From assembly GCA_964409645.1 (NCBI GenBank), contig CAYPEK010000004.1, positions 6,135 through 70,134 on the forward strand: a stretch of DNA of 64,000 nucleotides. Direction: 5' to 3'. The notes below the pieces were generated by a model, which saw only the letters and a program-made list of their open reading frames with translations, ran no database searches and had not been told where the DNA came from. The DNA comes from an uncultured bacterium. Lineage in GTDB: Bacteria > UBP15 > UBA6099. Both the position numbers and the translations under genes were made by a program. This document shows positions 1 through 64,000 of this stretch, piece by piece (position 1 is the stretch's first letter; each line of letters begins with the position of its first letter).

Positions 1-757
1 GCGGCTCGGCCGAGCGCTCGATTCCTGTATAAGAACATGGATTGAACGGCAAGGCAAAAATCCATCGCGTGGCGGTTAGGCGCGTTAACTTTCACGCCGT
101 CGCGTTTTTCTATGTCCGCCATCAGCTCCGCTATAGGCGGGTGCGGAGGTACAGAATGCCGCTCTATACTTTCCTCGAATATAGCCTTTAACTTGGCATC
201 GTCGATATCATCGCGATCTCTTCTGTAAGTATTTCCCGATAGTGAACTGCCGACGAAGCTTACGTCGCAGCGATACGGCAAGCAGGCGGGATCGTCCGGC
301 GGAACACGCCTGAATCGGGCCGGGTTTGTTCCCAACGGCAGATATTCCGCAATAGCGCAGCCGAGTTCGCGCAACGGCTCCACGAACGCCCGATCCCATG
401 AGAAGGCAAAGAATTTATCGATAATATTGTTGCGGTTCATGGCAAGAAACGGGTCATCGACAAACCACGCCACGACAGGTATGCCGAGAGAGTCGAAAAA
501 TTCCGGCTCATTCCTGACAACTCCCGCGTCCACCGTGAAAATGAAGTCGGGCTCGAAATCGCGAAAGAATTCCACGACTTTGTCTTTTACTCCGGCGAAC
601 TCGCCGTTTTCATCCAAGTATATTCTCAGATCGAACCCTATGACTCCGTTTTTTTCGAGCGCGATGCGGCAGTCCGTCGCTATGAACGGAACCACGAGGC
701 CGCCGCCGTTCAGAACAATTACTCGTTTGAATTCCTTATTTTTATTTACATCTGACA
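1..757 (-). CDS. N-terminal 252 aa of a putative glycosyltransferase-like protein (CgeB/DUF3880-like); the C-terminus lies beyond the window start
   Basis: The minus-strand frame is open from ATG (revcomp of 755-757) to position 1. It translates [30 protein letters not shown]...[20 protein letters not shown]. It is absent from the ORF track because no stop occurs in the window. The + strand ORF 427-813 is low-complexity shadow of this gene. Confidence 0.4.
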
Positions 758-925
758 TTTGCTTCGTCCGTCCGCCGTCCACTCGGACGGTATTTTGGCA
801 TTATAGCACTTAATTCGACACGTGCCACTCGAATGCGGATCGTTTTGCGAAGCGGCGGTTGTTGGCTTATAATGAGTTTCGAATACCGTCGGCAGCCTGT
901 CGGCGGGCGGGAGCGGTTGCGCCGG

Positions 926-2914
926 ATGAGAATCAGCCTGACATCGAGAATGGTGCTCTCTTTCCTTATCGTCGTCGCGGTATCTATCTCAGTGCCCTCC
1001 CTTTACTCTTTCGGGTATCTCTCGCGGATTGTCTATCACGAAGCGCAGTTGAAGATGGAGTCCGACCTCGAGATTGCGAACCTGCTGCTTCGGCAGAAGA
1101 GGCAGTCGCTGCTGATGCCGGCTCGCGTGTTGTCGAACGACATCTCATTCAACAGGATACTCGCCGGGCGCGTCGGCGAACTCGTGAAAGTGCGTGTGAA
1201 GTATTTCGTGCGCGGCCTCTCCGAAAACGATCTGACGTATATGACGGTGACGGACAGCGATGGAGTTGTACTGTTCCGTTCGCAGGCGGCGTACTCGACA
1301 GGGGACAGCCTGCTGAACGATCCGGCGGTGCGTCGCGCGCTCGGCGGCGAGGAAGTGCTGACGTTCAAACGGCTCGAACCGTACGAGTTGTGGCGCGAGG
1401 GACTGCTCGCGGAGCCGCCCGGGCCGGGAAGCCGCGAGGAAGGGCTGGCGATTCTCGCGGTGGTGCCGGTTTTCATGCAGTACGGAGCGGACGAATCGGA
1501 GAGCTTCGCCTCCGAGGGCGGGCGCGAGGTGGTCGGCACGATCATGGTCGGCTACTTGCTGAACAGGGACAAAACACTTCTCAATGAAATACATTCGAGG
1601 ACTCGCGGGACGGCGAGCATATACACGCAGCGCGGGCTCGTTGCGTCGTCCGATAAGAGCTGGAACGGCGAACTTACAAAATCGGTTTTCGAGGAACTCG
1701 GAAAAGAAGGCCGAAGGCAATGGATCGCCGGACGGACACGGCACGGGGAGATCACGGGTTACGTGACGCTGAAAGGGATGAACGGGCGTCCGGAGGCGGC
1801 GTTTGAACTGCGCAACTCGACAACAGGGATCAACCGGGCGCGCGCCATGTCGTTGCGCGACAACTTTTTCTTCATTCTGATCGGGATCGCGGTGGCTGTG
1901 GCGCTCGGCGGCTTCCTCGCGCGGCGGATCACGGACCCGGTGCAGAAGCTGCGCAAGGGCGCGGAAGAGATCGGCCGCGGGAACCTTATGTACAGGATCG
2001 ATCTCCCCGGCGGCGACGAGCTCTCTCAGCTCGCGGACGCGTTCAACGACATGAGCGTTAGGCTGTTCCGTTCGATGGAGGAGATGCGGCTTTCCAAACG
2101 ACAGGTGGAAGACTATTCGCAGCGCCTTAAGTCGGCGCACTCAAGTCTCGAAATGTACTCCCGCGAGCTCGAAAAGGTGAATCAGGAACTCCTTCGCACT
2201 AACATCAGCCTGCGGAAGGCGAACGAGGTCAAAGACACATTTCTTTCGACGGTGTCACACGAACTTAAGACGCCGCTGACGACGATTATCGGGTACATAT
2301 CGATGACATTGGAGGGAGCGCTAGGGCCGGTGACTGAAGATACGCGGCAGGGCCTTGAGGTGGTTCTGCGGCGCGGACGAAACCTTCAGGACCTGATCAG
2401 CGACCTGCTGAGCCTGTCAAGAATCGACGCGGGAAGAGTTGAGTTGCGCAAAAGCTATATCGACATCGCCACGGAGGTGCGCAGCCTCGAAGAAGTGTTT
2501 TCGGAGCGCCTGCGCGAGGCGGAGCTGTCGATCGAGTTGCTTATCGCGGACAACCTGCCGCACGTTTACGCGGACCGCGACCGCATCAATCAGGTGCTTC
2601 TGAACCTCGTCGGCAACGCGGTGAAGTTCACACCCGCCGGAGGGCTTATCACGGTCAGGACGGCGCATGTAAAGGAATCGAACTGCATCGAAGTTTCGGT
2701 CTCGGACACCGGCATCGGCATTCCCGAGAGCGAACTGGTGCACATCTTCGAGCGGTTCTATCAAGTGGACAAGCATGACGGACGCGAGTATGGAGGAACG
2801 GGGCTGGGACTGGCGATTGCAAAAGAACTGGTGGAGCTGCACGGCGGCAGCATATCGGTGGAAAGCCGCACCGGACGAGGCAGCAAATTCACGTTCACAC
2901 TTCCGCTGAAGTGA
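926..2914 (+). CDS. Orphan sensor histidine kinase with TM1, a ~280-aa periplasmic sensor, TM2, HAMP, coiled coil, HisKA and HATPase_c
   Basis: HisKA H-box [21 protein letters not shown]. HATPase motifs [16 protein letters not shown] and [39 protein letters not shown]. Two hydrophobic segments flank a long extracytoplasmic region. The in-frame ATG at 926 gives [19 protein letters not shown]. Confidence 0.85.
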
Positions 2915-3003
2915 AAGCGGACTGGCGCGAATCCACATTTAATAATATAAATCAGCGGCGAAGGACGCCGAATCCGGCGCCGCGCAGCAAAGGAGCGGGC
3001 ATA

Positions 3004-4248
3004 ATGAAAAAAACATTGAAAGTTATTGTTATCGCGATAGCGGCAGCGGCGTTTCTGGCGGCACACGCGGCGGCAATCGAACCGTTCGTAAAGGAACTCA
3101 AGTCACCGACGTTCAGCAGTCCGGCATTCTCGTTGCCGGGCGGCGCGATCCCTGTCGAGTTCGATGTCGCGGCGGACAGCCAAGCAACGGCGGCGACTCT
3201 CACCGGGTCGCTGGACGGTAAACAGGCGGCGGCGGTCACCCTCGATGTCGCATTAAAAACCGGACCTAACAATTTCGATTTCAACCTTCCGGCGGACACA
3301 GCGCCGGGGATGTACGACCTATGCATCAGCTTCACCGGCGCGGACGGCTCAGCGAAACAAAATTGCCAGCCGCATTCGGTGTCGGTCGTGAAGTCGTTCG
3401 ACGCGCCATTCACGTTCGTGCAGATCACCGACTTCCACGTCGGCGACCCGAGAGCCGAGCAGCAATTTCCGGGCATCGACATCGAGCGCGTGCGGATCGC
3501 CGCGATCGAAGAAGCCAATAAGCAAAATCCAGCGTTCATCCTCATGACGGGCGACATCAACTCGTACTCGAACAGTTACGACTCCGACTACCCTCACGGC
3601 GTCAAACTGATTATCGATCACGCAAAGGCCCCGACAGTGATCGTCCCGGGCAACCACGACTTCTACGCTTGGAGCGACAACACGGGAAAGATCATCATCG
3701 ACGGCAGCGATTACTGGCCCCAGTTCTACGGGCCGAAGCACCGCGTGCTCGACTTCGGGCAGTTCAGGTTTATCTGCTTCAATTCGTACGACTGGCCGTC
3801 GGAGCCGCGCAATATGAACAAGGAATATCAGAGCAAGGCGGGCCTCACCCACACGTACAGCGGCACGCTGAGCAAATCGGAATACCAGTGGGTGAAAAAC
3901 GCGCTCGACACGAAGGGCGACCTCACGCCTATCCTCTCCGCGCATCACAGCCCGCAGACGTTCGAATACATGCCGCAGCAATGGTGCAAGGACTGCGCCG
4001 GTCAGACTAAATTTCTCGCGATGATTAATAAATACAAAGTTCCGTATTACATCTACGGCCACATCCACGCCAACTCGGACGTGAAGGTGAAGGACACTGA
4101 GTATATCGCGACAACATCCGCCGGGAGCAGCGTCGAAGGCCCGGAAGGTGAGTTTTGGGGTATCCGCATCGTGAACACAGCGGCGGACAGGACGATCTCG
4201 ACTAAATATATAAGGCTTTTCGACGCGCCGCCGATGAAGGATAAATAA
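3004..4248 (+). CDS. Secreted calcineurin-like metallophosphoesterase
   Basis: N-terminal signal peptide MKKTLKVIVIAIAAAAFLAAHAAA. Phosphoesterase motifs ITDFHVGD, ILMTGDINSY, VIVPGNHDF and YIYGHIHAN. Confidence 0.75.
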   Translation: MKKTLKVIVIAIAAAAFLAAHAAAIEPFVKELKSPTFSSPAFSLPGGAIPVEFDVAADSQATAATLTGSLDGKQAAAVTLDVALKTGPNNFDFNLPADTAPGMYDLCISFTGADGSAKQNCQPHSVSVVKSFDAPFTFVQITDFHVGDPRAEQQFPGIDIERVRIAAIEEANKQNPAFILMTGDINSYSNSYDSDYPHGVKLIIDHAKAPTVIVPGNHDFYAWSDNTGKIIIDGSDYWPQFYGPKHRVLDFGQFRFICFNSYDWPSEPRNMNKEYQSKAGLTHTYSGTLSKSEYQWVKNALDTKGDLTPILSAHHSPQTFEYMPQQWCKDCAGQTKFLAMINKYKVPYYIYGHIHANSDVKVKDTEYIATTSAGSSVEGPEGEFWGIRIVNTAADRTISTKYIRLFDAPPMKDK

Positions 4249-4251
4249 GAA

Positions 4252-5022
4252 ATGATGCTGAAGATATACGCAACGCGGGCGGACGAGCCTGCATGGAACA
4301 TGGCGCTCGACGAGGCGCTGCTGGATGAGGCGGCGGCGGACCGCGCCGCGCCGTTCGTGCGATTCTACACGTGGACACCGCCCGCGATCACGGTCGGCTT
4401 CTCACAGGACCCGTCCGTCGAGACGGACACGGAGGCGTGCCACGCGGCGGGAGTGCCGGTTATAAGGCGCATTACCGGCGGCGGCGCCGTATTCCACGAA
4501 AACGAGTTGACATACAGCATGGTCCTGCCTGCCTCAAGCGCGCCGGGGCCTCTGGAGGCGTCGTACAAGCTGATATGCGGGGCGATCGCGACCGGCCTCA
4601 ATTTTTTGAAAAATGGTTTTGAATTCTCTCCCGTTAATGATATTATCTATCATGGGAAAAAAGTGAGCGGCAGCGCGCAGGTTCGGCGCGGCGGTATGCT
4701 CCTCCAACACGGGACTATCCTTCTCGATCCGGACGCGGAAAGAATGTTCAAGCTGCTGAAGGTGCCGGAAGGAAAATTCAGAAAGCATGGCCACGTGAGC
4801 GCGCGGGAACGCGTGGGCGGCCTGCGGGAGGCGCTGGGAAGAAAAGTTACCGCGGAAGAAACGGAAGAAGCGGTGTTAAAGGGTCTGCGCGGCGCATTCG
4901 GTATCGACAGCAAACCATCGGAGTTCCCGGACGGAGTGATCGAAGCCGCGAAGCGTATCAGGCCGCAATACGAATCGGAAAGCTGGAATATGAGGCGCGA
5001 AAAGCCGGCGCCGAAAATATAA
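4252..5022 (+). CDS. Lipoate-protein ligase / octanoyltransferase family protein (LplA/LipM-like catalytic domain)
   Basis: BPL_LplA_LipB-like sequence: NMALDEALL, RFYTWTPPAITVGFSQ, ITGGGAVFHENELTYS, and a conserved lysine in HGKKVSGSAQ. Confidence 0.7.
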   Translation: MMLKIYATRADEPAWNMALDEALLDEAAADRAAPFVRFYTWTPPAITVGFSQDPSVETDTEACHAAGVPVIRRITGGGAVFHENELTYSMVLPASSAPGPLEASYKLICGAIATGLNFLKNGFEFSPVNDIIYHGKKVSGSAQVRRGGMLLQHGTILLDPDAERMFKLLKVPEGKFRKHGHVSARERVGGLREALGRKVTAEETEEAVLKGLRGAFGIDSKPSEFPDGVIEAAKRIRPQYESESWNMRREKPAPKI

Positions 5023-5052
5023 TCCCCCGTATCAAGGAGGTTTCACCTACTG

Positions 5053-5559
5053 ATGAAATTCAAAGCCGAATACGTTTTCAACGGCCCGATCGACATGGTG
5101 TGGGAAGCGAGAGAAAAAAGGTTCCACACTCCCGACCTGTTCCCCGAACTCCAGAAACATCAGGAGATCGAGCGCCGCGAGGAGGGAAAGAAGATTTTCT
5201 CGAAACGGCTCATCGAAATTTCGTCGAGCATCCCGAAGCCGCTCCAGAAAATTCTTTCCCCGGACATGCTGAACTGCACCGACGAATCGGTGTTCGACAT
5301 GGAAACCAACGTGCATACGTGGAACGTTGTGCCGAACCTCAAAACGAAAGTGTTCAAGTGCGTCGGTTACTCGAAATACACGGAGTTCGACGACGGCGGC
5401 GAGAAGAAAACACGCCGCGAGCTCGAACTGACCGTCACCGTCGATATCCCGCTGCTCGGCAAGATGGCCGAACAGGTAATCCTCGACGGCTACAAGAAGA
5501 ATCTCGAAAAAGACAACCAGACGCTCACAAAGATGATCGAAGTTTTGAAAAAAGGATGA
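5053..5559 (+). CDS. Hypothetical protein, possibly SRPBCC/Bet v1-like fold
   Basis: Clean 168-aa ORF in a gap between annotated genes. I did not recognise a family. Confidence 0.4.
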   Translation: MKFKAEYVFNGPIDMVWEAREKRFHTPDLFPELQKHQEIERREEGKKIFSKRLIEISSSIPKPLQKILSPDMLNCTDESVFDMETNVHTWNVVPNLKTKVFKCVGYSKYTEFDDGGEKKTRRELELTVTVDIPLLGKMAEQVILDGYKKNLEKDNQTLTKMIEVLKKG

Positions 5560-5594
5560 ACGCGGCCGCAGTGTCATCCAAGGGGACTGATTAA

Positions 5595-6173
5595 GTGAAC
5601 GTTTATTCAGCAATACAACGGCGGCGCACGATCCGGCGGTTCAAAGAAACGCCCATCTCGGAGGCGTCGCTTATAAAACTCGTCGATGTCGCCCGGCTTG
5701 CGCCCTCCGCGGGCAACCAGCAGCCGCTCGAATACGTCACGGTCAATTCGAAGGAAAAATGCAGCGCCGTGTTCCCGCTCCTCAAGTGGGCGCGGTTCAT
5801 CAAACCCGACGACACGCCGCCCGAGGGCAAGCGGCCCGGCGCATATATAATCGTTCTGATAAACAGAAGCATCGCGTCGAAAGGCGGTTCGCACGACGCG
5901 GGCGCGGCGGTGCAGAACATCATGCTCGCCGCGCTCGAGGACGATATCGGCTCGTGCTGGCTGCGAACGATCGACCGCTCGGCAATAAAGGAGCTGTTCG
6001 GCATCCCGGACCACGTCGAAGTGGACAGCGTGATCGCGCTCGGCAAGTCCGCCGAATCACCGATGACCGAAACCGCACGCAGCGAAAACATCGAATACTG
6101 GCGCGACGAACGCGGTCTGATGCACGTGCCGAAACGCAAAATCGACAACGTTCTTCACAAGGAAAAATACTGA
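5595..6173 (+). CDS. Nitroreductase family protein
   Basis: Opens with the family hallmark IQRRRTIRRFKETPISEASLIKLVDVARLAPSAGNQQPLEYVTV, followed by GSCWL. Confidence 0.85.
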   Translation: MNVYSAIQRRRTIRRFKETPISEASLIKLVDVARLAPSAGNQQPLEYVTVNSKEKCSAVFPLLKWARFIKPDDTPPEGKRPGAYIIVLINRSIASKGGSHDAGAAVQNIMLAALEDDIGSCWLRTIDRSAIKELFGIPDHVEVDSVIALGKSAESPMTETARSENIEYWRDERGLMHVPKRKIDNVLHKEKY

Positions 6174-6187
6174 CGCGGGACGCAACA

Positions 6188-8185
6188 ATGCCCGACGAAA
6201 ACAAACCGCGCCCGGACTACCCCACCCTTACGACTGTGCATATCGCGACGCCGCAGATCACCTCCGGCGGCGATTTCGTTTACAGGCTCAGACAGCCTGA
6301 CACCGCTCTCGGCCGCATCCCCGGCGTCGCCACCGCGAGCATCACAAACATCTTCTCCCGCAGACGCGCGCTGTGCCTCAATGCCGACATCCTCGTCATA
6401 CAACTCCTCGGCGACCCTGATATGCTCCCGATTATGCTCGCGCGCCGCGCCGCAGGCAGACCGACGATCTTCGAAATCTCGGACAACTTCATGAACTTTC
6501 AGCTTTCGAATCCGGCCGCCGCATATCACGACGTCCCCGAAAACCGCGCATGCATCCTTCAGCTAATCGCGGAGGCGGACGCCGTTCAGACGACAGTTCC
6601 GCAGCTCAAAGAACTCTATTCGAAATACAACCCTCACATTGAGGTGTTTGAAAACCAGATCGAAACACCCGGCAGCACCGAGAAGCCCGACGGGCCTGTC
6701 GTCGTAGGTTGGGGCGGAAGTGTCGGCCACTTCGAGGACATCCGCGCCGCGGCGCCCGAAATTGTCCGCTGGCTCAACAGCCGCGCGGACGTTGTTTTCT
6801 CGCTTATGGCGGACCCGAAATTCAAGTCGTTTTTCAGCAACGCTCCGAAGAACAGGTTCCGATTCACACCTCCCGGCTCGCTTCAGGATTACTACTCGTT
6901 TGTCGGCGGTCTCCATATCGGGATCGCGCCGCTCAGGGACGACCCTTTCAACCTCTGCCGCTCAGACGTCAAATTCATCGAGTACGCATCCCACGGAGTA
7001 GTGCCGGTCTGCTCGGACGTGCCGACGTACAATCGCACGCTTCGCGACGGCGTAACGGGTTTTCTTTTCAGCAATACGGAGCAGATGATAGGAATTCTGG
7101 ACCGGCTCGCGACGGACATCACGCTGCGAAAAAAAATCGCGTCGCAGGCTTATGAATACATTAAAAACGAACGCTCGGAGCAGGCGGCGGCGGAACAACG
7201 ACTCGTATTTTACAAATCGCTGCTTCCGCATAATTACGCGCCCGGCAGTCTCGACGAGAAAAAACTGGAATCCATGCCGGGACTGAAACGCTTCGGCGAT
7301 TCCGCTCATTTCATCCACGAACTCACATTTGCCGAACAGCACATCTATAACGCACTCGTCTATCTGTACAACCAAGGAAATCCGGAAGAGGCGGAGAGGT
7401 CCGCGCGTGCGGCGGTATCCGCGGAACCGGACCATTTCTACGTGAATTATGTTCTCGGTGAATCACTGCTGAAAACCAACCCACACGCGGCGGAGAAATG
7501 CTTCCGAAAAGCTGCGGGGCTGTTTCCCGAATCCTGCGCGTCACGCCTCGCGGCGGCAAGACTGTCGGCGGCGGCAGGCAAATACCCGGAAGCGCGCGCG
7601 GCTCTGCAAAAGATTCAAAAAGATTGCCCGGCTTTCGCGCAGGCTTTCGCTCTCGAAGCGGAAATATCAATTGCGGAAAATGACGCGGCCGGCGCGGAGG
7701 CTCTGCTGCGGCGCGCGCTCGAAGCCAACCGGTTCTACTCTCCCGCATCGCTTCGCCTCGGCGCGATGAAACTCGAATCCGGCGACGCCGAAGAGGCGGA
7801 AATATTCTTCCGCGATGCGGCGGAGACGCTGCCGCGCTCGGCTGATGCACGTTGCGGTATGGCAATCGCGCTCGATACGCTCGGCCGGGAGAACGAAGCA
7901 GCGGAATTGCTCCTCGAAGCTTTGCCGCTCGCGACGGACCCGGCGCCGGTGGCCGGCTCGATCCTTAAGATCGCGCTCGATCGTTACAAATCCGGAAAAT
8001 TCGAGGACGCACTTTCACTGCTCGACCGTCTGCTCGACGGCGTGCCCGATCTGCTCGAAGCTATTTTCTGGGCGGCGCGCATCGCCGAGCGATCGGGCGG
8101 AAAGAAAGCCGCCCTCCCATATCTCAAGCGCCTCGCGGCGGCGGACACAGCGGGGAAATACAAACGTTCTTATCAGGATATGTGA
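6188..8185 (+). CDS. Glycosyltransferase (GT1-like Rossmann C-terminal fold) fused to a C-terminal TPR-repeat domain
   Basis: The track ORF 5759-8185 overlaps the nitroreductase gene. The in-frame ATG at 6188 (MPDENKPRPDY) is the plausible start. The GT-like core is GWGGSVGHFEDI...HIGIAPLRDDPFNLCRSDVKFIEYASHGVVPVCSDVPTYNRTLRDGVTGFLF. The C-terminal ~300 aa is Ala/Leu-rich with TPR-like periodicity. Confidence 0.6.
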   Translation: MPDENKPRPDYPTLTTVHIATPQITSGGDFVYRLRQPDTALGRIPGVATASITNIFSRRRALCLNADILVIQLLGDPDMLPIMLARRAAGRPTIFEISDNFMNFQLSNPAAAYHDVPENRACILQLIAEADAVQTTVPQLKELYSKYNPHIEVFENQIETPGSTEKPDGPVVVGWGGSVGHFEDIRAAAPEIVRWLNSRADVVFSLMADPKFKSFFSNAPKNRFRFTPPGSLQDYYSFVGGLHIGIAPLRDDPFNLCRSDVKFIEYASHGVVPVCSDVPTYNRTLRDGVTGFLFSNTEQMIGILDRLATDITLRKKIASQAYEYIKNERSEQAAAEQRLVFYKSLLPHNYAPGSLDEKKLESMPGLKRFGDSAHFIHELTFAEQHIYNALVYLYNQGNPEEAERSARAAVSAEPDHFYVNYVLGESLLKTNPHAAEKCFRKAAGLFPESCASRLAAARLSAAAGKYPEARAALQKIQKDCPAFAQAFALEAEISIAENDAAGAEALLRRALEANRFYSPASLRLGAMKLESGDAEEAEIFFRDAAETLPRSADARCGMAIALDTLGRENEAAELLLEALPLATDPAPVAGSILKIALDRYKSGKFEDALSLLDRLLDGVPDLLEAIFWAARIAERSGGKKAALPYLKRLAAADTAGKYKRSYQDM

Positions 8186-8236
8186 ATAGATTGACGCGGG
8201 GACGCGCAGCAACGCGCCCCCGCAAGGGTACTATCA

Positions 8237-11089
8237 TCAGAACACAAGATTGTTCCTGTGGTTGGCCTGCTTGAGAATTTCGTCGAAGCTCTCGTCCGGC
8301 GTATTCTCTTTAGCTTCCTTCAGTTTCTTTTCCAGCTTCTTCGAGGGCGGATCACCGGGAATGTATTTGTAAACTTCCTCCAATTTCGCAAGCGACTCGT
8401 CCCACTTCCTCTGGAAATAGAATATGACGGCCTCTTCGTGCAGGCGCAGGCCTTTTTCCAGATCGTCCGGGATGCCGACTTCTTTCTTCTCTATAAGCTC
8501 GTAGATTTTCACCGGCTTTTCATAACCGGCGACCCATATTATGTCGAGCAGACGGGTGATAACGAACTCGTCGCACTCGACTTTCGTGAATTCCGATATC
8601 AACTTCTGCGTGTCGTAGTTTTTGCCGCCGCTTTCGAGGTGTTCCCCGAGTTCGACGGCGGGCCCCATCGCGGTGTAGTTGAACCGCCTGATGGACCCCA
8701 TGTTGCCGCAGATCATATCGCCCGTGTTGACTCCGCAGCGAACCTGAATGTCCGGCTTGCCGCGCTCGGCCCAGCCCACCCTCAATTCGGCGAGTTTCTC
8801 CTGCATTTCTATTGCCGTATAGCAACAGTTTTTTGCGTGTTCGGGGAACGGTATCGGCGCGCCGAAGATGCCCACTATGGCGTCGCCGATGTACTTGTCG
8901 AGTGTGCCGCCGTATTTCATAAGGATGTTCGTCATCGCGGTGAGATATTCGTTGAGAAGTTCGACGAGTTCCTCCGGCGTCATCGATTCCGATATCGTTG
9001 TAAAACCGGCGATATCGGAGAAGAAAACCGTTGCGTGCATCCGTTCGCCGCCGAGCTGCAGCTTGTCCGGGTTTGCGACGAGCGTATCGACGACCTGCGG
9101 GTTTACGTACGTCGAGAACATGCCCTTCATTTTCTTCTTTTCCTGCTCTTCTGTGATGTACCTGAAGAGGAATACGAGGAGGAATGTTCCGACAACGAGA
9201 ATGATCGGCGCGAGCAGCGGCAGATTGTATCTGAACTTGATGAACATGTAGTTGCAGAACACTGCGTAAAGCGCGGCGAAAAAGAACATGAGTGTGGCGT
9301 TGATGAGCGCGACAATAATGGAGGATTTGTGCTTGACCGCGCCGCCCGCTGAACCGAGACCGACCGCGAGCACGAAGAAGATCAGCACCACGAACCATTG
9401 GTTAACGCTGAGAATAAACTGGTTGGTGACGATAGTATTGATTACGTTCGCGTGTAGGCCGAGCACCTTGTAACGCGGTTCGAGCGGTGTCGGGTTAGTG
9501 TCCGCCGCGCCTGTTGCCGTAAGGCCCACAATCAGGATTCTGCCCTTCATATCCTCGACCATTTTTTCCGCCGCGACTGCATCGGATTCCCTGAATGCGG
9601 ATAGATTTTCACTCTCTTCCGGTGTAAGTTCCTGTCCCGATTCCTGCTTCTTTTTAATGGAGTACCACGTCAGGGAGTTGTATAAATTCCTGAAACTCAT
9701 GTGGCGAAAAAGCGACGTGTCCGCCCACATGCCCGTCCAGTTAATGAGCATCATCCCGTTAATGAGAGGAACTTCAACATCTCTTTTCGTCTTCGTCTTC
9801 GGATCGCGCGCATTCTTGAGGACAATTTTGTTCTTGCTGAAAACCACATCCTTCGGCTTCACGCCGAGATACTTCATTGCGACGAGAAGGTCTATATGCG
9901 GATACAGCCTTCCGTCGTACTCCACTACCGGCGCGATCAGCCTCATGGTGCCGTCGCCCTGCGTGAACTCGGCTTTCCTGATACCCTGACCCGCCACCTG
10001 CTCGCCGATCTCAGGCCACACGGGTTTGACTTTCCGCAACTCGACATATACGCCCTTCAATTTCTTGGGAACCGGGAAGGACCACTTGTCGTTTTGCTTG
10101 TGGAACTCGGCGAGTTCGGCAGCCTTTTCCTCTTTATCCTTCTTAATCATTTCAATGACGGACGCTTTGAAAGGTTCGCCCTTCTTTTTGTCCATCAGGT
10201 AGTCGAAATCCTTGATCAGCGCGTTTTCGTAAGCGTCGAAAACCGCGCCCTCGATGGGGTCCTCCGGCCGGTTCTTCGTGGGATAAGTAATGATGCGTTC
10301 GAAAATTTTTCTTATCCTTTTACTCTCTTTCAGATCCCTGATATCGTATGGCGAATCGAGACGATTCTTCGCGTCGTAAGTGAAATAGACGTTTTTCGCG
10401 GTTGTAGCGGCAGTTGCGATCACTTTCTCGCGATTGGGCGCGAGACCGCCTCGCGAACTTTCATTCTCTGCAAATGCGGCCACCTGCTGCATATAGTTCG
10501 AGAACGTCGTCATATTGGGATCGAAAAGAATTTCATCGAGTTTCGCGGCTATCGCCGGAGCGTTGGTCGCGGCATCCTGCTCTCCGAGCAATTCTCCGTA
10601 AAAACCGGCGTTCTGGAGCAACTGCGTCTGAAGCTGGGCGTCCTGAGTCAGGATAGAGCTGACCTGCTGTATCTTTCCGCTCAGGTCCTGAACCGCGATC
10701 GGAATATCGCTGAAGCTCATAGCCGTGTTAAGTTTCCGGCCGTAAGGCCAGTAATAGTTGATAGCAAACACAGTGGCGAGGGCATCGGCGTAATCTTTTC
10801 CAAGCCCTTCGATCAGATTCTGATAATAAACCGGATCATCCGGGAACGTGTTTTCCCATTCGAGGGTCGTCTCCTCGATCTCGACGATGATGACATCCTT
10901 GTTGGTCGGCGCTTTCGAGATCGCCTGCCGCAGCTTGAACTTCATGTCGAGGTCGGTGTTGAACAAATTCTTCAGCGGCCCCGACAGATAGAGAATTGCG
11001 AACAGGAGCGCAACCGCCAGTCCTATGAACGGCGATACAATGCGGCTCCTCTCTTCTGCCTTTGTCGGGAGTTTGAACGGTAACTTCAT
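8237..11089 (-). CDS. Membrane receptor class III adenylate cyclase (N-terminal TM, long CHASE2-like periplasmic domain, TM bundle, cyclase homology domain, C-terminal TPR-like tail). It keeps both metal-binding Asp but lacks the transition-state Asn/Arg (C1-like half).
   Basis: Cyclase homology domain motifs: VFFSDIAGFT (metal Asp1), LDKYIGDAIVGIFGAP (Lys + metal Asp2), RCGVNTGDMICGNMG. The distal motif reads YTAMGPAVELGEHLES instead of Y(D/T)xxGDxVNxAxR. A degenerate CHASE2-like signature VIIVEIEETTLEWENTFPDDP follows TM1. Confidence 0.85.
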   Translation of the reverse strand: MKLPFKLPTKAEERSRIVSPFIGLAVALLFAILYLSGPLKNLFNTDLDMKFKLRQAISKAPTNKDVIIVEIEETTLEWENTFPDDPVYYQNLIEGLGKDYADALATVFAINYYWPYGRKLNTAMSFSDIPIAVQDLSGKIQQVSSILTQDAQLQTQLLQNAGFYGELLGEQDAATNAPAIAAKLDEILFDPNMTTFSNYMQQVAAFAENESSRGGLAPNREKVIATAATTAKNVYFTYDAKNRLDSPYDIRDLKESKRIRKIFERIITYPTKNRPEDPIEGAVFDAYENALIKDFDYLMDKKKGEPFKASVIEMIKKDKEEKAAELAEFHKQNDKWSFPVPKKLKGVYVELRKVKPVWPEIGEQVAGQGIRKAEFTQGDGTMRLIAPVVEYDGRLYPHIDLLVAMKYLGVKPKDVVFSKNKIVLKNARDPKTKTKRDVEVPLINGMMLINWTGMWADTSLFRHMSFRNLYNSLTWYSIKKKQESGQELTPEESENLSAFRESDAVAAEKMVEDMKGRILIVGLTATGAADTNPTPLEPRYKVLGLHANVINTIVTNQFILSVNQWFVVLIFFVLAVGLGSAGGAVKHKSSIIVALINATLMFFFAALYAVFCNYMFIKFRYNLPLLAPIILVVGTFLLVFLFRYITEEQEKKKMKGMFSTYVNPQVVDTLVANPDKLQLGGERMHATVFFSDIAGFTTISESMTPEELVELLNEYLTAMTNILMKYGGTLDKYIGDAIVGIFGAPIPFPEHAKNCCYTAIEMQEKLAELRVGWAERGKPDIQVRCGVNTGDMICGNMGSIRRFNYTAMGPAVELGEHLESGGKNYDTQKLISEFTKVECDEFVITRLLDIIWVAGYEKPVKIYELIEKKEVGIPDDLEKGLRLHEEAVIFYFQRKWDESLAKLEEVYKYIPGDPPSKKLEKKLKEAKENTPDESFDEILKQANHRNNLVF

Positions 11090-11129
11090 GAGTATTCTCC
11101 TTGCGAAAGGCCGCGCGCGGCGGCGGTCG

Positions 11130-13982
11130 TTATTTCGTCGTCATCGTGTAAACGCCGTCCCAATTTTCGCCGGGCGGGTTGATCTTGTACTCCTCGCACC
11201 TGCCTAGGAAGATTCTGCTCGGACCGTCGTTCGGTTCGGCTTCGAGCGCCAGCTTGAACTGAGCGATCGCGTCGTCCCACTTCTGCGCGAGGTAGAGTTG
11301 CGTTCCGGTTACAAAATGCTTGCGGCAGGCTTCGAGGGTGGCCGTAAGTCCCTCGTCCGTGCGGCCCATCAGCTCGAACACTTCGACCGGTTCGTCGCGG
11401 CCCTTCACCCGTATCTTGTCTATCGAGCGGGCGATTATCTTGTCCTTCGCTTTCGCATACGTGAATTCGCTTATCATCAGGCTGGTCTTGTATTGCTTGT
11501 TGGCGCCGAGAATACGGGACGCGAGGTTTACGGCGTCGCCCATGATCGTGTAGTTGAACCGCGTCTCGGAGCCCATGTTCCCGGCGATCATCATGCCGGA
11601 GTTGATGCCCACACTCGTGTGGATCGGCTTCTTTCCCTCGGCTTCCCATTTCTTGTAAAGTTCGAGAGTGGCCTTGCGCATCTCGAGCGCGGCGTAACAG
11701 TTCTTGACGGCGTTGTCCTCGTAGTAAATCGGTGCGCCGAAAACGGCCATTATTATGCTTCCCTCGTATTTGTCTAACATTCCGCTGTTATCGAAGATCG
11801 GATCGGTCATCGCTGTGAAGTATTCGTTGAGGCGGTCAACAAGTTCCTCCGGCGTCTCGGCGTCCTCGAGGCCCGGTCCGGACGCGAGCGCGAACATCGC
11901 CGACAGGTCCATCTTCTCGCCGCCGAGCTGCAACTTCTCCGGGTTTTGTATCAGCGTATCGACGACCTCCGGGTTCACGTACGTCGAGAACATCGCCTTC
12001 ATCCGTTTCGCTTCCTGTCCCTCCGTCATGAACCTGTATATAACTACGAATAGATACGTGAAAACAAGCGAAAGGATGATCGGAAACACGATGATCCAGA
12101 GCCGTGCATACGCAAAAAGAAGATACGCGATTATCGTGTAGGCCAGTATTATTCCGAACGTGACCGCAGCGCCCTTTGCCTGTTTGTACATGCCGCCGGA
12201 GTAACCCGCGACAACCGAAAGAGCAATAATCGTAAGGAAGAAAAACCAGAACGGCGTAGTGCGGATAAACAACTGATTTACGATGGTGTTCACAAGGTTG
12301 CCGTGCATTCCGACGAGCGGGTAGCGCGGGTGGAACGGCATCGGGTTCAGGTCGTGCGTATCGGAAGCGGTTACGCCGGTGAGCGTGATTTTATTGTTGA
12401 AGAATTTCATTCGTTTCTTAACAGCGTCTATTTCCTTGTCCGAAAGGCCCCCCACCTGTTTCTGTTCCGCCTGCGTGAGCGTTTCCCCGCGGTCGAACTT
12501 ATTCATAATGTTGTATATCACGGCATCGTCGTGAACGCGCCTGAAACTGCGGTGGACGAATGTGTTCGGCTGCATGTATGTGCCGGACCAGTTCACAAGC
12601 ACCGTCCCGTCGTCGAGAAGCGGTATCGTCACATCGAATTTTTTCTTATCTCCCGGTTTTGTGCAGTTCTTCAGGACAATTTTGTTCTCGTAGAAAACAA
12701 CGTCTTTCTTTTTAACGTCGAGATATCTCATCGCCAGCATCAGGTCGATATGAGGATAGAGCCTACCCTCGAACACGACCACCGGCGCCGCCGCGCGTAT
12801 GATTTCCGTGTACCATTTCAGTTCCGGCATGACGTATCCGTCGCCCGCCGAGAATTCGCCCACGGATTTGATCGGCGACTCCATCGTCACTATGTTGACG
12901 TATTTCTTGAACAGCTTTTCCTTGGAAACTGGAGCATCCTTTCCTATATCGAATCCGAACGGGTAATTTGCCTCTATGATGTTCTGATTGTATGCGTGCA
13001 ACTTATCCCGTTCGTTTTTTATTGCTTCCCTTTCGACATCTGTAAACGGGAGAGCTTTTCTTCCGCCTTTCTCTTTCGCCTGCTCTAAAAGCCTGTCGTA
13101 ATCCTCGACCTTCATGTTGCGGAGAGCGTAGTTGACGGCGACTTCTTCCTTGTTTTTCGTCTTCGCCCTGTCCGCCATGACAATCAGCTTCTGGAAAATT
13201 CCGTGGTAATGCGGATCGTACATTATCTGGCCGATCGTCACTGTCGTCCGTTCCGGCTTCGTCACAGTCTGCGCGAGATACACATTGCCAGCGTACTGGA
13301 TCGCGTCGTGGAGTATCTTGTCCCTGTCGGGCGCGATTCCGGACGGATCTGAACTTTCGAACAAAGATATTCCTTGTGAATTGAATTGATCGATCTGCGT
13401 CTGCATCGTTTTGTTGCCGGCGACTCCGAGCAGCTTGTTCTTCGCCGAATCGAGCGTCGGCAGTGTCGGCGGCAGCCTCAGTTCCTCACCCGCCTCGTAA
13501 AGTCCGTTCTTCACTTCGTCTATCGTCGCCTGATTTTCCTGAATCTGAGACGGCAGCTTATCGAACGTGCCCGCTATTTCATTGTTTAGGATCGGCCCCG
13601 AAGGATCGAAGAAGAATATATCGAAGAATGTCCCCTTTGCTTTTGAGCCCGGCGTGCCGAGGCCGCGGATAATTTCCGCGTACAGCCTGCGGTCGAACGG
13701 CCACGGCTTCCATTCCCAGCTCTCGTCGTCGATGTCGAGCAGAACGAGATTCTGCGAGATGTTCTTCTGCGGCATCGCTCCCCTGATCCGGAAGCGCACG
13801 TCGTACGTCCAGTATTCCATCTTGTTGTAGAAGTCGTTGACAATCGAAAGCGTGCTGTTGGCCTTCATCGTCTTGGTGTTGAACATAAGCCCGAAAATCA
13901 CGGCCACCACTAAGCCTATCAACACGCCCATGATCGGGTTTCGTTTCTCAGGGCTTTTCGGGAGTCCCAGCGAAAATTTCAT
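11130..13982 (-). CDS. Paralogous membrane CHASE2 class III cyclase, also 950 aa. Both metal-binding Asp are substituted, but Lys/Thr/Asn/Arg are retained (C2-like half).
   Basis: CHASE2 signature NLVLLDIDDESWEWKPWPFDRRLYAEII...FFDIFFFDP. Cyclase domain has AMFALASGPG in place of FFSDIAGFT and LDKYEGSIIMAVFGAP with Ser in place of the second Asp. It keeps VGINSGMMIAGNMG and YTIMGDAVNLASRIL. Confidence 0.85.
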   Translation of the reverse strand: MKFSLGLPKSPEKRNPIMGVLIGLVVAVIFGLMFNTKTMKANSTLSIVNDFYNKMEYWTYDVRFRIRGAMPQKNISQNLVLLDIDDESWEWKPWPFDRRLYAEIIRGLGTPGSKAKGTFFDIFFFDPSGPILNNEIAGTFDKLPSQIQENQATIDEVKNGLYEAGEELRLPPTLPTLDSAKNKLLGVAGNKTMQTQIDQFNSQGISLFESSDPSGIAPDRDKILHDAIQYAGNVYLAQTVTKPERTTVTIGQIMYDPHYHGIFQKLIVMADRAKTKNKEEVAVNYALRNMKVEDYDRLLEQAKEKGGRKALPFTDVEREAIKNERDKLHAYNQNIIEANYPFGFDIGKDAPVSKEKLFKKYVNIVTMESPIKSVGEFSAGDGYVMPELKWYTEIIRAAAPVVVFEGRLYPHIDLMLAMRYLDVKKKDVVFYENKIVLKNCTKPGDKKKFDVTIPLLDDGTVLVNWSGTYMQPNTFVHRSFRRVHDDAVIYNIMNKFDRGETLTQAEQKQVGGLSDKEIDAVKKRMKFFNNKITLTGVTASDTHDLNPMPFHPRYPLVGMHGNLVNTIVNQLFIRTTPFWFFFLTIIALSVVAGYSGGMYKQAKGAAVTFGIILAYTIIAYLLFAYARLWIIVFPIILSLVFTYLFVVIYRFMTEGQEAKRMKAMFSTYVNPEVVDTLIQNPEKLQLGGEKMDLSAMFALASGPGLEDAETPEELVDRLNEYFTAMTDPIFDNSGMLDKYEGSIIMAVFGAPIYYEDNAVKNCYAALEMRKATLELYKKWEAEGKKPIHTSVGINSGMMIAGNMGSETRFNYTIMGDAVNLASRILGANKQYKTSLMISEFTYAKAKDKIIARSIDKIRVKGRDEPVEVFELMGRTDEGLTATLEACRKHFVTGTQLYLAQKWDDAIAQFKLALEAEPNDGPSRIFLGRCEEYKINPPGENWDGVYTMTTK

Positions 13983-14176
13983 TCCGAAATCCTCCTGCGC
14001 GGCAACCCGTTACGGCTACCGCCGCGCCGGGCCCCCACGAAATTTTCCGTCCAGTTCAATTCCGTATCAGTATTATTTTCGAACCGGCTTTTATTATCAC
14101 ATAGAACACAGAATTTCCGCAATATAGAGAGGTTAAACTAAAGATGTGATTTAAGATTGGTTTTATGATAACAGTT

Positions 14177-16261
14177 CTATCGATTCCTTACAAACAGATA
14201 AATAACTGGTGAATCGCCGACCTTTTCATTTCGATAACCTTCGAGCGGCAGGTTTTTCTTTTCGAACACATCCGCGTCGTCCATCGCGACCACGAAAAAA
14301 CTGTCGCCGAGCCAGCCCGCCGCCGGAGTCTCGATCTTTCCGCTCATCGAATAAAAACGTCCGATCCTGTCAACGAATCCGCCGCCCGCCGCCGGATGAG
14401 ATATCTCCGCGTCCAAGGTGTCCCTGTCTCTCCTGTCGAAAGCATCCCACCCGTTCGCATCAAATACAAACGGCAGATAATAAGAATACGGATAGATCAC
14501 CACCGGGGTGTCGCGCAACTCCTGACTCGACACCACATCCCGCGCAACGGCGAACTGTTTTTTTGCGCGGCTCTCGCGGCTTTCCCTCAACACATCCCCG
14601 CCACTCCTGTTCAACACGAACAACGCCGCCGCTATCACTGCAACAGACACAGCCAACCGAACCGCGCGGCCGGAAATCCCGGAGCCCCCACGTTCCGCGC
14701 TCTTCAACACCGCCTCCGTCACAATCCCGGCAGAGACGAATACACACGGCAATGCAAAGAAAAAATAATGGTCAATGTTTTTCAACACCCCTGCAAACAT
14801 CAGTCCGGCCGTGGCGGACACCCCACACGCTGCGGATAAAATTATCGCGCCCCTGAAATCCTTTCTAAAAACAAATGCCGCCGCAAACAAAACACACGCC
14901 CCGGCCGCGTAAGCCCCCAGCGCTCCTGCCGATCCGGACGCCGGCAGCTCCGTTAAATGCCAGACCGCGGCTCGCAGCCCTAACGCCGAAGGAAGAATCA
15001 GCGCCGCCGCGAAAAGAATAAACCGCGCCATACCCGCCGCACCGCGCTTTTCGCGTATCAGCAAAACCTCGTTCACCGCTGGACCGGCGAGAAGCGTCAC
15101 GGTCAGCGGATTCGACAACACCATGCACGACGCGAACAAGTCGAATAGGAAATACCTGCCGGGCTTCGGGTCGCGGGCTATCCCGTCATACAGCAGAAGA
15201 GCTCCCGAGGATAAGAACATGAACAGCGCATACCCCCTGATGTCCTGAATCGAATAATTTACATAAATCATCGAAGGTATGATCGCCGCTATCCACGCAA
15301 CGCTCTTTCTCACATGCTTCGCAAGAAGCGCGTAAGTGAAACACGCCGCGAGCGCCGCGAACACCAGCGAGATGCCGCGAATGACAGCGAAGCTTTTTGC
15401 TTTAACGAGAAAAAGAAGGAGCGTGCGATTGAGCAGCGCCGGCATCCCCGGGTCTCCGAAGATGTACACGGCCTTCAGGTCGAAATTCTCCACCGGCCAC
15501 TTGGCAAACCCGGGGAGAACCGCCAGATCGTCCAACGAACAGAAAGACCACAGAGTACTTTTATACATGCCCGCGAACACAAGCAACATAAAAGCCGCGA
15601 ACAAAAAATCGTACAAGCGGCCCTTTCCGCCTCCCGGGACGGGAAGCATCCGTACTCCCGCGATGCCTTTTGAATCGTTTTTCGGCTTATTGAACAGATG
15701 CGCCAAATCCATCGCAAGCAGCAAAACGATAAAGAAAATAATTATCGAAACCAGCCACCTGAAATTCGCCGCAAGAAATGAGGCTGCCTCGGCTGTCCAC
15801 TTTTTCGACCCCGAGAAATTCTCCTGCTGTGCCTCAATTCCCTTAACATATCCGATTATTCCTCTAAGGATTTTCTCATTTCGGGAACTGATGTCTCCAC
15901 TGGCGCGATACGAAATATTATATTTCTTCGTCCGTTCGTAGCACGGCTTTTCTGCATCCGCCGGCATGAAATTCACCACCAGCGAATCGCCGCCGGGACC
16001 TGACAGCGACATCTCCTCCGCGCCGTCTTCATACTTTTTCTCCTCGGACAAACGCCATCCATCCGCCCCGCCCGTGCCAAGATACTCCTTCACCATATCC
16101 GCAGCTTCCGGCATGCGGCCGGACGCACTCCCGGCCTCCGGAAAAACCGGCAGCTTTGTCGCGCACGCATACAAAACTAGAAGCGCCGCCGCAACCACAA
16201 TAATAAAACCGACGCCTCCCGGCCTCTTTCCACTCTTTCCGCTTCTTCCGGAACTCGCCAT
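14177..16261 (-). CDS. Polytopic membrane protein, putative GT-C-type glycosyltransferase (ArnT/PMT-like)
   Basis: 694 aa with at least 10 predicted TM helices and long hydrophobic stretches, plus a ~120-aa C-terminal soluble domain. No sharp motif was recognised; the assignment rests on architecture and glycosylation gene context. Confidence 0.35.
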   Translation of the reverse strand: MASSGRSGKSGKRPGGVGFIIVVAAALLVLYACATKLPVFPEAGSASGRMPEAADMVKEYLGTGGADGWRLSEEKKYEDGAEEMSLSGPGGDSLVVNFMPADAEKPCYERTKKYNISYRASGDISSRNEKILRGIIGYVKGIEAQQENFSGSKKWTAEAASFLAANFRWLVSIIIFFIVLLLAMDLAHLFNKPKNDSKGIAGVRMLPVPGGGKGRLYDFLFAAFMLLVFAGMYKSTLWSFCSLDDLAVLPGFAKWPVENFDLKAVYIFGDPGMPALLNRTLLLFLVKAKSFAVIRGISLVFAALAACFTYALLAKHVRKSVAWIAAIIPSMIYVNYSIQDIRGYALFMFLSSGALLLYDGIARDPKPGRYFLFDLFASCMVLSNPLTVTLLAGPAVNEVLLIREKRGAAGMARFILFAAALILPSALGLRAAVWHLTELPASGSAGALGAYAAGACVLFAAAFVFRKDFRGAIILSAACGVSATAGLMFAGVLKNIDHYFFFALPCVFVSAGIVTEAVLKSAERGGSGISGRAVRLAVSVAVIAAALFVLNRSGGDVLRESRESRAKKQFAVARDVVSSQELRDTPVVIYPYSYYLPFVFDANGWDAFDRRDRDTLDAEISHPAAGGGFVDRIGRFYSMSGKIETPAAGWLGDSFFVVAMDDADVFEKKNLPLEGYRNEKVGDSPVIYLFVRNR

Positions 16262-16425
16262 TCATTCCCCTCAAAACCGCTTTATTATACATTATTTGAC
16301 TCCGGGTTTGCAGAATCGGCGCCGTGCGAAGAACGGCCATTTCAGCCTCAGGCCTTGTCTGCCGCAGCCCGCGCGGTAGAATCTTATTCATACACGGCAC
16401 GGAGGCCATTACCGTTGGAGGCGAC

Positions 16426-17508
16426 ATGAGTTACATTCACGACAGAAACTGGGGATGCAGAATATCCGCTGATCACACTTTCCGAGGACTGCGCACCCTC
16501 GTCATGGAAAACGAGCTGTTGCGCATCAGCATACTGCTCGATAAAGGCACGGACGTTTACGAATTCCTGTACAAGCCCTACGACATCGACTTTATGTGGC
16601 GCGGACCTCAGCAGCTTCGCGACCCGAGGACATTCGTCTCCACCGGCCCGCGCGACAACGGTTACTTTCAGGACTTCTACCACGGCGGATGGCAGGAGAT
16701 ATTTCCCAACGGCGGCGTTCACCTCACCTACAAGGGCGCCGAACTCGGCCAGCACGGCGAAGTGTCCCTCATGCCGTGGGAATGCGCTATCGTCGCCGAC
16801 CGCGAGGACGAAGTTGCCGCAAAGATGTGGGTGCGCACCTGCCGCACTCCTTTCTACCTCGAAAAAACGCTGCGCCTGAAATCCGGCACGGCCGCGCTGT
16901 TCATCGAGGAACGGGTCGTCAACGAGGGCGACGAGGAGATGGAATTCATGTGGGGCCACCACCCCGCGTTCGGGGCGAATATCCTCGACTCCTCATGCCG
17001 CATCGACATCCCGGCTACCCGCGTCGAAGTGCAGGAGCCGCTGTTCTGCGAAACAAGCCGCCTCACGCCCGGCGCATCGTTCGATTCGTTTCCGATTATT
17101 AAGGACTCGGAAGGCCGCGACTTCGACCTCTCCGCCGTCCCGCCCCCGGAGGCGAAAACAAGCGAGATGTGCTACCTCCTCGGACTGAAGGAAGGCTGGT
17201 ACGGCTTGACAAACGGCAACCGCAAGGTCGGCGTCGGAATGTGTTGGGACAAAAAGGTTTTCCCGGTGGTCTGGCTGTGGGAGGTATTTCGCGGCAACCA
17301 CGGATACCCTTGGTACGGCAGGACTTACAACCTCGCGCTCGAACCGTGGACGAGCTGGCCCGGCGGGATGTCCAACGCGCTCGCCAGAGGAACAACGGCG
17401 AAACTCGGCCCGCGACAGTCGGTGGAAACCTCGCTTCTGATGACGGCGTACGACGGAATCTCGCGTGTCACGAAAATACACCCCGACGGGAAGGTCGAAG
17501 GCAAATAG
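16426..17508 (+). CDS. Aldose-1-epimerase-like (DUF4432-type) protein
   Basis: The in-frame ATG at 16426 gives MSYIHDRNWGCRISADHTFRGLRTLVMENELLRISILLDKGTDVYEF. The interior carries FMWGHHPAFG and NLALEPWTS, which resemble the mutarotase-like fold family. Confidence 0.45.
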   Translation: MSYIHDRNWGCRISADHTFRGLRTLVMENELLRISILLDKGTDVYEFLYKPYDIDFMWRGPQQLRDPRTFVSTGPRDNGYFQDFYHGGWQEIFPNGGVHLTYKGAELGQHGEVSLMPWECAIVADREDEVAAKMWVRTCRTPFYLEKTLRLKSGTAALFIEERVVNEGDEEMEFMWGHHPAFGANILDSSCRIDIPATRVEVQEPLFCETSRLTPGASFDSFPIIKDSEGRDFDLSAVPPPEAKTSEMCYLLGLKEGWYGLTNGNRKVGVGMCWDKKVFPVVWLWEVFRGNHGYPWYGRTYNLALEPWTSWPGGMSNALARGTTAKLGPRQSVETSLLMTAYDGISRVTKIHPDGKVEGK

Positions 17509-17553
17509 GCCGCGGCCGGACTTTGTCGGGCGCAACGACCGGATTTCTCTGCT

Positions 17554-18303
17554 ATGGACGAACCGAAACCCGGATATCGTGAATTCAAACAACTCGCGGA
17601 CCGCACAACTGTTGTGCTGGTCAGCACCCGGTATGGCGGCAACATCGGCGCCGTGGCGCGCGCGATGCACAACTTCGGGTTCGCCCGCCTTCGGCTGGTC
17701 TCGCCCCGAGGAGGCATCGACGAGGACGCCCGCAGGCTCGCCGTATATTCCGGAGAAATCCTCGACCGCACGGAGATATACGATACGTTCGAAACCGCGA
17801 TCGCCGGAGCGGACATCATCGCCGGCACGACACGCCGGATGGGCAGGCGACGCGGGCGCTTCTTCAGGCCGCCGCAATTCGCCGGCGAGATGCTCGGCCT
17901 GCCGTCCGATAAAAACGTAGCGCTTGTATTCGGCGCGGAGGACACTGGCCTCACAAACGAGCAGCTCGACCTCTGTAACCGCCTCGTCACTATCCCAACC
18001 GCTTCGGAATTCGATTCGCTGAACCTCTCCCACGCAGCCGCAGTCGTCCTGTATGAAATCAGCCGTTGCTTCGATTTCTCGCCTCGTGAAAAAGCGGAGC
18101 GCGAGCGCGGTGTGGAGGAGTTGCTGATACACTTTGAACAGTCGCTGAGAGCGGCGCGTTTCCTGCCGCCGGAAGGTGACCCTCTGCGGGTCATGCTGAG
18201 TCTGCGCGGGATGCTCTCTCAGGCGGGATGGTCCCGGCGCGAAACAGAACTCATGCACGCCATTCTCCAACGCTTCGAGCGGGCTATGGATGAAAACAAA
18301 TAG
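17554..18303 (+). CDS. SpoU/TrmH-family RNA 2'-O-methyltransferase (TrmJ-like)
   Basis: SPOUT motifs VVLVSTRYGGNIGAVARAMHNFGF, ALVFGAEDTGLTNEQL and SLNLSHAAAVVLYEI. Confidence 0.8.
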   Translation: MDEPKPGYREFKQLADRTTVVLVSTRYGGNIGAVARAMHNFGFARLRLVSPRGGIDEDARRLAVYSGEILDRTEIYDTFETAIAGADIIAGTTRRMGRRRGRFFRPPQFAGEMLGLPSDKNVALVFGAEDTGLTNEQLDLCNRLVTIPTASEFDSLNLSHAAAVVLYEISRCFDFSPREKAERERGVEELLIHFEQSLRAARFLPPEGDPLRVMLSLRGMLSQAGWSRRETELMHAILQRFERAMDENK

Positions 18304-18353
18304 CTTCGCCTGAACCGGCGATCGATCCCTACTATTTTCAGATACAGTTTTTA

Positions 18354-20144
18354 TTAACGGAAATTAGAAGCTACGTCGAAGAAGAAATCGTTGCCTTCAG
18401 TCATCCAGCCGAGATTCACCTGCGTCCCGTACACCATATATGTCATGTTGAAATTTTTGTTGTCGAAACGCTGGTCTTCCGTGTCATAAATGAGGCTGGA
18501 CCATAAGCGGCACTTCTTGCTGAACGTGTAGTCGAGCGTCGTGTTGAGTTCGCCGATTTTCGATGTGCGCAGACTATACGCCGACCCGACGCTCATGTTC
18601 CAGCGCGACGAATGGGACATCGAAACCGAAGCGGAAAGCGACTGGTCCGCGCTCGCGCTTCCGGCGCTGCGCCCCGCGCGCGTGTTGTAACTGAAGTTGA
18701 ACAGCTTCCCTCTGCCCATTTTGTAGTTGTAACGCACCGACACGCTGTTCGATATGCGCGCTGTGCCCTCGGAGGCCATTCCGATACCTGACGAAACCGA
18801 CAGGTTGACCATCGACTTATTGGTTATGTTTATCCCGGACCTGAACGCGCTCACTCCAACGAAAGCGCTGTTCTCCGAATCCTGATACTTGTTATTGGTC
18901 AGATCCGCATGTGCGTTCATATTCCAGCCGAGCTTGCGGCTTTTCCCTATGTAGCGCGTTCCCCTGTCGAGACTCACTATCGCGTTCACGTTCGAGATGC
19001 CGCTCGAACTCAGGCGGCTCGTGTGCAGGTATCCGCGTATTGAATTCTTGTTCCACCTCGTGTTGCCGCTGAGCTGAAAATCAAGCTGCCCCGTGTGGGA
19101 GAAAGACATGTTGGCCATCGTGGACCGCGCGGTGCCGCTGTGTCTCGAAAGCGACAGCGCGTAGCCGGCCGTCCCTGAAAGCAGGTTTGATATCGACAAC
19201 CCTCCGCCGACTCTTTCTCCGAGCTTGAACGCTTGCTTTACGCTCGCCTTGTACTGGCTCGGCGAATCCGCGTCATAAACAACGTCGAAGAACCCCTGTT
19301 TGCCTTTCGTCTCTTTATATCTGACGCTGGTGCCTATGCCCCAGTTCGTGTTGGAGCTGTATCTTATGTTCGTCAGACGCCAGTTGCCGGGCGTCACCTT
19401 TTTGCTCGTGTTCGTATAGTACGGCAGGCTGATAACCTTGTTCCCCTTGACCCAGAGTTTCGCCTGCCACGCTTCGTATTGGTCCGCGGGCGACACCCTA
19501 AGCCTCGTCGCCGTCACCGCGTTCGTCGTTATCTCCGGCTCGTCGTAGAGGAACGTTCCCTCGCCTATCACCGGTAAGTCCGACATCTCCTGCAGAGCCT
19601 CGCCCTGAAGGTAAATGCGCTTTGTGGCCTTCCGCGTCTGAATCAGTTCGCCCGCCATCCGTTCGATGTCAAATCGCAACTGATCTCCCTCGAACGTCCT
19701 GATCCCGGAATTCTCCCGGCTCTTTATCTCCTCTTTCAGCCGTTCGTCTGCTTCTTCGGCCATCGTCTGCTCCGTGCCGCCCACCCCGAGCACCTGCGTC
19801 GAACTCGTCGTCGTGCTCTCGGAAGTCGCCATCGTCGTCATTATCACGCTGCTTTCCGCGTACAGAATATGGCTCTTCACATCCACACGAATCGTTTTCG
19901 CCTGAAAACGAATTTTCTTATACATGAATTCGGACTGGCCTTCGCAATAAACAATCTTCTTATCAATATCCAGCAGGATGTAATTCGAATTAAGTGTGTA
20001 CGGGGTGTTGATCGCATCCGCCCGGCAGGCACAGAAAAGCACCGCTGCACATACGAATACAAGCAGCCTTGCCGCCGCGCCCGCCCCCGCGGTTGTTATT
20101 CTTTTTCTGTTCGCTCTTCCGGCCATTCGTCTATTTCTGTGCAT
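18354..20144 (-). CDS. Outer-membrane beta-barrel protein with an OstA/LptD-like N-terminal domain
   Basis: Signal peptide. N-terminal YILLDIDKKIVYCEGQSEFMYKKIRFQAKTIRVDVKSHILYAES resembles the OstA-like domain. The C-terminal ~400 aa is Ser/Thr/Asn/Gly-rich with alternating beta-strand character. At 596 aa it is shorter than canonical LptD. Confidence 0.5.
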   Translation of the reverse strand: MHRNRRMAGRANRKRITTAGAGAAARLLVFVCAAVLFCACRADAINTPYTLNSNYILLDIDKKIVYCEGQSEFMYKKIRFQAKTIRVDVKSHILYAESSVIMTTMATSESTTTSSTQVLGVGGTEQTMAEEADERLKEEIKSRENSGIRTFEGDQLRFDIERMAGELIQTRKATKRIYLQGEALQEMSDLPVIGEGTFLYDEPEITTNAVTATRLRVSPADQYEAWQAKLWVKGNKVISLPYYTNTSKKVTPGNWRLTNIRYSSNTNWGIGTSVRYKETKGKQGFFDVVYDADSPSQYKASVKQAFKLGERVGGGLSISNLLSGTAGYALSLSRHSGTARSTMANMSFSHTGQLDFQLSGNTRWNKNSIRGYLHTSRLSSSGISNVNAIVSLDRGTRYIGKSRKLGWNMNAHADLTNNKYQDSENSAFVGVSAFRSGINITNKSMVNLSVSSGIGMASEGTARISNSVSVRYNYKMGRGKLFNFSYNTRAGRSAGSASADQSLSASVSMSHSSRWNMSVGSAYSLRTSKIGELNTTLDYTFSKKCRLWSSLIYDTEDQRFDNKNFNMTYMVYGTQVNLGWMTEGNDFFFDVASNFR

Positions 20145-20195
20145 ACAACATAAACTAACGGTTTTTCCGGCTCATTTATATTGTACCCGAAACAC

Positions 20196-20218
20196 AGCAC
20201 GGCTAATCGCGCCGTGCT
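20196..20218. terminator. Stem-loop AGCACGGC-taatcgc-GCCGTGCT
   Basis: A perfect 8-bp stem lying 104 nt downstream of the minus-strand GH115 stop and followed (minus strand) by GUGUUUCGGG. The U-tract is weak. Confidence 0.3.
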
Positions 20219-20321
20219 CCTTCCGGCCCCTGAATTTTATCATAAACAACCGCTTCTTACTATTATTTTAAATTTAAATGTGTATATATGGCCCCGGACA
20301 GACGGAGCTCTTTCCACCAAT

Positions 20322-23300
20322 TCAATATGACCGGCTCCGCGTCTCTTCCGGCCCGAGATACGACTTCTTCAGGCCGCCGAAATCTATAATTATCTTGTCC
20401 AGAATCACGCTCGGATCAACTCCCCACACTTTGAGCATGTGCGGCCCGCGATCTATCTTCATCTTTATTGATCCTTCCATCATGTTCCGGAAAACATTCT
20501 TTTTGCCTGTTTCATTAACCTCGTCGTGCGCCTGTGCGAATTCCACAAGAACCGGCGTTCCTTCATCTATCGAAACGCCAACCTTCAGCACCCGACCCGC
20601 GTTTATCTCATGCGTGGGAATCGCCTCGAAGTTCACCTTCGCCTCGCCCGCATCGAAAACATAAATAAATGCCTCCACCCCGGCCGCTTTCTTTACGATC
20701 TCCGCCGGGTCCAGCAGTGTCGGCGCGGACAGCGGCGTCACCGTTATCGACGCGCCCGTCCTTCCGAGCCCCGGAATTCGATTCCAGAATTCGCTTTCAA
20801 TGTCGTCGAGAGTCGGCTGAATGTTCATCTTCTCGCTCTCATACATAATCGGCGATACCATCTTCCTCAGATTCGTCGCGTTTATCGAAATCACGCCGTT
20901 GTCCTGAACGAAATCCGCGCCTTTAATATCGAGACTTCCGGGATTGAAAACACTCAGCTTAACCTCATACTCACTCCCCGCGCCGGCGATCTTCACCGTC
21001 CCTTCAACATTGTCTCCCTTCGGCGCCTTGTCGAAGTCCACATCGACATAAATCCGTTCGTCCGGCCCGAGCTTGCCCGATGTTTTACTCAGCAGAATCC
21101 AGTCCGCGACCGGCACGGCCTTCCACTCCGCGGGTTGCGAACTCCTGTTGAAAATATCTATGAAATACGACTTCTTCGTGAACTTGTTGAACTGCGGGAG
21201 CACACTCGCCTTCGCTCCGCTGTTCGCCACCGGCTCCACCGGCGTGCCGGCGCCCTCGATCGCAACACCTATCGCCGACGAATCCGACGGCTTGGCCTTC
21301 CCCGTCTTAACATCCCGGAACACCGGCAGATCGTTCGGATGATCCGACATCATGTGCCGCCACTTTCCGCCCGCAAGCGTTTCGTTGTAATATTCGGTTT
21401 CCCCGTTGAGTTGCTTTTGCGCATCAGCCGCCATGACTGCATACGTATCGGCCGAAGCTCGCCCCTGCCGCGTGTATCTCCGGCTCTTGTACGCGTACAA
21501 ATGCTTCTTGTTCATCAGCGACGTCCCGCGCACCGGATAGAGCACGAGCTCGTAGTACGCGTCCTTTTTCTCCGCGGGCAGCTTCTCGTAAATCACCGAC
21601 GCCTTTTTCTCGATGCCGTCGAATGCATCGATCCGTTTCTGAGCCTCGTCGCCGTAAGTGTAGAGCGAAAATTCCGGGTCCGAGTTCTGCGCGCCGATCT
21701 GATACTTGTCGTAGAAGCCCATGTGCTCCGGCTTCCTCTGATAGTTCAGCGTGTAATATTCATTCATTAAATCCGCAATGTCGCCGGCGTACTCCGCGCC
21801 GAATTCGCGGGCGGCCCATTCTTTGAGAAATTTGTCTATGTTGAAAATATTCCTGCTGCCGATGTCCCACGCCATCTGCAGGAAGAGCTCGGTGCCGATC
21901 TCGCCCGGTTTCAGGTCGCCCACGTTCAGCACCCACAGCCGTTGCGCGCCGTACGCATAAGCCTTGTTCATTTCCTCCCAGATCAGCGCGGGCGGCGTCG
22001 TGTTCAGCCAGAGGTAATCGTGCGGCGGCCCCCAGTACGAAATGTGATAATACACTCCGTTGCCGCCCGGCCGTTTCCGCTCTTCCTCCGTCGGCAACCG
22101 CCGGATGTATCCGAAGTTGTCGTCCGGCCACACTATCGTCACATCCTCCGGAACCTTCAGCCCACCCCAGTAGATGTCGAGCACTTCCTTGTACGGCACG
22201 AAAATCTGCGGAACCTTCGTCACGTCGGGATTCACATGCTTCGCAAGCATCTCGCGCTGGTCCTTAATGATTCTGTCGAGCAACGCAACCCGTTCCTCGG
22301 TCGTCTTCCCGTCCGGCATCGCGCTGTCGTGTATCGCCCGCATTCCTATCGTGTACACGTTTTCGAACTGCCCGTTGACCCTCACCCGTTCGTCCCAATA
22401 TCCGAGCAGGTTCTCCTTGTTGTTCACGTATGACCACTCGCCGTATTTCGCGAAATCCCATTCGTCCACATTGTTGCGCAGCATCTGCTCGCAGTGCGAA
22501 GAACCCATTACTATCGCGTAGTCGTCCGCGACAAACTTGTCCTTGTCGTAATAGTTGAACGCCTTCGTGCATTTGTGCATCGCCGGCCACATATAATTCG
22601 CCTTAAGTCGCAAGAGCAGCTCGAACATCTTCGCGTAAGTCTTCGGGCCTATGTCTCCTGTTTCCGGCTCGTAAGTCTTCGCCGCCCACGGTTTCAGTCC
22701 GAAGTCCTCGTCGTTCAGGAATATCCCGCGGTATTTCACAGACGGCGGGCCAAACACTGTCGCTCCGCCTTTGATTACCAAAGAGGCCTTCTTCGACGGC
22801 GCAACGTCCGCCCACCACACCCACGGCGACACACCCGCCGCCGCGGACAACTCGAACGCGCCGAACACCGCCCCGCGCCGGTCGCTCCCGGCCACAACAA
22901 GCCCCGTTTCCACTCCCGGCATCGGCTTGTCCACAACCGCTATAAGGTACATCTCCCAGCCGCCATCGATCTTCGAAACGTCGAGTTTCTTATCCGCAAC
23001 CAGCTTCTTTATCGCGCCGCATTTTTCGAGTGTACCGATGATGACCACGTTCTTCCCGAGGCCGGACGCCGAATCAGACACGCGCGGTTTCACGCCCGAC
23101 ACGGCCTCCAAGTCGCCCGCGAGCGCATCCGCCGCGATCCGCACAACCTTATAGTCCGCCGCGTCGATGTAGATGTCCGCCACTTTGCCGCCGGCGGCAA
23201 GCTCGAAATCGCCTTTTGCGTATTTCTCCGCAAGCAGATCGGACGCAAAGCCGCGCGCGACGACTAAAAATGTAAAAAGAATCGCCGCCGAAAAAACAAC

Positions 23301-23330
23301 CGAAAATTTTCTCATATCTTTTCTCCGCAA
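20322..23330 (-). CDS. Secreted glycoside hydrolase family 115 protein (xylan alpha-glucuronidase-like)
   Basis: Signal peptide. 1002 aa whose conserved blocks are YRGIFLNDEDFGLKPWAAKTY, LLLRLKANYMWPAMH and VNPDVTKVPQIFVPYKEVL. Their arrangement and the protein length match GH115. Confidence 0.65.
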   Translation of the reverse strand: MRRKDMRKFSVVFSAAILFTFLVVARGFASDLLAEKYAKGDFELAAGGKVADIYIDAADYKVVRIAADALAGDLEAVSGVKPRVSDSASGLGKNVVIIGTLEKCGAIKKLVADKKLDVSKIDGGWEMYLIAVVDKPMPGVETGLVVAGSDRRGAVFGAFELSAAAGVSPWVWWADVAPSKKASLVIKGGATVFGPPSVKYRGIFLNDEDFGLKPWAAKTYEPETGDIGPKTYAKMFELLLRLKANYMWPAMHKCTKAFNYYDKDKFVADDYAIVMGSSHCEQMLRNNVDEWDFAKYGEWSYVNNKENLLGYWDERVRVNGQFENVYTIGMRAIHDSAMPDGKTTEERVALLDRIIKDQREMLAKHVNPDVTKVPQIFVPYKEVLDIYWGGLKVPEDVTIVWPDDNFGYIRRLPTEEERKRPGGNGVYYHISYWGPPHDYLWLNTTPPALIWEEMNKAYAYGAQRLWVLNVGDLKPGEIGTELFLQMAWDIGSRNIFNIDKFLKEWAAREFGAEYAGDIADLMNEYYTLNYQRKPEHMGFYDKYQIGAQNSDPEFSLYTYGDEAQKRIDAFDGIEKKASVIYEKLPAEKKDAYYELVLYPVRGTSLMNKKHLYAYKSRRYTRQGRASADTYAVMAADAQKQLNGETEYYNETLAGGKWRHMMSDHPNDLPVFRDVKTGKAKPSDSSAIGVAIEGAGTPVEPVANSGAKASVLPQFNKFTKKSYFIDIFNRSSQPAEWKAVPVADWILLSKTSGKLGPDERIYVDVDFDKAPKGDNVEGTVKIAGAGSEYEVKLSVFNPGSLDIKGADFVQDNGVISINATNLRKMVSPIMYESEKMNIQPTLDDIESEFWNRIPGLGRTGASITVTPLSAPTLLDPAEIVKKAAGVEAFIYVFDAGEAKVNFEAIPTHEINAGRVLKVGVSIDEGTPVLVEFAQAHDEVNETGKKNVFRNMMEGSIKMKIDRGPHMLKVWGVDPSVILDKIIIDFGGLKKSYLGPEETRSRSY

Positions 23331-23435
23331 AAAAATCTCAAACCTAACTGCAATTATAGATTATCATTGTTTCAACTCAAACCCTGTGGGATAACATGAC
23401 CTCAATACGATAATTGATAAATTCAACAGCGAGTA

Positions 23436-23451
23436 GTACAATTAATTGTAC
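23436..23451. promoter_or_regulatory. Perfect 16-bp palindrome GTACAATTAATTGTAC, a candidate TA operator/promoter
   Basis: Located 19 bp upstream of the antitoxin start. It contains a TACAAT -10-like hexamer. Type II TA complexes typically autoregulate through such palindromes. Confidence 0.55.
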
Positions 23452-23469
23452 AATAAAGGGGGCAATTAT

Positions 23470-23739
23470 ATGTTGAAGGATATAACGATATCCAAGGCGC
23501 GTGACGAGCTCACCTCCCTGCCGAAGAAATTGTCGAAGAACCATGAAACGGTTGCCGTAACCCGGCGAGGCAAACCGGTGCTCGCGATTATGCCGTGGGA
23601 ATTGTACGAATCGGTTGTCGAAACTCTTGAGATTATGGGCGACGAAAAACTCATGACGTCGCTACGCGAGAGCATAAAGGATATAAAAGCCGAAAGACTA
23701 TATACCTCCGAAGAAGTCAAAAAGGAACTCGGCCTGTGA
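23470..23739 (+). CDS. Phd/YefM-family type II antitoxin
   Basis: MLKDITISKARDELTSLPKKL...VAVTRRGKPVLAIMPWELYESVVETLEIMGDEKLMTSLRESIKD. Strong SD AAAGGGGG sits 8 nt upstream of ATG 23470. The stop TGA overlaps the GTG start of the downstream toxin reading frame (GTGA). Confidence 0.8.
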   Translation: MLKDITISKARDELTSLPKKLSKNHETVAVTRRGKPVLAIMPWELYESVVETLEIMGDEKLMTSLRESIKDIKAERLYTSEEVKKELGL

Positions 23740-24058
23740 GCAGTACGAAATATGATGTGATGTGGACCGCGAGTGCGAAAAAAATGCTCGCCGCGACCGG
23801 CGCATCATGGGCAAGATATTCGAGCGCGCTTGCGAGCTTTCCGTGGAGCCGGAAAAACAGGGAAAGCCGCTTACGAACGAACTTTCGGGCTACCGGAGCG
23901 TCCGCGCTGTCGGCCAGAGATACCGCATAATTTACAACGTCGAAAAAAAGAAGGTTGTTGTATATATTGTAGCCGCAGGACTTAGAAGAGGCGACCAGAA
24001 AAAAGACATATACGAGCTTGCGAAGAAGCTCATCCGCACGGGGTTGATCGACAGATAA
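23736..24058 (+). pseudogene. RelE/ParE-family toxin gene disrupted by a -1 frameshift at an A7 homopolymer (23778-23784)
   Basis: N-terminal MSSTKYDVMWTASAKK is in frame 0, starting at GTG 23736. The remaining 90 aa are in the -1 frame (ORF 23762-24058): RRDRRIMGKIFERACELSVEPEKQGKPLTNELSGYRSVRAVGQRYRIIYNVEKKKVVVYIVAAGLRRGDQKKDIY. Adding one A to the A7 run gives a continuous 107-aa RelE-like protein. Confidence 0.75.
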
Positions 24059-24086
24059 TCCGGAAACTTATTGGTGTATTTTGAGT

Positions 24087-24794
24087 TTATTTCACGAATC
24101 CGTATTTGATAATACACCAGAGCGCCGTGACAGCGTCCTTGAACCCGATTTTCTTGCCTTCCTCGTATGTGCGGCCGCTGTATGAAATGCCAACCTCATA
24201 CACGCGGCAGCCGAGCCGGGCAACCTTTGCCGTAACCTCGGGCTCGAAGCCGAACCGGTTCTGTTCGAGCTTGATATTTTGAATAATTTCCGTGCGGAAA
24301 ACCTTGTAGCACGTCTCCATGTCCGTAAGGTTTAGATTCGTGAAGATGTTCGACATTAATGTAAACAGCCTGTTACCCACATAGTGCCAGAAATAGAGAA
24401 CGCGGTGCGCGCCCTCGCCCATGAACCGCGAGCCGAACACAACGTCCGCGCGGCCGTCCAACAGCGGTTCGAGCAGCCGCGGATACTCGGCCGGATTGTA
24501 TTCGAGGTCCGCGTCCTGCACGATTACGTAATCGCCGGTTGCGTGCTGAAAACCGGTGCGGAGCGCGGCGCCCTTGCCCATGTTCTTTTCGTGGAACACG
24601 ACTTTCGCGACCTCGCTTTCGAGGCCGTTGCGGATCAGATCCCGCGTGCCGTCTGTCGAGTAGTCATCGACAATCACAATCTCAAGGCCGATCCCGTCCG
24701 GGCGCGCCGCTTTCACACGCCGCACGATCTCCGTCAGCGTGTCTTTCTCGTTGTAAACCGGTATCACTACCGTAAGGACTTTGCCGTCACTCAT
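24087..24794 (-). CDS. GT2-family glycosyltransferase (polyprenol-phosphate sugar synthase-like, soluble)
   Basis: [34 protein letters not shown] and [12 protein letters not shown] (DxD). Confidence 0.85.
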
Positions 24795-24987
24795 TATCGA
24801 AACATTTTATCACGGGCTGCGATTATTCGCATCTGTTTAGTCTGCATTTTTCACCAGTGCAGGTGGAAATCGAAAAAAGGGATGAGATACAAGACGAATC
24901 GAGCGAGAACGAGGGAGCATACTGTTCCGTATGTGACCGAGTTCGAGCCGATGATTCAACGCGGTAGATCGCCCTTTCTTCGATTTC

Positions 24988-25013
24988 CCGGATTTTTCTT
25001 GTGAAAAATCCGG
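24988..25013. terminator. Stem-loop CCGGATTTTT-cttgtg-AAAAATCCGG
   Basis: A 10-bp perfect inverted repeat with A/T tracts readable on either strand. It lies 30 bp downstream of the minus-strand metallophosphoesterase stop (25043). Confidence 0.35.
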
Positions 25014-25042
25014 ATTAGAATATGATTCCGCCCGCAACATTT

Positions 25043-26089
25043 CTATTTGTCGGCCACGTTAGACATTTTCACCTCGGCCACCGCGTTGTCCTTGATCTTT
25101 ATCGTCTCGTAGAACCCGTCCACCGACGCTTTATCTATCAGATAGTACAGCGGCAGGCTGCCGATCTTCTCTTCGCCACCCGCGTGATAGTGGCCGGAAA
25201 GAAACAAATTCACTTTCTGCGGAAGCAGCACCTGCGAAATGATAAATCTCAAATCGGAGTCCTCGCGGTGCGAGAACAGGACCTTGAACGGCGCTTCCTT
25301 GTGTGCGCGCGTCTCTCGCTTGATCCATTCCATGTTTTTGTCCGGATCAGGCGTCGGGAACTGATACTGTGTGTCGAACCCGAGATAGAAATGGTCGCCG
25401 TACATGAACCAGAATCTTCCGGGGCCGAGGTACTTGTCCGCATCCGAATTATTGCGGTCATGGTTTCCGGCCACAACTACCGTCGGGGAGTTTATCGTGT
25501 CCGTGATATCGAGAAAAGCTTTGAACTGCGCCGGGTCACTGAAATCCGTTACGTCGCCGGTGATGATAACCATGTCCGGTTTGATCTCATTCGCGCGCGC
25601 CGCGATTTTAGTGTAGAAGTCTTTCCCTCGCTCGTAGTCGCCCTCGATGCGGCCAATGTGTACGTCTGAGATGTGCATTATCGTATATTCTGTCGGGAAC
25701 TTATCCAACACCATGATCGAGTGTCTGCTTACATCGTCATTTCCGCCCTTATGCGCGGCGACTCCGTATAGACCGGCCGCGGTGTCCGCCGGGATTGCTA
25801 CCGTGAATCTGTACGTACCCGTCGCCGGCCCCTCCATCTTTTCCGACGGTTCGAGCCGCATCCGCGAACCGCCCTTTTCGAGAAAAACGCTGAACACGCA
25901 CGAGCAGCTCTCGTAAACCGATTTTGCCACATCGACATTTATTTTCTCTCCGGGATGCACGAACACCGGCCGCGTCGATATCGGGTTCAATATGAAACTG
26001 AGTTTGCCTCCGGCGTCCCGCGCCGCCGCCGCCCCGCCGATTCCGATTATGATTGCAAGTGCGATTATAATTCCGGTTGCTTTTCTCAC
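25043..26089 (-). CDS. Secreted calcineurin-like metallophosphoesterase, paralogue of 3004-4248
   Basis: Motifs ISDVHIGR, VIITGDVTDF, VVVAGNHD and SGHYH. A GGAGG SD sits 6 nt before the in-frame GTG at 26089, giving VRKATGIIIALAIIIGIGGAAAA (signal peptide). The track ORF extends to 26245 without signal-like sequence. Confidence 0.7.
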   Translation of the reverse strand: MRKATGIIIALAIIIGIGGAAAARDAGGKLSFILNPISTRPVFVHPGEKINVDVAKSVYESCSCVFSVFLEKGGSRMRLEPSEKMEGPATGTYRFTVAIPADTAAGLYGVAAHKGGNDDVSRHSIMVLDKFPTEYTIMHISDVHIGRIEGDYERGKDFYTKIAARANEIKPDMVIITGDVTDFSDPAQFKAFLDITDTINSPTVVVAGNHDRNNSDADKYLGPGRFWFMYGDHFYLGFDTQYQFPTPDPDKNMEWIKRETRAHKEAPFKVLFSHREDSDLRFIISQVLLPQKVNLFLSGHYHAGGEEKIGSLPLYYLIDKASVDGFYETIKIKDNAVAEVKMSNVADK

Positions 26090-26181
26090 TTCCCGCCTCC
26101 GCGCATTTGTCCCGCATATTTTAATAGCACTGGTATTAATTTGTCCTTGAATTTGAAATCTTGCGAGTGGAAAAATTTGCT

Positions 26182-29028
26182 TCAATACTGGCTGAACCGG
26201 ATGTTCGCAAACGGATAAAAGTCTAAAACCAGAATTGCCGCACACGAGTTTTTCTGCGCTTCACGCGGAATTGTGGCGTGTATTTCCGTCAGTATTCCCG
26301 ACTCGCCGGTCACAACGTCCTCCCGGCTGCCGCCGATGATTTCGCCGGTCACGATGTCGAGCAAAATGAACTGTATGAGATGATCTTCCGCTTTGTATTC
26401 GCCCGCCGTGACGCGCGCGGAGATGCGGTCGAATCCGGTTTCGATCTGAATCTCCAGTCCCTCCGGCCGCCTGAACGCGGGGTTGTCATACGGCACAGTG
26501 TCGAACGCGAGAAACGCCGCGAGCTCATCCCTTTCGTCGGCGACTCGCATGACTCTGAGCAAGTCGGCATACTCCGGCATATTGTGAATCGACGTGCACG
26601 CGTAAGCCGCGCCGTTCTCGACCGACCGCGCCGACGTGAAGCGGCCGCTCAGCCGGAAAAGATCGAACGGGATGTTCGCCCCGAGCGTTGACATACGAAA
26701 TGAGCCGGATGTTTTGAAGCAGCCGCCCCTGAAAACACCCGACGCGAGAAACCTGTTCGCCGTCCTCGGCGAGAGCTGGAAAGAGCCGCCCGCTTCGAGC
26801 ACGGACCATCCCGTGAGTACGATTATCCCGCGCTCCCGGTCGATATGTATGGGCGCGATCGCGAAATTGTGCGCGTCTATCGCGGCCTGAGCCAGCGCGT
26901 CGATCTCCTTCGGCCTGCTGAGCTGGAATCCCTTGATAACAATGCCGGGCGTCTCCGCTTCGCTGATGCTCAACGGCAACACTTCCCCACATGGCGCTGT
27001 CGTGAACGTTATCGTCCTGTCGAATACGCCCGCCTCGCCGCCCGCTATGTAACGACCACTCGCGCTCACTGTGTATTCCGCGCCGCCTTCGAGCAGCCCG
27101 GATGGTATGATGTTGATCCCGCGCCCCATCGGATCGATGCGGCACGTGTAACCCGTTTCGGGCGTAATCTCGACGGCCACCGTGCGCGGGTCGATCTCCG
27201 CGGCGACTATGTTCAAATCCGCATCAGCCGCAAGCAGCGCGAGACTGATGTTTTCCGTAATCTCTATCCCGAACGGCGGCGAGAACCGCGGAGTTCCGAA
27301 GCGGTCGAGCGGCACAAGCACGGCCCCGCCCGGCGGAATGTCCGGCCGCGCGCCGTCGTTCCCGGGCTCGATGCACACACGCTCATCCGCATGATTATCA
27401 AAGTAGAAATTGCGCGACACGGAAAATATCTCGCCGGTGGTGGACCCTACATGGATCGTTCCATCCGCGTCGATCGCGGGCGACGAATTGAGATCGTTTG
27501 CCGGGCCGGGAGCCGTCAGCAGCGACCACACGCGGCGGCCTTCCGGGCTGATGCAATAGAGCTTTCCGTTTTCGTTCCCGGCGTAAATCAGCCCTTCCGG
27601 ATCGATCGCGGGCGAGCTTTTCACCGGGCCGTCCGTGTAGTACGTCCATCGCTTTTTGCCGAAGCGGTCCACGCAGTGAATGCCGCCGTCGCACGAGCCG
27701 ACTACAACCGAACCGTCCTCCGTGACCGCCGGCGACGAATGAATCAGTCCGAGCGTCTGATGCGACCAGAATATAGTACCGTCCTCTGGCGCCAGAGCGT
27801 AAAGTTTGCCGTCGAACGCGCCGAAGAAGATTTCTCCGTACTGTCCCCATGCGGGCGTTGATGCGATCGCGCCGCCGACGCGTGTCATCCAGCGCCGCAG
27901 ACCGGACGACGCTTCGACCGCGTGCAGCCCGCCGCTCAGCGTGCCGATGTACACCGTGCCGCCGTCCGGGCTGATCAGCGGTTTCGTCCAGATCACCCCG
28001 CTCGGGTAGCTGTTCGTGTCGTATTCCCAGACGAGATTTCCGTCGGTGTCGATCTTGTAGAGCCGGTTGTCGTTGCTGCCGGCGTATATGTAGAGTTTGC
28101 CGCCCTCTTCGTTGATCGCGAGGCCGCCCTCGAAGAACGAGGAAAGCTGTGCGTGCGGGTCTTTCGACGGAGTCTCGTAGTGGAGTCCGCTGAACGTCCA
28201 CAACACCTCGCCCGTCTCGGGGTCGATCTTCCAGACGCGGCCCCGATTCCGGTTGCCGTCCTCGTCGCAGTCGTTGGATGCCATATAGAGAAAACCGTCC
28301 GCGCCGAATGCTCCCGTCGCGGCGATGTACATCACACGTTCGTCCCGCAGCCGCCATTTCACGGAGCCGTCCGGGTGCAGAGCGACAAACTCTCCGTCCG
28401 CATGCCCGATATATATGTCGCCGCCGGGTCCGACGATGCAGGACGGCCATATCAGCGCGCCGATTTTGGTTGCTTTGAAGCTACTCACATCCGGTTCGGG
28501 GCGGAAAAACTCGGGCACCCGCCCGCGGTTCGCCGCAGAGAACCGGAAGCTCGGAAACGGAGCCTCTTCACTCAGCCCTCGGAAATAGTCGTGCGTCTCC
28601 GGCCGGTGCACGAGACTGAGCTGCTCCACAATGATCTTGTTCAGAACCTCGAAGAGTTCCAGCGTCGGCGCGAGAATCTCCGCCTGATCGATTGCCGGCA
28701 GTGAGCGCGGCGCCGCCTGCATTACATCCTGAAAACTCTTGTGCATCTCCTTAATCGCGGCGTCGATTTCGGGGCCGAGCGGGCTGTCCGTTGTCTTCGG
28801 ATGCCGCGCGACCGGTATCATCTCGCTCCACACGAGACCGGCCATGTTCATGGACGCGATGACCGCGCCGGGAAGCGCCTTCGAGCCGCCGTCTTTCAGC
28901 CGGTTGATCGACTCCATGTTTTTAAGGAACTGTTTCTTGAGCGCCTGCGTGCGCGCGGTCAACTCCGCCTCGCTGCCCTTGCGCGCGTTTGCGGAAAAAC
29001 GCTCGAGCCAGTCCATTAATTTCGCCAA
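26182..29028 (-). CDS. Large (948 aa) protein with PQQ-like/BamB-like beta-propeller repeats; no N-terminal signal peptide
   Basis: Repeated blades of the pattern Y-x-G-x-x-D-G-x-L-Y-A, including DGKLYALAPEDGTIFW, NGKLYCISPEGRRVW, GGKLYIYAGSNDNRLYKID and DGTVYIGTLSGGLHAVE. The N-terminal 170 aa are hydrophilic. Confidence 0.55.
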   Translation of the reverse strand: MAKLMDWLERFSANARKGSEAELTARTQALKKQFLKNMESINRLKDGGSKALPGAVIASMNMAGLVWSEMIPVARHPKTTDSPLGPEIDAAIKEMHKSFQDVMQAAPRSLPAIDQAEILAPTLELFEVLNKIIVEQLSLVHRPETHDYFRGLSEEAPFPSFRFSAANRGRVPEFFRPEPDVSSFKATKIGALIWPSCIVGPGGDIYIGHADGEFVALHPDGSVKWRLRDERVMYIAATGAFGADGFLYMASNDCDEDGNRNRGRVWKIDPETGEVLWTFSGLHYETPSKDPHAQLSSFFEGGLAINEEGGKLYIYAGSNDNRLYKIDTDGNLVWEYDTNSYPSGVIWTKPLISPDGGTVYIGTLSGGLHAVEASSGLRRWMTRVGGAIASTPAWGQYGEIFFGAFDGKLYALAPEDGTIFWSHQTLGLIHSSPAVTEDGSVVVGSCDGGIHCVDRFGKKRWTYYTDGPVKSSPAIDPEGLIYAGNENGKLYCISPEGRRVWSLLTAPGPANDLNSSPAIDADGTIHVGSTTGEIFSVSRNFYFDNHADERVCIEPGNDGARPDIPPGGAVLVPLDRFGTPRFSPPFGIEITENISLALLAADADLNIVAAEIDPRTVAVEITPETGYTCRIDPMGRGINIIPSGLLEGGAEYTVSASGRYIAGGEAGVFDRTITFTTAPCGEVLPLSISEAETPGIVIKGFQLSRPKEIDALAQAAIDAHNFAIAPIHIDRERGIIVLTGWSVLEAGGSFQLSPRTANRFLASGVFRGGCFKTSGSFRMSTLGANIPFDLFRLSGRFTSARSVENGAAYACTSIHNMPEYADLLRVMRVADERDELAAFLAFDTVPYDNPAFRRPEGLEIQIETGFDRISARVTAGEYKAEDHLIQFILLDIVTGEIIGGSREDVVTGESGILTEIHATIPREAQKNSCAAILVLDFYPFANIRFSQY

Positions 29029-29183
29029 GACTCAACCCCCCGGCGGGAGCGCGCCGCCCCCACTTTCAAAAATGCAGACATATTATAACGAAAGCACGAA
29101 AAGATGCGATAAAAAAGTGACCGAGAAAAGCAAAACCGGCCTGAGATGACAATCATTTTTTTTATTGCGGAAATTGTTAAAAG

Positions 29184-29378
29184 TTATAAATACTCGTCAA
29201 CTTTTCGGGGAGGTTCAGGACTTATCCGCGGCGTCGTCCTCGGGTCCGGCGCCCGCTGGACAGCCGGTTCCACCCGCGGAGTGGACGGCGGCAGTACCCG
29301 CTCACTCGATGCAACCGGCGCCGGACGGCTTGTCGGCGGTATCGACATCTCGGATGTTACAACCTGTACGCCTGCCAT
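29184..29378 (-). CDS. Candidate small Pro/Ser/Thr-rich protein (64 aa)
   Basis: A strong SD AAGGAG 6 nt upstream of ATG (revcomp of 29376-29400) sits in a 410-bp gap that is otherwise gene-free. The protein is low-complexity, so it may be spurious. Confidence 0.25.
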   Translation of the reverse strand: MAGVQVVTSEMSIPPTSRPAPVASSERVLPPSTPRVEPAVQRAPDPRTTPRISPEPPRKVDEYL

Positions 29379-29439
29379 AAATAACTCCTTATATTTCTAT
29401 TATCCACTTTCCGCCCGTTTACGCAACCTCGCCCGAAAT

Positions 29440-29880
29440 TCATTTTTTGTGATCCGGTAAAAATGCGCCGATCCCGGCGTCGTGAACCTTCTCAAGCCCT
29501 CCGAAATCGACCTCGAAAAGCACGGCCTCCACGACAATGTGCACCTTGCCGCCCTCCCGCAGACAGCCCAACAGCGTCTCGCCGCCGCGCCCGGCAGCAA
29601 TATGGATATGCGGCTTTGGCGCGCCTTCCGCCCACATCACCGACCCCGCGCCAAGAAGCTCGCGCCCGTCCGAAAACTCGCTCCACACCGGCGCCGCCGG
29701 CAGCGTTAGGTCCTTCGGCCCCGTCACGATTCGGCCCGTCTCCATCGCCCCGAGCATAAATATGTACGCGTTCCGCACATTCTTTTCCCTCACGAACTCG
29801 ACCAGCCGCTCGATAAATAAGTCGCCGTGCTCGAAAGTAAGCGCAAAAACGCGCCCGATTGTTCCTTCTGTATATTTCAT
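29440..29880 (-). CDS. PPC (DUF296) domain protein
   Basis: 146 aa with LGAMETGRIVTG, PHIHIAAGRGGETLLGCLREGGKVHIVVEAVLFEV. Confidence 0.55.
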   Translation of the reverse strand: MKYTEGTIGRVFALTFEHGDLFIERLVEFVREKNVRNAYIFMLGAMETGRIVTGPKDLTLPAAPVWSEFSDGRELLGAGSVMWAEGAPKPHIHIAAGRGGETLLGCLREGGKVHIVVEAVLFEVDFGGLEKVHDAGIGAFLPDHKK

Positions 29881-29954
29881 CGAAACCTCCGCCGGACAGC
29901 CTCATCTAAACATCAAACCCATTAATTGTTATAATAATACCGCGACAAGCGCAT

Positions 29955-30182
29955 TTGAAGGGATATATGGAACAGTTCGACAAATTCAAAGCAACCCACC
30001 TGCTCTGCCCGAAGTGCAACGTCGCCACGCCCGTGCGCGAGCGGCTTCTACTCGTGTTGCCGGACGGAGAATTGTACGAATACATCTGCTCGCGGTGCGG
30101 GGCCTCGCTCGGAAAAAGAAAAGTCACCGGCCCCGCTGCCGGATACATCCCGCCGCCGCCCGGCCGCCCGCAGTATATGTAA
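29955..30182 (+). CDS. Small zinc-ribbon protein
   Basis: CPKC...19 aa...CSRC four-cysteine arrangement in 75 aa. Confidence 0.4.
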   Translation: MKGYMEQFDKFKATHLLCPKCNVATPVRERLLLVLPDGELYEYICSRCGASLGKRKVTGPAAGYIPPPPGRPQYM

Positions 30183-30244
30183 AATTCAAAAGCAAACAAA
30201 ACCCGTCACGGGTCATAATACATCACAACAGTTTTATCTGATAT

Positions 30245-30598
30245 TTACAGATACTTCGCGGCCTTTTCCATCAGTTCCGAGAGGTCGGACGACTTCACAA
30301 CATACTCCTCGGCCGCCCACGTGGAAAAATCCTGCTTGAATGTCGGATACGCCGAAAGCAGTATCACCGGCAGATTCTTATTTTTCGTTTTGATCTGATT
30401 GAGAACTTCGAGCCCGTCAACATCGGGCATCTTGATGTCGAGGATCACAAGGTCAACCGCGTAGCTCATCTCCGAAAGCATGCTGATCGCCTCGCGGCCG
30501 CCCTGCGCCAAGATTACTTTGTAACCTTCGTCCTCAAATTCAGCCTGCACCAAATCCCTGATTTGAGGCTTGTCATCCACCACCAGTATCTTTTTCAT
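30245..30598 (-). CDS. Single-domain CheY-like response regulator receiver
   Basis: MKKILVVDDKPQIRDL...VDLVILDIKMPDVDGLEVLNQIK...PVILLSAY, containing the conserved Asp, the phospho-acceptor Asp and Lys. There is no output domain. Confidence 0.85.
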   Translation of the reverse strand: MKKILVVDDKPQIRDLVQAEFEDEGYKVILAQGGREAISMLSEMSYAVDLVILDIKMPDVDGLEVLNQIKTKNKNLPVILLSAYPTFKQDFSTWAAEEYVVKSSDLSELMEKAAKYL

Positions 30599-30944
30599 GA
30601 CGCTCGCCACCTTCAGGGTTCTTAATATAAATTATACCTATTACTTTTAAAATAACAAACTTCGATTTGCCTGATTCCGAAAAATATTCGCCGCCGTCAT
30701 CACCGACGTGCCGAATCCCGCAAACTCTCCCCCGCAACCGCATTTATGCTCTTCGTGCAGTCCGCCATTTCCCCATCTTTCCTTCAGAACTCATTCATGC
30801 CTCTCAATCCGGGAAAGAAAATCATAGCATAAAAACACCGCGCCCGGTCAACAAAACCGGCTTAAAATCCGCCAAACATGGAATTCCGCACCTATATAAT
30901 CTAAAATATATGCGGCATCTTTAAGGAACGGAGCTAAACCAACC

Positions 30945-32105
30945 ATGCAAACGATCAAACCCCACGGCGGCGCCCTCATCAACCGTATGGCCGAAGGCGA
31001 CCTGCTCAAAGACCTGACCTCCCGCGCCCCCGGGATGGTCAAAATAAACATCAATAATAAGGAACTTTCCGACCTGCTGATGATCGCCATCGGCGGATTC
31101 AGCCCGTTGACCGGCTTCATGCGGAAAGCCGACTACGACAGCGTCGTCGATACGAAACACCTCTCGAACGGGCTGCCGTGGACGATCCCGATCACGCTTT
31201 CCTGCGACGATGCAACCGCGTCGAAACTGAAACCCGGCGACGACGCGGCACTGTACGACGGCGACGGCGTCCTTCGCGGCGTGCTGCACATCGACGAGAA
31301 ATACACTTACGACAAAAAGAGAGAAGCGACGAAAGTCTATAGAACCGACGACGGAGCACACCCCGGCGTCGCATTTGTTTACGCGCAGGGCGACACCCTC
31401 CTCGGCGGCGACGTGTGGATGGTCGAGCGGCCGCAGCCACCCGAGTTCCCGCAGTACTGGCGCGACCCGGCGGAGACGCGCCGCATCTTCGAGGAGCGCA
31501 ACTGGAAACGCGTCGTCGCGTTCCAGACGCGGAACCCCGTGCACCGCGCGCACGAGTATATCCAGAAAGTCGCGATGGAAATCTGCGACGGGCTCCTGCT
31601 CCACCCGCTCGTCGGCGAAACGAAAAAGGGCGACATCCCGGCGGACGTCCGCATGAAATGCTACGAAGTGCTGCTTGACAACTACTACCCGAAAGACCGC
31701 ACGCTGTTGAGCGTGCTGCCCGCCGCGATGCGCTACGCAGGCCCGGCGGAAGCCATATTCCACGCCATCATGCGCAAGAACTACGGCTGCACCCACTTCA
31801 TCGTCGGCCGCGACCACGCCGGTGTCGGCAACTACTACGGCTCGTTCGACGCGCATTACATCTTCGATGAATTCGACCCTGCCGCGATCGGCATCACGCC
31901 GCTCTTCTTCGACTACACGTTCTTCTGCTCGAAGTGCGGCGGCATGGCATCGAACAAAACATGCCCGCACGACGCGTCGCACCACATCTCGCTCTCCGGC
32001 ACCAAAGTGCGCGAGATGCTGGCGAACGGCGAAATCCCGCCTGTCGAGTTCACGCGCCCCGAAGTCGCCGAAGTGCTCATCGAATCGATGAAAAACAACG
32101 GCTGA
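30945..32105 (+). CDS. sat: Sulfate adenylyltransferase (ATP sulfurylase)
   Basis: [23 protein letters not shown], and PUA-like N-terminal domain [14 protein letters not shown]. Confidence 0.9.
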
Positions 32106-32167
32106 CAGGCCTACAACGATTTGTTGTTTTAAAATCAGAAATTCTAATCATGGAATATTACAGCTAT

Positions 32168-32192
32168 ATCCGTGTCTATCTGTGGTTCTTGC
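32168..32192. repeat. 25-bp direct repeat copy 1, ATCCGTGTCTATCTGTGGTTCTTGC
   Basis: It is an exact duplicate of 33208-33232. The two copies bracket an AT-rich 1015-bp segment. The repeat contains the heptads ATCCGTG and ATCTGTG spaced 10 bp apart. Confidence 0.9.
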
Positions 32193-32216
32193 AATGATAT
32201 AATATAACTATACAAT
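32189..32216 (+). promoter_or_regulatory. Putative sigma70-type promoter for the island gene: TTGCAA, 16-bp spacer, TACAAT
   Basis: The -35 element overlaps the end of repeat copy 1. The -10 element lies 22 nt upstream of ATG 32239. Confidence 0.35.
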
Positions 32217-32238
32217 TTCATATTGTGAGATTAGTAAA

Positions 32239-33168
32239 ATGACTGATGAAGAATTGATTAAAGAGATAAAAAGATTATTCGGGTCCAAGAGAATAACGCT
32301 CTTAAAAGCACTTCATGAATGTGCAGATAAAATACCCGTACAAGCAATGATTGAGCAAGAATTACAAAAAACAACGGGGCTGCATGTAAAATCATGTGTT
32401 GCGCTATCTGATGATACCCTGAAATGGATGTCTCAAAAGTCCAGTGACATTAAGAAGCTGAATTTCGATCCCGAAGACCGTTCCGAACTAATAGGAGATC
32501 CGAGTTTCTGGTTCCTTTTACTATTGAATAAGAATATAAAAGACCCTCTCGATTTCGATGAGAAGTTGGCGGAACGACACAACACTTTATTCTTTTGTGA
32601 AATCTGGGCAAGTATTCTTTTTCCTCTGTACACCTACGACATCTATTATTGGAAATATTCGAAAAAAGATAATATTCAGGAATTTGGCCCTTATAAGCCC
32701 CAAAAAAAGCACGAAGCAATTGCCGTTAATGACATGAAGAAGGCAATGAAAACATTCGGTTATAAATTAATATCGAAGAAAACAGCAAAAACAATAATCA
32801 GACAAGCTATAACGGATTGCGCGGAAAAAGGCGAGGCTACAGTTTTCGATTGTATCTTCAGCGATATGACATTTTATACGGAAACAAAATCACGGATGAA
32901 CATAGAAAGGAATGTTTATCCTGAGCTTGGAATGGAATGCAACTGGAGAGAATATTACGACAAAAAACATAAACTATATGAAAAAAAGATTTACATGCAA
33001 TTTTATGAAAGAGATGACGAGACCATCGTTATTGATTCTGAAGGCAGAATTAAAAAATTTGAGATAGGCTCAGGAAGTCACGCAAACATACCTTCCCAAT
33101 GGATCACTTACGATACCGATAAAAAGACCGGTTATCTTACCAGAAAAAAAGAAAAACACAAGGGATAA
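32239..33168 (+). CDS. Orphan hypothetical protein (309 aa, Lys-rich) on an AT-rich island
   Basis: The ORF is complete but its AT-rich composition clashes with the flanking genes. No family was recognised. Confidence 0.6.
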   Translation: MTDEELIKEIKRLFGSKRITLLKALHECADKIPVQAMIEQELQKTTGLHVKSCVALSDDTLKWMSQKSSDIKKLNFDPEDRSELIGDPSFWFLLLLNKNIKDPLDFDEKLAERHNTLFFCEIWASILFPLYTYDIYYWKYSKKDNIQEFGPYKPQKKHEAIAVNDMKKAMKTFGYKLISKKTAKTIIRQAITDCAEKGEATVFDCIFSDMTFYTETKSRMNIERNVYPELGMECNWREYYDKKHKLYEKKIYMQFYERDDETIVIDSEGRIKKFEIGSGSHANIPSQWITYDTDKKTGYLTRKKEKHKG

Positions 33169-33207
33169 ATCTGGATATAGTTTTCCCGAAATAGTAAGTG
33201 CTATTGA

Positions 33208-33232
33208 ATCCGTGTCTATCTGTGGTTCTTGC
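33208..33232. repeat. 25-bp direct repeat copy 2 (identical to 32168-32192)
   Basis: Exact match. It ends 8 nt from the glmM stop codon (33241-33243). Confidence 0.9.
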
Positions 33233-33240
33233 TTTGCTGG

Positions 33241-34614
33241 TCAGTTGACTTTGAGTTCTTTTTTGACTGTATTGAGGATTTCGTCGGTGCTGGCTTCGGC
33301 GATTTCTCGATCCCACGTTTCAACCATGACGCGTATCAGCGGTTCCGTGCCGGAGGGCCGCACGACAACGCGGCCGTTTTCGCCGAGGCGCTTTTCTATC
33401 TCCGCAACCTTTTTCTGTATCTTCGCGTTTTCGTAAAACGCTTCCCTGTTCGGGACTCTTATGTTCTTTAGAAACTGCGCCGAGCGCTTCATCTTCGTGA
33501 GTTCGGAGAACGGCTTTTTCAGCGCGGCGAAGTATTTCACCGTCTGAGCGGCGGTGATGAGCCCGTCGCCGGTTGTTGACAGGTCGAGAAAGATTATATG
33601 GCCGGACTGCTCGCCGCCGAGGTTGTAGCCGCCTGCGACCATCTCACGCATGACAAACTTGTCGCCTACCGCGGCGCGTATCATTTTACCACCGAGCTTC
33701 TTCAGCCCGAGCTCGAACCCCATGTTCGTCATCACCGTTGTGACAACCGTTTTCTTAGGCAGCCGGTTTTCCTTTATCATCTGTCCGGCGCAGAGAAGCA
33801 TTATCTGGTCGCCATCGACTATATTGCCTTTTTCGTCTATAAAAATCACGCGGTCGGCGTCGCCGTCGAAGGCGAATCCGAGCGCCGCGCCGTGCTTGAG
33901 CACCTTCTTCGCGAGTTTGTCCGGCCGCGTCGATCCGCAGTCAACGTTGATCTTCCTGCCGTCTTCATCCGCGTTGACGAACATGACGTCTTCCGCGACT
34001 TCTCTGAAGACACGCTTAGCGTATCTGGACGCCGCGCCGTTCGCGCAATCGATTATGATCCGGCCGTCGATGAACACGCCGCGCAGCAGCCGCCGTACGT
34101 ACGCGATGTAATTTGTCGCCATGTTGCCTTTGTCGAGCGAGGAGCCGACTTTGTCGCCGGACGGCAACTCAAGCGCATACGGCCCCTGCGCGATCAGCTT
34201 CTCGATCGCCCGCTCGTCTTCGTCTTCGAGCTTGCCGCCCTCGCCTGAGAAAACCTTAATGCCGTTGTCCTCGACCGGGTTGTGTGAGGCGGAGATCATG
34301 ATCCCGCAGTCGCAGCCGAGATTCGCCGTCAGGTACGCGAGTCCGGGCGTCGGGACGATGCCTATGCAAAGCGCGTCGCACCCGGCGGACGTGATACCCG
34401 CTACGAGCGCTGTTTCTATCATGTCGCCGGACACCCGCGTGTCCTTGCCGACAAGCACCCGTCCCGGCGTACCCTTCTTCACCGTGCACAGATGATGCGC
34501 GGCGCAGCGTCCGACCGCCAGAGCTATCTCCGCCGTGAGTTCCACATTCGCCACGCCACGTATGCCGTCGGTGCCGAACCGCACCGTATTTTTATTCTTT
34601 CCGTAAGTCGCCAT
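33241..34614 (-). CDS. glmM: Phosphoglucosamine mutase
   Basis: MATYGKNKNTVRFGTDGIRGVAN, active-site SASHNPVEDNGIKVF, GIVPTPG. Confidence 0.9.
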   Translation of the reverse strand: MATYGKNKNTVRFGTDGIRGVANVELTAEIALAVGRCAAHHLCTVKKGTPGRVLVGKDTRVSGDMIETALVAGITSAGCDALCIGIVPTPGLAYLTANLGCDCGIMISASHNPVEDNGIKVFSGEGGKLEDEDERAIEKLIAQGPYALELPSGDKVGSSLDKGNMATNYIAYVRRLLRGVFIDGRIIIDCANGAASRYAKRVFREVAEDVMFVNADEDGRKINVDCGSTRPDKLAKKVLKHGAALGFAFDGDADRVIFIDEKGNIVDGDQIMLLCAGQMIKENRLPKKTVVTTVMTNMGFELGLKKLGGKMIRAAVGDKFVMREMVAGGYNLGGEQSGHIIFLDLSTTGDGLITAAQTVKYFAALKKPFSELTKMKRSAQFLKNIRVPNREAFYENAKIQKKVAEIEKRLGENGRVVVRPSGTEPLIRVMVETWDREIAEASTDEILNTVKKELKVN

Positions 34615-34618
34615 CTTT

Positions 34619-35809
34619 TCAGTCACCTGTTCTTGCAATTAACGTTTTCACCGGGCTGGTATCATATTCGAGCTTCACCTGCTCATGAACCTTGTTAAGA
34701 TGCACGTCCGGTCTAATCTCGTATTCGCCGGGTTTAAGGCCGAGCAGGTCCACCTTTGCCGCCACCTCGGTCGCATCGATCCGTGAAACAACGTCCGCTG
34801 GCCCCGTAAGAACGACATCCACGTTCGCGGGACTGAAGTTAACACTGCATCCATCACACAAATTGAGTCCGCGTACCATTACGGTAATTGTCTTCTTTTC
34901 CGCTTTCTGCGGCTCGCAACTGAACGTCACCGTCGGCGGGTCGGCCATAACACCTTCGGGCAGCTTCATTTTCAACTGATACGCTCCACCGCCTTCGCAC
35001 ACACTGACGTCGAACGGCTCCGTCGTCGCCGCCTTTATCTTCTTTATCTTCGCTTCGTCGCCGCTCAGCGACACTTCCTCGGGCAGGTAATACGCATCCG
35101 GATACCCTTTCTCGTCACCCGGATTCTTGAACACCACCTTCACGGGAACCGTCGCCGTCTGCTTCGACACAATCTGAATGCTCACGGAAATCTTTTCCGG
35201 CACTATATGCACCGATGTTACGTCATTTCCTTCCGGGTCCTGCGCCGATATGCGATAATTACCTCTGAACGAGCGCTTCTTTCCCTCGATGCTCAATTTC
35301 ACGACCAGCCTCGATACCGATTTCAGGTCCTCTCGATCGCCGTATGCGCGCGCCGACATCGGCCTGTATTCCGACTGCCCCTGCATGTAACCTTCCGGAA
35401 GCAGGCCGGACAGCCTCAGCTCGACCGGCAGCTCGATCTTTTTGAGCGGTTTGAGGACAACCTCGATGTCGCGCGTCATGAGCCGCGCCCTCAGACCGGT
35501 TTTGTTGACCAGTTTCACCCCGACTCTGTGAGAGCCTTCCTTGAGCCCCGACAGATTCGCCACCGCATACAGTTTCTCGCCGCTGATATTGTCCATCAGC
35601 TTCGTGTTGCCGGTCAGCTCGACCCGCACCGATTCGTCTTTCGAATCGCCGAAACCACATTCAGGCACGAGATTTACGTACTTAACTTTCGCGGGATACG
35701 TGATGCTCGTCCTCGGATTCTGGCTGGCGTTTATGAACCACCATAGCCCGCACGCGAGCAGAACCGAGATTATCTTTATCTTGTAATTGTTCAGTATCAG
35801 CTTCTTCAT
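34619..35809 (-). CDS. cdaR: YbbR-domain protein CdaR, regulator of diadenylate cyclase
   Basis: Single N-terminal TM (MKKLILNNYKIKIISVLLACGLWWF) followed by repeated YbbR-like beta domains. It sits in the canonical position between cdaA and glmM. Confidence 0.7.
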   Translation of the reverse strand: MKKLILNNYKIKIISVLLACGLWWFINASQNPRTSITYPAKVKYVNLVPECGFGDSKDESVRVELTGNTKLMDNISGEKLYAVANLSGLKEGSHRVGVKLVNKTGLRARLMTRDIEVVLKPLKKIELPVELRLSGLLPEGYMQGQSEYRPMSARAYGDREDLKSVSRLVVKLSIEGKKRSFRGNYRISAQDPEGNDVTSVHIVPEKISVSIQIVSKQTATVPVKVVFKNPGDEKGYPDAYYLPEEVSLSGDEAKIKKIKAATTEPFDVSVCEGGGAYQLKMKLPEGVMADPPTVTFSCEPQKAEKKTITVMVRGLNLCDGCSVNFSPANVDVVLTGPADVVSRIDATEVAAKVDLLGLKPGEYEIRPDVHLNKVHEQVKLEYDTSPVKTLIARTGD

Positions 35810-35846
35810 AATTTGCTTTCCGGCAATCAACGCCGGCCGCGCGGCC

Positions 35847-36680
35847 TCACTTCTTCTCCGAGCCGAGGAACGACGAGAACCCGGTTCCGGTCGGCACGAA
35901 AAGCGAATACAGCAACTCGCGGAGCGCATCCGGTTTAATGTCGCGGATCAGCTTGCCGCTGTGCGCGAGCGAAATGTAGCCTGTTTCCTCGGAGACGACG
36001 AGCGAGACGGCGTCCGTCACCTCGGATATTCCAAGCGCGGCGCGATGCCGCGACCCGACGTCCTGCGGCAGCGACGGGTTCTCCGACAGCGGCAGAAAAC
36101 ATCCCGCGGCCAGCACCCGGTTACCGCGCACCAGCACCGCCCCGTCGTGCAGGAACGTATGCGGAAAGAATATCGTTTTGAGCAACTCGGGCGACAGCAC
36201 GCCGTCCATAAACGTCCCGGAACGCGTGTAGTCCTCGAGGCTTGTTTCCTGCTCGACCACTATGAGCGCGCCCATCTTCACGATGGACAGGTCCTCCAAT
36301 GTGACAATCAGCGAATGAATGAGTTTTATGATGTCTTCTTTTTCGAGGCCGGCGAACCTGCGCTGCCAGAACCCGCGCTGCCCCATCGACTCGAGCGCGC
36401 GCCGCAACTCCGGCTGGAACACTATCAGCAGCGCCACCACAATCACCGCACTGAGGCTCTTGATTATGAAAAAGATCGTGTCCAGTTTGAAGATGCCGGC
36501 CACCAGCGCGAACAGAATGAATACGCCCAGCCCTCGAAGGATGGACACCGCGCGGGTCTTCTGCAGATTTATGATGATGTAGTAAAACACCACCGATATA
36601 ACAATGATCTCCACCGCCGCCTTGATTATGTCCACCGGCGTCGTCGGGATCGGTATGTTGAAGATCGACTGTATGTCCAT
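35847..36680 (-). CDS. cdaA: Diadenylate cyclase CdaA (DisA_N domain) with three N-terminal TM helices
   Basis: DGAVLVRGNRVLAAGCFLPLS and RHRAALGISEVTDAVSLVVSEETGYISLAHSG. Confidence 0.9.
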   Translation of the reverse strand: MDIQSIFNIPIPTTPVDIIKAAVEIIVISVVFYYIIINLQKTRAVSILRGLGVFILFALVAGIFKLDTIFFIIKSLSAVIVVALLIVFQPELRRALESMGQRGFWQRRFAGLEKEDIIKLIHSLIVTLEDLSIVKMGALIVVEQETSLEDYTRSGTFMDGVLSPELLKTIFFPHTFLHDGAVLVRGNRVLAAGCFLPLSENPSLPQDVGSRHRAALGISEVTDAVSLVVSEETGYISLAHSGKLIRDIKPDALRELLYSLFVPTGTGFSSFLGSEKK

Positions 36681-36683
36681 CGG

Positions 36684-38093
36684 TTATCCCGTTGTGAGAA
36701 TCCGTTTCGCCTTCTTGATTTGCGCTCGGACGGACGCCGGAGACGCCGCCCCCGGCCCGGTGCGCTTCGTCAGTCCGGCCGCCGGTTCGAGGAACTTCGC
36801 CGCGTCCGGCCCGAACAGCGGCGACGCCGCCGTCAATTCGGCGGGTGTCAGGCCCTTGAATTCGATCCCGCGCTCGACGCAGCTCCGCACGAGCCGCCCC
36901 ACAACAGAGTGCGCCTCCCGAAACGGCATCCCTTTCAGCACGAGGTAGTCGGTCAGGTCCACCGCGTTGAGCAGCCCCGTGCCCGCCGCGGCCGCCATGC
37001 GGTCCGTGTTAAACGTCGCGCCGTCTATCAATTTCGCGAAAAGCCGTAGTGATGCGGCAACCGTTTTCGCCGCGTCGAACACCGGCTCCTTGTCTTCCTG
37101 CATGTCCCGGTTGTACGTCAGCGGGAGCGATTTCATCACCATCAGGAGCGCCACCAGATCGCCCGCCACGCGGCCGTTCTTGCCCCTGATAAGCTCCGCG
37201 ACGTCCGGGTTCTTCTTCTGCGGCATTATGCTGCTGCCCGTGCAGAGCGCATCCGGCAGCGACACAAAACCGAACTCCGGTGACATCCACATAACAAGCT
37301 CTTCGCACGCGCGGCCGAGGTGGTTCATGCAGATCGCCGCCGCCGCGAGAAATTCGATTGCAAAGTCCCGGTCGGCCACCGCGTCCATGCTGTTATCCGC
37401 CGGAGCGTCGAACCCGAGCGTCCGCGCCGTCAGCTTCGGATCGGTCGGCAGCGCCGTGCCCGCGAGCGCGCCCGCCCCCAGCGGGAGCGTGCCCATCCGC
37501 GCCGCGCAATCCGCGAACCGCCCGGCGTCCCGGTCCAGCATGAAAAAGTACGCCATGAGGTGATGCCCCAGCGGAACCGGCTGCGCGTGCTGCGTGTGCG
37601 TGAAACCGGGCATGAGTGTCTCAGCGTGCTTCTCGGCCTGAGAGACGAGCGCCGCCTGCGCCGCCCGTATGCCGCACCTGATGTCACCCGACGCCGCCCG
37701 CAGATAAAGCTTCAGATCGGTTGCCACCTGATCGTTCCGCGAGCGCGCGGTGTGCAGCCGCCCGGCCGCCGGCCCGATCAGCTCCGCCAGCCGCGACTCG
37801 ATGTTCATGTGCACGTCTTCAAGGCAGACTTTGAACTTGAAGCTGCCGCTCTCGATATCTTCGCGGATCTGCTTGAGCCCGGCATGTATTTTCTTTACGT
37901 CGGATTTCGATATGATCCCGCAGGCGGCGAGCATTGCCGAATGCGCCAACGACTGCTCGATGTCGAATTCCGCAAGCTCGCGGTCGAAGCTCACCGACTC
38001 GGTGAACCGCTCGACATCGGCGTCCGTGCCGCCGCTGAACCGGCCGCCCCACGGCTTCTTCGCGACCTCTTTTTTATCGTTTTTCTTTGGCAT
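36684..38093 (-). CDS. argH: Argininosuccinate lyase
   Basis: WGGRFSGGTD, TARSRNDQVATDLKLY, GSSIMPQKKNPDVAELIRGK (fumarate lyase signature). Confidence 0.9.
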   Translation of the reverse strand: MPKKNDKKEVAKKPWGGRFSGGTDADVERFTESVSFDRELAEFDIEQSLAHSAMLAACGIISKSDVKKIHAGLKQIREDIESGSFKFKVCLEDVHMNIESRLAELIGPAAGRLHTARSRNDQVATDLKLYLRAASGDIRCGIRAAQAALVSQAEKHAETLMPGFTHTQHAQPVPLGHHLMAYFFMLDRDAGRFADCAARMGTLPLGAGALAGTALPTDPKLTARTLGFDAPADNSMDAVADRDFAIEFLAAAAICMNHLGRACEELVMWMSPEFGFVSLPDALCTGSSIMPQKKNPDVAELIRGKNGRVAGDLVALLMVMKSLPLTYNRDMQEDKEPVFDAAKTVAASLRLFAKLIDGATFNTDRMAAAAGTGLLNAVDLTDYLVLKGMPFREAHSVVGRLVRSCVERGIEFKGLTPAELTAASPLFGPDAAKFLEPAAGLTKRTGPGAASPASVRAQIKKAKRILTTG

Positions 38094-38236
38094 AGCAAAA
38101 ACTACCGAAAAGTATTCTATATTTTAATATCCATATATTTAACACTTTTTGAATATATATATTCAATTTAACATATCTTAATTTTTTTCGATTGTTTTTC
38201 GATCAGAAATAACGATGCCCGCATCAATTTTTTTCT

Positions 38237-40048
38237 TCATTTTTCAGCGTTTTTTAACCGCCAGACTTCGAACTCGCCTATCGTTCTCACCTTTGTGTAG
38301 TTCCGGCACACAAATGCGTTTATCGGGTCCTTCGCGGGGTCGTCGGAATAAAAATACGGTTTCGATCCGGCCTTCATCCCGATAAACTCCGCAGGTCGCT
38401 TTATCCGTATCGCGTACTCCGGAGTTCTTCCGTGCTTAACCATGTCGCGGATCATCCGCTCGCGCAGGCTCACCGGCCACTGCCGCACCACCCACATCGT
38501 TTCAAGCGCCGGCGTTGTACCCGTCAGATAGTGAATCATCGGAATTTTCTCGTATGCGAGCAGCCGGTCACCGCGCTTCAGCCTCGGCGACATATACTTC
38601 AACAGGTCCTCGACCATTTTGACTCTTGTTTTCGTCGAATAGACTCCGTCGAGTTTTCCGTATGTGAAACGCGTGTCCAGCCGCGTCAAATCCCCGTCCC
38701 GATAGCTCGATTTCACGTTCCCCGCGATCAGGCACACGCCGACCGCCGCCAGAATACACACGAAAGCCGCCTTTGCGGCAAATGCTCCCTCCGCTTTGTC
38801 TTTCATGACCGCGCGATATCCGAATAAAACGCCGAACAGCAACAGCGCCGGAAGGATGTTCGACGCGCTCGTCCAGCCCGTCGTTGACACGAATCCCGCT
38901 ATGAGCCAGCACGCTAAAGCAATGACGAATGCGAGCGCATGGAGGTTCCGGCCGTCTTTCTTTTCAGCACACGCCAGCCCCGCCACGGCCGCCATAACCG
39001 ACACGGCACACAACTCCTCACACATCGCCGCAAAATCCCTGCGCGAAAGATAGAAGCAGTAAGCTGCCGCAACCGCGGCGGTGAAGACCGCCGCTCCGAC
39101 TTTTCCAGCCGGAATCGGCCGCTTTACGATTGCGGGCAGAAAAGCGAGTCCGATGAAAACAACCTGCGGAAGACTCCGCACGAATATTTTCAAAAGCCAT
39201 ATCGAGAGCGACAAATGCCGGCTTTCCATTCCGTTCGCATACAAACTGTTCGAAAGCACGTCCCGGCAGTCCCTGATGAAGTACGGCGTCAATCCCGATA
39301 GATGAACCACCGCCGCCGCGCAAACCATAAGCACTGTCGCCGTCGCGAAGAACCACGCCGCCGCCACCGCCCCGCTTTTCCATCTTTCTGAGCGAAACAT
39401 CACCGGTAGAAAGATAACGAACGCCGGCACGACCGCGAAAAGTGGCAGATAACAGAACGCCGCGAGAAAGAAAGCCGTCCCGCCGAAAATACCCCAAAGC
39501 CTCCTGCCGGAAACCTTTTTCGCCTCCGCGCCGCGAATGAACCCGCCGATGCTCACAAAAACAAACGCGACCGCCATCGACGAATATCCGGGTGTCCACA
39601 GGTGAAATACGTTAGACATTATTACCACCGCGCACGCAACATTGAGAACCGCGGCATCGACATGCTTTTTCACCGACGAATAAAGGAAAACAACTCCGAA
39701 TATGTGAAGCGCGAAACCGAGATATCTGAACGCAAGCACGCCGCCGTCGCCGGGAAGCAGCTTCATCACCGGCCAGAGAAGTATGTCGAAGCACCGCACG
39801 ACATTATGAATCTCGTCTCTGAACGGAAGGTCTCCGAGAATGTACCTCAACGGCGATGTGAGATAGATACCCTCGTCCGTCAGGTCCAGTCCGAACCTGA
39901 GCCGCCACAATCCGATCACCGCGACCGCAACCGGCAGAAGAAACAAAAAATTGAATTTTCTCCCCGTTACACCGCTCATCTCGTAGCCGGAAACTCCCCG
40001 CGAAAGATTAGAAGATGTATGATAACACAAATCAATATAGGTCGCCAT
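38237..40048 (-). CDS. Polytopic membrane protein, putative GT-C-fold glycosyltransferase
   Basis: About 12 TM helices. A DEG motif (LTDEGIYLTSP) sits in the first extracytoplasmic loop, as in ArnT/PMT-like GT-C enzymes. There is a C-terminal soluble domain. The gene sits beside a flippase and a membrane-anchored GT2. Confidence 0.4.
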   Translation of the reverse strand: MATYIDLCYHTSSNLSRGVSGYEMSGVTGRKFNFLFLLPVAVAVIGLWRLRFGLDLTDEGIYLTSPLRYILGDLPFRDEIHNVVRCFDILLWPVMKLLPGDGGVLAFRYLGFALHIFGVVFLYSSVKKHVDAAVLNVACAVVIMSNVFHLWTPGYSSMAVAFVFVSIGGFIRGAEAKKVSGRRLWGIFGGTAFFLAAFCYLPLFAVVPAFVIFLPVMFRSERWKSGAVAAAWFFATATVLMVCAAAVVHLSGLTPYFIRDCRDVLSNSLYANGMESRHLSLSIWLLKIFVRSLPQVVFIGLAFLPAIVKRPIPAGKVGAAVFTAAVAAAYCFYLSRRDFAAMCEELCAVSVMAAVAGLACAEKKDGRNLHALAFVIALACWLIAGFVSTTGWTSASNILPALLLFGVLFGYRAVMKDKAEGAFAAKAAFVCILAAVGVCLIAGNVKSSYRDGDLTRLDTRFTYGKLDGVYSTKTRVKMVEDLLKYMSPRLKRGDRLLAYEKIPMIHYLTGTTPALETMWVVRQWPVSLRERMIRDMVKHGRTPEYAIRIKRPAEFIGMKAGSKPYFYSDDPAKDPINAFVCRNYTKVRTIGEFEVWRLKNAEK

Positions 40049-40101
40049 TAACCCCGCCGCCGTTTCATATACGCCCGCAATTATGCTACACTTCCAAAAC
40101 T

Positions 40102-41670
40102 ATGGAAGCCGACACCGGCAGACACGACGGCGACAAGGCGGCTCATTTTCTATCGGGCAGCACGGCGCTACTCGCGGCATCCCTTCTTTCGGGGACACTG
40201 TCTTTCGCGTGGACGGTTCTCATGTCGCGTCTGCTCGGCCCGGAGGGATACGGATTCGTCGGCCCGTTCCTGAACGCATTCTGGATGCTGACCGCCGCGC
40301 TCACTCTCGGCATTCCGCACGCCATGGCGACGTTCATATCGGACCGCCATCACGAGGACCCCGCCGAGGCGAAGCGGGTTATGGCGCAGGGGATGTGGTT
40401 GCTGTTCGTCATTGCGGGTCTTTTCACCGCCGCGGCCGTCGCGGGAATCCTCACGGCCGTCGCCGCCCACAGGATCAGCCGCCTGATGGCCGCCCTCTCG
40501 CTGGTCATGCTCGCCGCCCTCCTCGGTCGCCAGTTCTATATGGGCATGTTCGCCGTCATGGCCGGCCTGCAGAAATACACCGTGCTCGCAATCAGTAACA
40601 GTTCCTACTCCATCCTGATGCTGTCGTGCTCGATAGTTTTCGTGATCGCGGCGCGGCGCTACTACCCGGGCAGCACGGACGCCTGTATCATCGCGGGCGC
40701 GGCCGGCATCGGCGCGGCCGCCGTCATTCAGTACATTCTTTCACTTTTCATAGTCAAGTTCGCGGGCGTGAGCGCATCCAGCCTGTTCGCGTGGAAATCC
40801 GCCGGAGGCGGCGCGCGACGCCTGTTGCTGTTCGGACTCCCCTCCGCAATCGCAATGATCGCGGGCTCGAACCTCTCGTACATCCCGCCGGTCGCGGTTT
40901 CCTTCTTCGCGCACAAATTCGGCGTCTTCGGCGCGACGCAGGCGCAGAACGCAGTCCACGCTGGCTGGTTCAGCGGCGGGTTCACTTACGCGCTCGCGCC
41001 GATGCTCATCGTCGGGATGGTGTTCGCGATCGTGCCAGCGGTTTCGGAGGCGGAATCGCAGGGCAACCACGCGCTCATGCAGCGGTACTTCGATCTCGCT
41101 GTCAAATACTGCGTCACAATCATGCTCTATGTAATGTCCGTGTACGTCGTGTTCGCGGGCCGTATAGTCGAGCTTTTCAGCGGCGGCAAATTCCCGGAAG
41201 CAACTATGGGGCCGCTGACGACGACTCTCGCGGCGGGCATGTGCATTTGCATGATGATTATGCTGATGTGTAACATCCTGATCGGCACCAAGAGGCCGGT
41301 GGCGCCGGCCGTCGCGACTACGGTTATTCTTGTGGCGGAAGTGGCGGCCCTCGCCGCCGCGGGCGTCGGGCGCGGCTCGATCTTCATCGCCGCCGCCGCC
41401 TTTGATGCAACCGTGCTTATCGGGTTCGCGTTTCTCGCCGTATATCTGAAGGTGAAGGTCGGCCTGAGCTGGTCGTGGTCGGCGCTGCCGAGACCTCTCG
41501 CGGCGGGCGCGGCCACCGCGCTGCTGACAAAACTTATACCACTTCACGGCAACCTGTTCATGATCGCCGCGGCGGCCTCGCTGCCTTGCTATTTCGCAAT
41601 CCTTTATCTGATCGGCGGTATTAAGAAAGAGGAACTGAAAATGTTCCGTGGCGGTAAAGCGCAGTCGTAA
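40102..41670 (+). CDS. Wzx-like polysaccharide/oligosaccharide flippase (MOP superfamily)
   Basis: About 12-14 TM helices. The N-terminal region LLGPEGYGFVGPFLNAFWMLTAALTLGIP is typical of polysaccharide biosynthesis (PST) family proteins. The in-frame ATG at 40102 gives MEADTGRHDG. Confidence 0.6.
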   Translation: MEADTGRHDGDKAAHFLSGSTALLAASLLSGTLSFAWTVLMSRLLGPEGYGFVGPFLNAFWMLTAALTLGIPHAMATFISDRHHEDPAEAKRVMAQGMWLLFVIAGLFTAAAVAGILTAVAAHRISRLMAALSLVMLAALLGRQFYMGMFAVMAGLQKYTVLAISNSSYSILMLSCSIVFVIAARRYYPGSTDACIIAGAAGIGAAAVIQYILSLFIVKFAGVSASSLFAWKSAGGGARRLLLFGLPSAIAMIAGSNLSYIPPVAVSFFAHKFGVFGATQAQNAVHAGWFSGGFTYALAPMLIVGMVFAIVPAVSEAESQGNHALMQRYFDLAVKYCVTIMLYVMSVYVVFAGRIVELFSGGKFPEATMGPLTTTLAAGMCICMMIMLMCNILIGTKRPVAPAVATTVILVAEVAALAAAGVGRGSIFIAAAAFDATVLIGFAFLAVYLKVKVGLSWSWSALPRPLAAGAATALLTKLIPLHGNLFMIAAAASLPCYFAILYLIGGIKKEELKMFRGGKAQS

Positions 41671-41683
41671 AAAGCCTCACGCG

Positions 41684-42670
41684 CTACTTCTCTTCTTCCT
41701 TCTTTGAGTCACGTTCGAGCAACCGCTCAATCCTGCGCGTACGCATCTGCACACGGTACGTTTCCTTGCGCAACGCGGCGATTTGCAGCGAAATTATGCC
41801 GAGCGTGACAATCTGTATGCCCGCAAGAACGAGCAGCACCATAAGAGTCATCAGCGGTCGCGTCGGGTTCAGCGTCCCGAGATACCGCATGGCGGCGATG
41901 CCCACGCCGGCCGTCAGCCCCAAGAAAAGAAGGATGAACCCTATCGTCCCGAAAATCATCATCGGCCGTTCCGAGAACGAAAACAGGAGATGTGTGAGCG
42001 ACGTCGCCCGCATTTTGAACTTCGAGCGTCCGGCCTTGCGGCCTCGCAGGTGCGCCGGAATCTCGTGGATGCGCAGCCCGAGCGCCGTCGCCTTCGAGAG
42101 TATTTCGAGATGTATTTCCTTCTTATCTTCGTAGAGGTCGAGCGATTCGAGCGCCTCGCGCCTGTACGCGCGCAGTACCGAACTGAGCGTCGTGAACCGG
42201 CCGCCCATCGCGAAACTCAGCACCACGTTTCCTGCGCGGCTGACGAAGTGCCTCAGCGGCGGCACATCCTTCACCGTCCCGCCGGGCATGTACGGCGAGC
42301 CGAGAACAATGTCCGCCTCCGGGTACGCCCGCAGATAGTCGTACATCCTGCGGAGGTGGTCCGGGCTGTAGCTGAGATCGAAGTCGGTCGTTGCGATTAT
42401 CTCGCCGCGTGCGGCCTCGAAACCGGTTCGCAGCGCCTTCCCACGGCCCGCGTTGCGCGGGTACGACACGACGCGCAGCCACGGCCTGTCCACTTCGAGC
42501 GCGCGCGCCGCCGCAAGCGTGCCGTCCGTGCTCCCGTCGTTGACAATTATCAACTCCCACGGCTCCGGCATCCCGTCCATCGCCTCGGCGATCATCGTCA
42601 CCGTCCGGCTGACGTTGGCCTCTTCGTTGTACATCGGACTGACTATGCTCAGTCCGATTCTCTCTTCCAT
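41684..42670 (-). CDS. Membrane-anchored GT2 glycosyltransferase (polyprenol-phosphate hexose synthase, GtrB/DPM1-like)
   Basis: LSIVSPMYNEEANV, LIIVNDGSTDGT, NAGRGKALRTG and TDFDLSYSP, plus two C-terminal TM helices. The probable start is MEERIGL. Confidence 0.8.
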   Translation of the reverse strand: MEERIGLSIVSPMYNEEANVSRTVTMIAEAMDGMPEPWELIIVNDGSTDGTLAAARALEVDRPWLRVVSYPRNAGRGKALRTGFEAARGEIIATTDFDLSYSPDHLRRMYDYLRAYPEADIVLGSPYMPGGTVKDVPPLRHFVSRAGNVVLSFAMGGRFTTLSSVLRAYRREALESLDLYEDKKEIHLEILSKATALGLRIHEIPAHLRGRKAGRSKFKMRATSLTHLLFSFSERPMMIFGTIGFILLFLGLTAGVGIAAMRYLGTLNPTRPLMTLMVLLVLAGIQIVTLGIISLQIAALRKETYRVQMRTRRIERLLERDSKKEEEK

Positions 42671-42782
42671 TGCGCGTGCCTCTCTCCGTTTCGCATTTCG
42701 AATTATAGCCCATTCCGGCCCGGACATGAATACGTCGCGTGACGTCTGCACGCTTGATCGACCCCGCCGCACGGATTAGAAT

Positions 42783-43754
42783 TTGATTATGAAAAAGATA
42801 ACCCGAACAATTTCAATATTTTTCGTTGCGCTTGCGGCTCTCACCGCGCCCGCTTTCGCTTTCAGCGATCAGCCGGAGCAGTTCGACCCGACATCACTCT
42901 ACGAAATCAAGGAAAGCCCATCGACAGGCTTCTTCCAGTATGTGATCTCGGCGTCGGTCGAGGAAAACACGGACAACCTTTTCGTCATAGCGGGGCCGCC
43001 CGACGGCATCGAGGTCTATTACAGGATGGACGGACTTTTCAAACGGCAGATTTCGCTTCCGGCAAGCGTCGGCGCGAAAGACCGCGTCGTTCCATGCGCG
43101 GGCAGAATATGGCTCCTCTCAAGCGGCAAACTTCTAGAAATCGACCGAAAGAACAAAGTCGTGACGCCGTCCAACCTACCCTCGCCTCTCCCGGAACGCA
43201 TCGGCGAAATCCTCTGCGACTCGTCCGAAAGACTCATCGTTACCGACGGCGACGGGAAGGAAATCCGCCGGTACGACAAGAAGGGCGCGCAGGACCTCCA
43301 GATAGGCGGCTCGCAGACATCGGTTGTCGATAAGCAAACTGAAAAGCAGGCGCCCGTACCGATGCCGTACAAAAAAATCTCATACATAACGACGGATCAG
43401 TTCGGAAGAATATTCATCTTCGACGCTGTGAAGTGCGCCGTGTTCCCGTTCGACCAGAAAGCGCGCGCGTTGCCTTCGCTGCCGAAATCGGATTTTCAGG
43501 ACGTTTCGTTTCCGTGCGATTCACCTTCGTTCGCGGTGGACGCCGACCGCAATCTGTGGTTCATAAACTCGCTTCAGAACTCGATCGACGGCTACGATTC
43601 GTTCGGGACGTTGAAGAAAAGAATATACGCAAACACCGACAACGGGCCGAGGTTCATAACCCCGTCGCGCATCTTCATCGACTCGAAAAACAGACTGTAC
43701 GTGATCGACCGCGCGTCGGCGTCCATTAAAGTTTTCGACCTCAACCGGAAGTAA
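42783..43754 (+). CDS. Secreted beta-propeller-like hypothetical protein (NHL-like repeats)
   Basis: Signal peptide MKKITRTISIFFVALAALTAPAFAFS. It has repeated hydrophobic-D-x-x-x-R-I/L-F/Y-V-x-D segments such as RIFIFDAV and RLYVIDRAS. Confidence 0.45.
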   Translation: MIMKKITRTISIFFVALAALTAPAFAFSDQPEQFDPTSLYEIKESPSTGFFQYVISASVEENTDNLFVIAGPPDGIEVYYRMDGLFKRQISLPASVGAKDRVVPCAGRIWLLSSGKLLEIDRKNKVVTPSNLPSPLPERIGEILCDSSERLIVTDGDGKEIRRYDKKGAQDLQIGGSQTSVVDKQTEKQAPVPMPYKKISYITTDQFGRIFIFDAVKCAVFPFDQKARALPSLPKSDFQDVSFPCDSPSFAVDADRNLWFINSLQNSIDGYDSFGTLKKRIYANTDNGPRFITPSRIFIDSKNRLYVIDRASASIKVFDLNRK

Positions 43755-43889
43755 TGTTGAGCGGCAACCTAAAAAAATTGGCCGCATCCGCGGTTTGTGG
43801 TTTATAATAATGTTCTGTATCAAAAGTTCCGATACGTAGGGGCACGTTGCACGTGTTCCCTTTAAGCAAATGGCCTGTTACCTTCAGGC

Positions 43890-44870
43890 ATGTTTGAGGA
43901 AACGCTGAAAATGCACAGCAAAGGTCAGACAGACCCGTCCAAATTCGAAGGCTGCCTGTTGGGGCTCGCGATCGGCGATGCGCTCGGCATGCCGTTCGAG
44001 GGCTGGCGCGCGTCGTCCATACGCAGTCGCCTCGGGCATGGCGTGGACGACTTCATGTCCAGCACCGAGCACGGCCTGCGCGCCGGACAGTGGACGGACG
44101 ACACGAAGATGGCGCTGCAACTTGCTCGCAGCATTATCCGCAGCAGCGGCCGTGTCGATCCTGAGGACATCGCCCGCGCGTACCTCGAATGGTTCGACTC
44201 CGGCGACCTGCGCGGCATCGGCCGCACGACCGCGGAATCCATACTGCGCCTGAAAAAGGGCGTCCCGTGGAGCGAGAGCGGCAAAGCAGGAGAGTATGCT
44301 GCCGGTAACGGAACCGCCATGCGCGTTGCGCCGATCGGGTTGCTGCATTGCAACAACTATGAAAAGATGCTCGAAGACGCGCGCGCGGACGCCGTCATCA
44401 CCCACAACAACCCGGAGGCGGTCGCGGGCAGCCAAGCGGTGGCGTTCTTCATCGCGCGCGGAGTCAACCAGCCAGACACCGGCGAGGCGCGGATCGACCT
44501 GATCGACGAGTGTGTAAAACTCATCGGGCCGTGCAAAGTTGCCGATAAGCTAATCCAAGCGGGCAAGATGCTGAAGGAAGGGCTCCCCGCCGGCACCGCC
44601 ATCGGCGCGCTCGGCACGGGAGGTTACGTCGTCGAGACAGTAGCGAGCGCCGTCTTCTGCTTCCTCAAGACGCCGGACAACTTCGAGGCCACCGTCACCG
44701 CCGCAGTGATGGGCGGCGACGACTCCGACACCACGGGCGCCGTCGCGGGCGCGATCTCGGGCGCGTGGAACGGCACGTGGGGCATCCCCCGCCGATGGAT
44801 CGAGCGCGTCGAGGACTCCGAAGAAATCCGCAGTATCGCCGGACGCCTCTTCAGCTTCCTTCAGAGCTGA
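43890..44870 (+). CDS. ADP-ribosylglycohydrolase family protein (DraG/ARH-like)
   Basis: GCLLGLAIGDALGMPFEG, QWTDDTKMALQLA, GNGTAMRVAPIG, GGDDSDTTGAVAGAISGAWNG (metal-binding Asp-rich motif). Confidence 0.85.
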   Translation: MFEETLKMHSKGQTDPSKFEGCLLGLAIGDALGMPFEGWRASSIRSRLGHGVDDFMSSTEHGLRAGQWTDDTKMALQLARSIIRSSGRVDPEDIARAYLEWFDSGDLRGIGRTTAESILRLKKGVPWSESGKAGEYAAGNGTAMRVAPIGLLHCNNYEKMLEDARADAVITHNNPEAVAGSQAVAFFIARGVNQPDTGEARIDLIDECVKLIGPCKVADKLIQAGKMLKEGLPAGTAIGALGTGGYVVETVASAVFCFLKTPDNFEATVTAAVMGGDDSDTTGAVAGAISGAWNGTWGIPRRWIERVEDSEEIRSIAGRLFSFLQS

Positions 44871-44911
44871 GAAACCACACTTTTATCCAAATCGCAATTT
44901 CGAATGGAAAC

Positions 44912-46285
44912 TTACTCGTCTTCGAGCATTCCATAGCGCTTCATTTTGTTATAGAGGGTGATGCGGGTAATGCCGAGGCGTTGCGCGGTCTTGTCGCGGC
45001 TGCCGTTGAATTCGCCGAGCACCGCACGGATGACTCGCGCCTCGTACTCCTCGACAGCCGTCTTGAGCGTAACCGTCTGCGGCAGGAAGTTCTTGAACTG
45101 CACCGGCGCGTCCGGCCGCGCGATCTTCGTCGGCAGGTTGCTTACCTGTATCTCTTTGCCGTGTGTCAGGATTACGACACGTTCGATGGTGTTTTCGAGT
45201 TCGCGCACATTGCCCGGCCAGTGGTACGCACATAGTTTCTCCATCGCCTCGTCGCTGATCACCGTGATGTCCCGCCGGTTTTCGCGCGCGTAACGTTCGA
45301 GAAACGCGTTCGCGAGAATCGGAACATCCTCCGGGCGCTCGCGCAGCGGCGGCAGGTGGATCGGTATGACGTTGATGCGGAAATAGAGATCGTCTCTGAA
45401 CTTGCCGGCCGCCACCGCTTTCTCCAGATCGACGTTAGTGGCGCAAATCAGCCGGATGTCCACGCTGATCCGTTTGTCGCCGCCGAGCCGCGTTATCTCG
45501 CGGTCCTGTATGACATTGAGCAATTTAGCCTGTGTTGCGAGCGAGAGGTTGCCCACCTCGTCGAGAAAAAGCACGCCGCCGCCTGCCTGCTCGAAGCGAC
45601 CGGCCTGACTGCTCGTCGCGCCCGTATAAGCGCCCTTCTCGTGGCCGAACAGTTCGCTTTCCAGCAACGTCTCCGGAAGCGCCGCGCAGTCAACTTTGAC
45701 GAACGGCTTGTCCTTCCGCGGGCTGCGCCGGTGCAGCGCGCGCGCGACGAGGTCCTTGCCGGTGCCCGTCTCGCCCTCTATCATCACGTTGGCTTCCGCG
45801 TCCGACACCGCCTCGATCCGCTCGAACACTTTACGCATCGCGAAGCTGCGCCCGATTATGTTGTCGAGTTCGTATTGTTTATTGAGCTGCCGCCGCAACT
45901 CTATGTTTTCGTCGAGCAGTTCGAGCCGGTTCGCTATCCGGTTCAGAACGATCTTCAACTCTTCCATCGAGCACGGCTTGAGTAGGTAATCCTCCGCGCC
46001 ACGCTTCATCGCCTCGACGGCATCCTCGACGGTGCCGTACCCGGTGAGGATGACCACGCCCGTGGACGGCGAAGCCTTCTTAATGCCGTTAAGCAACTCC
46101 ATTCCGCTCTCGCCGGGCAGGTTGACGTCCAGAACGGCTATGTCCGCGCCGTGCCGCGATAGAAGCTGCATCGCCTCCGCCGCGTCCGTCGCGGGAAGCA
46201 CCTCGTACCCCTCGTTCGCGAGGCACTCCGTCAGCGAATTGCGGACGAACGGATCGTCGTCCACCACGAGCACGGAACGCTTCAT
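44912..46285 (-). CDS. Sigma54-dependent response regulator (NtrC family: receiver, AAA+ domain, Fis-type HTH)
   Basis: VLVVDDDPFVRN, Walker A GETGTGKDLVARALH, sigma54-contact loop ESELFGHEKGAYTGA, and C-terminal HTH RDKTAQRLGITRITLYNKMKRYG. Confidence 0.9.
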   Translation of the reverse strand: MKRSVLVVDDDPFVRNSLTECLANEGYEVLPATDAAEAMQLLSRHGADIAVLDVNLPGESGMELLNGIKKASPSTGVVILTGYGTVEDAVEAMKRGAEDYLLKPCSMEELKIVLNRIANRLELLDENIELRRQLNKQYELDNIIGRSFAMRKVFERIEAVSDAEANVMIEGETGTGKDLVARALHRRSPRKDKPFVKVDCAALPETLLESELFGHEKGAYTGATSSQAGRFEQAGGGVLFLDEVGNLSLATQAKLLNVIQDREITRLGGDKRISVDIRLICATNVDLEKAVAAGKFRDDLYFRINVIPIHLPPLRERPEDVPILANAFLERYARENRRDITVISDEAMEKLCAYHWPGNVRELENTIERVVILTHGKEIQVSNLPTKIARPDAPVQFKNFLPQTVTLKTAVEEYEARVIRAVLGEFNGSRDKTAQRLGITRITLYNKMKRYGMLEDE

Positions 46286-47325
46286 GAGTCACCTCCGCCG
46301 TTCCCGCGGAGCGGCACCGAAACGGTGAAAACTGAACCTTCGCCGGTCTTGCTGGCAACCGAGATGCGGCCGCCGTGGTTCTCGACGACGCGGCGCGCGG
46401 TGTAAAGCCCGATGCCTGTGCCGAGGCCCTTCTTTTTCTTCGAGAAAAACATATCGAAAACGCGATGCAGGTCAGCCGCCGCGATGCCGTGGCCCGTGTC
46501 CCGCACCTCGATCTCCGCGTTGTCGCCCGCTAACCGGGTGCGCACCGTCAGCACACCGCCGTCCGGCATAGAGTCGAGCGCGTTTATCATCAGATTCAGA
46601 AACACCTCGTGAAGCCCCTCGCGGTCGAATCTCATGCTTTTCAGCAACGGATCGTACTCGCGGCGCACCTCGATGCGGAACTTCGCAGCTCGCGGTTCGA
46701 GCAGAGTGAGCGCCTTGTCGAGCTCGGTGTGGAGCGCGAGATCCGCCGGCTGCGGCGCTCGCGGCCGCGCGAGCTCGAGCAGTCCCGCCGTCACGCTCCG
46801 TATCTGTTTCACCGCGTCTTTTATCACACCGCAGTATTCCGCGGTCTTCGCGTCCCCTCCGGAACGCGCCATTATCAGATCGACATAGTTCGAGATGCCG
46901 AACAGCGGATTGTTCACGTCGTGCGCGATGCTCGCGGCGAGTTTGCCGGTTGTCACCAGCCGCTCCATCTCGACCATCCGGCTCTGCGTCCGCTCGATCA
47001 GGTGCATCATGTTATTGAACGTCTCGCCTATCTCGGTCATCGGATCACCCGCGAGGCTCTCCCTGTAAACGTCGCATGTCCGGCAGTCGAGCACCTCCTG
47101 CAGGCGGCAGCAGCCACCCTCCTCGGAAAACGTCCCCAGAAGCTGCCAGCACCGCACCCTCTCCTTGCCGTAGAGCGGGCATTTCTCTTTCTTCGCGCAC
47201 TCGGTCATCATCCAGCACGTTTTAATGTCGCGGTTTTCAAACCGCACGTCGGTGCCGCCCGCGAACGCCTTCTTCATCAGCGATGCGAGTTTCTCGTTGA
47301 CTTCGGTTATCTTCCGCGATTCCAT
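46282..47325 (-). CDS. Cytoplasmic histidine kinase with an N-terminal 8-Cys domain
   Basis: HisKA AASIAHDVNNPLFGISNYV and HATPase_c NLMINALDSM, DTGHGI, GLGTGIGLYTARRVVENHGG. N-terminal CWMMTECAKKEKCPLYGKERVRCWQLLGTFSEEGGCCRLQEVLDCRTC. No TM helices. It overlaps the regulator gene by 4 nt. Confidence 0.85.
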   Translation of the reverse strand: MESRKITEVNEKLASLMKKAFAGGTDVRFENRDIKTCWMMTECAKKEKCPLYGKERVRCWQLLGTFSEEGGCCRLQEVLDCRTCDVYRESLAGDPMTEIGETFNNMMHLIERTQSRMVEMERLVTTGKLAASIAHDVNNPLFGISNYVDLIMARSGGDAKTAEYCGVIKDAVKQIRSVTAGLLELARPRAPQPADLALHTELDKALTLLEPRAAKFRIEVRREYDPLLKSMRFDREGLHEVFLNLMINALDSMPDGGVLTVRTRLAGDNAEIEVRDTGHGIAAADLHRVFDMFFSKKKKGLGTGIGLYTARRVVENHGGRISVASKTGEGSVFTVSVPLRGNGGGDS

Positions 47326-47348
47326 CTTACCCTTGAATGCTTTCGTCG

Positions 47349-49682
47349 CTACTCAGCGGCCAAGCGGTTGAGCCTCAGCGTCATTGTCTCCGCGCCGCCG
47401 CCCGTTTGCGGCAACGCCTGTATCTCTTCCGTTTCAAGTTTATACGACACTCCGCCGTCAGGCGATTCTTTTTTCGAAAACTTTTTTTCCGCCATAATCC
47501 TGTCGAGCACGGCCGGCGCTTCAGCCGCCGCTTTCGTATCCGCGAACCGTACCGTCAGGCAAGTCGCCGCGCCGCACACGTAAATCAGTCCGCGCGATCC
47601 GCTTTTGAACCCGGCCCAATCCGCTTCGCCGAACGGATAGAAGTTGCGCGCCGTCAACGGGCCGGACACCAGCATCACCTTCTCGCGGTCAGCGCCCGCC
47701 GGTAAAACGGACAGTATCTCCGGACTGCCGCCTTCCCTCCCCGCCAGCTTCGAAATCCTGCGTGCGAAATCCTTCAGCACCGGCTTGTCCTCCGACTCGC
47801 CGCTGTATGTCAATTTTATGTAATACACCTTCTGCCACATCACGAGCTGCCCCTGCGAAGCCGTGCATCCGTCGCCGTAAGCGCACCGCTCGCCCTCCGG
47901 GTCGCGCTCGTACGAGAATATCCCGAACGCCGACTCGGGCGACGCCATCTCGAACACGTCCAGCGTGACCGACTCGTCGCCTTTCTCATAGTCGCGCGTC
48001 GCCGCCTGCGCGAATCCGTACTCGTAATAAATCTCCGCGCCGCCGTCGATGAACTCGAACAGCTTGTCCTGCGCGAACGTCATCGCCGCGCCCGCCGCCT
48101 TCCAGTCGCCGATTCTGTCGGGCAACAATCCTTTGAAGCCGTTCGTCGGGCCGGACGGAGTCTTTTTCGTCTGCGGCATCACTCCATCCACACGTATCGC
48201 CGCCGGGCCGGGCACCGGGCATTTCGATTCGCAAATCCCGCAGCCGATGCACTCACTTTTCACAACGTACGGCCGCTTGACCTGCACGTCGTTTCCGTTT
48301 TCGTCCTTCACCGTCTCCGTCTGCAAGCGGATCGCTTTCTCCGGCACAGGGCAATGCTCCTCGCAGACGATACAGTTCTCGGCGCGCGTCCACGGTATGC
48401 AGCGGTTGCGGTCCACCGTCGCGAGGCCGATCACAGTGAGATTCTTCGCCGCTTCATCGAGTTGCTTTATCGCACCCGATGGGCAGACGCTGCCGCAGAT
48501 CGTGCATCCGTAATCGCAATATCCGATTCGCGGAATCAGTTCGGGCGACCACAGCCCCTCGACGCCGTTGTCAAACCACGACGGTTGCAGTCCGTTCGTC
48601 GGGCACGCCCTCAGGCACAGCCCGCAGCGCACGCATGTCTGCATGAAGCGGTCCTCGTCGCCCGCGCCGGGCGGTCTGATGATGCCGCGCCGCCGCAGGC
48701 CGGTCGATATCCGCACGAACGGCACAGCCGCGAGGCCGAGAATCGCCGACGCGATGAACCCGCGCCTCGAAACGCTCACACCCATCTTCGCGGCGGCCGC
48801 GCTTCTCTTCACCGGACGGAAACTCACCGCGCTTTTCGGGCAGACACTCTTGCACGTGAAGCACTCTATGCACTCTCCGCGGTAGTCCTGCGTGCCGCCT
48901 TCGAGTATCGCTCCCATCCGGCAGTTGCGGACACACTTGTTGCAGTTGATGCACTTGTCGGTGTCCACGACCCGCTTGAAGACCGAGAACCGCGAAAAAA
49001 TCGCGAGTACCGCCCCGAGCGGGCACAAGTACCGACACCAGAAGCGCCGGTTTATATAGACGAGCAAGGCGATCCCGGCGAAGATGAGCGCCGTCGCCGC
49101 CAAGCCGTGAAATTGCTGTTGCTGAGGAGCAAATATAGTTGTTTTCAAGAAAGAATGCGCGCGCTCGGCAAGCGGGCCGACACCGCCGACCGGGTACAAA
49201 CCGCGAAAGATGAGATGCGCGACAAACTCGAACGACGGCAGTACGACCTGCGCGTAGAGCCGTGTCACGAACGAAAGCGGATCGAGCCAGCCAGCGAGGT
49301 TCGCCTCGAAGTAGGCGGCGACCAATGTGACGATCAGCAAACCGTATTTCAGGCTCTTCAGTCGAACCGGCCCGCGTGAATCGTCGCCCGGCCTCGGCCT
49401 CAGCGCCTTGTCGGTCGCGTCGAACGTGATGCCCATCGGGCATATCCAGCCGCAGAAGAAGCGGCCGAACACAAGAGTAAGCAGAAGCAAGACCCCTGAG
49501 ATTGCAAACGCGTGGATGAACCTGCCGGTATTAAGCCACGTCGCAACCGCCTGAAACGGACTGAGCTGCACGTAAGTATTCAGCAGCTCCGGCGGCAGCA
49601 GCAGCGGATAAACTGTCAGAGATAAAAGCGCGACGAAAAACAAAAGAGAAACTATCTGAATAATCCTTCTGAGTAAAATCAT
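47349..49682 (-). CDS. Membrane-anchored polyferredoxin (NapH/MauN-like N-terminal TM domain, six 4Fe-4S motifs, ~260-aa C-terminal domain of unknown function)
   Basis: FCGWICP and WCRYLCP motifs in the TM region. Cys clusters CINCNKCVRNC, CIECFTCKSVCP, CVRCGLCLRACP, CTICGSVCP, CIVCEEHCP and CIGCGICESKCP. Confidence 0.75.
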   Translation of the reverse strand: MILLRRIIQIVSLLFFVALLSLTVYPLLLPPELLNTYVQLSPFQAVATWLNTGRFIHAFAISGVLLLLTLVFGRFFCGWICPMGITFDATDKALRPRPGDDSRGPVRLKSLKYGLLIVTLVAAYFEANLAGWLDPLSFVTRLYAQVVLPSFEFVAHLIFRGLYPVGGVGPLAERAHSFLKTTIFAPQQQQFHGLAATALIFAGIALLVYINRRFWCRYLCPLGAVLAIFSRFSVFKRVVDTDKCINCNKCVRNCRMGAILEGGTQDYRGECIECFTCKSVCPKSAVSFRPVKRSAAAAKMGVSVSRRGFIASAILGLAAVPFVRISTGLRRRGIIRPPGAGDEDRFMQTCVRCGLCLRACPTNGLQPSWFDNGVEGLWSPELIPRIGYCDYGCTICGSVCPSGAIKQLDEAAKNLTVIGLATVDRNRCIPWTRAENCIVCEEHCPVPEKAIRLQTETVKDENGNDVQVKRPYVVKSECIGCGICESKCPVPGPAAIRVDGVMPQTKKTPSGPTNGFKGLLPDRIGDWKAAGAAMTFAQDKLFEFIDGGAEIYYEYGFAQAATRDYEKGDESVTLDVFEMASPESAFGIFSYERDPEGERCAYGDGCTASQGQLVMWQKVYYIKLTYSGESEDKPVLKDFARRISKLAGREGGSPEILSVLPAGADREKVMLVSGPLTARNFYPFGEADWAGFKSGSRGLIYVCGAATCLTVRFADTKAAAEAPAVLDRIMAEKKFSKKESPDGGVSYKLETEEIQALPQTGGGAETMTLRLNRLAAE

Positions 49683-49707
49683 CCGCCCGCCCTTTTCGCC
49701 TTATCGT

Positions 49708-49748
49708 ATCCGTGTTTATCTGTGTCCATCCGTGATTCCACGTTCTTG
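49708..49748. repeat. Third, expanded copy of the ATCYGTG phased-heptad element (ATCCGTG/ATCTGTG/ATCCGTG at exact 10-bp spacing, ending GTTCTTG)
   Basis: Deleting 17 bp (49725-49741) gives a 24/25 match to the 25-bp island repeat. It lies 25-65 bp upstream of the polyferredoxin start codon, on the opposite strand. Confidence 0.7.
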
Positions 49749-49759
49749 TTTCTATGTTT

Positions 49760-50713
49760 TCACACGTTGATTTCTTTCAGCGCCGCCGGCTCGATTTTTC
49801 CGAGCCCCATCCCGGCGGCAATCGTTATGTGTGCAATGTCATTCAGGTCGGCGCCGAACAGCTTCGCGGCGTACGCATCCGCCGAAACGATGTCGGTGGA
49901 CACCGCGACAGTTTTCGCCTCCCGGACATCAGCGGCGCTGCCGCCCTGCGGGCCGTGCGCTTTCAGAATGCGGAACGCGTCTATCACAACGAGGTCCGGC
50001 TTGATCGCAAGCTGCACGTCCGCGATGCGCTGATCGAGCTGGCCGACATGCCATGCGCCCCTGTCGCCGCCCGCTATCCCCATCAGATTCTTCATTCCCG
50101 CCGTTATACCCGTCGCACTGTGATGTTTCAAAATCGGCACGTTTATAAACACGTCGCACTCCAGCGCGTCTTTGTACAGCATCCACTCCTTCAGCGCCTT
50201 CGCTCCGGGGACGTCCACGTTGATATATCGGGCCTCGTCCATGAACGATACCTTCGCGCCCGCCTTCTCCGCCGCGGCGGCAATTCCGCTCCGCTTGTAC
50301 GTGCGCCGCTCGGGGTTGCACGGCCGGTCGAAAACGCGAACCTCCTTCGCGCCCGCCTCGATCGCCATCGCCACCAGCGCGGCCACAACCGCCGGGTTCG
50401 TGTTCGCCGCCTGTTCCGGCGTGCGGTCCCAGCCGATATTCGGTTTCACCACGACGATGTCGCCTTTTTTGACGAGCTTCTTCATACCACCCGCCGCGTC
50501 AACCGCCGCACGCGTCAGCTTCGCCGGATCGTCCGACCCGCGCGCGACGAACACGCCCTTCTTCAATCCGTTCGCCCGTTTCTCCCTTGGTCCGCTCTTC
50601 AGCGTCCGCGAAAAACCGCGCTTGCAGCCGGCGGTCAGCCCCAGTCCGTAAAAAGCAAGCCCCGCAGCGGCAGCGCGTCCGAAAAATTCCCGTCTTGTTA
50701 TCCTATCATTCAT
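49760..50713 (-). CDS. Tat-signal DUF362-family protein
   Basis: Twin-arginine motif TRREFFGRAAAAGLAF. DUF362-like core KKGDIVVVKPNIGWD...PILKHHSATGITAGMKNLMG. Confidence 0.65.
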   Translation of the reverse strand: MNDRITRREFFGRAAAAGLAFYGLGLTAGCKRGFSRTLKSGPREKRANGLKKGVFVARGSDDPAKLTRAAVDAAGGMKKLVKKGDIVVVKPNIGWDRTPEQAANTNPAVVAALVAMAIEAGAKEVRVFDRPCNPERRTYKRSGIAAAAEKAGAKVSFMDEARYINVDVPGAKALKEWMLYKDALECDVFINVPILKHHSATGITAGMKNLMGIAGGDRGAWHVGQLDQRIADVQLAIKPDLVVIDAFRILKAHGPQGGSAADVREAKTVAVSTDIVSADAYAAKLFGADLNDIAHITIAAGMGLGKIEPAALKEINV

Positions 50714-50805
50714 AGCAGTAACCTCTATTCAGACTTTTAACAATTATAATAATAAATACCGTCCAACACTCAAAGGTTCATTTTTTATCCTTATGCTTTT
50801 GAAAG

Positions 50806-52251
50806 TTAAGCCCATTCCGCGCGAATACCGATGCGGCGCGCGGCGGCCGCGAGGTCTTCGGCGCTCAGCCGCGACTCGACCGGATCGGCGTTCATCTCGC
50901 TGAACGAGCGCACACGGCGTCCGAAATCCGTTATGTAGCTCATATCGCAGGGAAAACGATCGGGGTCGATGCCGAACAAAACAGGTTTCGCGCCTCGCGT
51001 CATCAGCTCCGTCCATTTGCCGAGCGGCACCATGTCGAACGGGTCGGCGAGCGACGGGTGCAGAGTGAGCAGGCACCGGATATCCTTCGGCAGCTTCGCA
51101 AGCATGCGGGCGGCGAAATCGAACGACCGGTCGCAGTAGTACGGCAGCCAGAGAGGCAGCCAGCGCGAGCGGAGGTTAGCCCACGGATCGAGCTGGTTGA
51201 AACAGTCCGCGAACACATACGACGGCTCGACGCCGTCCCGCCGCGACGCATCAATATGCAACTCCAGCGCGAGCTCGCTGAACTTCTCCGGATGATCCGC
51301 TGTTAGCGTCAGTAGTGGTATTCCCTTCCGGGCCGCGTACTCCCGCACCGCTTCCGAAAACTCAGGCATCGCGCCCCATTCCGACTCCGGCATTTTTTCG
51401 AGCGGATAGCGCGCACCCTTCAAACGCCAGCCGCCCGTGCGCGTTCGCGCGCCTCCCTGCCGCAGCCTGTACTCCCGCAGCCGTTCGCTGCCTTCGAGAT
51501 ACTCCTCGTCCGGAATTCCGCCGAGGCCGCCGATCTGGAACGACACGCGCGGCCGCACCCTGTATTGCAGCCACGAATATTCGCAGTTGATGAGCACGAT
51601 CACGCCGTCGTGCGACAGGTTCCGCGCGACGAACGATTCGTACGCGCGCGGCATCGAGATCAGCTTCGCGCGCACGTGGTTGATGAATAGCAACACCGGC
51701 CTGTCGTGCACGGGATCGTAGTGCACCACCGCGTGGACGCCGGGGTTGTTGCGGGCGATCTCGGAAGCGAGCCGCCGCGCGCGCATCGCCGTCGTGTAAA
51801 CATCGTCCACGTTACGCAGATCGTTGAAGCAGATCAGGAAATGTGTCGTGAGGAAAGGCGCGTCGAGAACGGAGCCGATGTGGCTCACGCCGCCGCTCGG
51901 CGCGCCCAATATTATCGTTTTGTATTCCCTCTGCGGAAAAAGCGACGCGGCCCACGCGGCCATGTCATCCGCATCGACGGCGCCCGCGGACGCCTGCGGC
52001 GTTCCGATGCGGCCCTCCGCGAACCGGATGGCGGCCCGCGCCGCGCCGTGCGGAACCCAAGAAAGAAAGCGCGACACGCTCCGCTCGAAAAAGCCGAGCC
52101 GGAACATGTCGAAATGCTCGCCGCGCAAAGCGGACGCCAGCGCCCTCATCTGCGCCGCTGAGGAATCCGACTTCTCGACGTAGAACGGCATATAAACAGC
52201 ATGGGTCAGGCCATGAATTGGGAATTGAGTTGGTTCATTTCGCAGTCTCAC
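50806..52251 (-). CDS. Hypothetical protein (481 aa)
   Basis: The long ORF has codon composition like its neighbours. No family was recognised. The start is either GTG 52251 or ATG 52192 (MPFYVEK). Confidence 0.5.
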   Translation of the reverse strand: MRLRNEPTQFPIHGLTHAVYMPFYVEKSDSSAAQMRALASALRGEHFDMFRLGFFERSVSRFLSWVPHGAARAAIRFAEGRIGTPQASAGAVDADDMAAWAASLFPQREYKTIILGAPSGGVSHIGSVLDAPFLTTHFLICFNDLRNVDDVYTTAMRARRLASEIARNNPGVHAVVHYDPVHDRPVLLFINHVRAKLISMPRAYESFVARNLSHDGVIVLINCEYSWLQYRVRPRVSFQIGGLGGIPDEEYLEGSERLREYRLRQGGARTRTGGWRLKGARYPLEKMPESEWGAMPEFSEAVREYAARKGIPLLTLTADHPEKFSELALELHIDASRRDGVEPSYVFADCFNQLDPWANLRSRWLPLWLPYYCDRSFDFAARMLAKLPKDIRCLLTLHPSLADPFDMVPLGKWTELMTRGAKPVLFGIDPDRFPCDMSYITDFGRRVRSFSEMNADPVESRLSAEDLAAAARRIGIRAEWA

Positions 52252-52307
52252 GCCGAAAACAACACACGTGCTCGGATCAAATCCCGCTCAATTCCCAATT
52301 CACGGCC
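52209..52307. repeat. 21-bp inverted repeat pair (GGCCATGAATTGGGAATTGAG ... CTCAATTCCCAATTCACGGCC, 20/21) separated by 57 bp
   Basis: It spans the start region of the 50806-52251 gene. This is either a long stem-loop in the leader or a MITE-like element of about 99 bp. Confidence 0.6.
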
Positions 52308-52336
52308 CGACCCCTTCCTCCATTAGAATGTCCTCT

Positions 52337-53074
52337 TTATAAATATTTCCTAAGCAGAAAATAGGCGGCGATGCCCGCCGCGTGAACCGCGAGCGGGAGT
52401 CTCAGCGACTCACGCTTCCGCTGCAGCGAGTGGAAAAGCATCATCGAGAAAAACTGCACCGCGATGAACGACAGCCAGTCGCGTCCCGATCCGCAGAGAT
52501 ACGAAATGGCGAATCCCGATGCCGCGCCGAGAGGCGGCTCCGTTATTATCATCGGCCACCTCGGAACCTGCGTCGCCCAGAAACCGAGCACCGCCACGAC
52601 AATCATTCCGATCGACGCCATTTCCTTCCAGTGCGCGTGCCACCAGACCGCGCTCGGAATCGCCTTTATGAAAGGCGGGATCATCAGGTAGCCGGCCGAC
52701 ACGAGCGACCCGATGCTGACCACCAGCACCGCCGCCGCCGCCGTATCTTTCGCAATTTTCGCCTTCTCGTGGTACGTCGGCATCACGATGTCCGTGAATG
52801 CCTCGATGCACGTGTTAAGCACTTCCATCGAAAACACGAACGTGATGACTATGAAAAGATACGCCTTCTCGAAACCCGTGAGGCGCAAGATAATCGCCAA
52901 GCACATTACCCAGATCGCCATGCAGAAATGGAAGCGCATGTTGCGCTGGGTGAGCAGTACATAAGAAAGTCCGGCGAAAGCGTAGCGGAAGCTCGCGATC
53001 ACCTTCAGAAGCATCTTGGTCGGGTGGCGGCTTTCCTCCGGCCCGTTTCCGTTTATCTGATTGCGCATACGCAA
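52337..53074 (-). CDS. dgkA: Diacylglycerol kinase (DgkA/UDPK-like) with an extra ~110-aa C-terminal multi-TM domain
   Basis: The DgkA core is SMEVLNTCIEAFTDIV...AKIAKDTAAAAVLV. It lies immediately downstream of ybeY, as in Firmicute phoH-pgpH-ybeY-dgkA clusters. Confidence 0.65.
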   Translation of the reverse strand: MRMRNQINGNGPEESRHPTKMLLKVIASFRYAFAGLSYVLLTQRNMRFHFCMAIWVMCLAIILRLTGFEKAYLFIVITFVFSMEVLNTCIEAFTDIVMPTYHEKAKIAKDTAAAAVLVVSIGSLVSAGYLMIPPFIKAIPSAVWWHAHWKEMASIGMIVVAVLGFWATQVPRWPMIITEPPLGAASGFAISYLCGSGRDWLSFIAVQFFSMMLFHSLQRKRESLRLPLAVHAAGIAAYFLLRKYL

Positions 53075-53515
53075 TTACTCCGCCGCGAGCTTTTTAAGGA
53101 TTCCGAGCCGTTTCCGCTCCATCTTCTTGGCGTCGGCGGGCGTCTCGTGGTCGTACCCCATAAGGTGCAGGATGCTGTGGAGGATGAGCTCGCGGAATTT
53201 TGCGTCCGCCGAAACGCTCTCCTCGCGCGCGTCCGACAGCGCCTGATTCGGCGCGATCACTATGTCGCCCATCAGCAACTCGCCGCCGCAATCCTCCCCT
53301 GTTTCGTCCATCGGGAAGCTGAGCACGTCCGTCGGCCGCGGCTTACCACGCCACTTCTCGTTCAGCGTCTGGATCGCGCGGTCTCCGATGAACGTGATCG
53401 AGAGTTCCGCGCCGCGCCAAGCGCGGTCCGTTTCGAGGACGCGCGCGGCGTACTTCCGCAGCGGTTCCATTCTTATTTTTTTGCGTGTTCGATTGGTTAT
53501 ATTAACTGTTGCCAT
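53075..53515 (-). CDS. ybeY: Endoribonuclease YbeY
   Basis: Metal-binding H-box HSILHLMGYDH. 146 aa. Confidence 0.9.
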   Translation of the reverse strand: MATVNITNRTRKKIRMEPLRKYAARVLETDRAWRGAELSITFIGDRAIQTLNEKWRGKPRPTDVLSFPMDETGEDCGGELLMGDIVIAPNQALSDAREESVSADAKFRELILHSILHLMGYDHETPADAKKMERKRLGILKKLAAE

Positions 53516-53552
53516 CTGTATCCACCCGGTCGCGCCCGTCGAGGCTCGCGTT

Positions 53553-55721
53553 TCATTTATCGCCGTTGCGCCGCGCGGGCTGCTCGCGATGGAGTTGCTT
53601 GAGCTCTTCGAGATCAGGGTACTCGATCCGCGAGTGGTACACGCGCGCGAGCGTCTTGGTGATCGCTATTTTTATCTCGCCGAGCTGCTTCAGCGTCACG
53701 TTGCAGCCGTCGAACTGCCCGTCGCGGAGCCGCGCCTCGAACAGGTTGTTCACCGTGCTCTCGATCGATCTGGGCGTAGGCGTCTTCTGCGAGCGCACGG
53801 CCGCTTCGCACGAATCCGCGAGCATCAGGATTGCCGACTCGATCCGCATCGGCCTCGGTCCCGGATAGCGGAACCGCTCCTCCGTCACCGCCGAGCCCTC
53901 CTTCGCCTCCGATTGCGCCTGCTGGTAGAAGAACGATATCAGACATGTGCCGTGATGCTGCGAGATAATCTCGACGATATCGTCCGGCAGGCCGCTATCC
54001 TGCGCCATCTCGACTCCGTCTTTAACGTGCGACGAGATGACCAGCGCGGCGAGAGTCGGCGCCATATCGACGTGCCTGTCCTCCTCGACGATCTGGTTCT
54101 CAGTGAAGAAGTACGGGCGTTTGAGCTTGCCGACGTCATGGTAATAGCACGCGATTCGGACAAGCAGCGCGTCCGCGCCGACCGCCTCGGCCGCCGATTC
54201 GGCAATGTTGCCGACCAGCAACGAATGGTGATACGTGCCGGGCGCTTCGATAAGCAACCGTTTCAGCAGCGGCTCCTCCGGGTTCGACAGTTCGAGCAGT
54301 CTGCGCGGCGTGGTCACGCTGAACAGCCGCTCGAACACCGGCAGCAGCCCGGTCGCGAGCACGAACGACAGCAGCCCGTTCATGCCACCGAATACGAATA
54401 TGTCCAAGAAAGCGGCCTTGTAGAAAGCCGTGTTGGAACCTTTGAACTTCATCAGCGTCATCACGAGGATCACGAGCGCGGACGCCGCGGCGATCGACAC
54501 GCCCGCCTTGAGCAGACTGTCGCGGTCCTGCGTGCGGACCGAGTGGTAGTACGCCGCGAGAAAGCAGAACAGCGCCACGATGAAATGCCCGGTGTCGAGC
54601 CCGAGCACGAGCGAAACCGTCAGCAGAAGAACCGGCACGGCGAACATCGCCACCGACGCGTTCAGCAGCAGACATGTAAGGATCGTCATCATCCCAGCCG
54701 ACACGCCGATCAGGTATTTCTGATCGAGCATCCGGTCCACAAGCACGCCCCACAGCACCGATATCAGCACGATGATGAAGAATATGAGCAGCCTTTTTTC
54801 GTCGCGGTAAATGTTTGTTACGAACGTCTTGAGGAAAATGCCGACGATCAGAAATGACATTCCGATCAGCAACACATAACCCGCGAGCCCCGGCCACGAA
54901 AGACCGGCTTTCGTAAGTCCGATCTCGCGCATGATGTCGATGTGGCGCTGAGTGGCTTTCTCGCCCTTGCGGATCACCATCTCGTTTTCCTGAATGCGGG
55001 TCATCACCGGGCGCACCGAGTCCATGGCCTCTTTCCGCCGGAAATCCGTCGCTTCCTTATCCAGTTCGAGTTCGCCCGCGGACTTTTTGATAATCTCAGT
55101 AACAACCGGAACCAGCCCGGAATCGATGCCCTCGTCCTTCGCGTAACCGGCCAGTATGTCGTCGAGCTCGCGCTTCTCGGTTTCGGTTATCATCCCGTCG
55201 CCGGTCAGCCCCTCGACGATTCTGCTCGTGCGGAGCCTGAGCTTCGAGGGCTCGTCGATTCTCAGATTGAGAAGCGTTCGTATCGAGTACGACGAAAGAC
55301 CTGCCGCCGCGAGCTTCTCCTCCGCCCGGTCGCGCTCCTTCGCGTCGCGCCCCGAGCCGAGATATTCGAGAGTCGTCGAAAAAATCCCGTCCACTTTCTT
55401 CTGGAAATCGTCGGGCAGCTTGTACACTGATCCGACCCGCGACGCAGCCCGTTCACGCGCTGCAGCCGTCGCCGCGCGGTCAACAAAGCTCACCGTCGCG
55501 GGCGAGGCCACGTCCTCCCTCGAAATATCGCCGGGTTTGAGAACCACGCCGCCGAAAAACCGCGACATCAGCGCCGCGCAGACGACGACATACAGCACCA
55601 GCGTCGTTATAATGCGCGGGTTCCGCGCGCGCCTCAGCATCCGCAGCACGAAAAACACCCGGTCGTCCATCCGTTTCTCGGCCAGCTTCGGCAGCTTGAC
55701 TTTTTGTTTGCTGTCGGGCAA
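53553..55721 (-). CDS. pgpH: 7TM receptor with intracellular HD hydrolase (PgpH-type c-di-AMP phosphodiesterase)
   Basis: N-terminal extracellular domain, seven TM helices, and HD domain HHSLLVGNIAESAAEAVGADALLVRIACYYHDVGK. Confidence 0.8.
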   Translation of the reverse strand: MPDSKQKVKLPKLAEKRMDDRVFFVLRMLRRARNPRIITTLVLYVVVCAALMSRFFGGVVLKPGDISREDVASPATVSFVDRAATAAARERAASRVGSVYKLPDDFQKKVDGIFSTTLEYLGSGRDAKERDRAEEKLAAAGLSSYSIRTLLNLRIDEPSKLRLRTSRIVEGLTGDGMITETEKRELDDILAGYAKDEGIDSGLVPVVTEIIKKSAGELELDKEATDFRRKEAMDSVRPVMTRIQENEMVIRKGEKATQRHIDIMREIGLTKAGLSWPGLAGYVLLIGMSFLIVGIFLKTFVTNIYRDEKRLLIFFIIVLISVLWGVLVDRMLDQKYLIGVSAGMMTILTCLLLNASVAMFAVPVLLLTVSLVLGLDTGHFIVALFCFLAAYYHSVRTQDRDSLLKAGVSIAAASALVILVMTLMKFKGSNTAFYKAAFLDIFVFGGMNGLLSFVLATGLLPVFERLFSVTTPRRLLELSNPEEPLLKRLLIEAPGTYHHSLLVGNIAESAAEAVGADALLVRIACYYHDVGKLKRPYFFTENQIVEEDRHVDMAPTLAALVISSHVKDGVEMAQDSGLPDDIVEIISQHHGTCLISFFYQQAQSEAKEGSAVTEERFRYPGPRPMRIESAILMLADSCEAAVRSQKTPTPRSIESTVNNLFEARLRDGQFDGCNVTLKQLGEIKIAITKTLARVYHSRIEYPDLEELKQLHREQPARRNGDK

Positions 55722-55722
55722 T

Positions 55723-56709
55723 TTATTCGCCTTCTTCTGTGTTCTTTTTATTTTCCTCGCCGTCGTACGCCTTGATTATCTTAGCGACAAGGTCGTGCCT
55801 CACGACATCCTGCCTCGTGAAGCGTATGAATTTGATCTCCTTTATCCCCTGCAGCCGCTCGGCCGCATCGATCAGCCCGGACAACTTGTCCGGCGGCAGG
55901 TCTATCTGTGTGATGTCCCCCGTCACGGCGGCCCTCGAATGCGGGCCTAACCGCGTCAGGAACATCTTCATCTGCTCCACCGTCGTGTTCTGCGCCTCGT
56001 CCATGATGACGAACGCGTCGTCCAGCGTGCGCCCTCGCATGTACGCAAGCGGCGCAACCTCGATTATACCCCTTTCGAGCATCCGCGCGCACCTGTCCGA
56101 CGCCATCATCCCGAACAGCGCGTCGTAGATCGGCCTCAGATACGGGTCCACCTTCTGCTGCAAATCGCCCGGCAGGAACCCGAGCTTCTCGCCCGCCTCC
56201 ACCGCCGGACGGCATATCACTATCCGCCTCACCGACTCCTCGAGCAGCCGCCTCACCGCCATCGCAACCGCGAGATACGTCTTGCCCGTTCCCGCCGGCC
56301 CTATCGCGAACACCATGTCGTGCTTCACCAGCGCTTCGAGATAATCCCGCTGCCTCGGCGACCGCGGCTTGATCGCGCGCCCGGAGCCGTCCATCAGCTT
56401 TATGTCGAGGTCGGCCCTCAGATCGCGGCCGCCGCCATCCTCCTTCAACAGCATCAATCCGTACTTTATGTCCGATTTCGTCACCTTGCGGCCGCGCCGG
56501 TAGCTGTCCAGCAGGTGGCGGAGCAGTTCCACAATCCCGTCCGCCTGCGGCCCGGCAACAACCACTTCCCCGTTGCGGTACGTCAACCTGACGTCCATTT
56601 CCTTCTCGATGTACTTCAGATTCTCGTCGCGGTGCCCGAACAGTCCGAGAGCCTCTTCCTGACTCCCCACCTCCAGCACAGCCGTCGTTTTCTTGTCTGC
56701 CATTCGCAC
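55723..56709 (-). CDS. phoH: PhoH-like ATPase
   Basis: Walker A FAIGPAGTGKTYLAV, IVICRPAVEAGEKLGFLPGD. Confidence 0.9.
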   Translation of the reverse strand: MRMADKKTTAVLEVGSQEEALGLFGHRDENLKYIEKEMDVRLTYRNGEVVVAGPQADGIVELLRHLLDSYRRGRKVTKSDIKYGLMLLKEDGGGRDLRADLDIKLMDGSGRAIKPRSPRQRDYLEALVKHDMVFAIGPAGTGKTYLAVAMAVRRLLEESVRRIVICRPAVEAGEKLGFLPGDLQQKVDPYLRPIYDALFGMMASDRCARMLERGIIEVAPLAYMRGRTLDDAFVIMDEAQNTTVEQMKMFLTRLGPHSRAAVTGDITQIDLPPDKLSGLIDAAERLQGIKEIKFIRFTRQDVVRHDLVAKIIKAYDGEENKKNTEEGE

Positions 56710-56768
56710 TTACCCTTTTATGTAGAGCGAGATTTTTATATCCCGTCGCTTTTAATCATCTTATGTAG

Positions 56769-56826
56769 GGCGGGGTCACCGCACCCCGCCGCTTCTTTGT
56801 GCCACCCTCAAACTCGTTTGAGGGTG
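56769..56826. terminator. Two adjacent stem-loops: GGCGGGG-tcaccgca-CCCCGCC, then CACCCTCAAA-ctcg-TTTGAGGGTG
   Basis: They lie between the rsmE stop (56840) and the phoH start (56709) on the minus strand. The second has a perfect 10-bp stem. Neither has a clean U-tract. Confidence 0.35.
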
Positions 56827-56839
56827 CAACTTTCTCCAA

Positions 56840-57550
56840 TCACAAAACGCTCGCCGCCACAGCGGCGGCGGCAATCGCCGCCGTCTCAGCCCTCAAGATC
56901 AAACGGCCAAGCGAGGCCGCCCTGAAACCGGCTTCGGAAGCAGCGCAGGCTTCCGCATCCGTCCAGTCGCCCTCCGGGCCGACGAGTATCATTATCCGCC
57001 CTTCGCCCGCGCCGCGCAACAAATCGACAAGCGGCGCCGACTCCGGCCCCTTTAATAATATTATCCGTCCGGAGAACCCGTCTCCGACTTCCGCCACGAG
57101 TTGCTTCATCGAAACCGGCCCGCAAATCGCCGGCGCGCGGCCCGCGCATTGCGCCGCCGCCCCGCCGAGAATCCGACGCCACCGCGCGAGTTTCCCCTCC
57201 GCATCCGCCGCGTCGGCCCGCACAACGCACCGCTCCGCGACAACCGGGATTATCTCGCCGACTCCAAGCTCCGCCGATTTTTCGAGCAGCATGTCCCACC
57301 GCGGCCCCTTGATCATCGACGCCGCAAGTGTCACACGCCCGCACGGCGCCTCCGGAAGTTCGCGCTCGCTCTCGACCGCGACTTCCACCTCCGCGCCGCG
57401 AAACGACTCCACCTTAAGCACGAACTCGCGCGCGCCGTCGTAGCCCGCGAAAACGTCGCCGGCCTTCAGCCGCAGAACCTTTTTAATGTGTCCCGCCGCC
57501 GCGCCGCCCACAACACCGCCGCTGAATTCGTCTAAATAAACGCGTTCCAT
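56840..57550 (-). CDS. rsmE: 16S rRNA (uracil1498-N3)-methyltransferase RsmE
   Basis: PUA-like N-terminus; conserved GPEGDWTDAE and LGRLILRAETAAIAA. Confidence 0.8.
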   Translation of the reverse strand: MERVYLDEFSGGVVGGAAAGHIKKVLRLKAGDVFAGYDGAREFVLKVESFRGAEVEVAVESERELPEAPCGRVTLAASMIKGPRWDMLLEKSAELGVGEIIPVVAERCVVRADAADAEGKLARWRRILGGAAAQCAGRAPAICGPVSMKQLVAEVGDGFSGRIILLKGPESAPLVDLLRGAGEGRIMILVGPEGDWTDAEACAASEAGFRAASLGRLILRAETAAIAAAAVAASVL

Positions 57551-57739
57551 TGTTCCTTTTTAGCAACAAAGCCATTTTTTCGTAAAATTTATTTAGTAAT
57601 GATCGGCGGAGTGCGGCCAGCCGAACGGCGACCCCGCCCTGCATATTTTGAATGTTGTTTTTTGTCTTTTGCTATATTCTATATTCTTGTTTTTATTTTC
57701 CGTTTTTTTTACTGCCTTCTGCCTGCTTCCCTCTGCCTG

Positions 57740-58852
57740 TCATTTAAATATTTCCTTCAGTTTCTTAAACACCCTTTTCTGCGGGTGCGAGAGGTCCTCG
57801 CCGCCCTCCTCTGCAAACTGCTTGAGGAGCTTCTTCTGATTCGCCGTCAGCTTCTCCGGCACCATAACCTTCACAACTACATGCTGGTCGCCTTTGTGCG
57901 AACCGCGCAGATTCGGGAAACCCGCGCCGCGCATCCGGAATATCGCCCCCGTCTGCGTGCCCGCCGGTATCTTTATCGCCTGCTTGCCGTAGAGCGTCGG
58001 CACCTCGATCTCGTCGCCGAGCGCCGCCTGCGTGAAGCTGATCGGCACCTCGCAGTAAACATCCTGACCGTCACGCTTGAAAAACTCGTGCTCCATCACA
58101 TGGATGACAATGAACAGATCGCCTCGCGGGCCGCCGCGCTCGCCATACTCCCCCTCGCTGCTCAACCGCAGCCGCTGGCCCGTTTCAACACCCGGCGGCA
58201 CCGAAATCTGCAGCTTGCGCGAGCCGCGCACGCGGCCCATTCCCCGGCATTCGCCGCACGGGTCCGCAACCTCCACGCCGGTGCCCCGGCACGACGGGCA
58301 CGTCTGCACGTTCACCATCTGACCGAACAGCGTCTGCTTCGTCTGCCTGAACTCGCCCGTGCCGCCGCAGCGCGAGCATTTCACCGGCGGCGCGCCCGAC
58401 TTCGAGCCCGTGCCGCCGCATTTCTCGCACTTCACCTGCGACGGGATTTCAATCTCCGCGTTCTTTCCGAACGCCGCGTCGAAGAAAGAGATTTCGATAT
58501 CGTATCGAAGATCGGCGCCGCGCGCGGGCCCGCGGCTTGCTCCGCGTCCGCCACCGCCGCCGCCGAAAAACATGTCGAAGATGTCACCGAAACCGCCGAA
58601 TCCGAAATCGTCCGCCTGCCCGCGCCCGGACAGCCCTTCGTGCCCGTACCGGTCGTAAACCGAGCGCTTCTGATCGTCACTCAGCACCTGATACGCCTCG
58701 GAGACTTCCTTGAACTTCTCCTCGGCCTGCGCGTCGTTCGGGTTAACATCCGGGTGGAGCTTCCTCGCGAGCTGCCTGTACGCCTTCTTGAGTTCGTCCT
58801 GCGTGGCGCCGCGGGAGACGCCGAGAACCTCGTAGTAATCGCGTTTTGCCAT
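57740..58852 (-). CDS. dnaJ: Chaperone DnaJ
   Basis: J-domain [35 protein letters not shown]. Gly-rich linker. Four CxxCxGxG repeats ([32 protein letters not shown]). Confidence 0.95.
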
Positions 58853-58907
58853 GTTGCGTTTTGCCAACCTCTCAAATGCGCGCAAGCGCCCCGTCCGGCG
58901 GAGCGCG

Positions 58908-59933
58908 TCACACGCACGAATATTTCTTCAGAACTTCCGTCAGCGCGCTCGACACCTCGCGCACCATCCCTATCAGCCTCGCGTAATTCATCCGCCTCGG
59001 CCCAAGCAGCCCCACCGTCCCGACCGTCCTGTCGCCGAACCTGAACTGGCTCTTGATGATGCTGCAGTCGTGCAGAGACTCGATCGCGTTCTCGCGGCCG
59101 ATTATCACCTTCGCCACGCCGGTGTCGCCGCGCAGCGTGAATATCCCCGATTCGTTCTCCGGGCTTTCGAGCGCCTCGAGCACCGGGCCGAGCCTGCCCG
59201 CCTCCTGAAACTCCGGATGCCGTATCAGCCGCGTCGAACCCTGCACGAAAACACGGCTGCCCACCCCCACAATCAGCTCCTCGAAAAATCCCATCAGATA
59301 CTGATACAAGGAATCGTGCTGCATCCTGATGTCCCTGAATATTTCCGTGAGGCCGGCCGCCGTCACATCCTCGATCTTCTTGCCCGAAAGCCGGTTGTTG
59401 AGCTGCCTCGTGATCCACTCCACCGGGAACTTGTCCACCGGCATCGGCAGTTCCACCAGCTTGTTCTCGACATGTCCATTGCTCAACACGAGAATAATCA
59501 GCAGCGTGCGCTCGGAGACGCCCGTCAGTTCCATCCGCCGGATCTCGCTCCGCGTCTCCTCCGGCACCGCCACGAACGAAACGCAGTCGCTCCACGACGC
59601 CAGAAGCGCCGAAACCTGCCTCATGAGCTGGTCGAGCTTGAACTGGATCGTATCGATCGAACGGCGCACCGCGATGCCGTCTTCCTCCGCCGACTGATAC
59701 TCCTCGCGGAGCGCATCGACGAAAAAACGGTAGCCGAGGTCGGCCGGTATGCGGCCCGCGGACGTGTGCGGCTGTTCGAGATAACCGGCGTCGAGCAGAT
59801 CGTGCATCTCGTTGCGGGCCGTTGCCGGGCTAACGCCGAGCTTCTCGGCGATCCGCTTAGATCCGACAGGCAAGCACGTATCGACGTACTCCGTCACAAC
59901 GTGCTTGATGATTTTCGACTTTCGTTCGTCCAA
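58908..59933 (-). CDS. hrcA: Heat-inducible transcriptional repressor HrcA
   Basis: [73 protein letters not shown]. The start is uncertain: the track ORF runs to 60014 and TTG at 59933 is plausible. Confidence 0.8.
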
Positions 59934-60140
59934 CCTTAACCACCGCTCAGATGTCCGCACCGGACATCGCCATTCCAATCCGAATATTATATTGAATGAG
60001 GCGGCGGAAAGCAAAAAAGTAAGTCCGCATTCAAATCAAACAGACATCAAAATGGCTTTCCGGCGCTCGCAAAGCATATTCGCGATGTGCCGCCCGGCAA
60101 AAAAAGCTCCGTCAAAAACAAATTTATTTTTAAAACTGCT

Positions 60141-60166
60141 TAAGTTTTTCTCCTACCCGCCGATTC
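60141..60166 (+). promoter_or_regulatory. Sigma28 (FliA)-type promoter candidate: TTAAGTTT, 11 nt spacer, GCCGATTC
   Basis: This fits the consensus TAAAGTTT-N11-GCCGATAA with a perfect GCCGAT core and exact spacing. It lies ~70 nt upstream of ATG 60236. Confidence 0.45.
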
Positions 60167-60235
60167 CATATAACATAGTATTTATTATTATCATTGATTG
60201 TATTTTACCAACAAATTAATTGAGGAGTGAACGCC

Positions 60236-62698
60236 ATGTCGATACTTAATAGTCTGTCCGGCCTTTCAACAAACAGTCTTCTGATTTCGAATAAAAACTC
60301 GGCGGCTTCAAGCAAAAAAAACGGACTTTTCAGCAAATCAGCGGCCGCCAAGACAAATGCAAGCTACAAAGCAACCATTTCATCCAACGTGGATTCACTT
60401 AGCACGCTCATCGGTCAGGTGGACAGCGAACTCTCCGTTTTCACTGCGACAAGCTCCCTGACGAAAAACATCAACTTCAGCTCAGCATTCAAAAGCGCGT
60501 TTTCCAACTCGGCGTTCAACCAATCCTCATTTTCTCTAACGCCTCAAACCGCCTCACAGAAGATCACAAGTCTCGCAAAGAATATCGTCGATACCGCATC
60601 GAGCACCAACAACCTCCCGTCGTCTCAGAAAATCAAACTACTGCTCGCTGTCATGAACCTGATCGACAAAGCCTTCACAAGCACGAAAGATATCTACAAT
60701 TCGATGAACCTTTATTCCGGCTATAACGCACAAAGCCTCCAGCAGACGCAATCACTCACCTCTCAAAATCTGACCAGCTACCTGAACTCTCTAACAACAT
60801 CCACCTCGTCCGGCACGGCTACCGGAACGACTACGGGCGCCACAACCGGAACAGCCGGTACAACAACAGGAACAACTCCCACGCAGCCCCCCAATACACA
60901 AACAACAACACAATCAACACCCTCCTCGATCCTCAGCGATCCGAATGCTCAGAAAGCACTCGAAACGCTCAAAAACAGCGATTATTTCTATTTTGGGTCG
61001 GGAACAATGGCCTTACAATATCCAATAGATGGGATAATTGACAATATTCATTTTAGTAACCAATTACAAACCGATATAAATGGTATCCAGCATGTTATTT
61101 CCGTATCGCTTGAAACCAATACAGTAATGCTCGATTACGGGACACAAACATTCGGTAATTTTTTCGGTAATTTAACTGAAGCAAGTAAATATATTGATAC
61201 CGCACAGCAAGCAACTATTTTAGATTCATCCGGTCAAACACATACAATACAGGGCGTATTTGCAAATGGAACAGTGACCGACACTGTTGTTGACGGTGTT
61301 ACAATGAACTCGCAGGAACTCGTGAATTGGGCTTCGAGTGCAGGTTTGGCGGCCAATACCTATACAATCTCTTCCGGCCAACAAATAACCGAGTACCACG
61401 CAACAACTCAGTCGCCTTATGGAAGTTCTGATGCAATTATCGCAGCGACTGTGGACGGACAGGCGCTTAACCGCCAAGAGTATCTTATAGACCACAGAAG
61501 ATATAGTAACGCTCCTAATTGGCCCGCCGTTTCCGGTTATGTTGAAACTCCTTCCGGTAATTATGTTTATTTAGACGAAAATATGGTTGCCGGCCAAGCA
61601 ACGATTAACGGAACTTCGGTAACCGATCAGCAGCTTGTCAACTGGGCAAAACAGGAAGGCCTTGAGACAAAATCTTATGACATCGCCGGGAATCAAGTTA
61701 ACGAATATTATGCCAGTTTTGTCACATCATTAGGTACAAAGAAAATCCGAATCGCAGCAGAAGTGAACGGAATCGTTTGCAACAGCCTAAATTGGGTCAA
61801 CTCTTCTGGATCGCAATTATTTTTTTCTGAAAACACCGCAACTATCGAAGATGCTTCGGGCAATTACATTACAACCGGCCTCTGGAAAACATGGTACGAC
61901 GTACAGACGGCCCAAGTAGAAGAAAGCTTGTTTTCAATTAATGGAATGGTCCTTACTAATGAGCAGGATAATATCGACTGGGCTAAAAATAACAATCTTT
62001 ACAACAGAACCCTTACTGTAAACGGCAAAAATGTAACAGAATATTACATCTATGACACAAGTCAAACTGACAAAAACATATTAAATTTATTTGCGGTTGA
62101 AGTTGATGGAACTGCTTATTCTATCAGTGATTATGTAAATTCGGCATACAAAGCGCCGGATTTGACCTTAACAGCCAGCCCGATTGTGCTTGATCTCACG
62201 GGGAATGGAATCGAATCGGTCAGTGCGGAACAGGGAGTTCAGTTCGACCTCCTCGGGACGGGCCAAAAGGTGCAGACCGGCTGGGTGAGCCCGGGCGCGG
62301 CCTTCCTCGCCCTCGACAAGGACAACAGCGGCTCGATCGAGAGCGGCAAGGAGCTGTTCGGCAACCAGAGCGGCGCCGCCAACGGCTACGAGGAACTCGC
62401 AAAATACGACGAGAATAACGACGGCGTCATAAACGCCTCCGACTCCATCTACAACAAGCTCCTTCTGTGGCAGGATACCAACATGAACGGCGTGAGCGAC
62501 ACCGGCGAACTAAGCAGCCTCGCCGACACCGGCGTCTCATCCATCAACGTCAACTACAATACCGTCTCCGAAACGGTGACGGGCGGCAACCAGATACGCC
62601 AACGCTCGTTCTTCACTTTTGAAAACGGCACAACGGGCAACACCGCCGATATCTGGTTCCGCTACAACGCGTTTTCGGCATATGTCAACGTCGCCTGA
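60236..62698 (+). CDS. Ser/Thr/Asn-rich 820-aa mosaic protein: no signal peptide, Thr-rich linker, three ~55-aa internal repeats, C-terminal module with three DxDxDG-type Ca2+-binding loops
   Basis: SD GAGGAG 11 nt before ATG 60236. Coding DNA 60236-62200 is AT-rich, and the last ~500 bp are native high-GC. Repeats VTDQQLVNWAKQEGLETKSYDIAGNQVNEYY, MNSQELVNWASSAGLAANTYTISSGQQITEYH and LTNEQDNIDWAKNNNLYNRTLTVNGKNVTEYY. Ca2+-loop motifs DKDNSGSIE, DENNDGVINASD and DTNMNGVSDTGE. Confidence 0.65.
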   Translation: MSILNSLSGLSTNSLLISNKNSAASSKKNGLFSKSAAAKTNASYKATISSNVDSLSTLIGQVDSELSVFTATSSLTKNINFSSAFKSAFSNSAFNQSSFSLTPQTASQKITSLAKNIVDTASSTNNLPSSQKIKLLLAVMNLIDKAFTSTKDIYNSMNLYSGYNAQSLQQTQSLTSQNLTSYLNSLTTSTSSGTATGTTTGATTGTAGTTTGTTPTQPPNTQTTTQSTPSSILSDPNAQKALETLKNSDYFYFGSGTMALQYPIDGIIDNIHFSNQLQTDINGIQHVISVSLETNTVMLDYGTQTFGNFFGNLTEASKYIDTAQQATILDSSGQTHTIQGVFANGTVTDTVVDGVTMNSQELVNWASSAGLAANTYTISSGQQITEYHATTQSPYGSSDAIIAATVDGQALNRQEYLIDHRRYSNAPNWPAVSGYVETPSGNYVYLDENMVAGQATINGTSVTDQQLVNWAKQEGLETKSYDIAGNQVNEYYASFVTSLGTKKIRIAAEVNGIVCNSLNWVNSSGSQLFFSENTATIEDASGNYITTGLWKTWYDVQTAQVEESLFSINGMVLTNEQDNIDWAKNNNLYNRTLTVNGKNVTEYYIYDTSQTDKNILNLFAVEVDGTAYSISDYVNSAYKAPDLTLTASPIVLDLTGNGIESVSAEQGVQFDLLGTGQKVQTGWVSPGAAFLALDKDNSGSIESGKELFGNQSGAANGYEELAKYDENNDGVINASDSIYNKLLLWQDTNMNGVSDTGELSSLADTGVSSINVNYNTVSETVTGGNQIRQRSFFTFENGTTGNTADIWFRYNAFSAYVNVA

Positions 62699-62726
62699 GA
62701 CGACTCTCTGTGCAAGATTTGGGTCG

Positions 62727-63548
62727 TTATCTTGAATATACTTGTAAAAAACCCGCAAGCGGCATTCCTGTGATGTTATCCGAGTAGAGCATCCCGCCCT
62801 CTGTGCAGTTGAACGCCTCGAAACCGCGTTCCTCCCGCCTCCGGTGGGCGACATATCCGTCTATCCATTCCAAAGAGAGCAGAAAACTTTTGAGCGTATG
62901 AAACCGGCGGCCGTCCGTCAGTTCGAGCAGAAGGTAGTTCTCAGAATCTTTCCAGCCCGGTTCCGGCTCCGGCGCGCTCAAGTCCACACCCGCGAAACAG
63001 ACAGGCCGACAGCCCATCAGATCCGCGAGCGCGAACGCGAAATTTGAAACAATGAACCCGCCGGGGATGAACGCCGCCCGGCCGCATATCCGGCGTGCCT
63101 CCGCCATATAGTCGGGGTCTTTGTCCTGTGTGTTGTAGAAAACCACCTGTTTCCACGGCAGAGCGAGCGTTTCCTTCGGGGTGTACGTCGAGGCGAGCAG
63201 CGTGTCGCGTTCGATACCCGGCCCGGCGAAAAAAGACGCCGTTGCCGCGCTTGGGTCTGTGGTCACAACAAAGTCGGGGGTTACGCCGAGGCTCACGAGC
63301 CTGTCGCGCCCGCGGTCGCACACGAACACGACCGCATCGCCGTGTTCCCGCAGCAGCGCGCAATTCCTTTCGATTCCGGGCCCCGCGCCGACGACAATTC
63401 CCGCCCTGCCCGCGCACGACCCCTTATACTCACCCGCATGAGGATGCTTTTCGACAACAGGCGCGTTCTTCCTCATGTTCGCGAGCATCAGATCCAATCG
63501 TATGTGGCGCGATTCGTCCAAAGCTGCTCCGATGTTTACAGCCTGCAT
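62727..63548 (-). CDS. DUF115-family protein (MptE-like / Maf motility-accessory-factor-like)
   Basis: Gly-rich nucleotide-binding-like IVVGAGPGIERN. 273 aa. Family assignment is from overall similarity recall only. Confidence 0.4.
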   Translation of the reverse strand: MQAVNIGAALDESRHIRLDLMLANMRKNAPVVEKHPHAGEYKGSCAGRAGIVVGAGPGIERNCALLREHGDAVVFVCDRGRDRLVSLGVTPDFVVTTDPSAATASFFAGPGIERDTLLASTYTPKETLALPWKQVVFYNTQDKDPDYMAEARRICGRAAFIPGGFIVSNFAFALADLMGCRPVCFAGVDLSAPEPEPGWKDSENYLLLELTDGRRFHTLKSFLLSLEWIDGYVAHRRREERGFEAFNCTEGGMLYSDNITGMPLAGFLQVYSR

Positions 63549-63604
63549 TTATAGAGAAAACGAATTATATCGTTCAAAAGCAAACGCGTAAAAAAACCTT
63601 AAAC

Positions 63605-64000
63605 TCAGACCGTGCGGCGGCTGGTGGCGGAGGCGGCCTTCTCGATCTCCGCGCGCTTTTTCTCGTATCCGGGGCGGCCCATCAGCGCGTACGTCGCGAT
63701 CTTGCCCTGCTCAACGCCCGGCTGGTCGAACGGGTCGATCCCGTAGAACGAACCGGCGTAAACGGTCTCCAGTTCGAGCATGAAGATGATCTGGCCGACC
63801 GTGCCCGGTGTGATCTCCGGCACGAGTATGGTGCTGTTCGGCCGCTTCGCCGCAGTCACCGCGATCTCGGTCGCAAGCTGCTCGGCGTTCAGAAGCTCGC
63901 CCACCTCGCGCCCGCCGAGATACGCCAAGTCCGGCACATTCTTGTACGCGACGGGTATCTTCACCGTGCGGCGGAATTTTTCCACGCGCAGGAATGTGAT
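63605..64000 (-). CDS. pgi: Glucose-6-phosphate isomerase, C-terminal part; the 5' end lies beyond the window
   Basis: ELETVYAGSFYGIDPFDQPGVEQGK is the PGI C-terminal signature. Confidence 0.85.
   Translation of the reverse strand: MTFLRVEKFRRTVKIPVAYKNVPDLAYLGGREVGELLNAEQLATEIAVTAAKRPNSTILVPEITPGTVGQIIFMLELETVYAGSFYGIDPFDQPGVEQGKIATYALMGRPGYEKKRAEIEKAASATSRRTV

Follow-up and report, generated by a model that had tools for sequence, protein, structure and literature searches.

A probable sigma-28-type promoter upstream of a DUF5610-like mosaic protein with a C-terminal self-processing module in an uncultured bacterium

The hrcA-DUF115 region and its probable sigma-28-type promoter

In the window, i.e., the whole 64-kb stretch of DNA that was analyzed, the hrcA gene and an ORF encoding an 820-aa protein are divergently oriented and separated by a 300-nt gap, in which the probable promoter described here is located. 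The hrcA and dnaJ genes mark the upstream border of this promoter region, while a DUF115 gene converges on the ORF from the other side. The features of the region are as follows.

57740-58885: dnaJ, next after hrcA (DnaJ, E 3e-139)
58908..59933, minus strand: hrcA, divergent, start uncertain between 59898 and 59933 (Pfam HrcA, E 4e-50)
60114..60139, plus strand: A/T-rich tract AAAAACAAATTTATTTTTAAAACTGC with a palindromic A/T run, abutting the -35 element upstream
60140-60166, plus strand: whole sigma-28-type promoter, TTAAGTTT-N11-GCCGATTC
60140..60147, plus strand: -35 element TTAAGTTT, read from the sequence
60148..60158, plus strand: spacer ttctcctaccc, 11 nt, the canonical length
60159..60166, plus strand: -10 element GCCGATTC (consensus GCCGATAA/T), GCCGAT core intact
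60173..60175, plus strand: predicted transcription start
60222..60227, plus strand: strong ribosome-binding site GAGGAG, 8 nt upstream of the ATG
60236..62698, plus strand: CDS of the 820-aa Ser/Thr/Asn-rich mosaic protein (Ser+Thr 24%)
62727..63548, minus strand: DUF115/MptE-like gene, convergent, 273 aa (PF01973, E 3e-22)

The letters cTTAAGTTT-ttctcctaccc-GCCGATTCc occupy positions 60139-60167 of the window, and the element proper covers 60140-60166. Its two blocks match TAAAGTTT at 7/8 and GCCGATAA at 6/8 positions (13/16 overall) with an exact 11-nt spacer, and its last two -10 positions are TC, compared with AA or AT in the consensus. An earlier sequence-only reading of this DNA had described the same match, its spacing and its GCCGAT core correctly, with the start one position off. 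In the 96%-identical strain (L003/L005), the -10 element reads GCCGATTT. The architecture TAAAGTTT-N11-GCCGATAA is that of the class 3 flagellar promoters recognized by sigma-28 (FliA in E. coli, SigD in Bacillus), such as those of ycgR, tar, fliC and flgKL. The element resembles them in its intact GCCGAT, in its typical distance to the gene (70 nt to the ATG at 60236) and in its -35 octamer: TTAAGTTT also serves, with proven function, as the -35 element of ycgR in E. coli, whose promoter depends strongly on FliA (Table 2, PMC4183435). Unlike the class 3 promoters, it carries TC at -10 positions 7 and 8, and the gene that it serves does not belong to the known genes of flagella, chemotaxis or motility. 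By itself, this promoter is an ordinary kind of element.

Transcription from sigma-28 promoters usually starts 6-8 nt from the -10 element; on this distance, the start is predicted at 60173..60175, with a leader of about 62 nt. We infer that the A/T-rich tract at 60114..60139 is possibly a UP element. No sigma-70-like promoter matching at least 9 of 12 positions was found on the plus strand between 59990 and 60236. Two other regulatory devices were considered and rejected: an RNA element in the 5' leader, since the sequence downstream of the predicted start has no Rfam match and no significant RNA structure (folding z-score 0.01), and control of the hrcA-ORF gap by HrcA, since no CIRCE operator occurs anywhere in the window.

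Taken alone, the match at 60140-60166 is marginal and not clearly above chance. On a score matrix derived from 50 FliA sites that ChIP-seq had defined in E. coli (PMC4183435), it reaches 12.4-12.7 bits, which corresponds to the 13th-26th percentile of the real E. coli sites. With the same matrix, the probability of a score of at least 12 bits in a random 250-nt segment is about 0.02, so that among the approximately 55 upstream regions of the window about one chance match as good as this one is expected, and several coding-region sites of the window outscore it. At up to three mismatches to the consensus, the window holds three matches where 0.41 are expected, the other two being inside coding sequence; at up to two mismatches, 60140-60166 is the only match that is neither inside nor antisense to a gene. 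The sigma-28-like matches at 4211, 10728, 23934, 24071, 27800, 43343 and 59938 were rejected, as each falls within a gene or antisense to one; a Phd/ParE toxin-antitoxin pair is among the genes concerned. It has also been reported that many FliA-bound sites in E. coli yield no detectable transcript (PMC4183435). The match at 60140-60166 gains significance only through comparative evidence.

The 820-aa protein and its self-processing module

The 820-aa protein has neither a signal peptide nor a membrane helix, and copies of its gene with 96-100% identity are present in four other assemblies. The following segments were distinguished along the plus strand.

60236..60385, plus strand: predicted disordered N-terminus, residues 1-50 (MSILNSLSGLSTNSLLISNKNS...), AlphaFold2 pLDDT 33-38
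60395..60799, plus strand: DUF5610-like helical bundle, residues 54-188, pLDDT >90 over most of its length
60800..60928, plus strand: Thr/Gly/Pro-rich low-complexity linker, residues 189-231
61247..62155, plus strand: three divergent repeats of about 110 aa, residues 338-640, with the pattern ING..T..Q.LVNWA...L...Y...G..V.EYY....AAEVDG
62180..62659, plus strand: self-processing module (SPM), PF26745, residues 649-808 (FrpC SPM structures 6sjw/6sjx, E 6e-28)
62648..62695, plus strand: conserved C-terminal tail DIWFRYNAFSAYVNVA, residues 805-820, with the motif W-x-R/K-F/Y-N-x-x-x-A/S-Y

The lack of a signal peptide and the disorder predicted for the N-terminus agree with the sequence-only reading. 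Residues 54-188 match Pfam PF18433 with 20.2 bits (E 8e-4), which does not reach the gathering threshold of 26.4 bits, and a Foldseek comparison of the helix bundle with structure 3sjr gave a probability of 0.82 and a target-normalised TM-score of 0.63. The structure 3sjr is CV_1783 of Chromobacterium violaceum and probably the seed structure of PF18433. To our knowledge, no function has been assigned to DUF5610. The repeats have no Pfam match. About nine copies of them were identified in the protein P0008 of locus L011 (38% identity, E 7e-80). The tail ends with hydrophobic residues (YVNVA or YIDVA). For residues 225-820, the single-sequence AlphaFold2 model has a mean pLDDT of 40 and is unreliable.

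Pfam matches to Flagellin_N/C, FliD, FlgK_D1, Flg_bb_rod and Flg_bbr_C were absent from the whole protein at E<=0.01 and from its N-terminal 250 residues at E<=10, and flagellar Pfam families were not matched by its homologues either. The sequence-only reading had proposed an axial or cap-like protein and named homology to FliD, FlgK or FlgL as one check; what was found instead is a DUF5610-like bundle, novel repeats and an SPM. Rather than a component of the flagellar filament or its cap, the 820-aa protein is a new mosaic that ends in a calcium-triggered domain.

The C-terminal SPM, absent from the sequence-only reading, is the most informative feature of the protein. The precomputed Pfam match for this module is PF26745, and about 160 residues align with the SPM of FrpC. 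With the key residues mapped onto those of FrpC (PMC7078468), the tryptophan pair and the narrow-port residues are seen to be conserved: W451/W519 correspond to W683/W745, G477 and G491 to G709 and G717, and D579 to D805. Three canonical EF-hand-like Ca2+ loops are kept (DKDNSGSIESGKE, DENNDGVINASD and DTNMNGVSDTGE), while the fourth, N-terminal Ca2+ site is partly lost (DLTGNG vs DLDGDG, D-x-T-x-N). In contrast to the internal module of FrpC, this one lies at the extreme C-terminus; RTX repeats are absent, and genes for type I secretion were not found nearby.

A further difference from the FrpC module concerns the scissile Asp-Pro at the N-terminal edge, a defining feature of the family, which is replaced by Ser648-Pro649. 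In the classical SPM, the Asp side chain of the scissile bond is the nucleophile that forms an anhydride. The Ser648-Pro649 pair is invariant in four strains, and the corresponding edge of the module is Ser-Pro in P0008 and Thr-Pro in P0002. The sole Asp-Pro of the 820-aa protein, D235-P236, is located 413 residues upstream of the SPM edge, and we rejected it as a displaced cleavage site because it is Asp-Gln in a 96%-identical strain (P0004). Previously described SPM domains all belong to RTX proteins that use type I secretion (PMC7078468). Here, the module occurs outside the RTX toxins, with Asp changed to Ser/Thr and the rest of the strained-amide scaffold kept. If confirmed, this Ser/Thr-Pro SPM would be a natural experiment on the scaffold without its anhydride-forming residue.

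Comparative evidence for the promoter

A 20-kb locus of a related uncultured lineage (L017/L019) has the gene order flgF-flgG-flgA-flgH-flgI-flgJ-GT-flgN-flgK-flgL-fliW-csrA. The best sigma-28 matrix match on both strands of L017 is TTAAGTTT-ttcttgatacg-GCCGATATA (19.3 bits), located in the 75-nt flgK-flgL gap, 38 nt upstream of flgL; at up to one mismatch to the pattern, 0.03 matches are expected in L017. This flgL promoter and the one at 60140-60166 are identical in 14 specified bases, in spacing and in the first four spacer bases (ttct). Among all compared loci, the exact sequence TTAAGTTT-N11-GCCGAT is found only before flgL and before the copies of the 820-aa gene. The promoter at 60140-60166 is probably real, given that a bona fide flagellar gene of a related uncultured bacterium has a near-identical signal in front of it.

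The relationship between the two loci was evaluated from their sources, their composition and a FlgG comparison given below. L018 represents the same flagellar locus as L017, and its source metagenome assembly, GCA_020047475.1, also contains a 99%-identical copy of the 820-aa gene (L001). The tetranucleotide signatures of L017 and the window correlate at 0.91. The GC content of the flagellar locus is 49%, compared with 57% for the window, so the locus comes from a relative and not from the window's own genome. Since this lineage carries flgH and flgI, it has two membranes.

[quoted passage not shown] The PF18433 threshold is exceeded by two of the homologues, P0009 with 46.7 bits and P0010 with 36 bits, and the latter is named 'DUF5610 domain-containing protein' by NCBI. 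As in DUF5610, the bundle is a helical one of about 120-135 residues; beyond it, the family has a disordered extension at the N-terminus and, at the other end, a conserved tail. This tail is common to small DUF5610 proteins of 230-290 aa, which have no SPM, and to L011. No further loci of the family were found in the genome collection, the JGI metagenomes or the viral contigs, and a plasmid tblastn search with P0009 gave no match. With the whole 820-aa protein as the query, only near-identical copies and one SPM-only match were retrieved.

Upstream of the ATG of P0010 (L007), at a distance of 71 nt, lies the near-perfect sigma-28 site cTAAAGAAT-N12-GCCGATAT (21.8 bits). P0011 (L010) is preceded at 46 nt by cTAAGGTTA-N12-GCCGACCA (9-11.5 bits), and its upstream region can be aligned with that of the window across the entire promoter. 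The motif is therefore strong in one of the six homologue loci, weak but alignable in another, and absent or poor in the remaining four: on the E. coli FliA matrix, nothing convincing was found for L006, L011 or L012, and L013 has a poor, distant match. Sister strains of the L003/L005 type are too similar to inform on promoter conservation. P0009 (L006) adjoins flgF-flgG in divergent orientation, and the FlgG encoded there is 90% identical to the FlgG of L017. The promoter call of the sequence-only reading, together with its link to the flagellar regulon, is supported by the element before flgL, by the promoters of P0010 and P0011 and by this position of P0009, along with the missing signal peptide and the predicted N-terminal disorder.

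The alternative that the motif arose by chance is unlikely, yet several observations fit it. A housekeeping sigma factor would then transcribe the 820-aa gene from the A/T-rich region, e.g., from TATAAC at 60168-60173, and the likeness to the flgL promoter would be coincidental. A score of only 12.5 bits, with about one such upstream region expected per window and better-scoring sites within genes, is in line with this view, as are the several -10-like hexamers of the A/T-rich intergenic region and the lack of the motif in half of the family members. Against it, the top-scoring sigma-28 site of L017, located right before flgL, has the 14 exact bases and four spacer bases in common with the window site, and P0010 has its near-perfect site at an equal distance from the ATG. 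Additionally, the plus strand before the 820-aa gene offers no sigma-70-like promoter at 9 or more of 12 positions, and the conserved final T is missing from the housekeeping candidate TATAAC, which reads TATAGA in the sister strain.

Expression, export and alternative roles of the protein

We favor, with a probability of roughly 0.6, the reading that 60140-60166 is a working sigma-28 promoter and that the 820-aa protein is made with the late flagellar genes, exported by a non-Sec route and folded outside the cell; here, the motif, the domain architecture, the family and the recurrence of the motif before flgL and family members are observed, and the sigma-28 dependence in the host, the export, its route and the function after export are what we infer. 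RNA polymerase with a sigma-28 factor of the FliA/SigD class would start around 60174, and the protein would be expressed together with the late flagellar genes. The core of this small family consists of the disordered N-terminus, the DUF5610-type bundle, a flexible linker and the short C-terminal tail, and in the 820-aa protein a 'passenger' (the three ~110-aa repeats and the FrpC-type Ca2+-dependent SPM) is inserted between linker and tail. Most likely, the protein would be exported unfolded by a non-Sec route and would then fold outside as a surface or adhesin-like protein. In known cases, SPM and RTX modules do not fold at the Ca2+ level of the cytosol and acquire their structure once exported (PMC7078468). 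Unfolded non-Sec export with extracellular folding is likely because the protein has no Sec signal and an SPM folds only at extracellular Ca2+. As the route, we prefer the type III export apparatus of the flagellum; the disordered N-terminus would serve as the signal, and a chaperone might bind the conserved tail.

Comparable systems have been described in Campylobacter jejuni, in which FedB, CiaI/CiaC and FspA are non-flagellar proteins expressed along with flagella from sigma-28 promoters and exported by the flagellar type III apparatus (PMC5223770, PMC2764114). Like their genes, the 820-aa gene has a sigma-28-type promoter, encodes no Sec signal and is located outside a flagellar operon, and the export information of its product would be expected in the disordered N-terminus. 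In contrast, there is no sequence similarity, and those proteins are small, whereas the one described here reaches 820 aa and contains repeats as well as a module that depends on Ca2+.

A different route would be type I secretion, in which an ABC transporter, a membrane-fusion protein and an outer-membrane channel export the 820-aa protein and its conserved tail is the signal. This route would be compatible with sigma-28 transcription and would replace flagellar export; we regard it as unlikely. Every characterized SPM protein (FrpC, FrpA and ApxIVA) uses this route (PMC7078468), and the absence of an N-terminal signal peptide, the conserved extreme C-terminus with its hydrophobic end (YVNVA / YIDVA) and the two membranes of the related lineage (flgH, flgI) agree with it. 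Nevertheless, a regex search found no GGxGxD nonapeptide repeats in the protein, and genes for an ABC transporter, HlyD or TolC were found neither in the window nor at the loci of the family. Moreover, proteins of 230-290 aa have the same tail, and apart from it they show just the DUF5610 bundle and either a sigma-28 promoter or a flagellar neighbor.

The third alternative was that of the sequence-only reading, which drew on the DUF115 neighbor and on the Maf proteins. The convergent DUF115 gene is indeed present, and, as that reading had stated, the window has no flagellar genes: neither fliA nor any other was found within its 64 kb or about 9 kb beyond. In the Maf/PseD glycosyltransferases, the DUF115/MptE-like core is part of an architecture of ~600 aa; the window gene shares this core and has only 273 aa. 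Its product scores 25 bits against the NCBIfam PseD model, for which the cut-off is 670 bits, and reaches E 0.022 against the solved Maf 5mu5. The gene has its own sigma-70-like promoter, TTTACG-17-TATAAT, at 63592-63564 and is absent from all six other loci of the family, and the flagellar locus of the related lineage has a GT1-type transferase rather than a Maf. By these comparisons, the neighbor appears only marginally Maf-like, and the glycosylation argument did not hold up. That the 820-aa protein is an O-glycosylated axial or cap-like flagellar component, with its Ser/Thr residues modified by the DUF115 (Maf-like) enzyme, is accordingly very improbable: the sigma-28-type promoter, the 24% Ser+Thr, the Thr-rich linker, the missing signal peptide, the adjoining DUF115 gene and the flagellin-like arrangement of conserved N- and C-termini around a variable middle would fit it, but the flagellar families are unmatched even at E<=10, the C-terminal element that is conserved spans some 12 residues and does not form a D0 helix, repeats and an SPM occupy the middle and C-terminal parts, and the DUF115 evidence points the other way.

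If the reading of a working sigma-28 promoter and non-Sec export is confirmed, DUF5610 would gain a link to the flagellar regulon and with it a first functional context, and the 820-aa protein would be a candidate adhesin-like exoprotein of an uncultured lineage whose regulation is shared with motility. It would also join the few non-flagellar proteins that are made, and possibly exported, with flagella. An extension that we put forward only tentatively is that the DUF5610-plus-tail proteins might be an unrecognized group of late (sigma-28) flagellar-export cargo in a two-membrane uncultured lineage, in which the N-terminus and tail would form a 'cassette' for passengers and the Ser/Thr-Pro SPM would act as a non-cleaving Ca2+ latch or use a non-anhydride chemistry. 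The Asp-anhydride chemistry of the classical SPM, against which the Ser/Thr-Pro variant is set, is referred to as 'clip-and-link', and the NeissLock protein-ligation technology is based on the SPM.

A sigma-28-type element ahead of the 820-aa gene

The ~300-nt gap between hrcA (minus strand) and the ORF 60236..62698 (+), which starts at ATG 60236 behind a GAGGAG sequence and encodes 820 residues, contains one candidate sigma-28/FliA promoter, read directly as follows:

60139-60167, plus strand: cTTAAGTTT-ttctcctaccc-GCCGATTCc, with the element proper at 60140-60166

The motif is present where the sequence-only reading placed it, with N11 spacing and three mismatches to TAAAGTTT-N11-GCCGATAA. 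At that mismatch level the whole window holds three matches vs 0.41 expected, the remaining two lying within coding sequence. With a position matrix built from 50 FliA-bound motifs of E. coli (Table 2 of PMC4183435), the site scored 12.4-12.7 bits, i.e., the 13th-26th percentile of real E. coli sites, and several intragenic sites of the window scored higher. A random 250-nt segment of the analysed sequences reaches 12 bits with P ~0.02; given the ~55 genes in the window, about one comparable upstream match is therefore expected by chance. The site was accurately described, yet it is not compelling taken alone. A point in its favour is the unusual -35 octamer, TTAAGTTT, which is exactly identical to that of E. 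coli ycgR, among the most strongly FliA-dependent promoters. Many E. coli FliA sites are silent (PMC4183435).

The gene for P0009, a small homologue encoded in locus L006, lies beside flgF-flgG and is divergent from them. Clustering at 90% identity groups the FlgG of L006 with proteins encoded on larger contigs. The flagellar loci L017 and L019 have the gene order flgF-flgG-flgA-flgH-flgI-flgJ-GT-flgN-flgK-flgL-fliW-csrA; L018 is the same locus, from metagenome assembly GCA_020047475.1, in which the window gene also occurs, as a copy with 99% identity (L001). The top sigma-28 score of the entire 20.8-kb L017, on both strands, was 19.3 bits, in the 75-nt flgK-flgL gap, where TTAAGTTT-ttcttgatacg-GCCGATATA is located 38 nt before flgL. 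Four features of the window site recur here unchanged: its -35 octamer, its 11-nt spacing, GCCGAT, and the four bases that open the spacer. Among all fetched loci, the exact sequence TTAAGTTT-N11-GCCGAT occurs only ahead of flgL and of the window-gene copies; at one mismatch, 0.03 matches are expected by chance in L017. Based on the tetranucleotide signature (r = 0.91 with the window; 0.96 between two window parts and 0.37 for an unrelated locus) and the GC content (49% vs 57%), L017 comes from a relative and not from the same genome. Together, these comparisons show that a close relative of the window organism has flagella and employs exactly this promoter variant for a late flagellar gene; since the locus includes L- and P-ring genes, this lineage has two membranes. 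The earlier call of a sigma-28-type promoter is probably right; we estimate a probability of about three in four that the element at 60140-60166 functions as a sigma-28 promoter. The promoter is of a common type; what stands out is the gene product, an unusual mosaic.

A second sigma-28-like site in L017 (15114-15140, plus strand; CAAGGATT-N11-GCCGGTAAG; 12.2 bits), weaker than the flgL site, sits at the 3' terminus of the GT gene, shortly before flgN-flgK, and may be a second late promoter.

The same E. coli FliA matrix was then applied upstream of six independent homologues.

Sigma-28-type matches upstream of family members (locus, protein; site; score; distance to ATG)
Window, 820-aa protein; TTAAGTTT-N11-GCCGATTC; 12.4-12.7 bits; 70 nt
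L007, P0010; cTAAAGAAT-N12-GCCGATAT; 21.8 bits; 71 nt
L010, P0011; cTAAGGTTA-N12-GCCGACCA; 9-11.5 bits; 46 nt
L013, P0012; poor match; about 8 bits; 216 nt
L012, P0013; poor match; 7.5-9.4 bits; 122 nt
L006, P0009; no convincing site; about 6 bits; 43 nt
L011, P0008 (re-read ORF); no convincing site; 2-3 bits; 142 nt

The L007 site has a null probability < 0.003, and the L010 upstream region can be aligned with that of the window over the whole promoter; the motif is missing in three of the six homologues. The survey shows that putative sigma-28-type promoters or flagellar neighbours recur in the DUF5610-tail family.

Protein family and the self-processing module

An exhaustive phmmer search with residues 1-648 of the window protein, whose Ser+Thr content is 24%, revealed two kinds of relative; the family comprises only seven loci. 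The large one, P0008 (38% identity, E 7e-80), is encoded in L011 by an ORF that we re-read as 1451 aa from base 179; it has about nine copies of a ~110-aa unit vs three in the window protein, followed in both by the self-processing module (SPM) and a tail. The annotated gene for P0008 (854-4534, 1226 aa) is too short, as its frame stays open back to the ATG at 179 (MAQISNALITSLLSG…), and the 239-aa gene annotated on the other strand (97-816) is probably not real. The six small proteins (P0009-P0014, 228-289 aa) match the window protein over its residues ~6-215; two pass the DUF5610 Pfam threshold, and one of these two is so named by NCBI. The window protein scores 20 bits, below that threshold.

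AlphaFold2, with a three-sequence alignment, predicted a disordered segment (residues 1-50) and a confident helical bundle (residues 54-188, pLDDT above 90). Foldseek found no significant match to this bundle in the PDB; the highest-probability match was 3sjr, a functionally uncharacterised protein of 117 residues and presumably the seed structure of DUF5610. All members, small and large, end in the motif W-x-R/K-F/Y-N-x-x-x-A/S-Y (DIWFRYNAFSAYVNVA in the window, 62648-62695), often with hydrophobic residues after it (C-termini of P0008-P0014 and the window protein). Because this tail is common to both kinds, the window protein looks like a small family member into which the repeats and the SPM have been inserted, between the linker and the tail. 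The tail might act as a secretion signal, bind a chaperone, or form a helix that docks on the N-terminal bundle.

A creatininase-family gene lies ~1-3 kb from a DUF5610-family gene in L007 (1349-2311; P0010) and, downstream of the window gene, in L003 (15693-16718), which may be a synteny remnant of related genomes or coincidence.

The C-terminal module carries the precomputed Pfam assignment PF26745 (SPM). In FrpC, Ca2+ binding makes the SPM fold, after which the module puts the Asp414-Pro415 bond under strain; the side chain of the Asp then attacks the carbonyl of the same residue, and the released Asp anhydride cross-links to lysines (PMC7078468). Projecting an FrpC SPM alignment onto the residues described in PMC7078468, we found that the Trp pair W451/W519 is kept as W683/W745, the narrow-port glycines G477 and G491 as G709 and G717, and D579 as D805. 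Three EF-hand loops are also kept. The first Ca2+ site is degraded (DLTGNG), and D478 is replaced by Asn, a change tolerated in FrpC (PMC7078468). The position of the nucleophilic Asp is occupied by Ser648, before Pro649 (…LTLTAS-PIVLDL…; 62177-62185), and the scissile Asp-Pro, the defining feature of the SPM, is lacking in the window protein. The Ser-Pro is invariant in four strains, and the junction is Ser-Pro in P0008 (L011 ~3992-4000) and Thr-Pro in P0002 (residues ~704-705). With Ser-Pro in place of Asp-Pro, the module of the window protein is therefore an SPM-like scaffold rather than a proven clip-and-link module. This pattern suggests a natural SPM subclass that would be incapable of the described Asp-Pro reaction; on a conservative reading, the Ser-Pro SPM would act as a Ca2+-dependent folding latch without cleavage.

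The only Asp-Pro of the window protein, D235-P236 (60938-60943), at the linker/passenger junction, is kept in L011 (residues 216-217; SILSD-PNAQKALETLK vs SILED-PAIKAIVQRMK). It is probably not a cleavage site, being Asp-Gln in the 96%-identical strain protein P0004.

Proposed export and glycosylation, and neighbouring genes

Sigma-28 promoters serve late flagellar genes and also some non-flagellar genes. The sequence-only reading had proposed an O-glycosylated axial or cap-like flagellar protein. The axial or cap-like assignment failed: no flagellar Pfam family was detected in the window protein, even when its first 250 residues were searched at E up to 10. The proposed lack of a signal peptide and disordered N-terminus were borne out, the former because no segment is hydrophobic enough for a signal peptide or for a membrane helix (the highest hydropathy over 19 residues is 0.85). 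The glycosylation argument, from a DUF115 neighbour taken as Maf-like, did not hold: this convergent gene has its own TTTACG-17-TATAAT promoter, encodes only 273 aa, scores 25 bits vs a PseD cut-off of 670 and E 0.022 vs the solved Maf 5mu5, and is missing at every other family locus. The related flagellar locus has a GT1-type transferase instead of a Maf.

Synthesis of the window protein would fall in the late phase of flagellar assembly; the protein would leave the cell unfolded, by a route other than Sec, and on contact with Ca2+ outside would fold into a surface or adhesin-like protein bearing repeats. SPM and RTX modules stay unfolded at the Ca2+ level of the cytosol and fold once outside the cell (PMC7078468). 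Of these steps, the route of export is the least secure. Flagellar type III export would agree with the promoter, with the N-terminus and with the conserved tail, which might bind a chaperone, as is the case for late flagellar substrates; in C. jejuni, non-flagellar proteins with N-terminal signals can leave via the flagellar export apparatus (PMC5223770, PMC2764114). Type I secretion would agree with the precedent of other SPM proteins and with conservation at the very C-terminus; against it, the protein is without RTX GGxGxD repeats and no transporter genes are present.

The DUF115 promoter (63548-63592, minus strand) is near-consensus sigma-70-type and ends only 15 nt before the ATG, with no Shine-Dalgarno ahead of the gene; the mRNA would be nearly leaderless. 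On the other side of the ORF, hrcA (HrcA domain, E 4e-50) is directly followed by dnaJ (57740-59933, minus strand), without grpE-dnaK in between, and no CIRCE operator (TTAGCACTC-N9-GAGTGCTAA, up to three mismatches) was found in the 64-kb window. A Phd/YefM antitoxin and ParE-family toxin pair (23446-24058, plus strand) lies between GH115 glycosidase and GT2 genes; two sigma-28-like matches opposite this pair are antisense to genes and were taken as chance. Two tandem 950-aa paralogues (8237-13982, minus strand) each combine a CHASE2 sensor with an adenylate/guanylate cyclase domain. Large TPR-containing putative glycosyltransferases, encoded at 5759-8185 (plus strand; weak GT1-like region) and in L003 at 21688-22469 (minus strand; TMEM260_N and TPR), are candidates for modifying Ser/Thr-rich secreted proteins.
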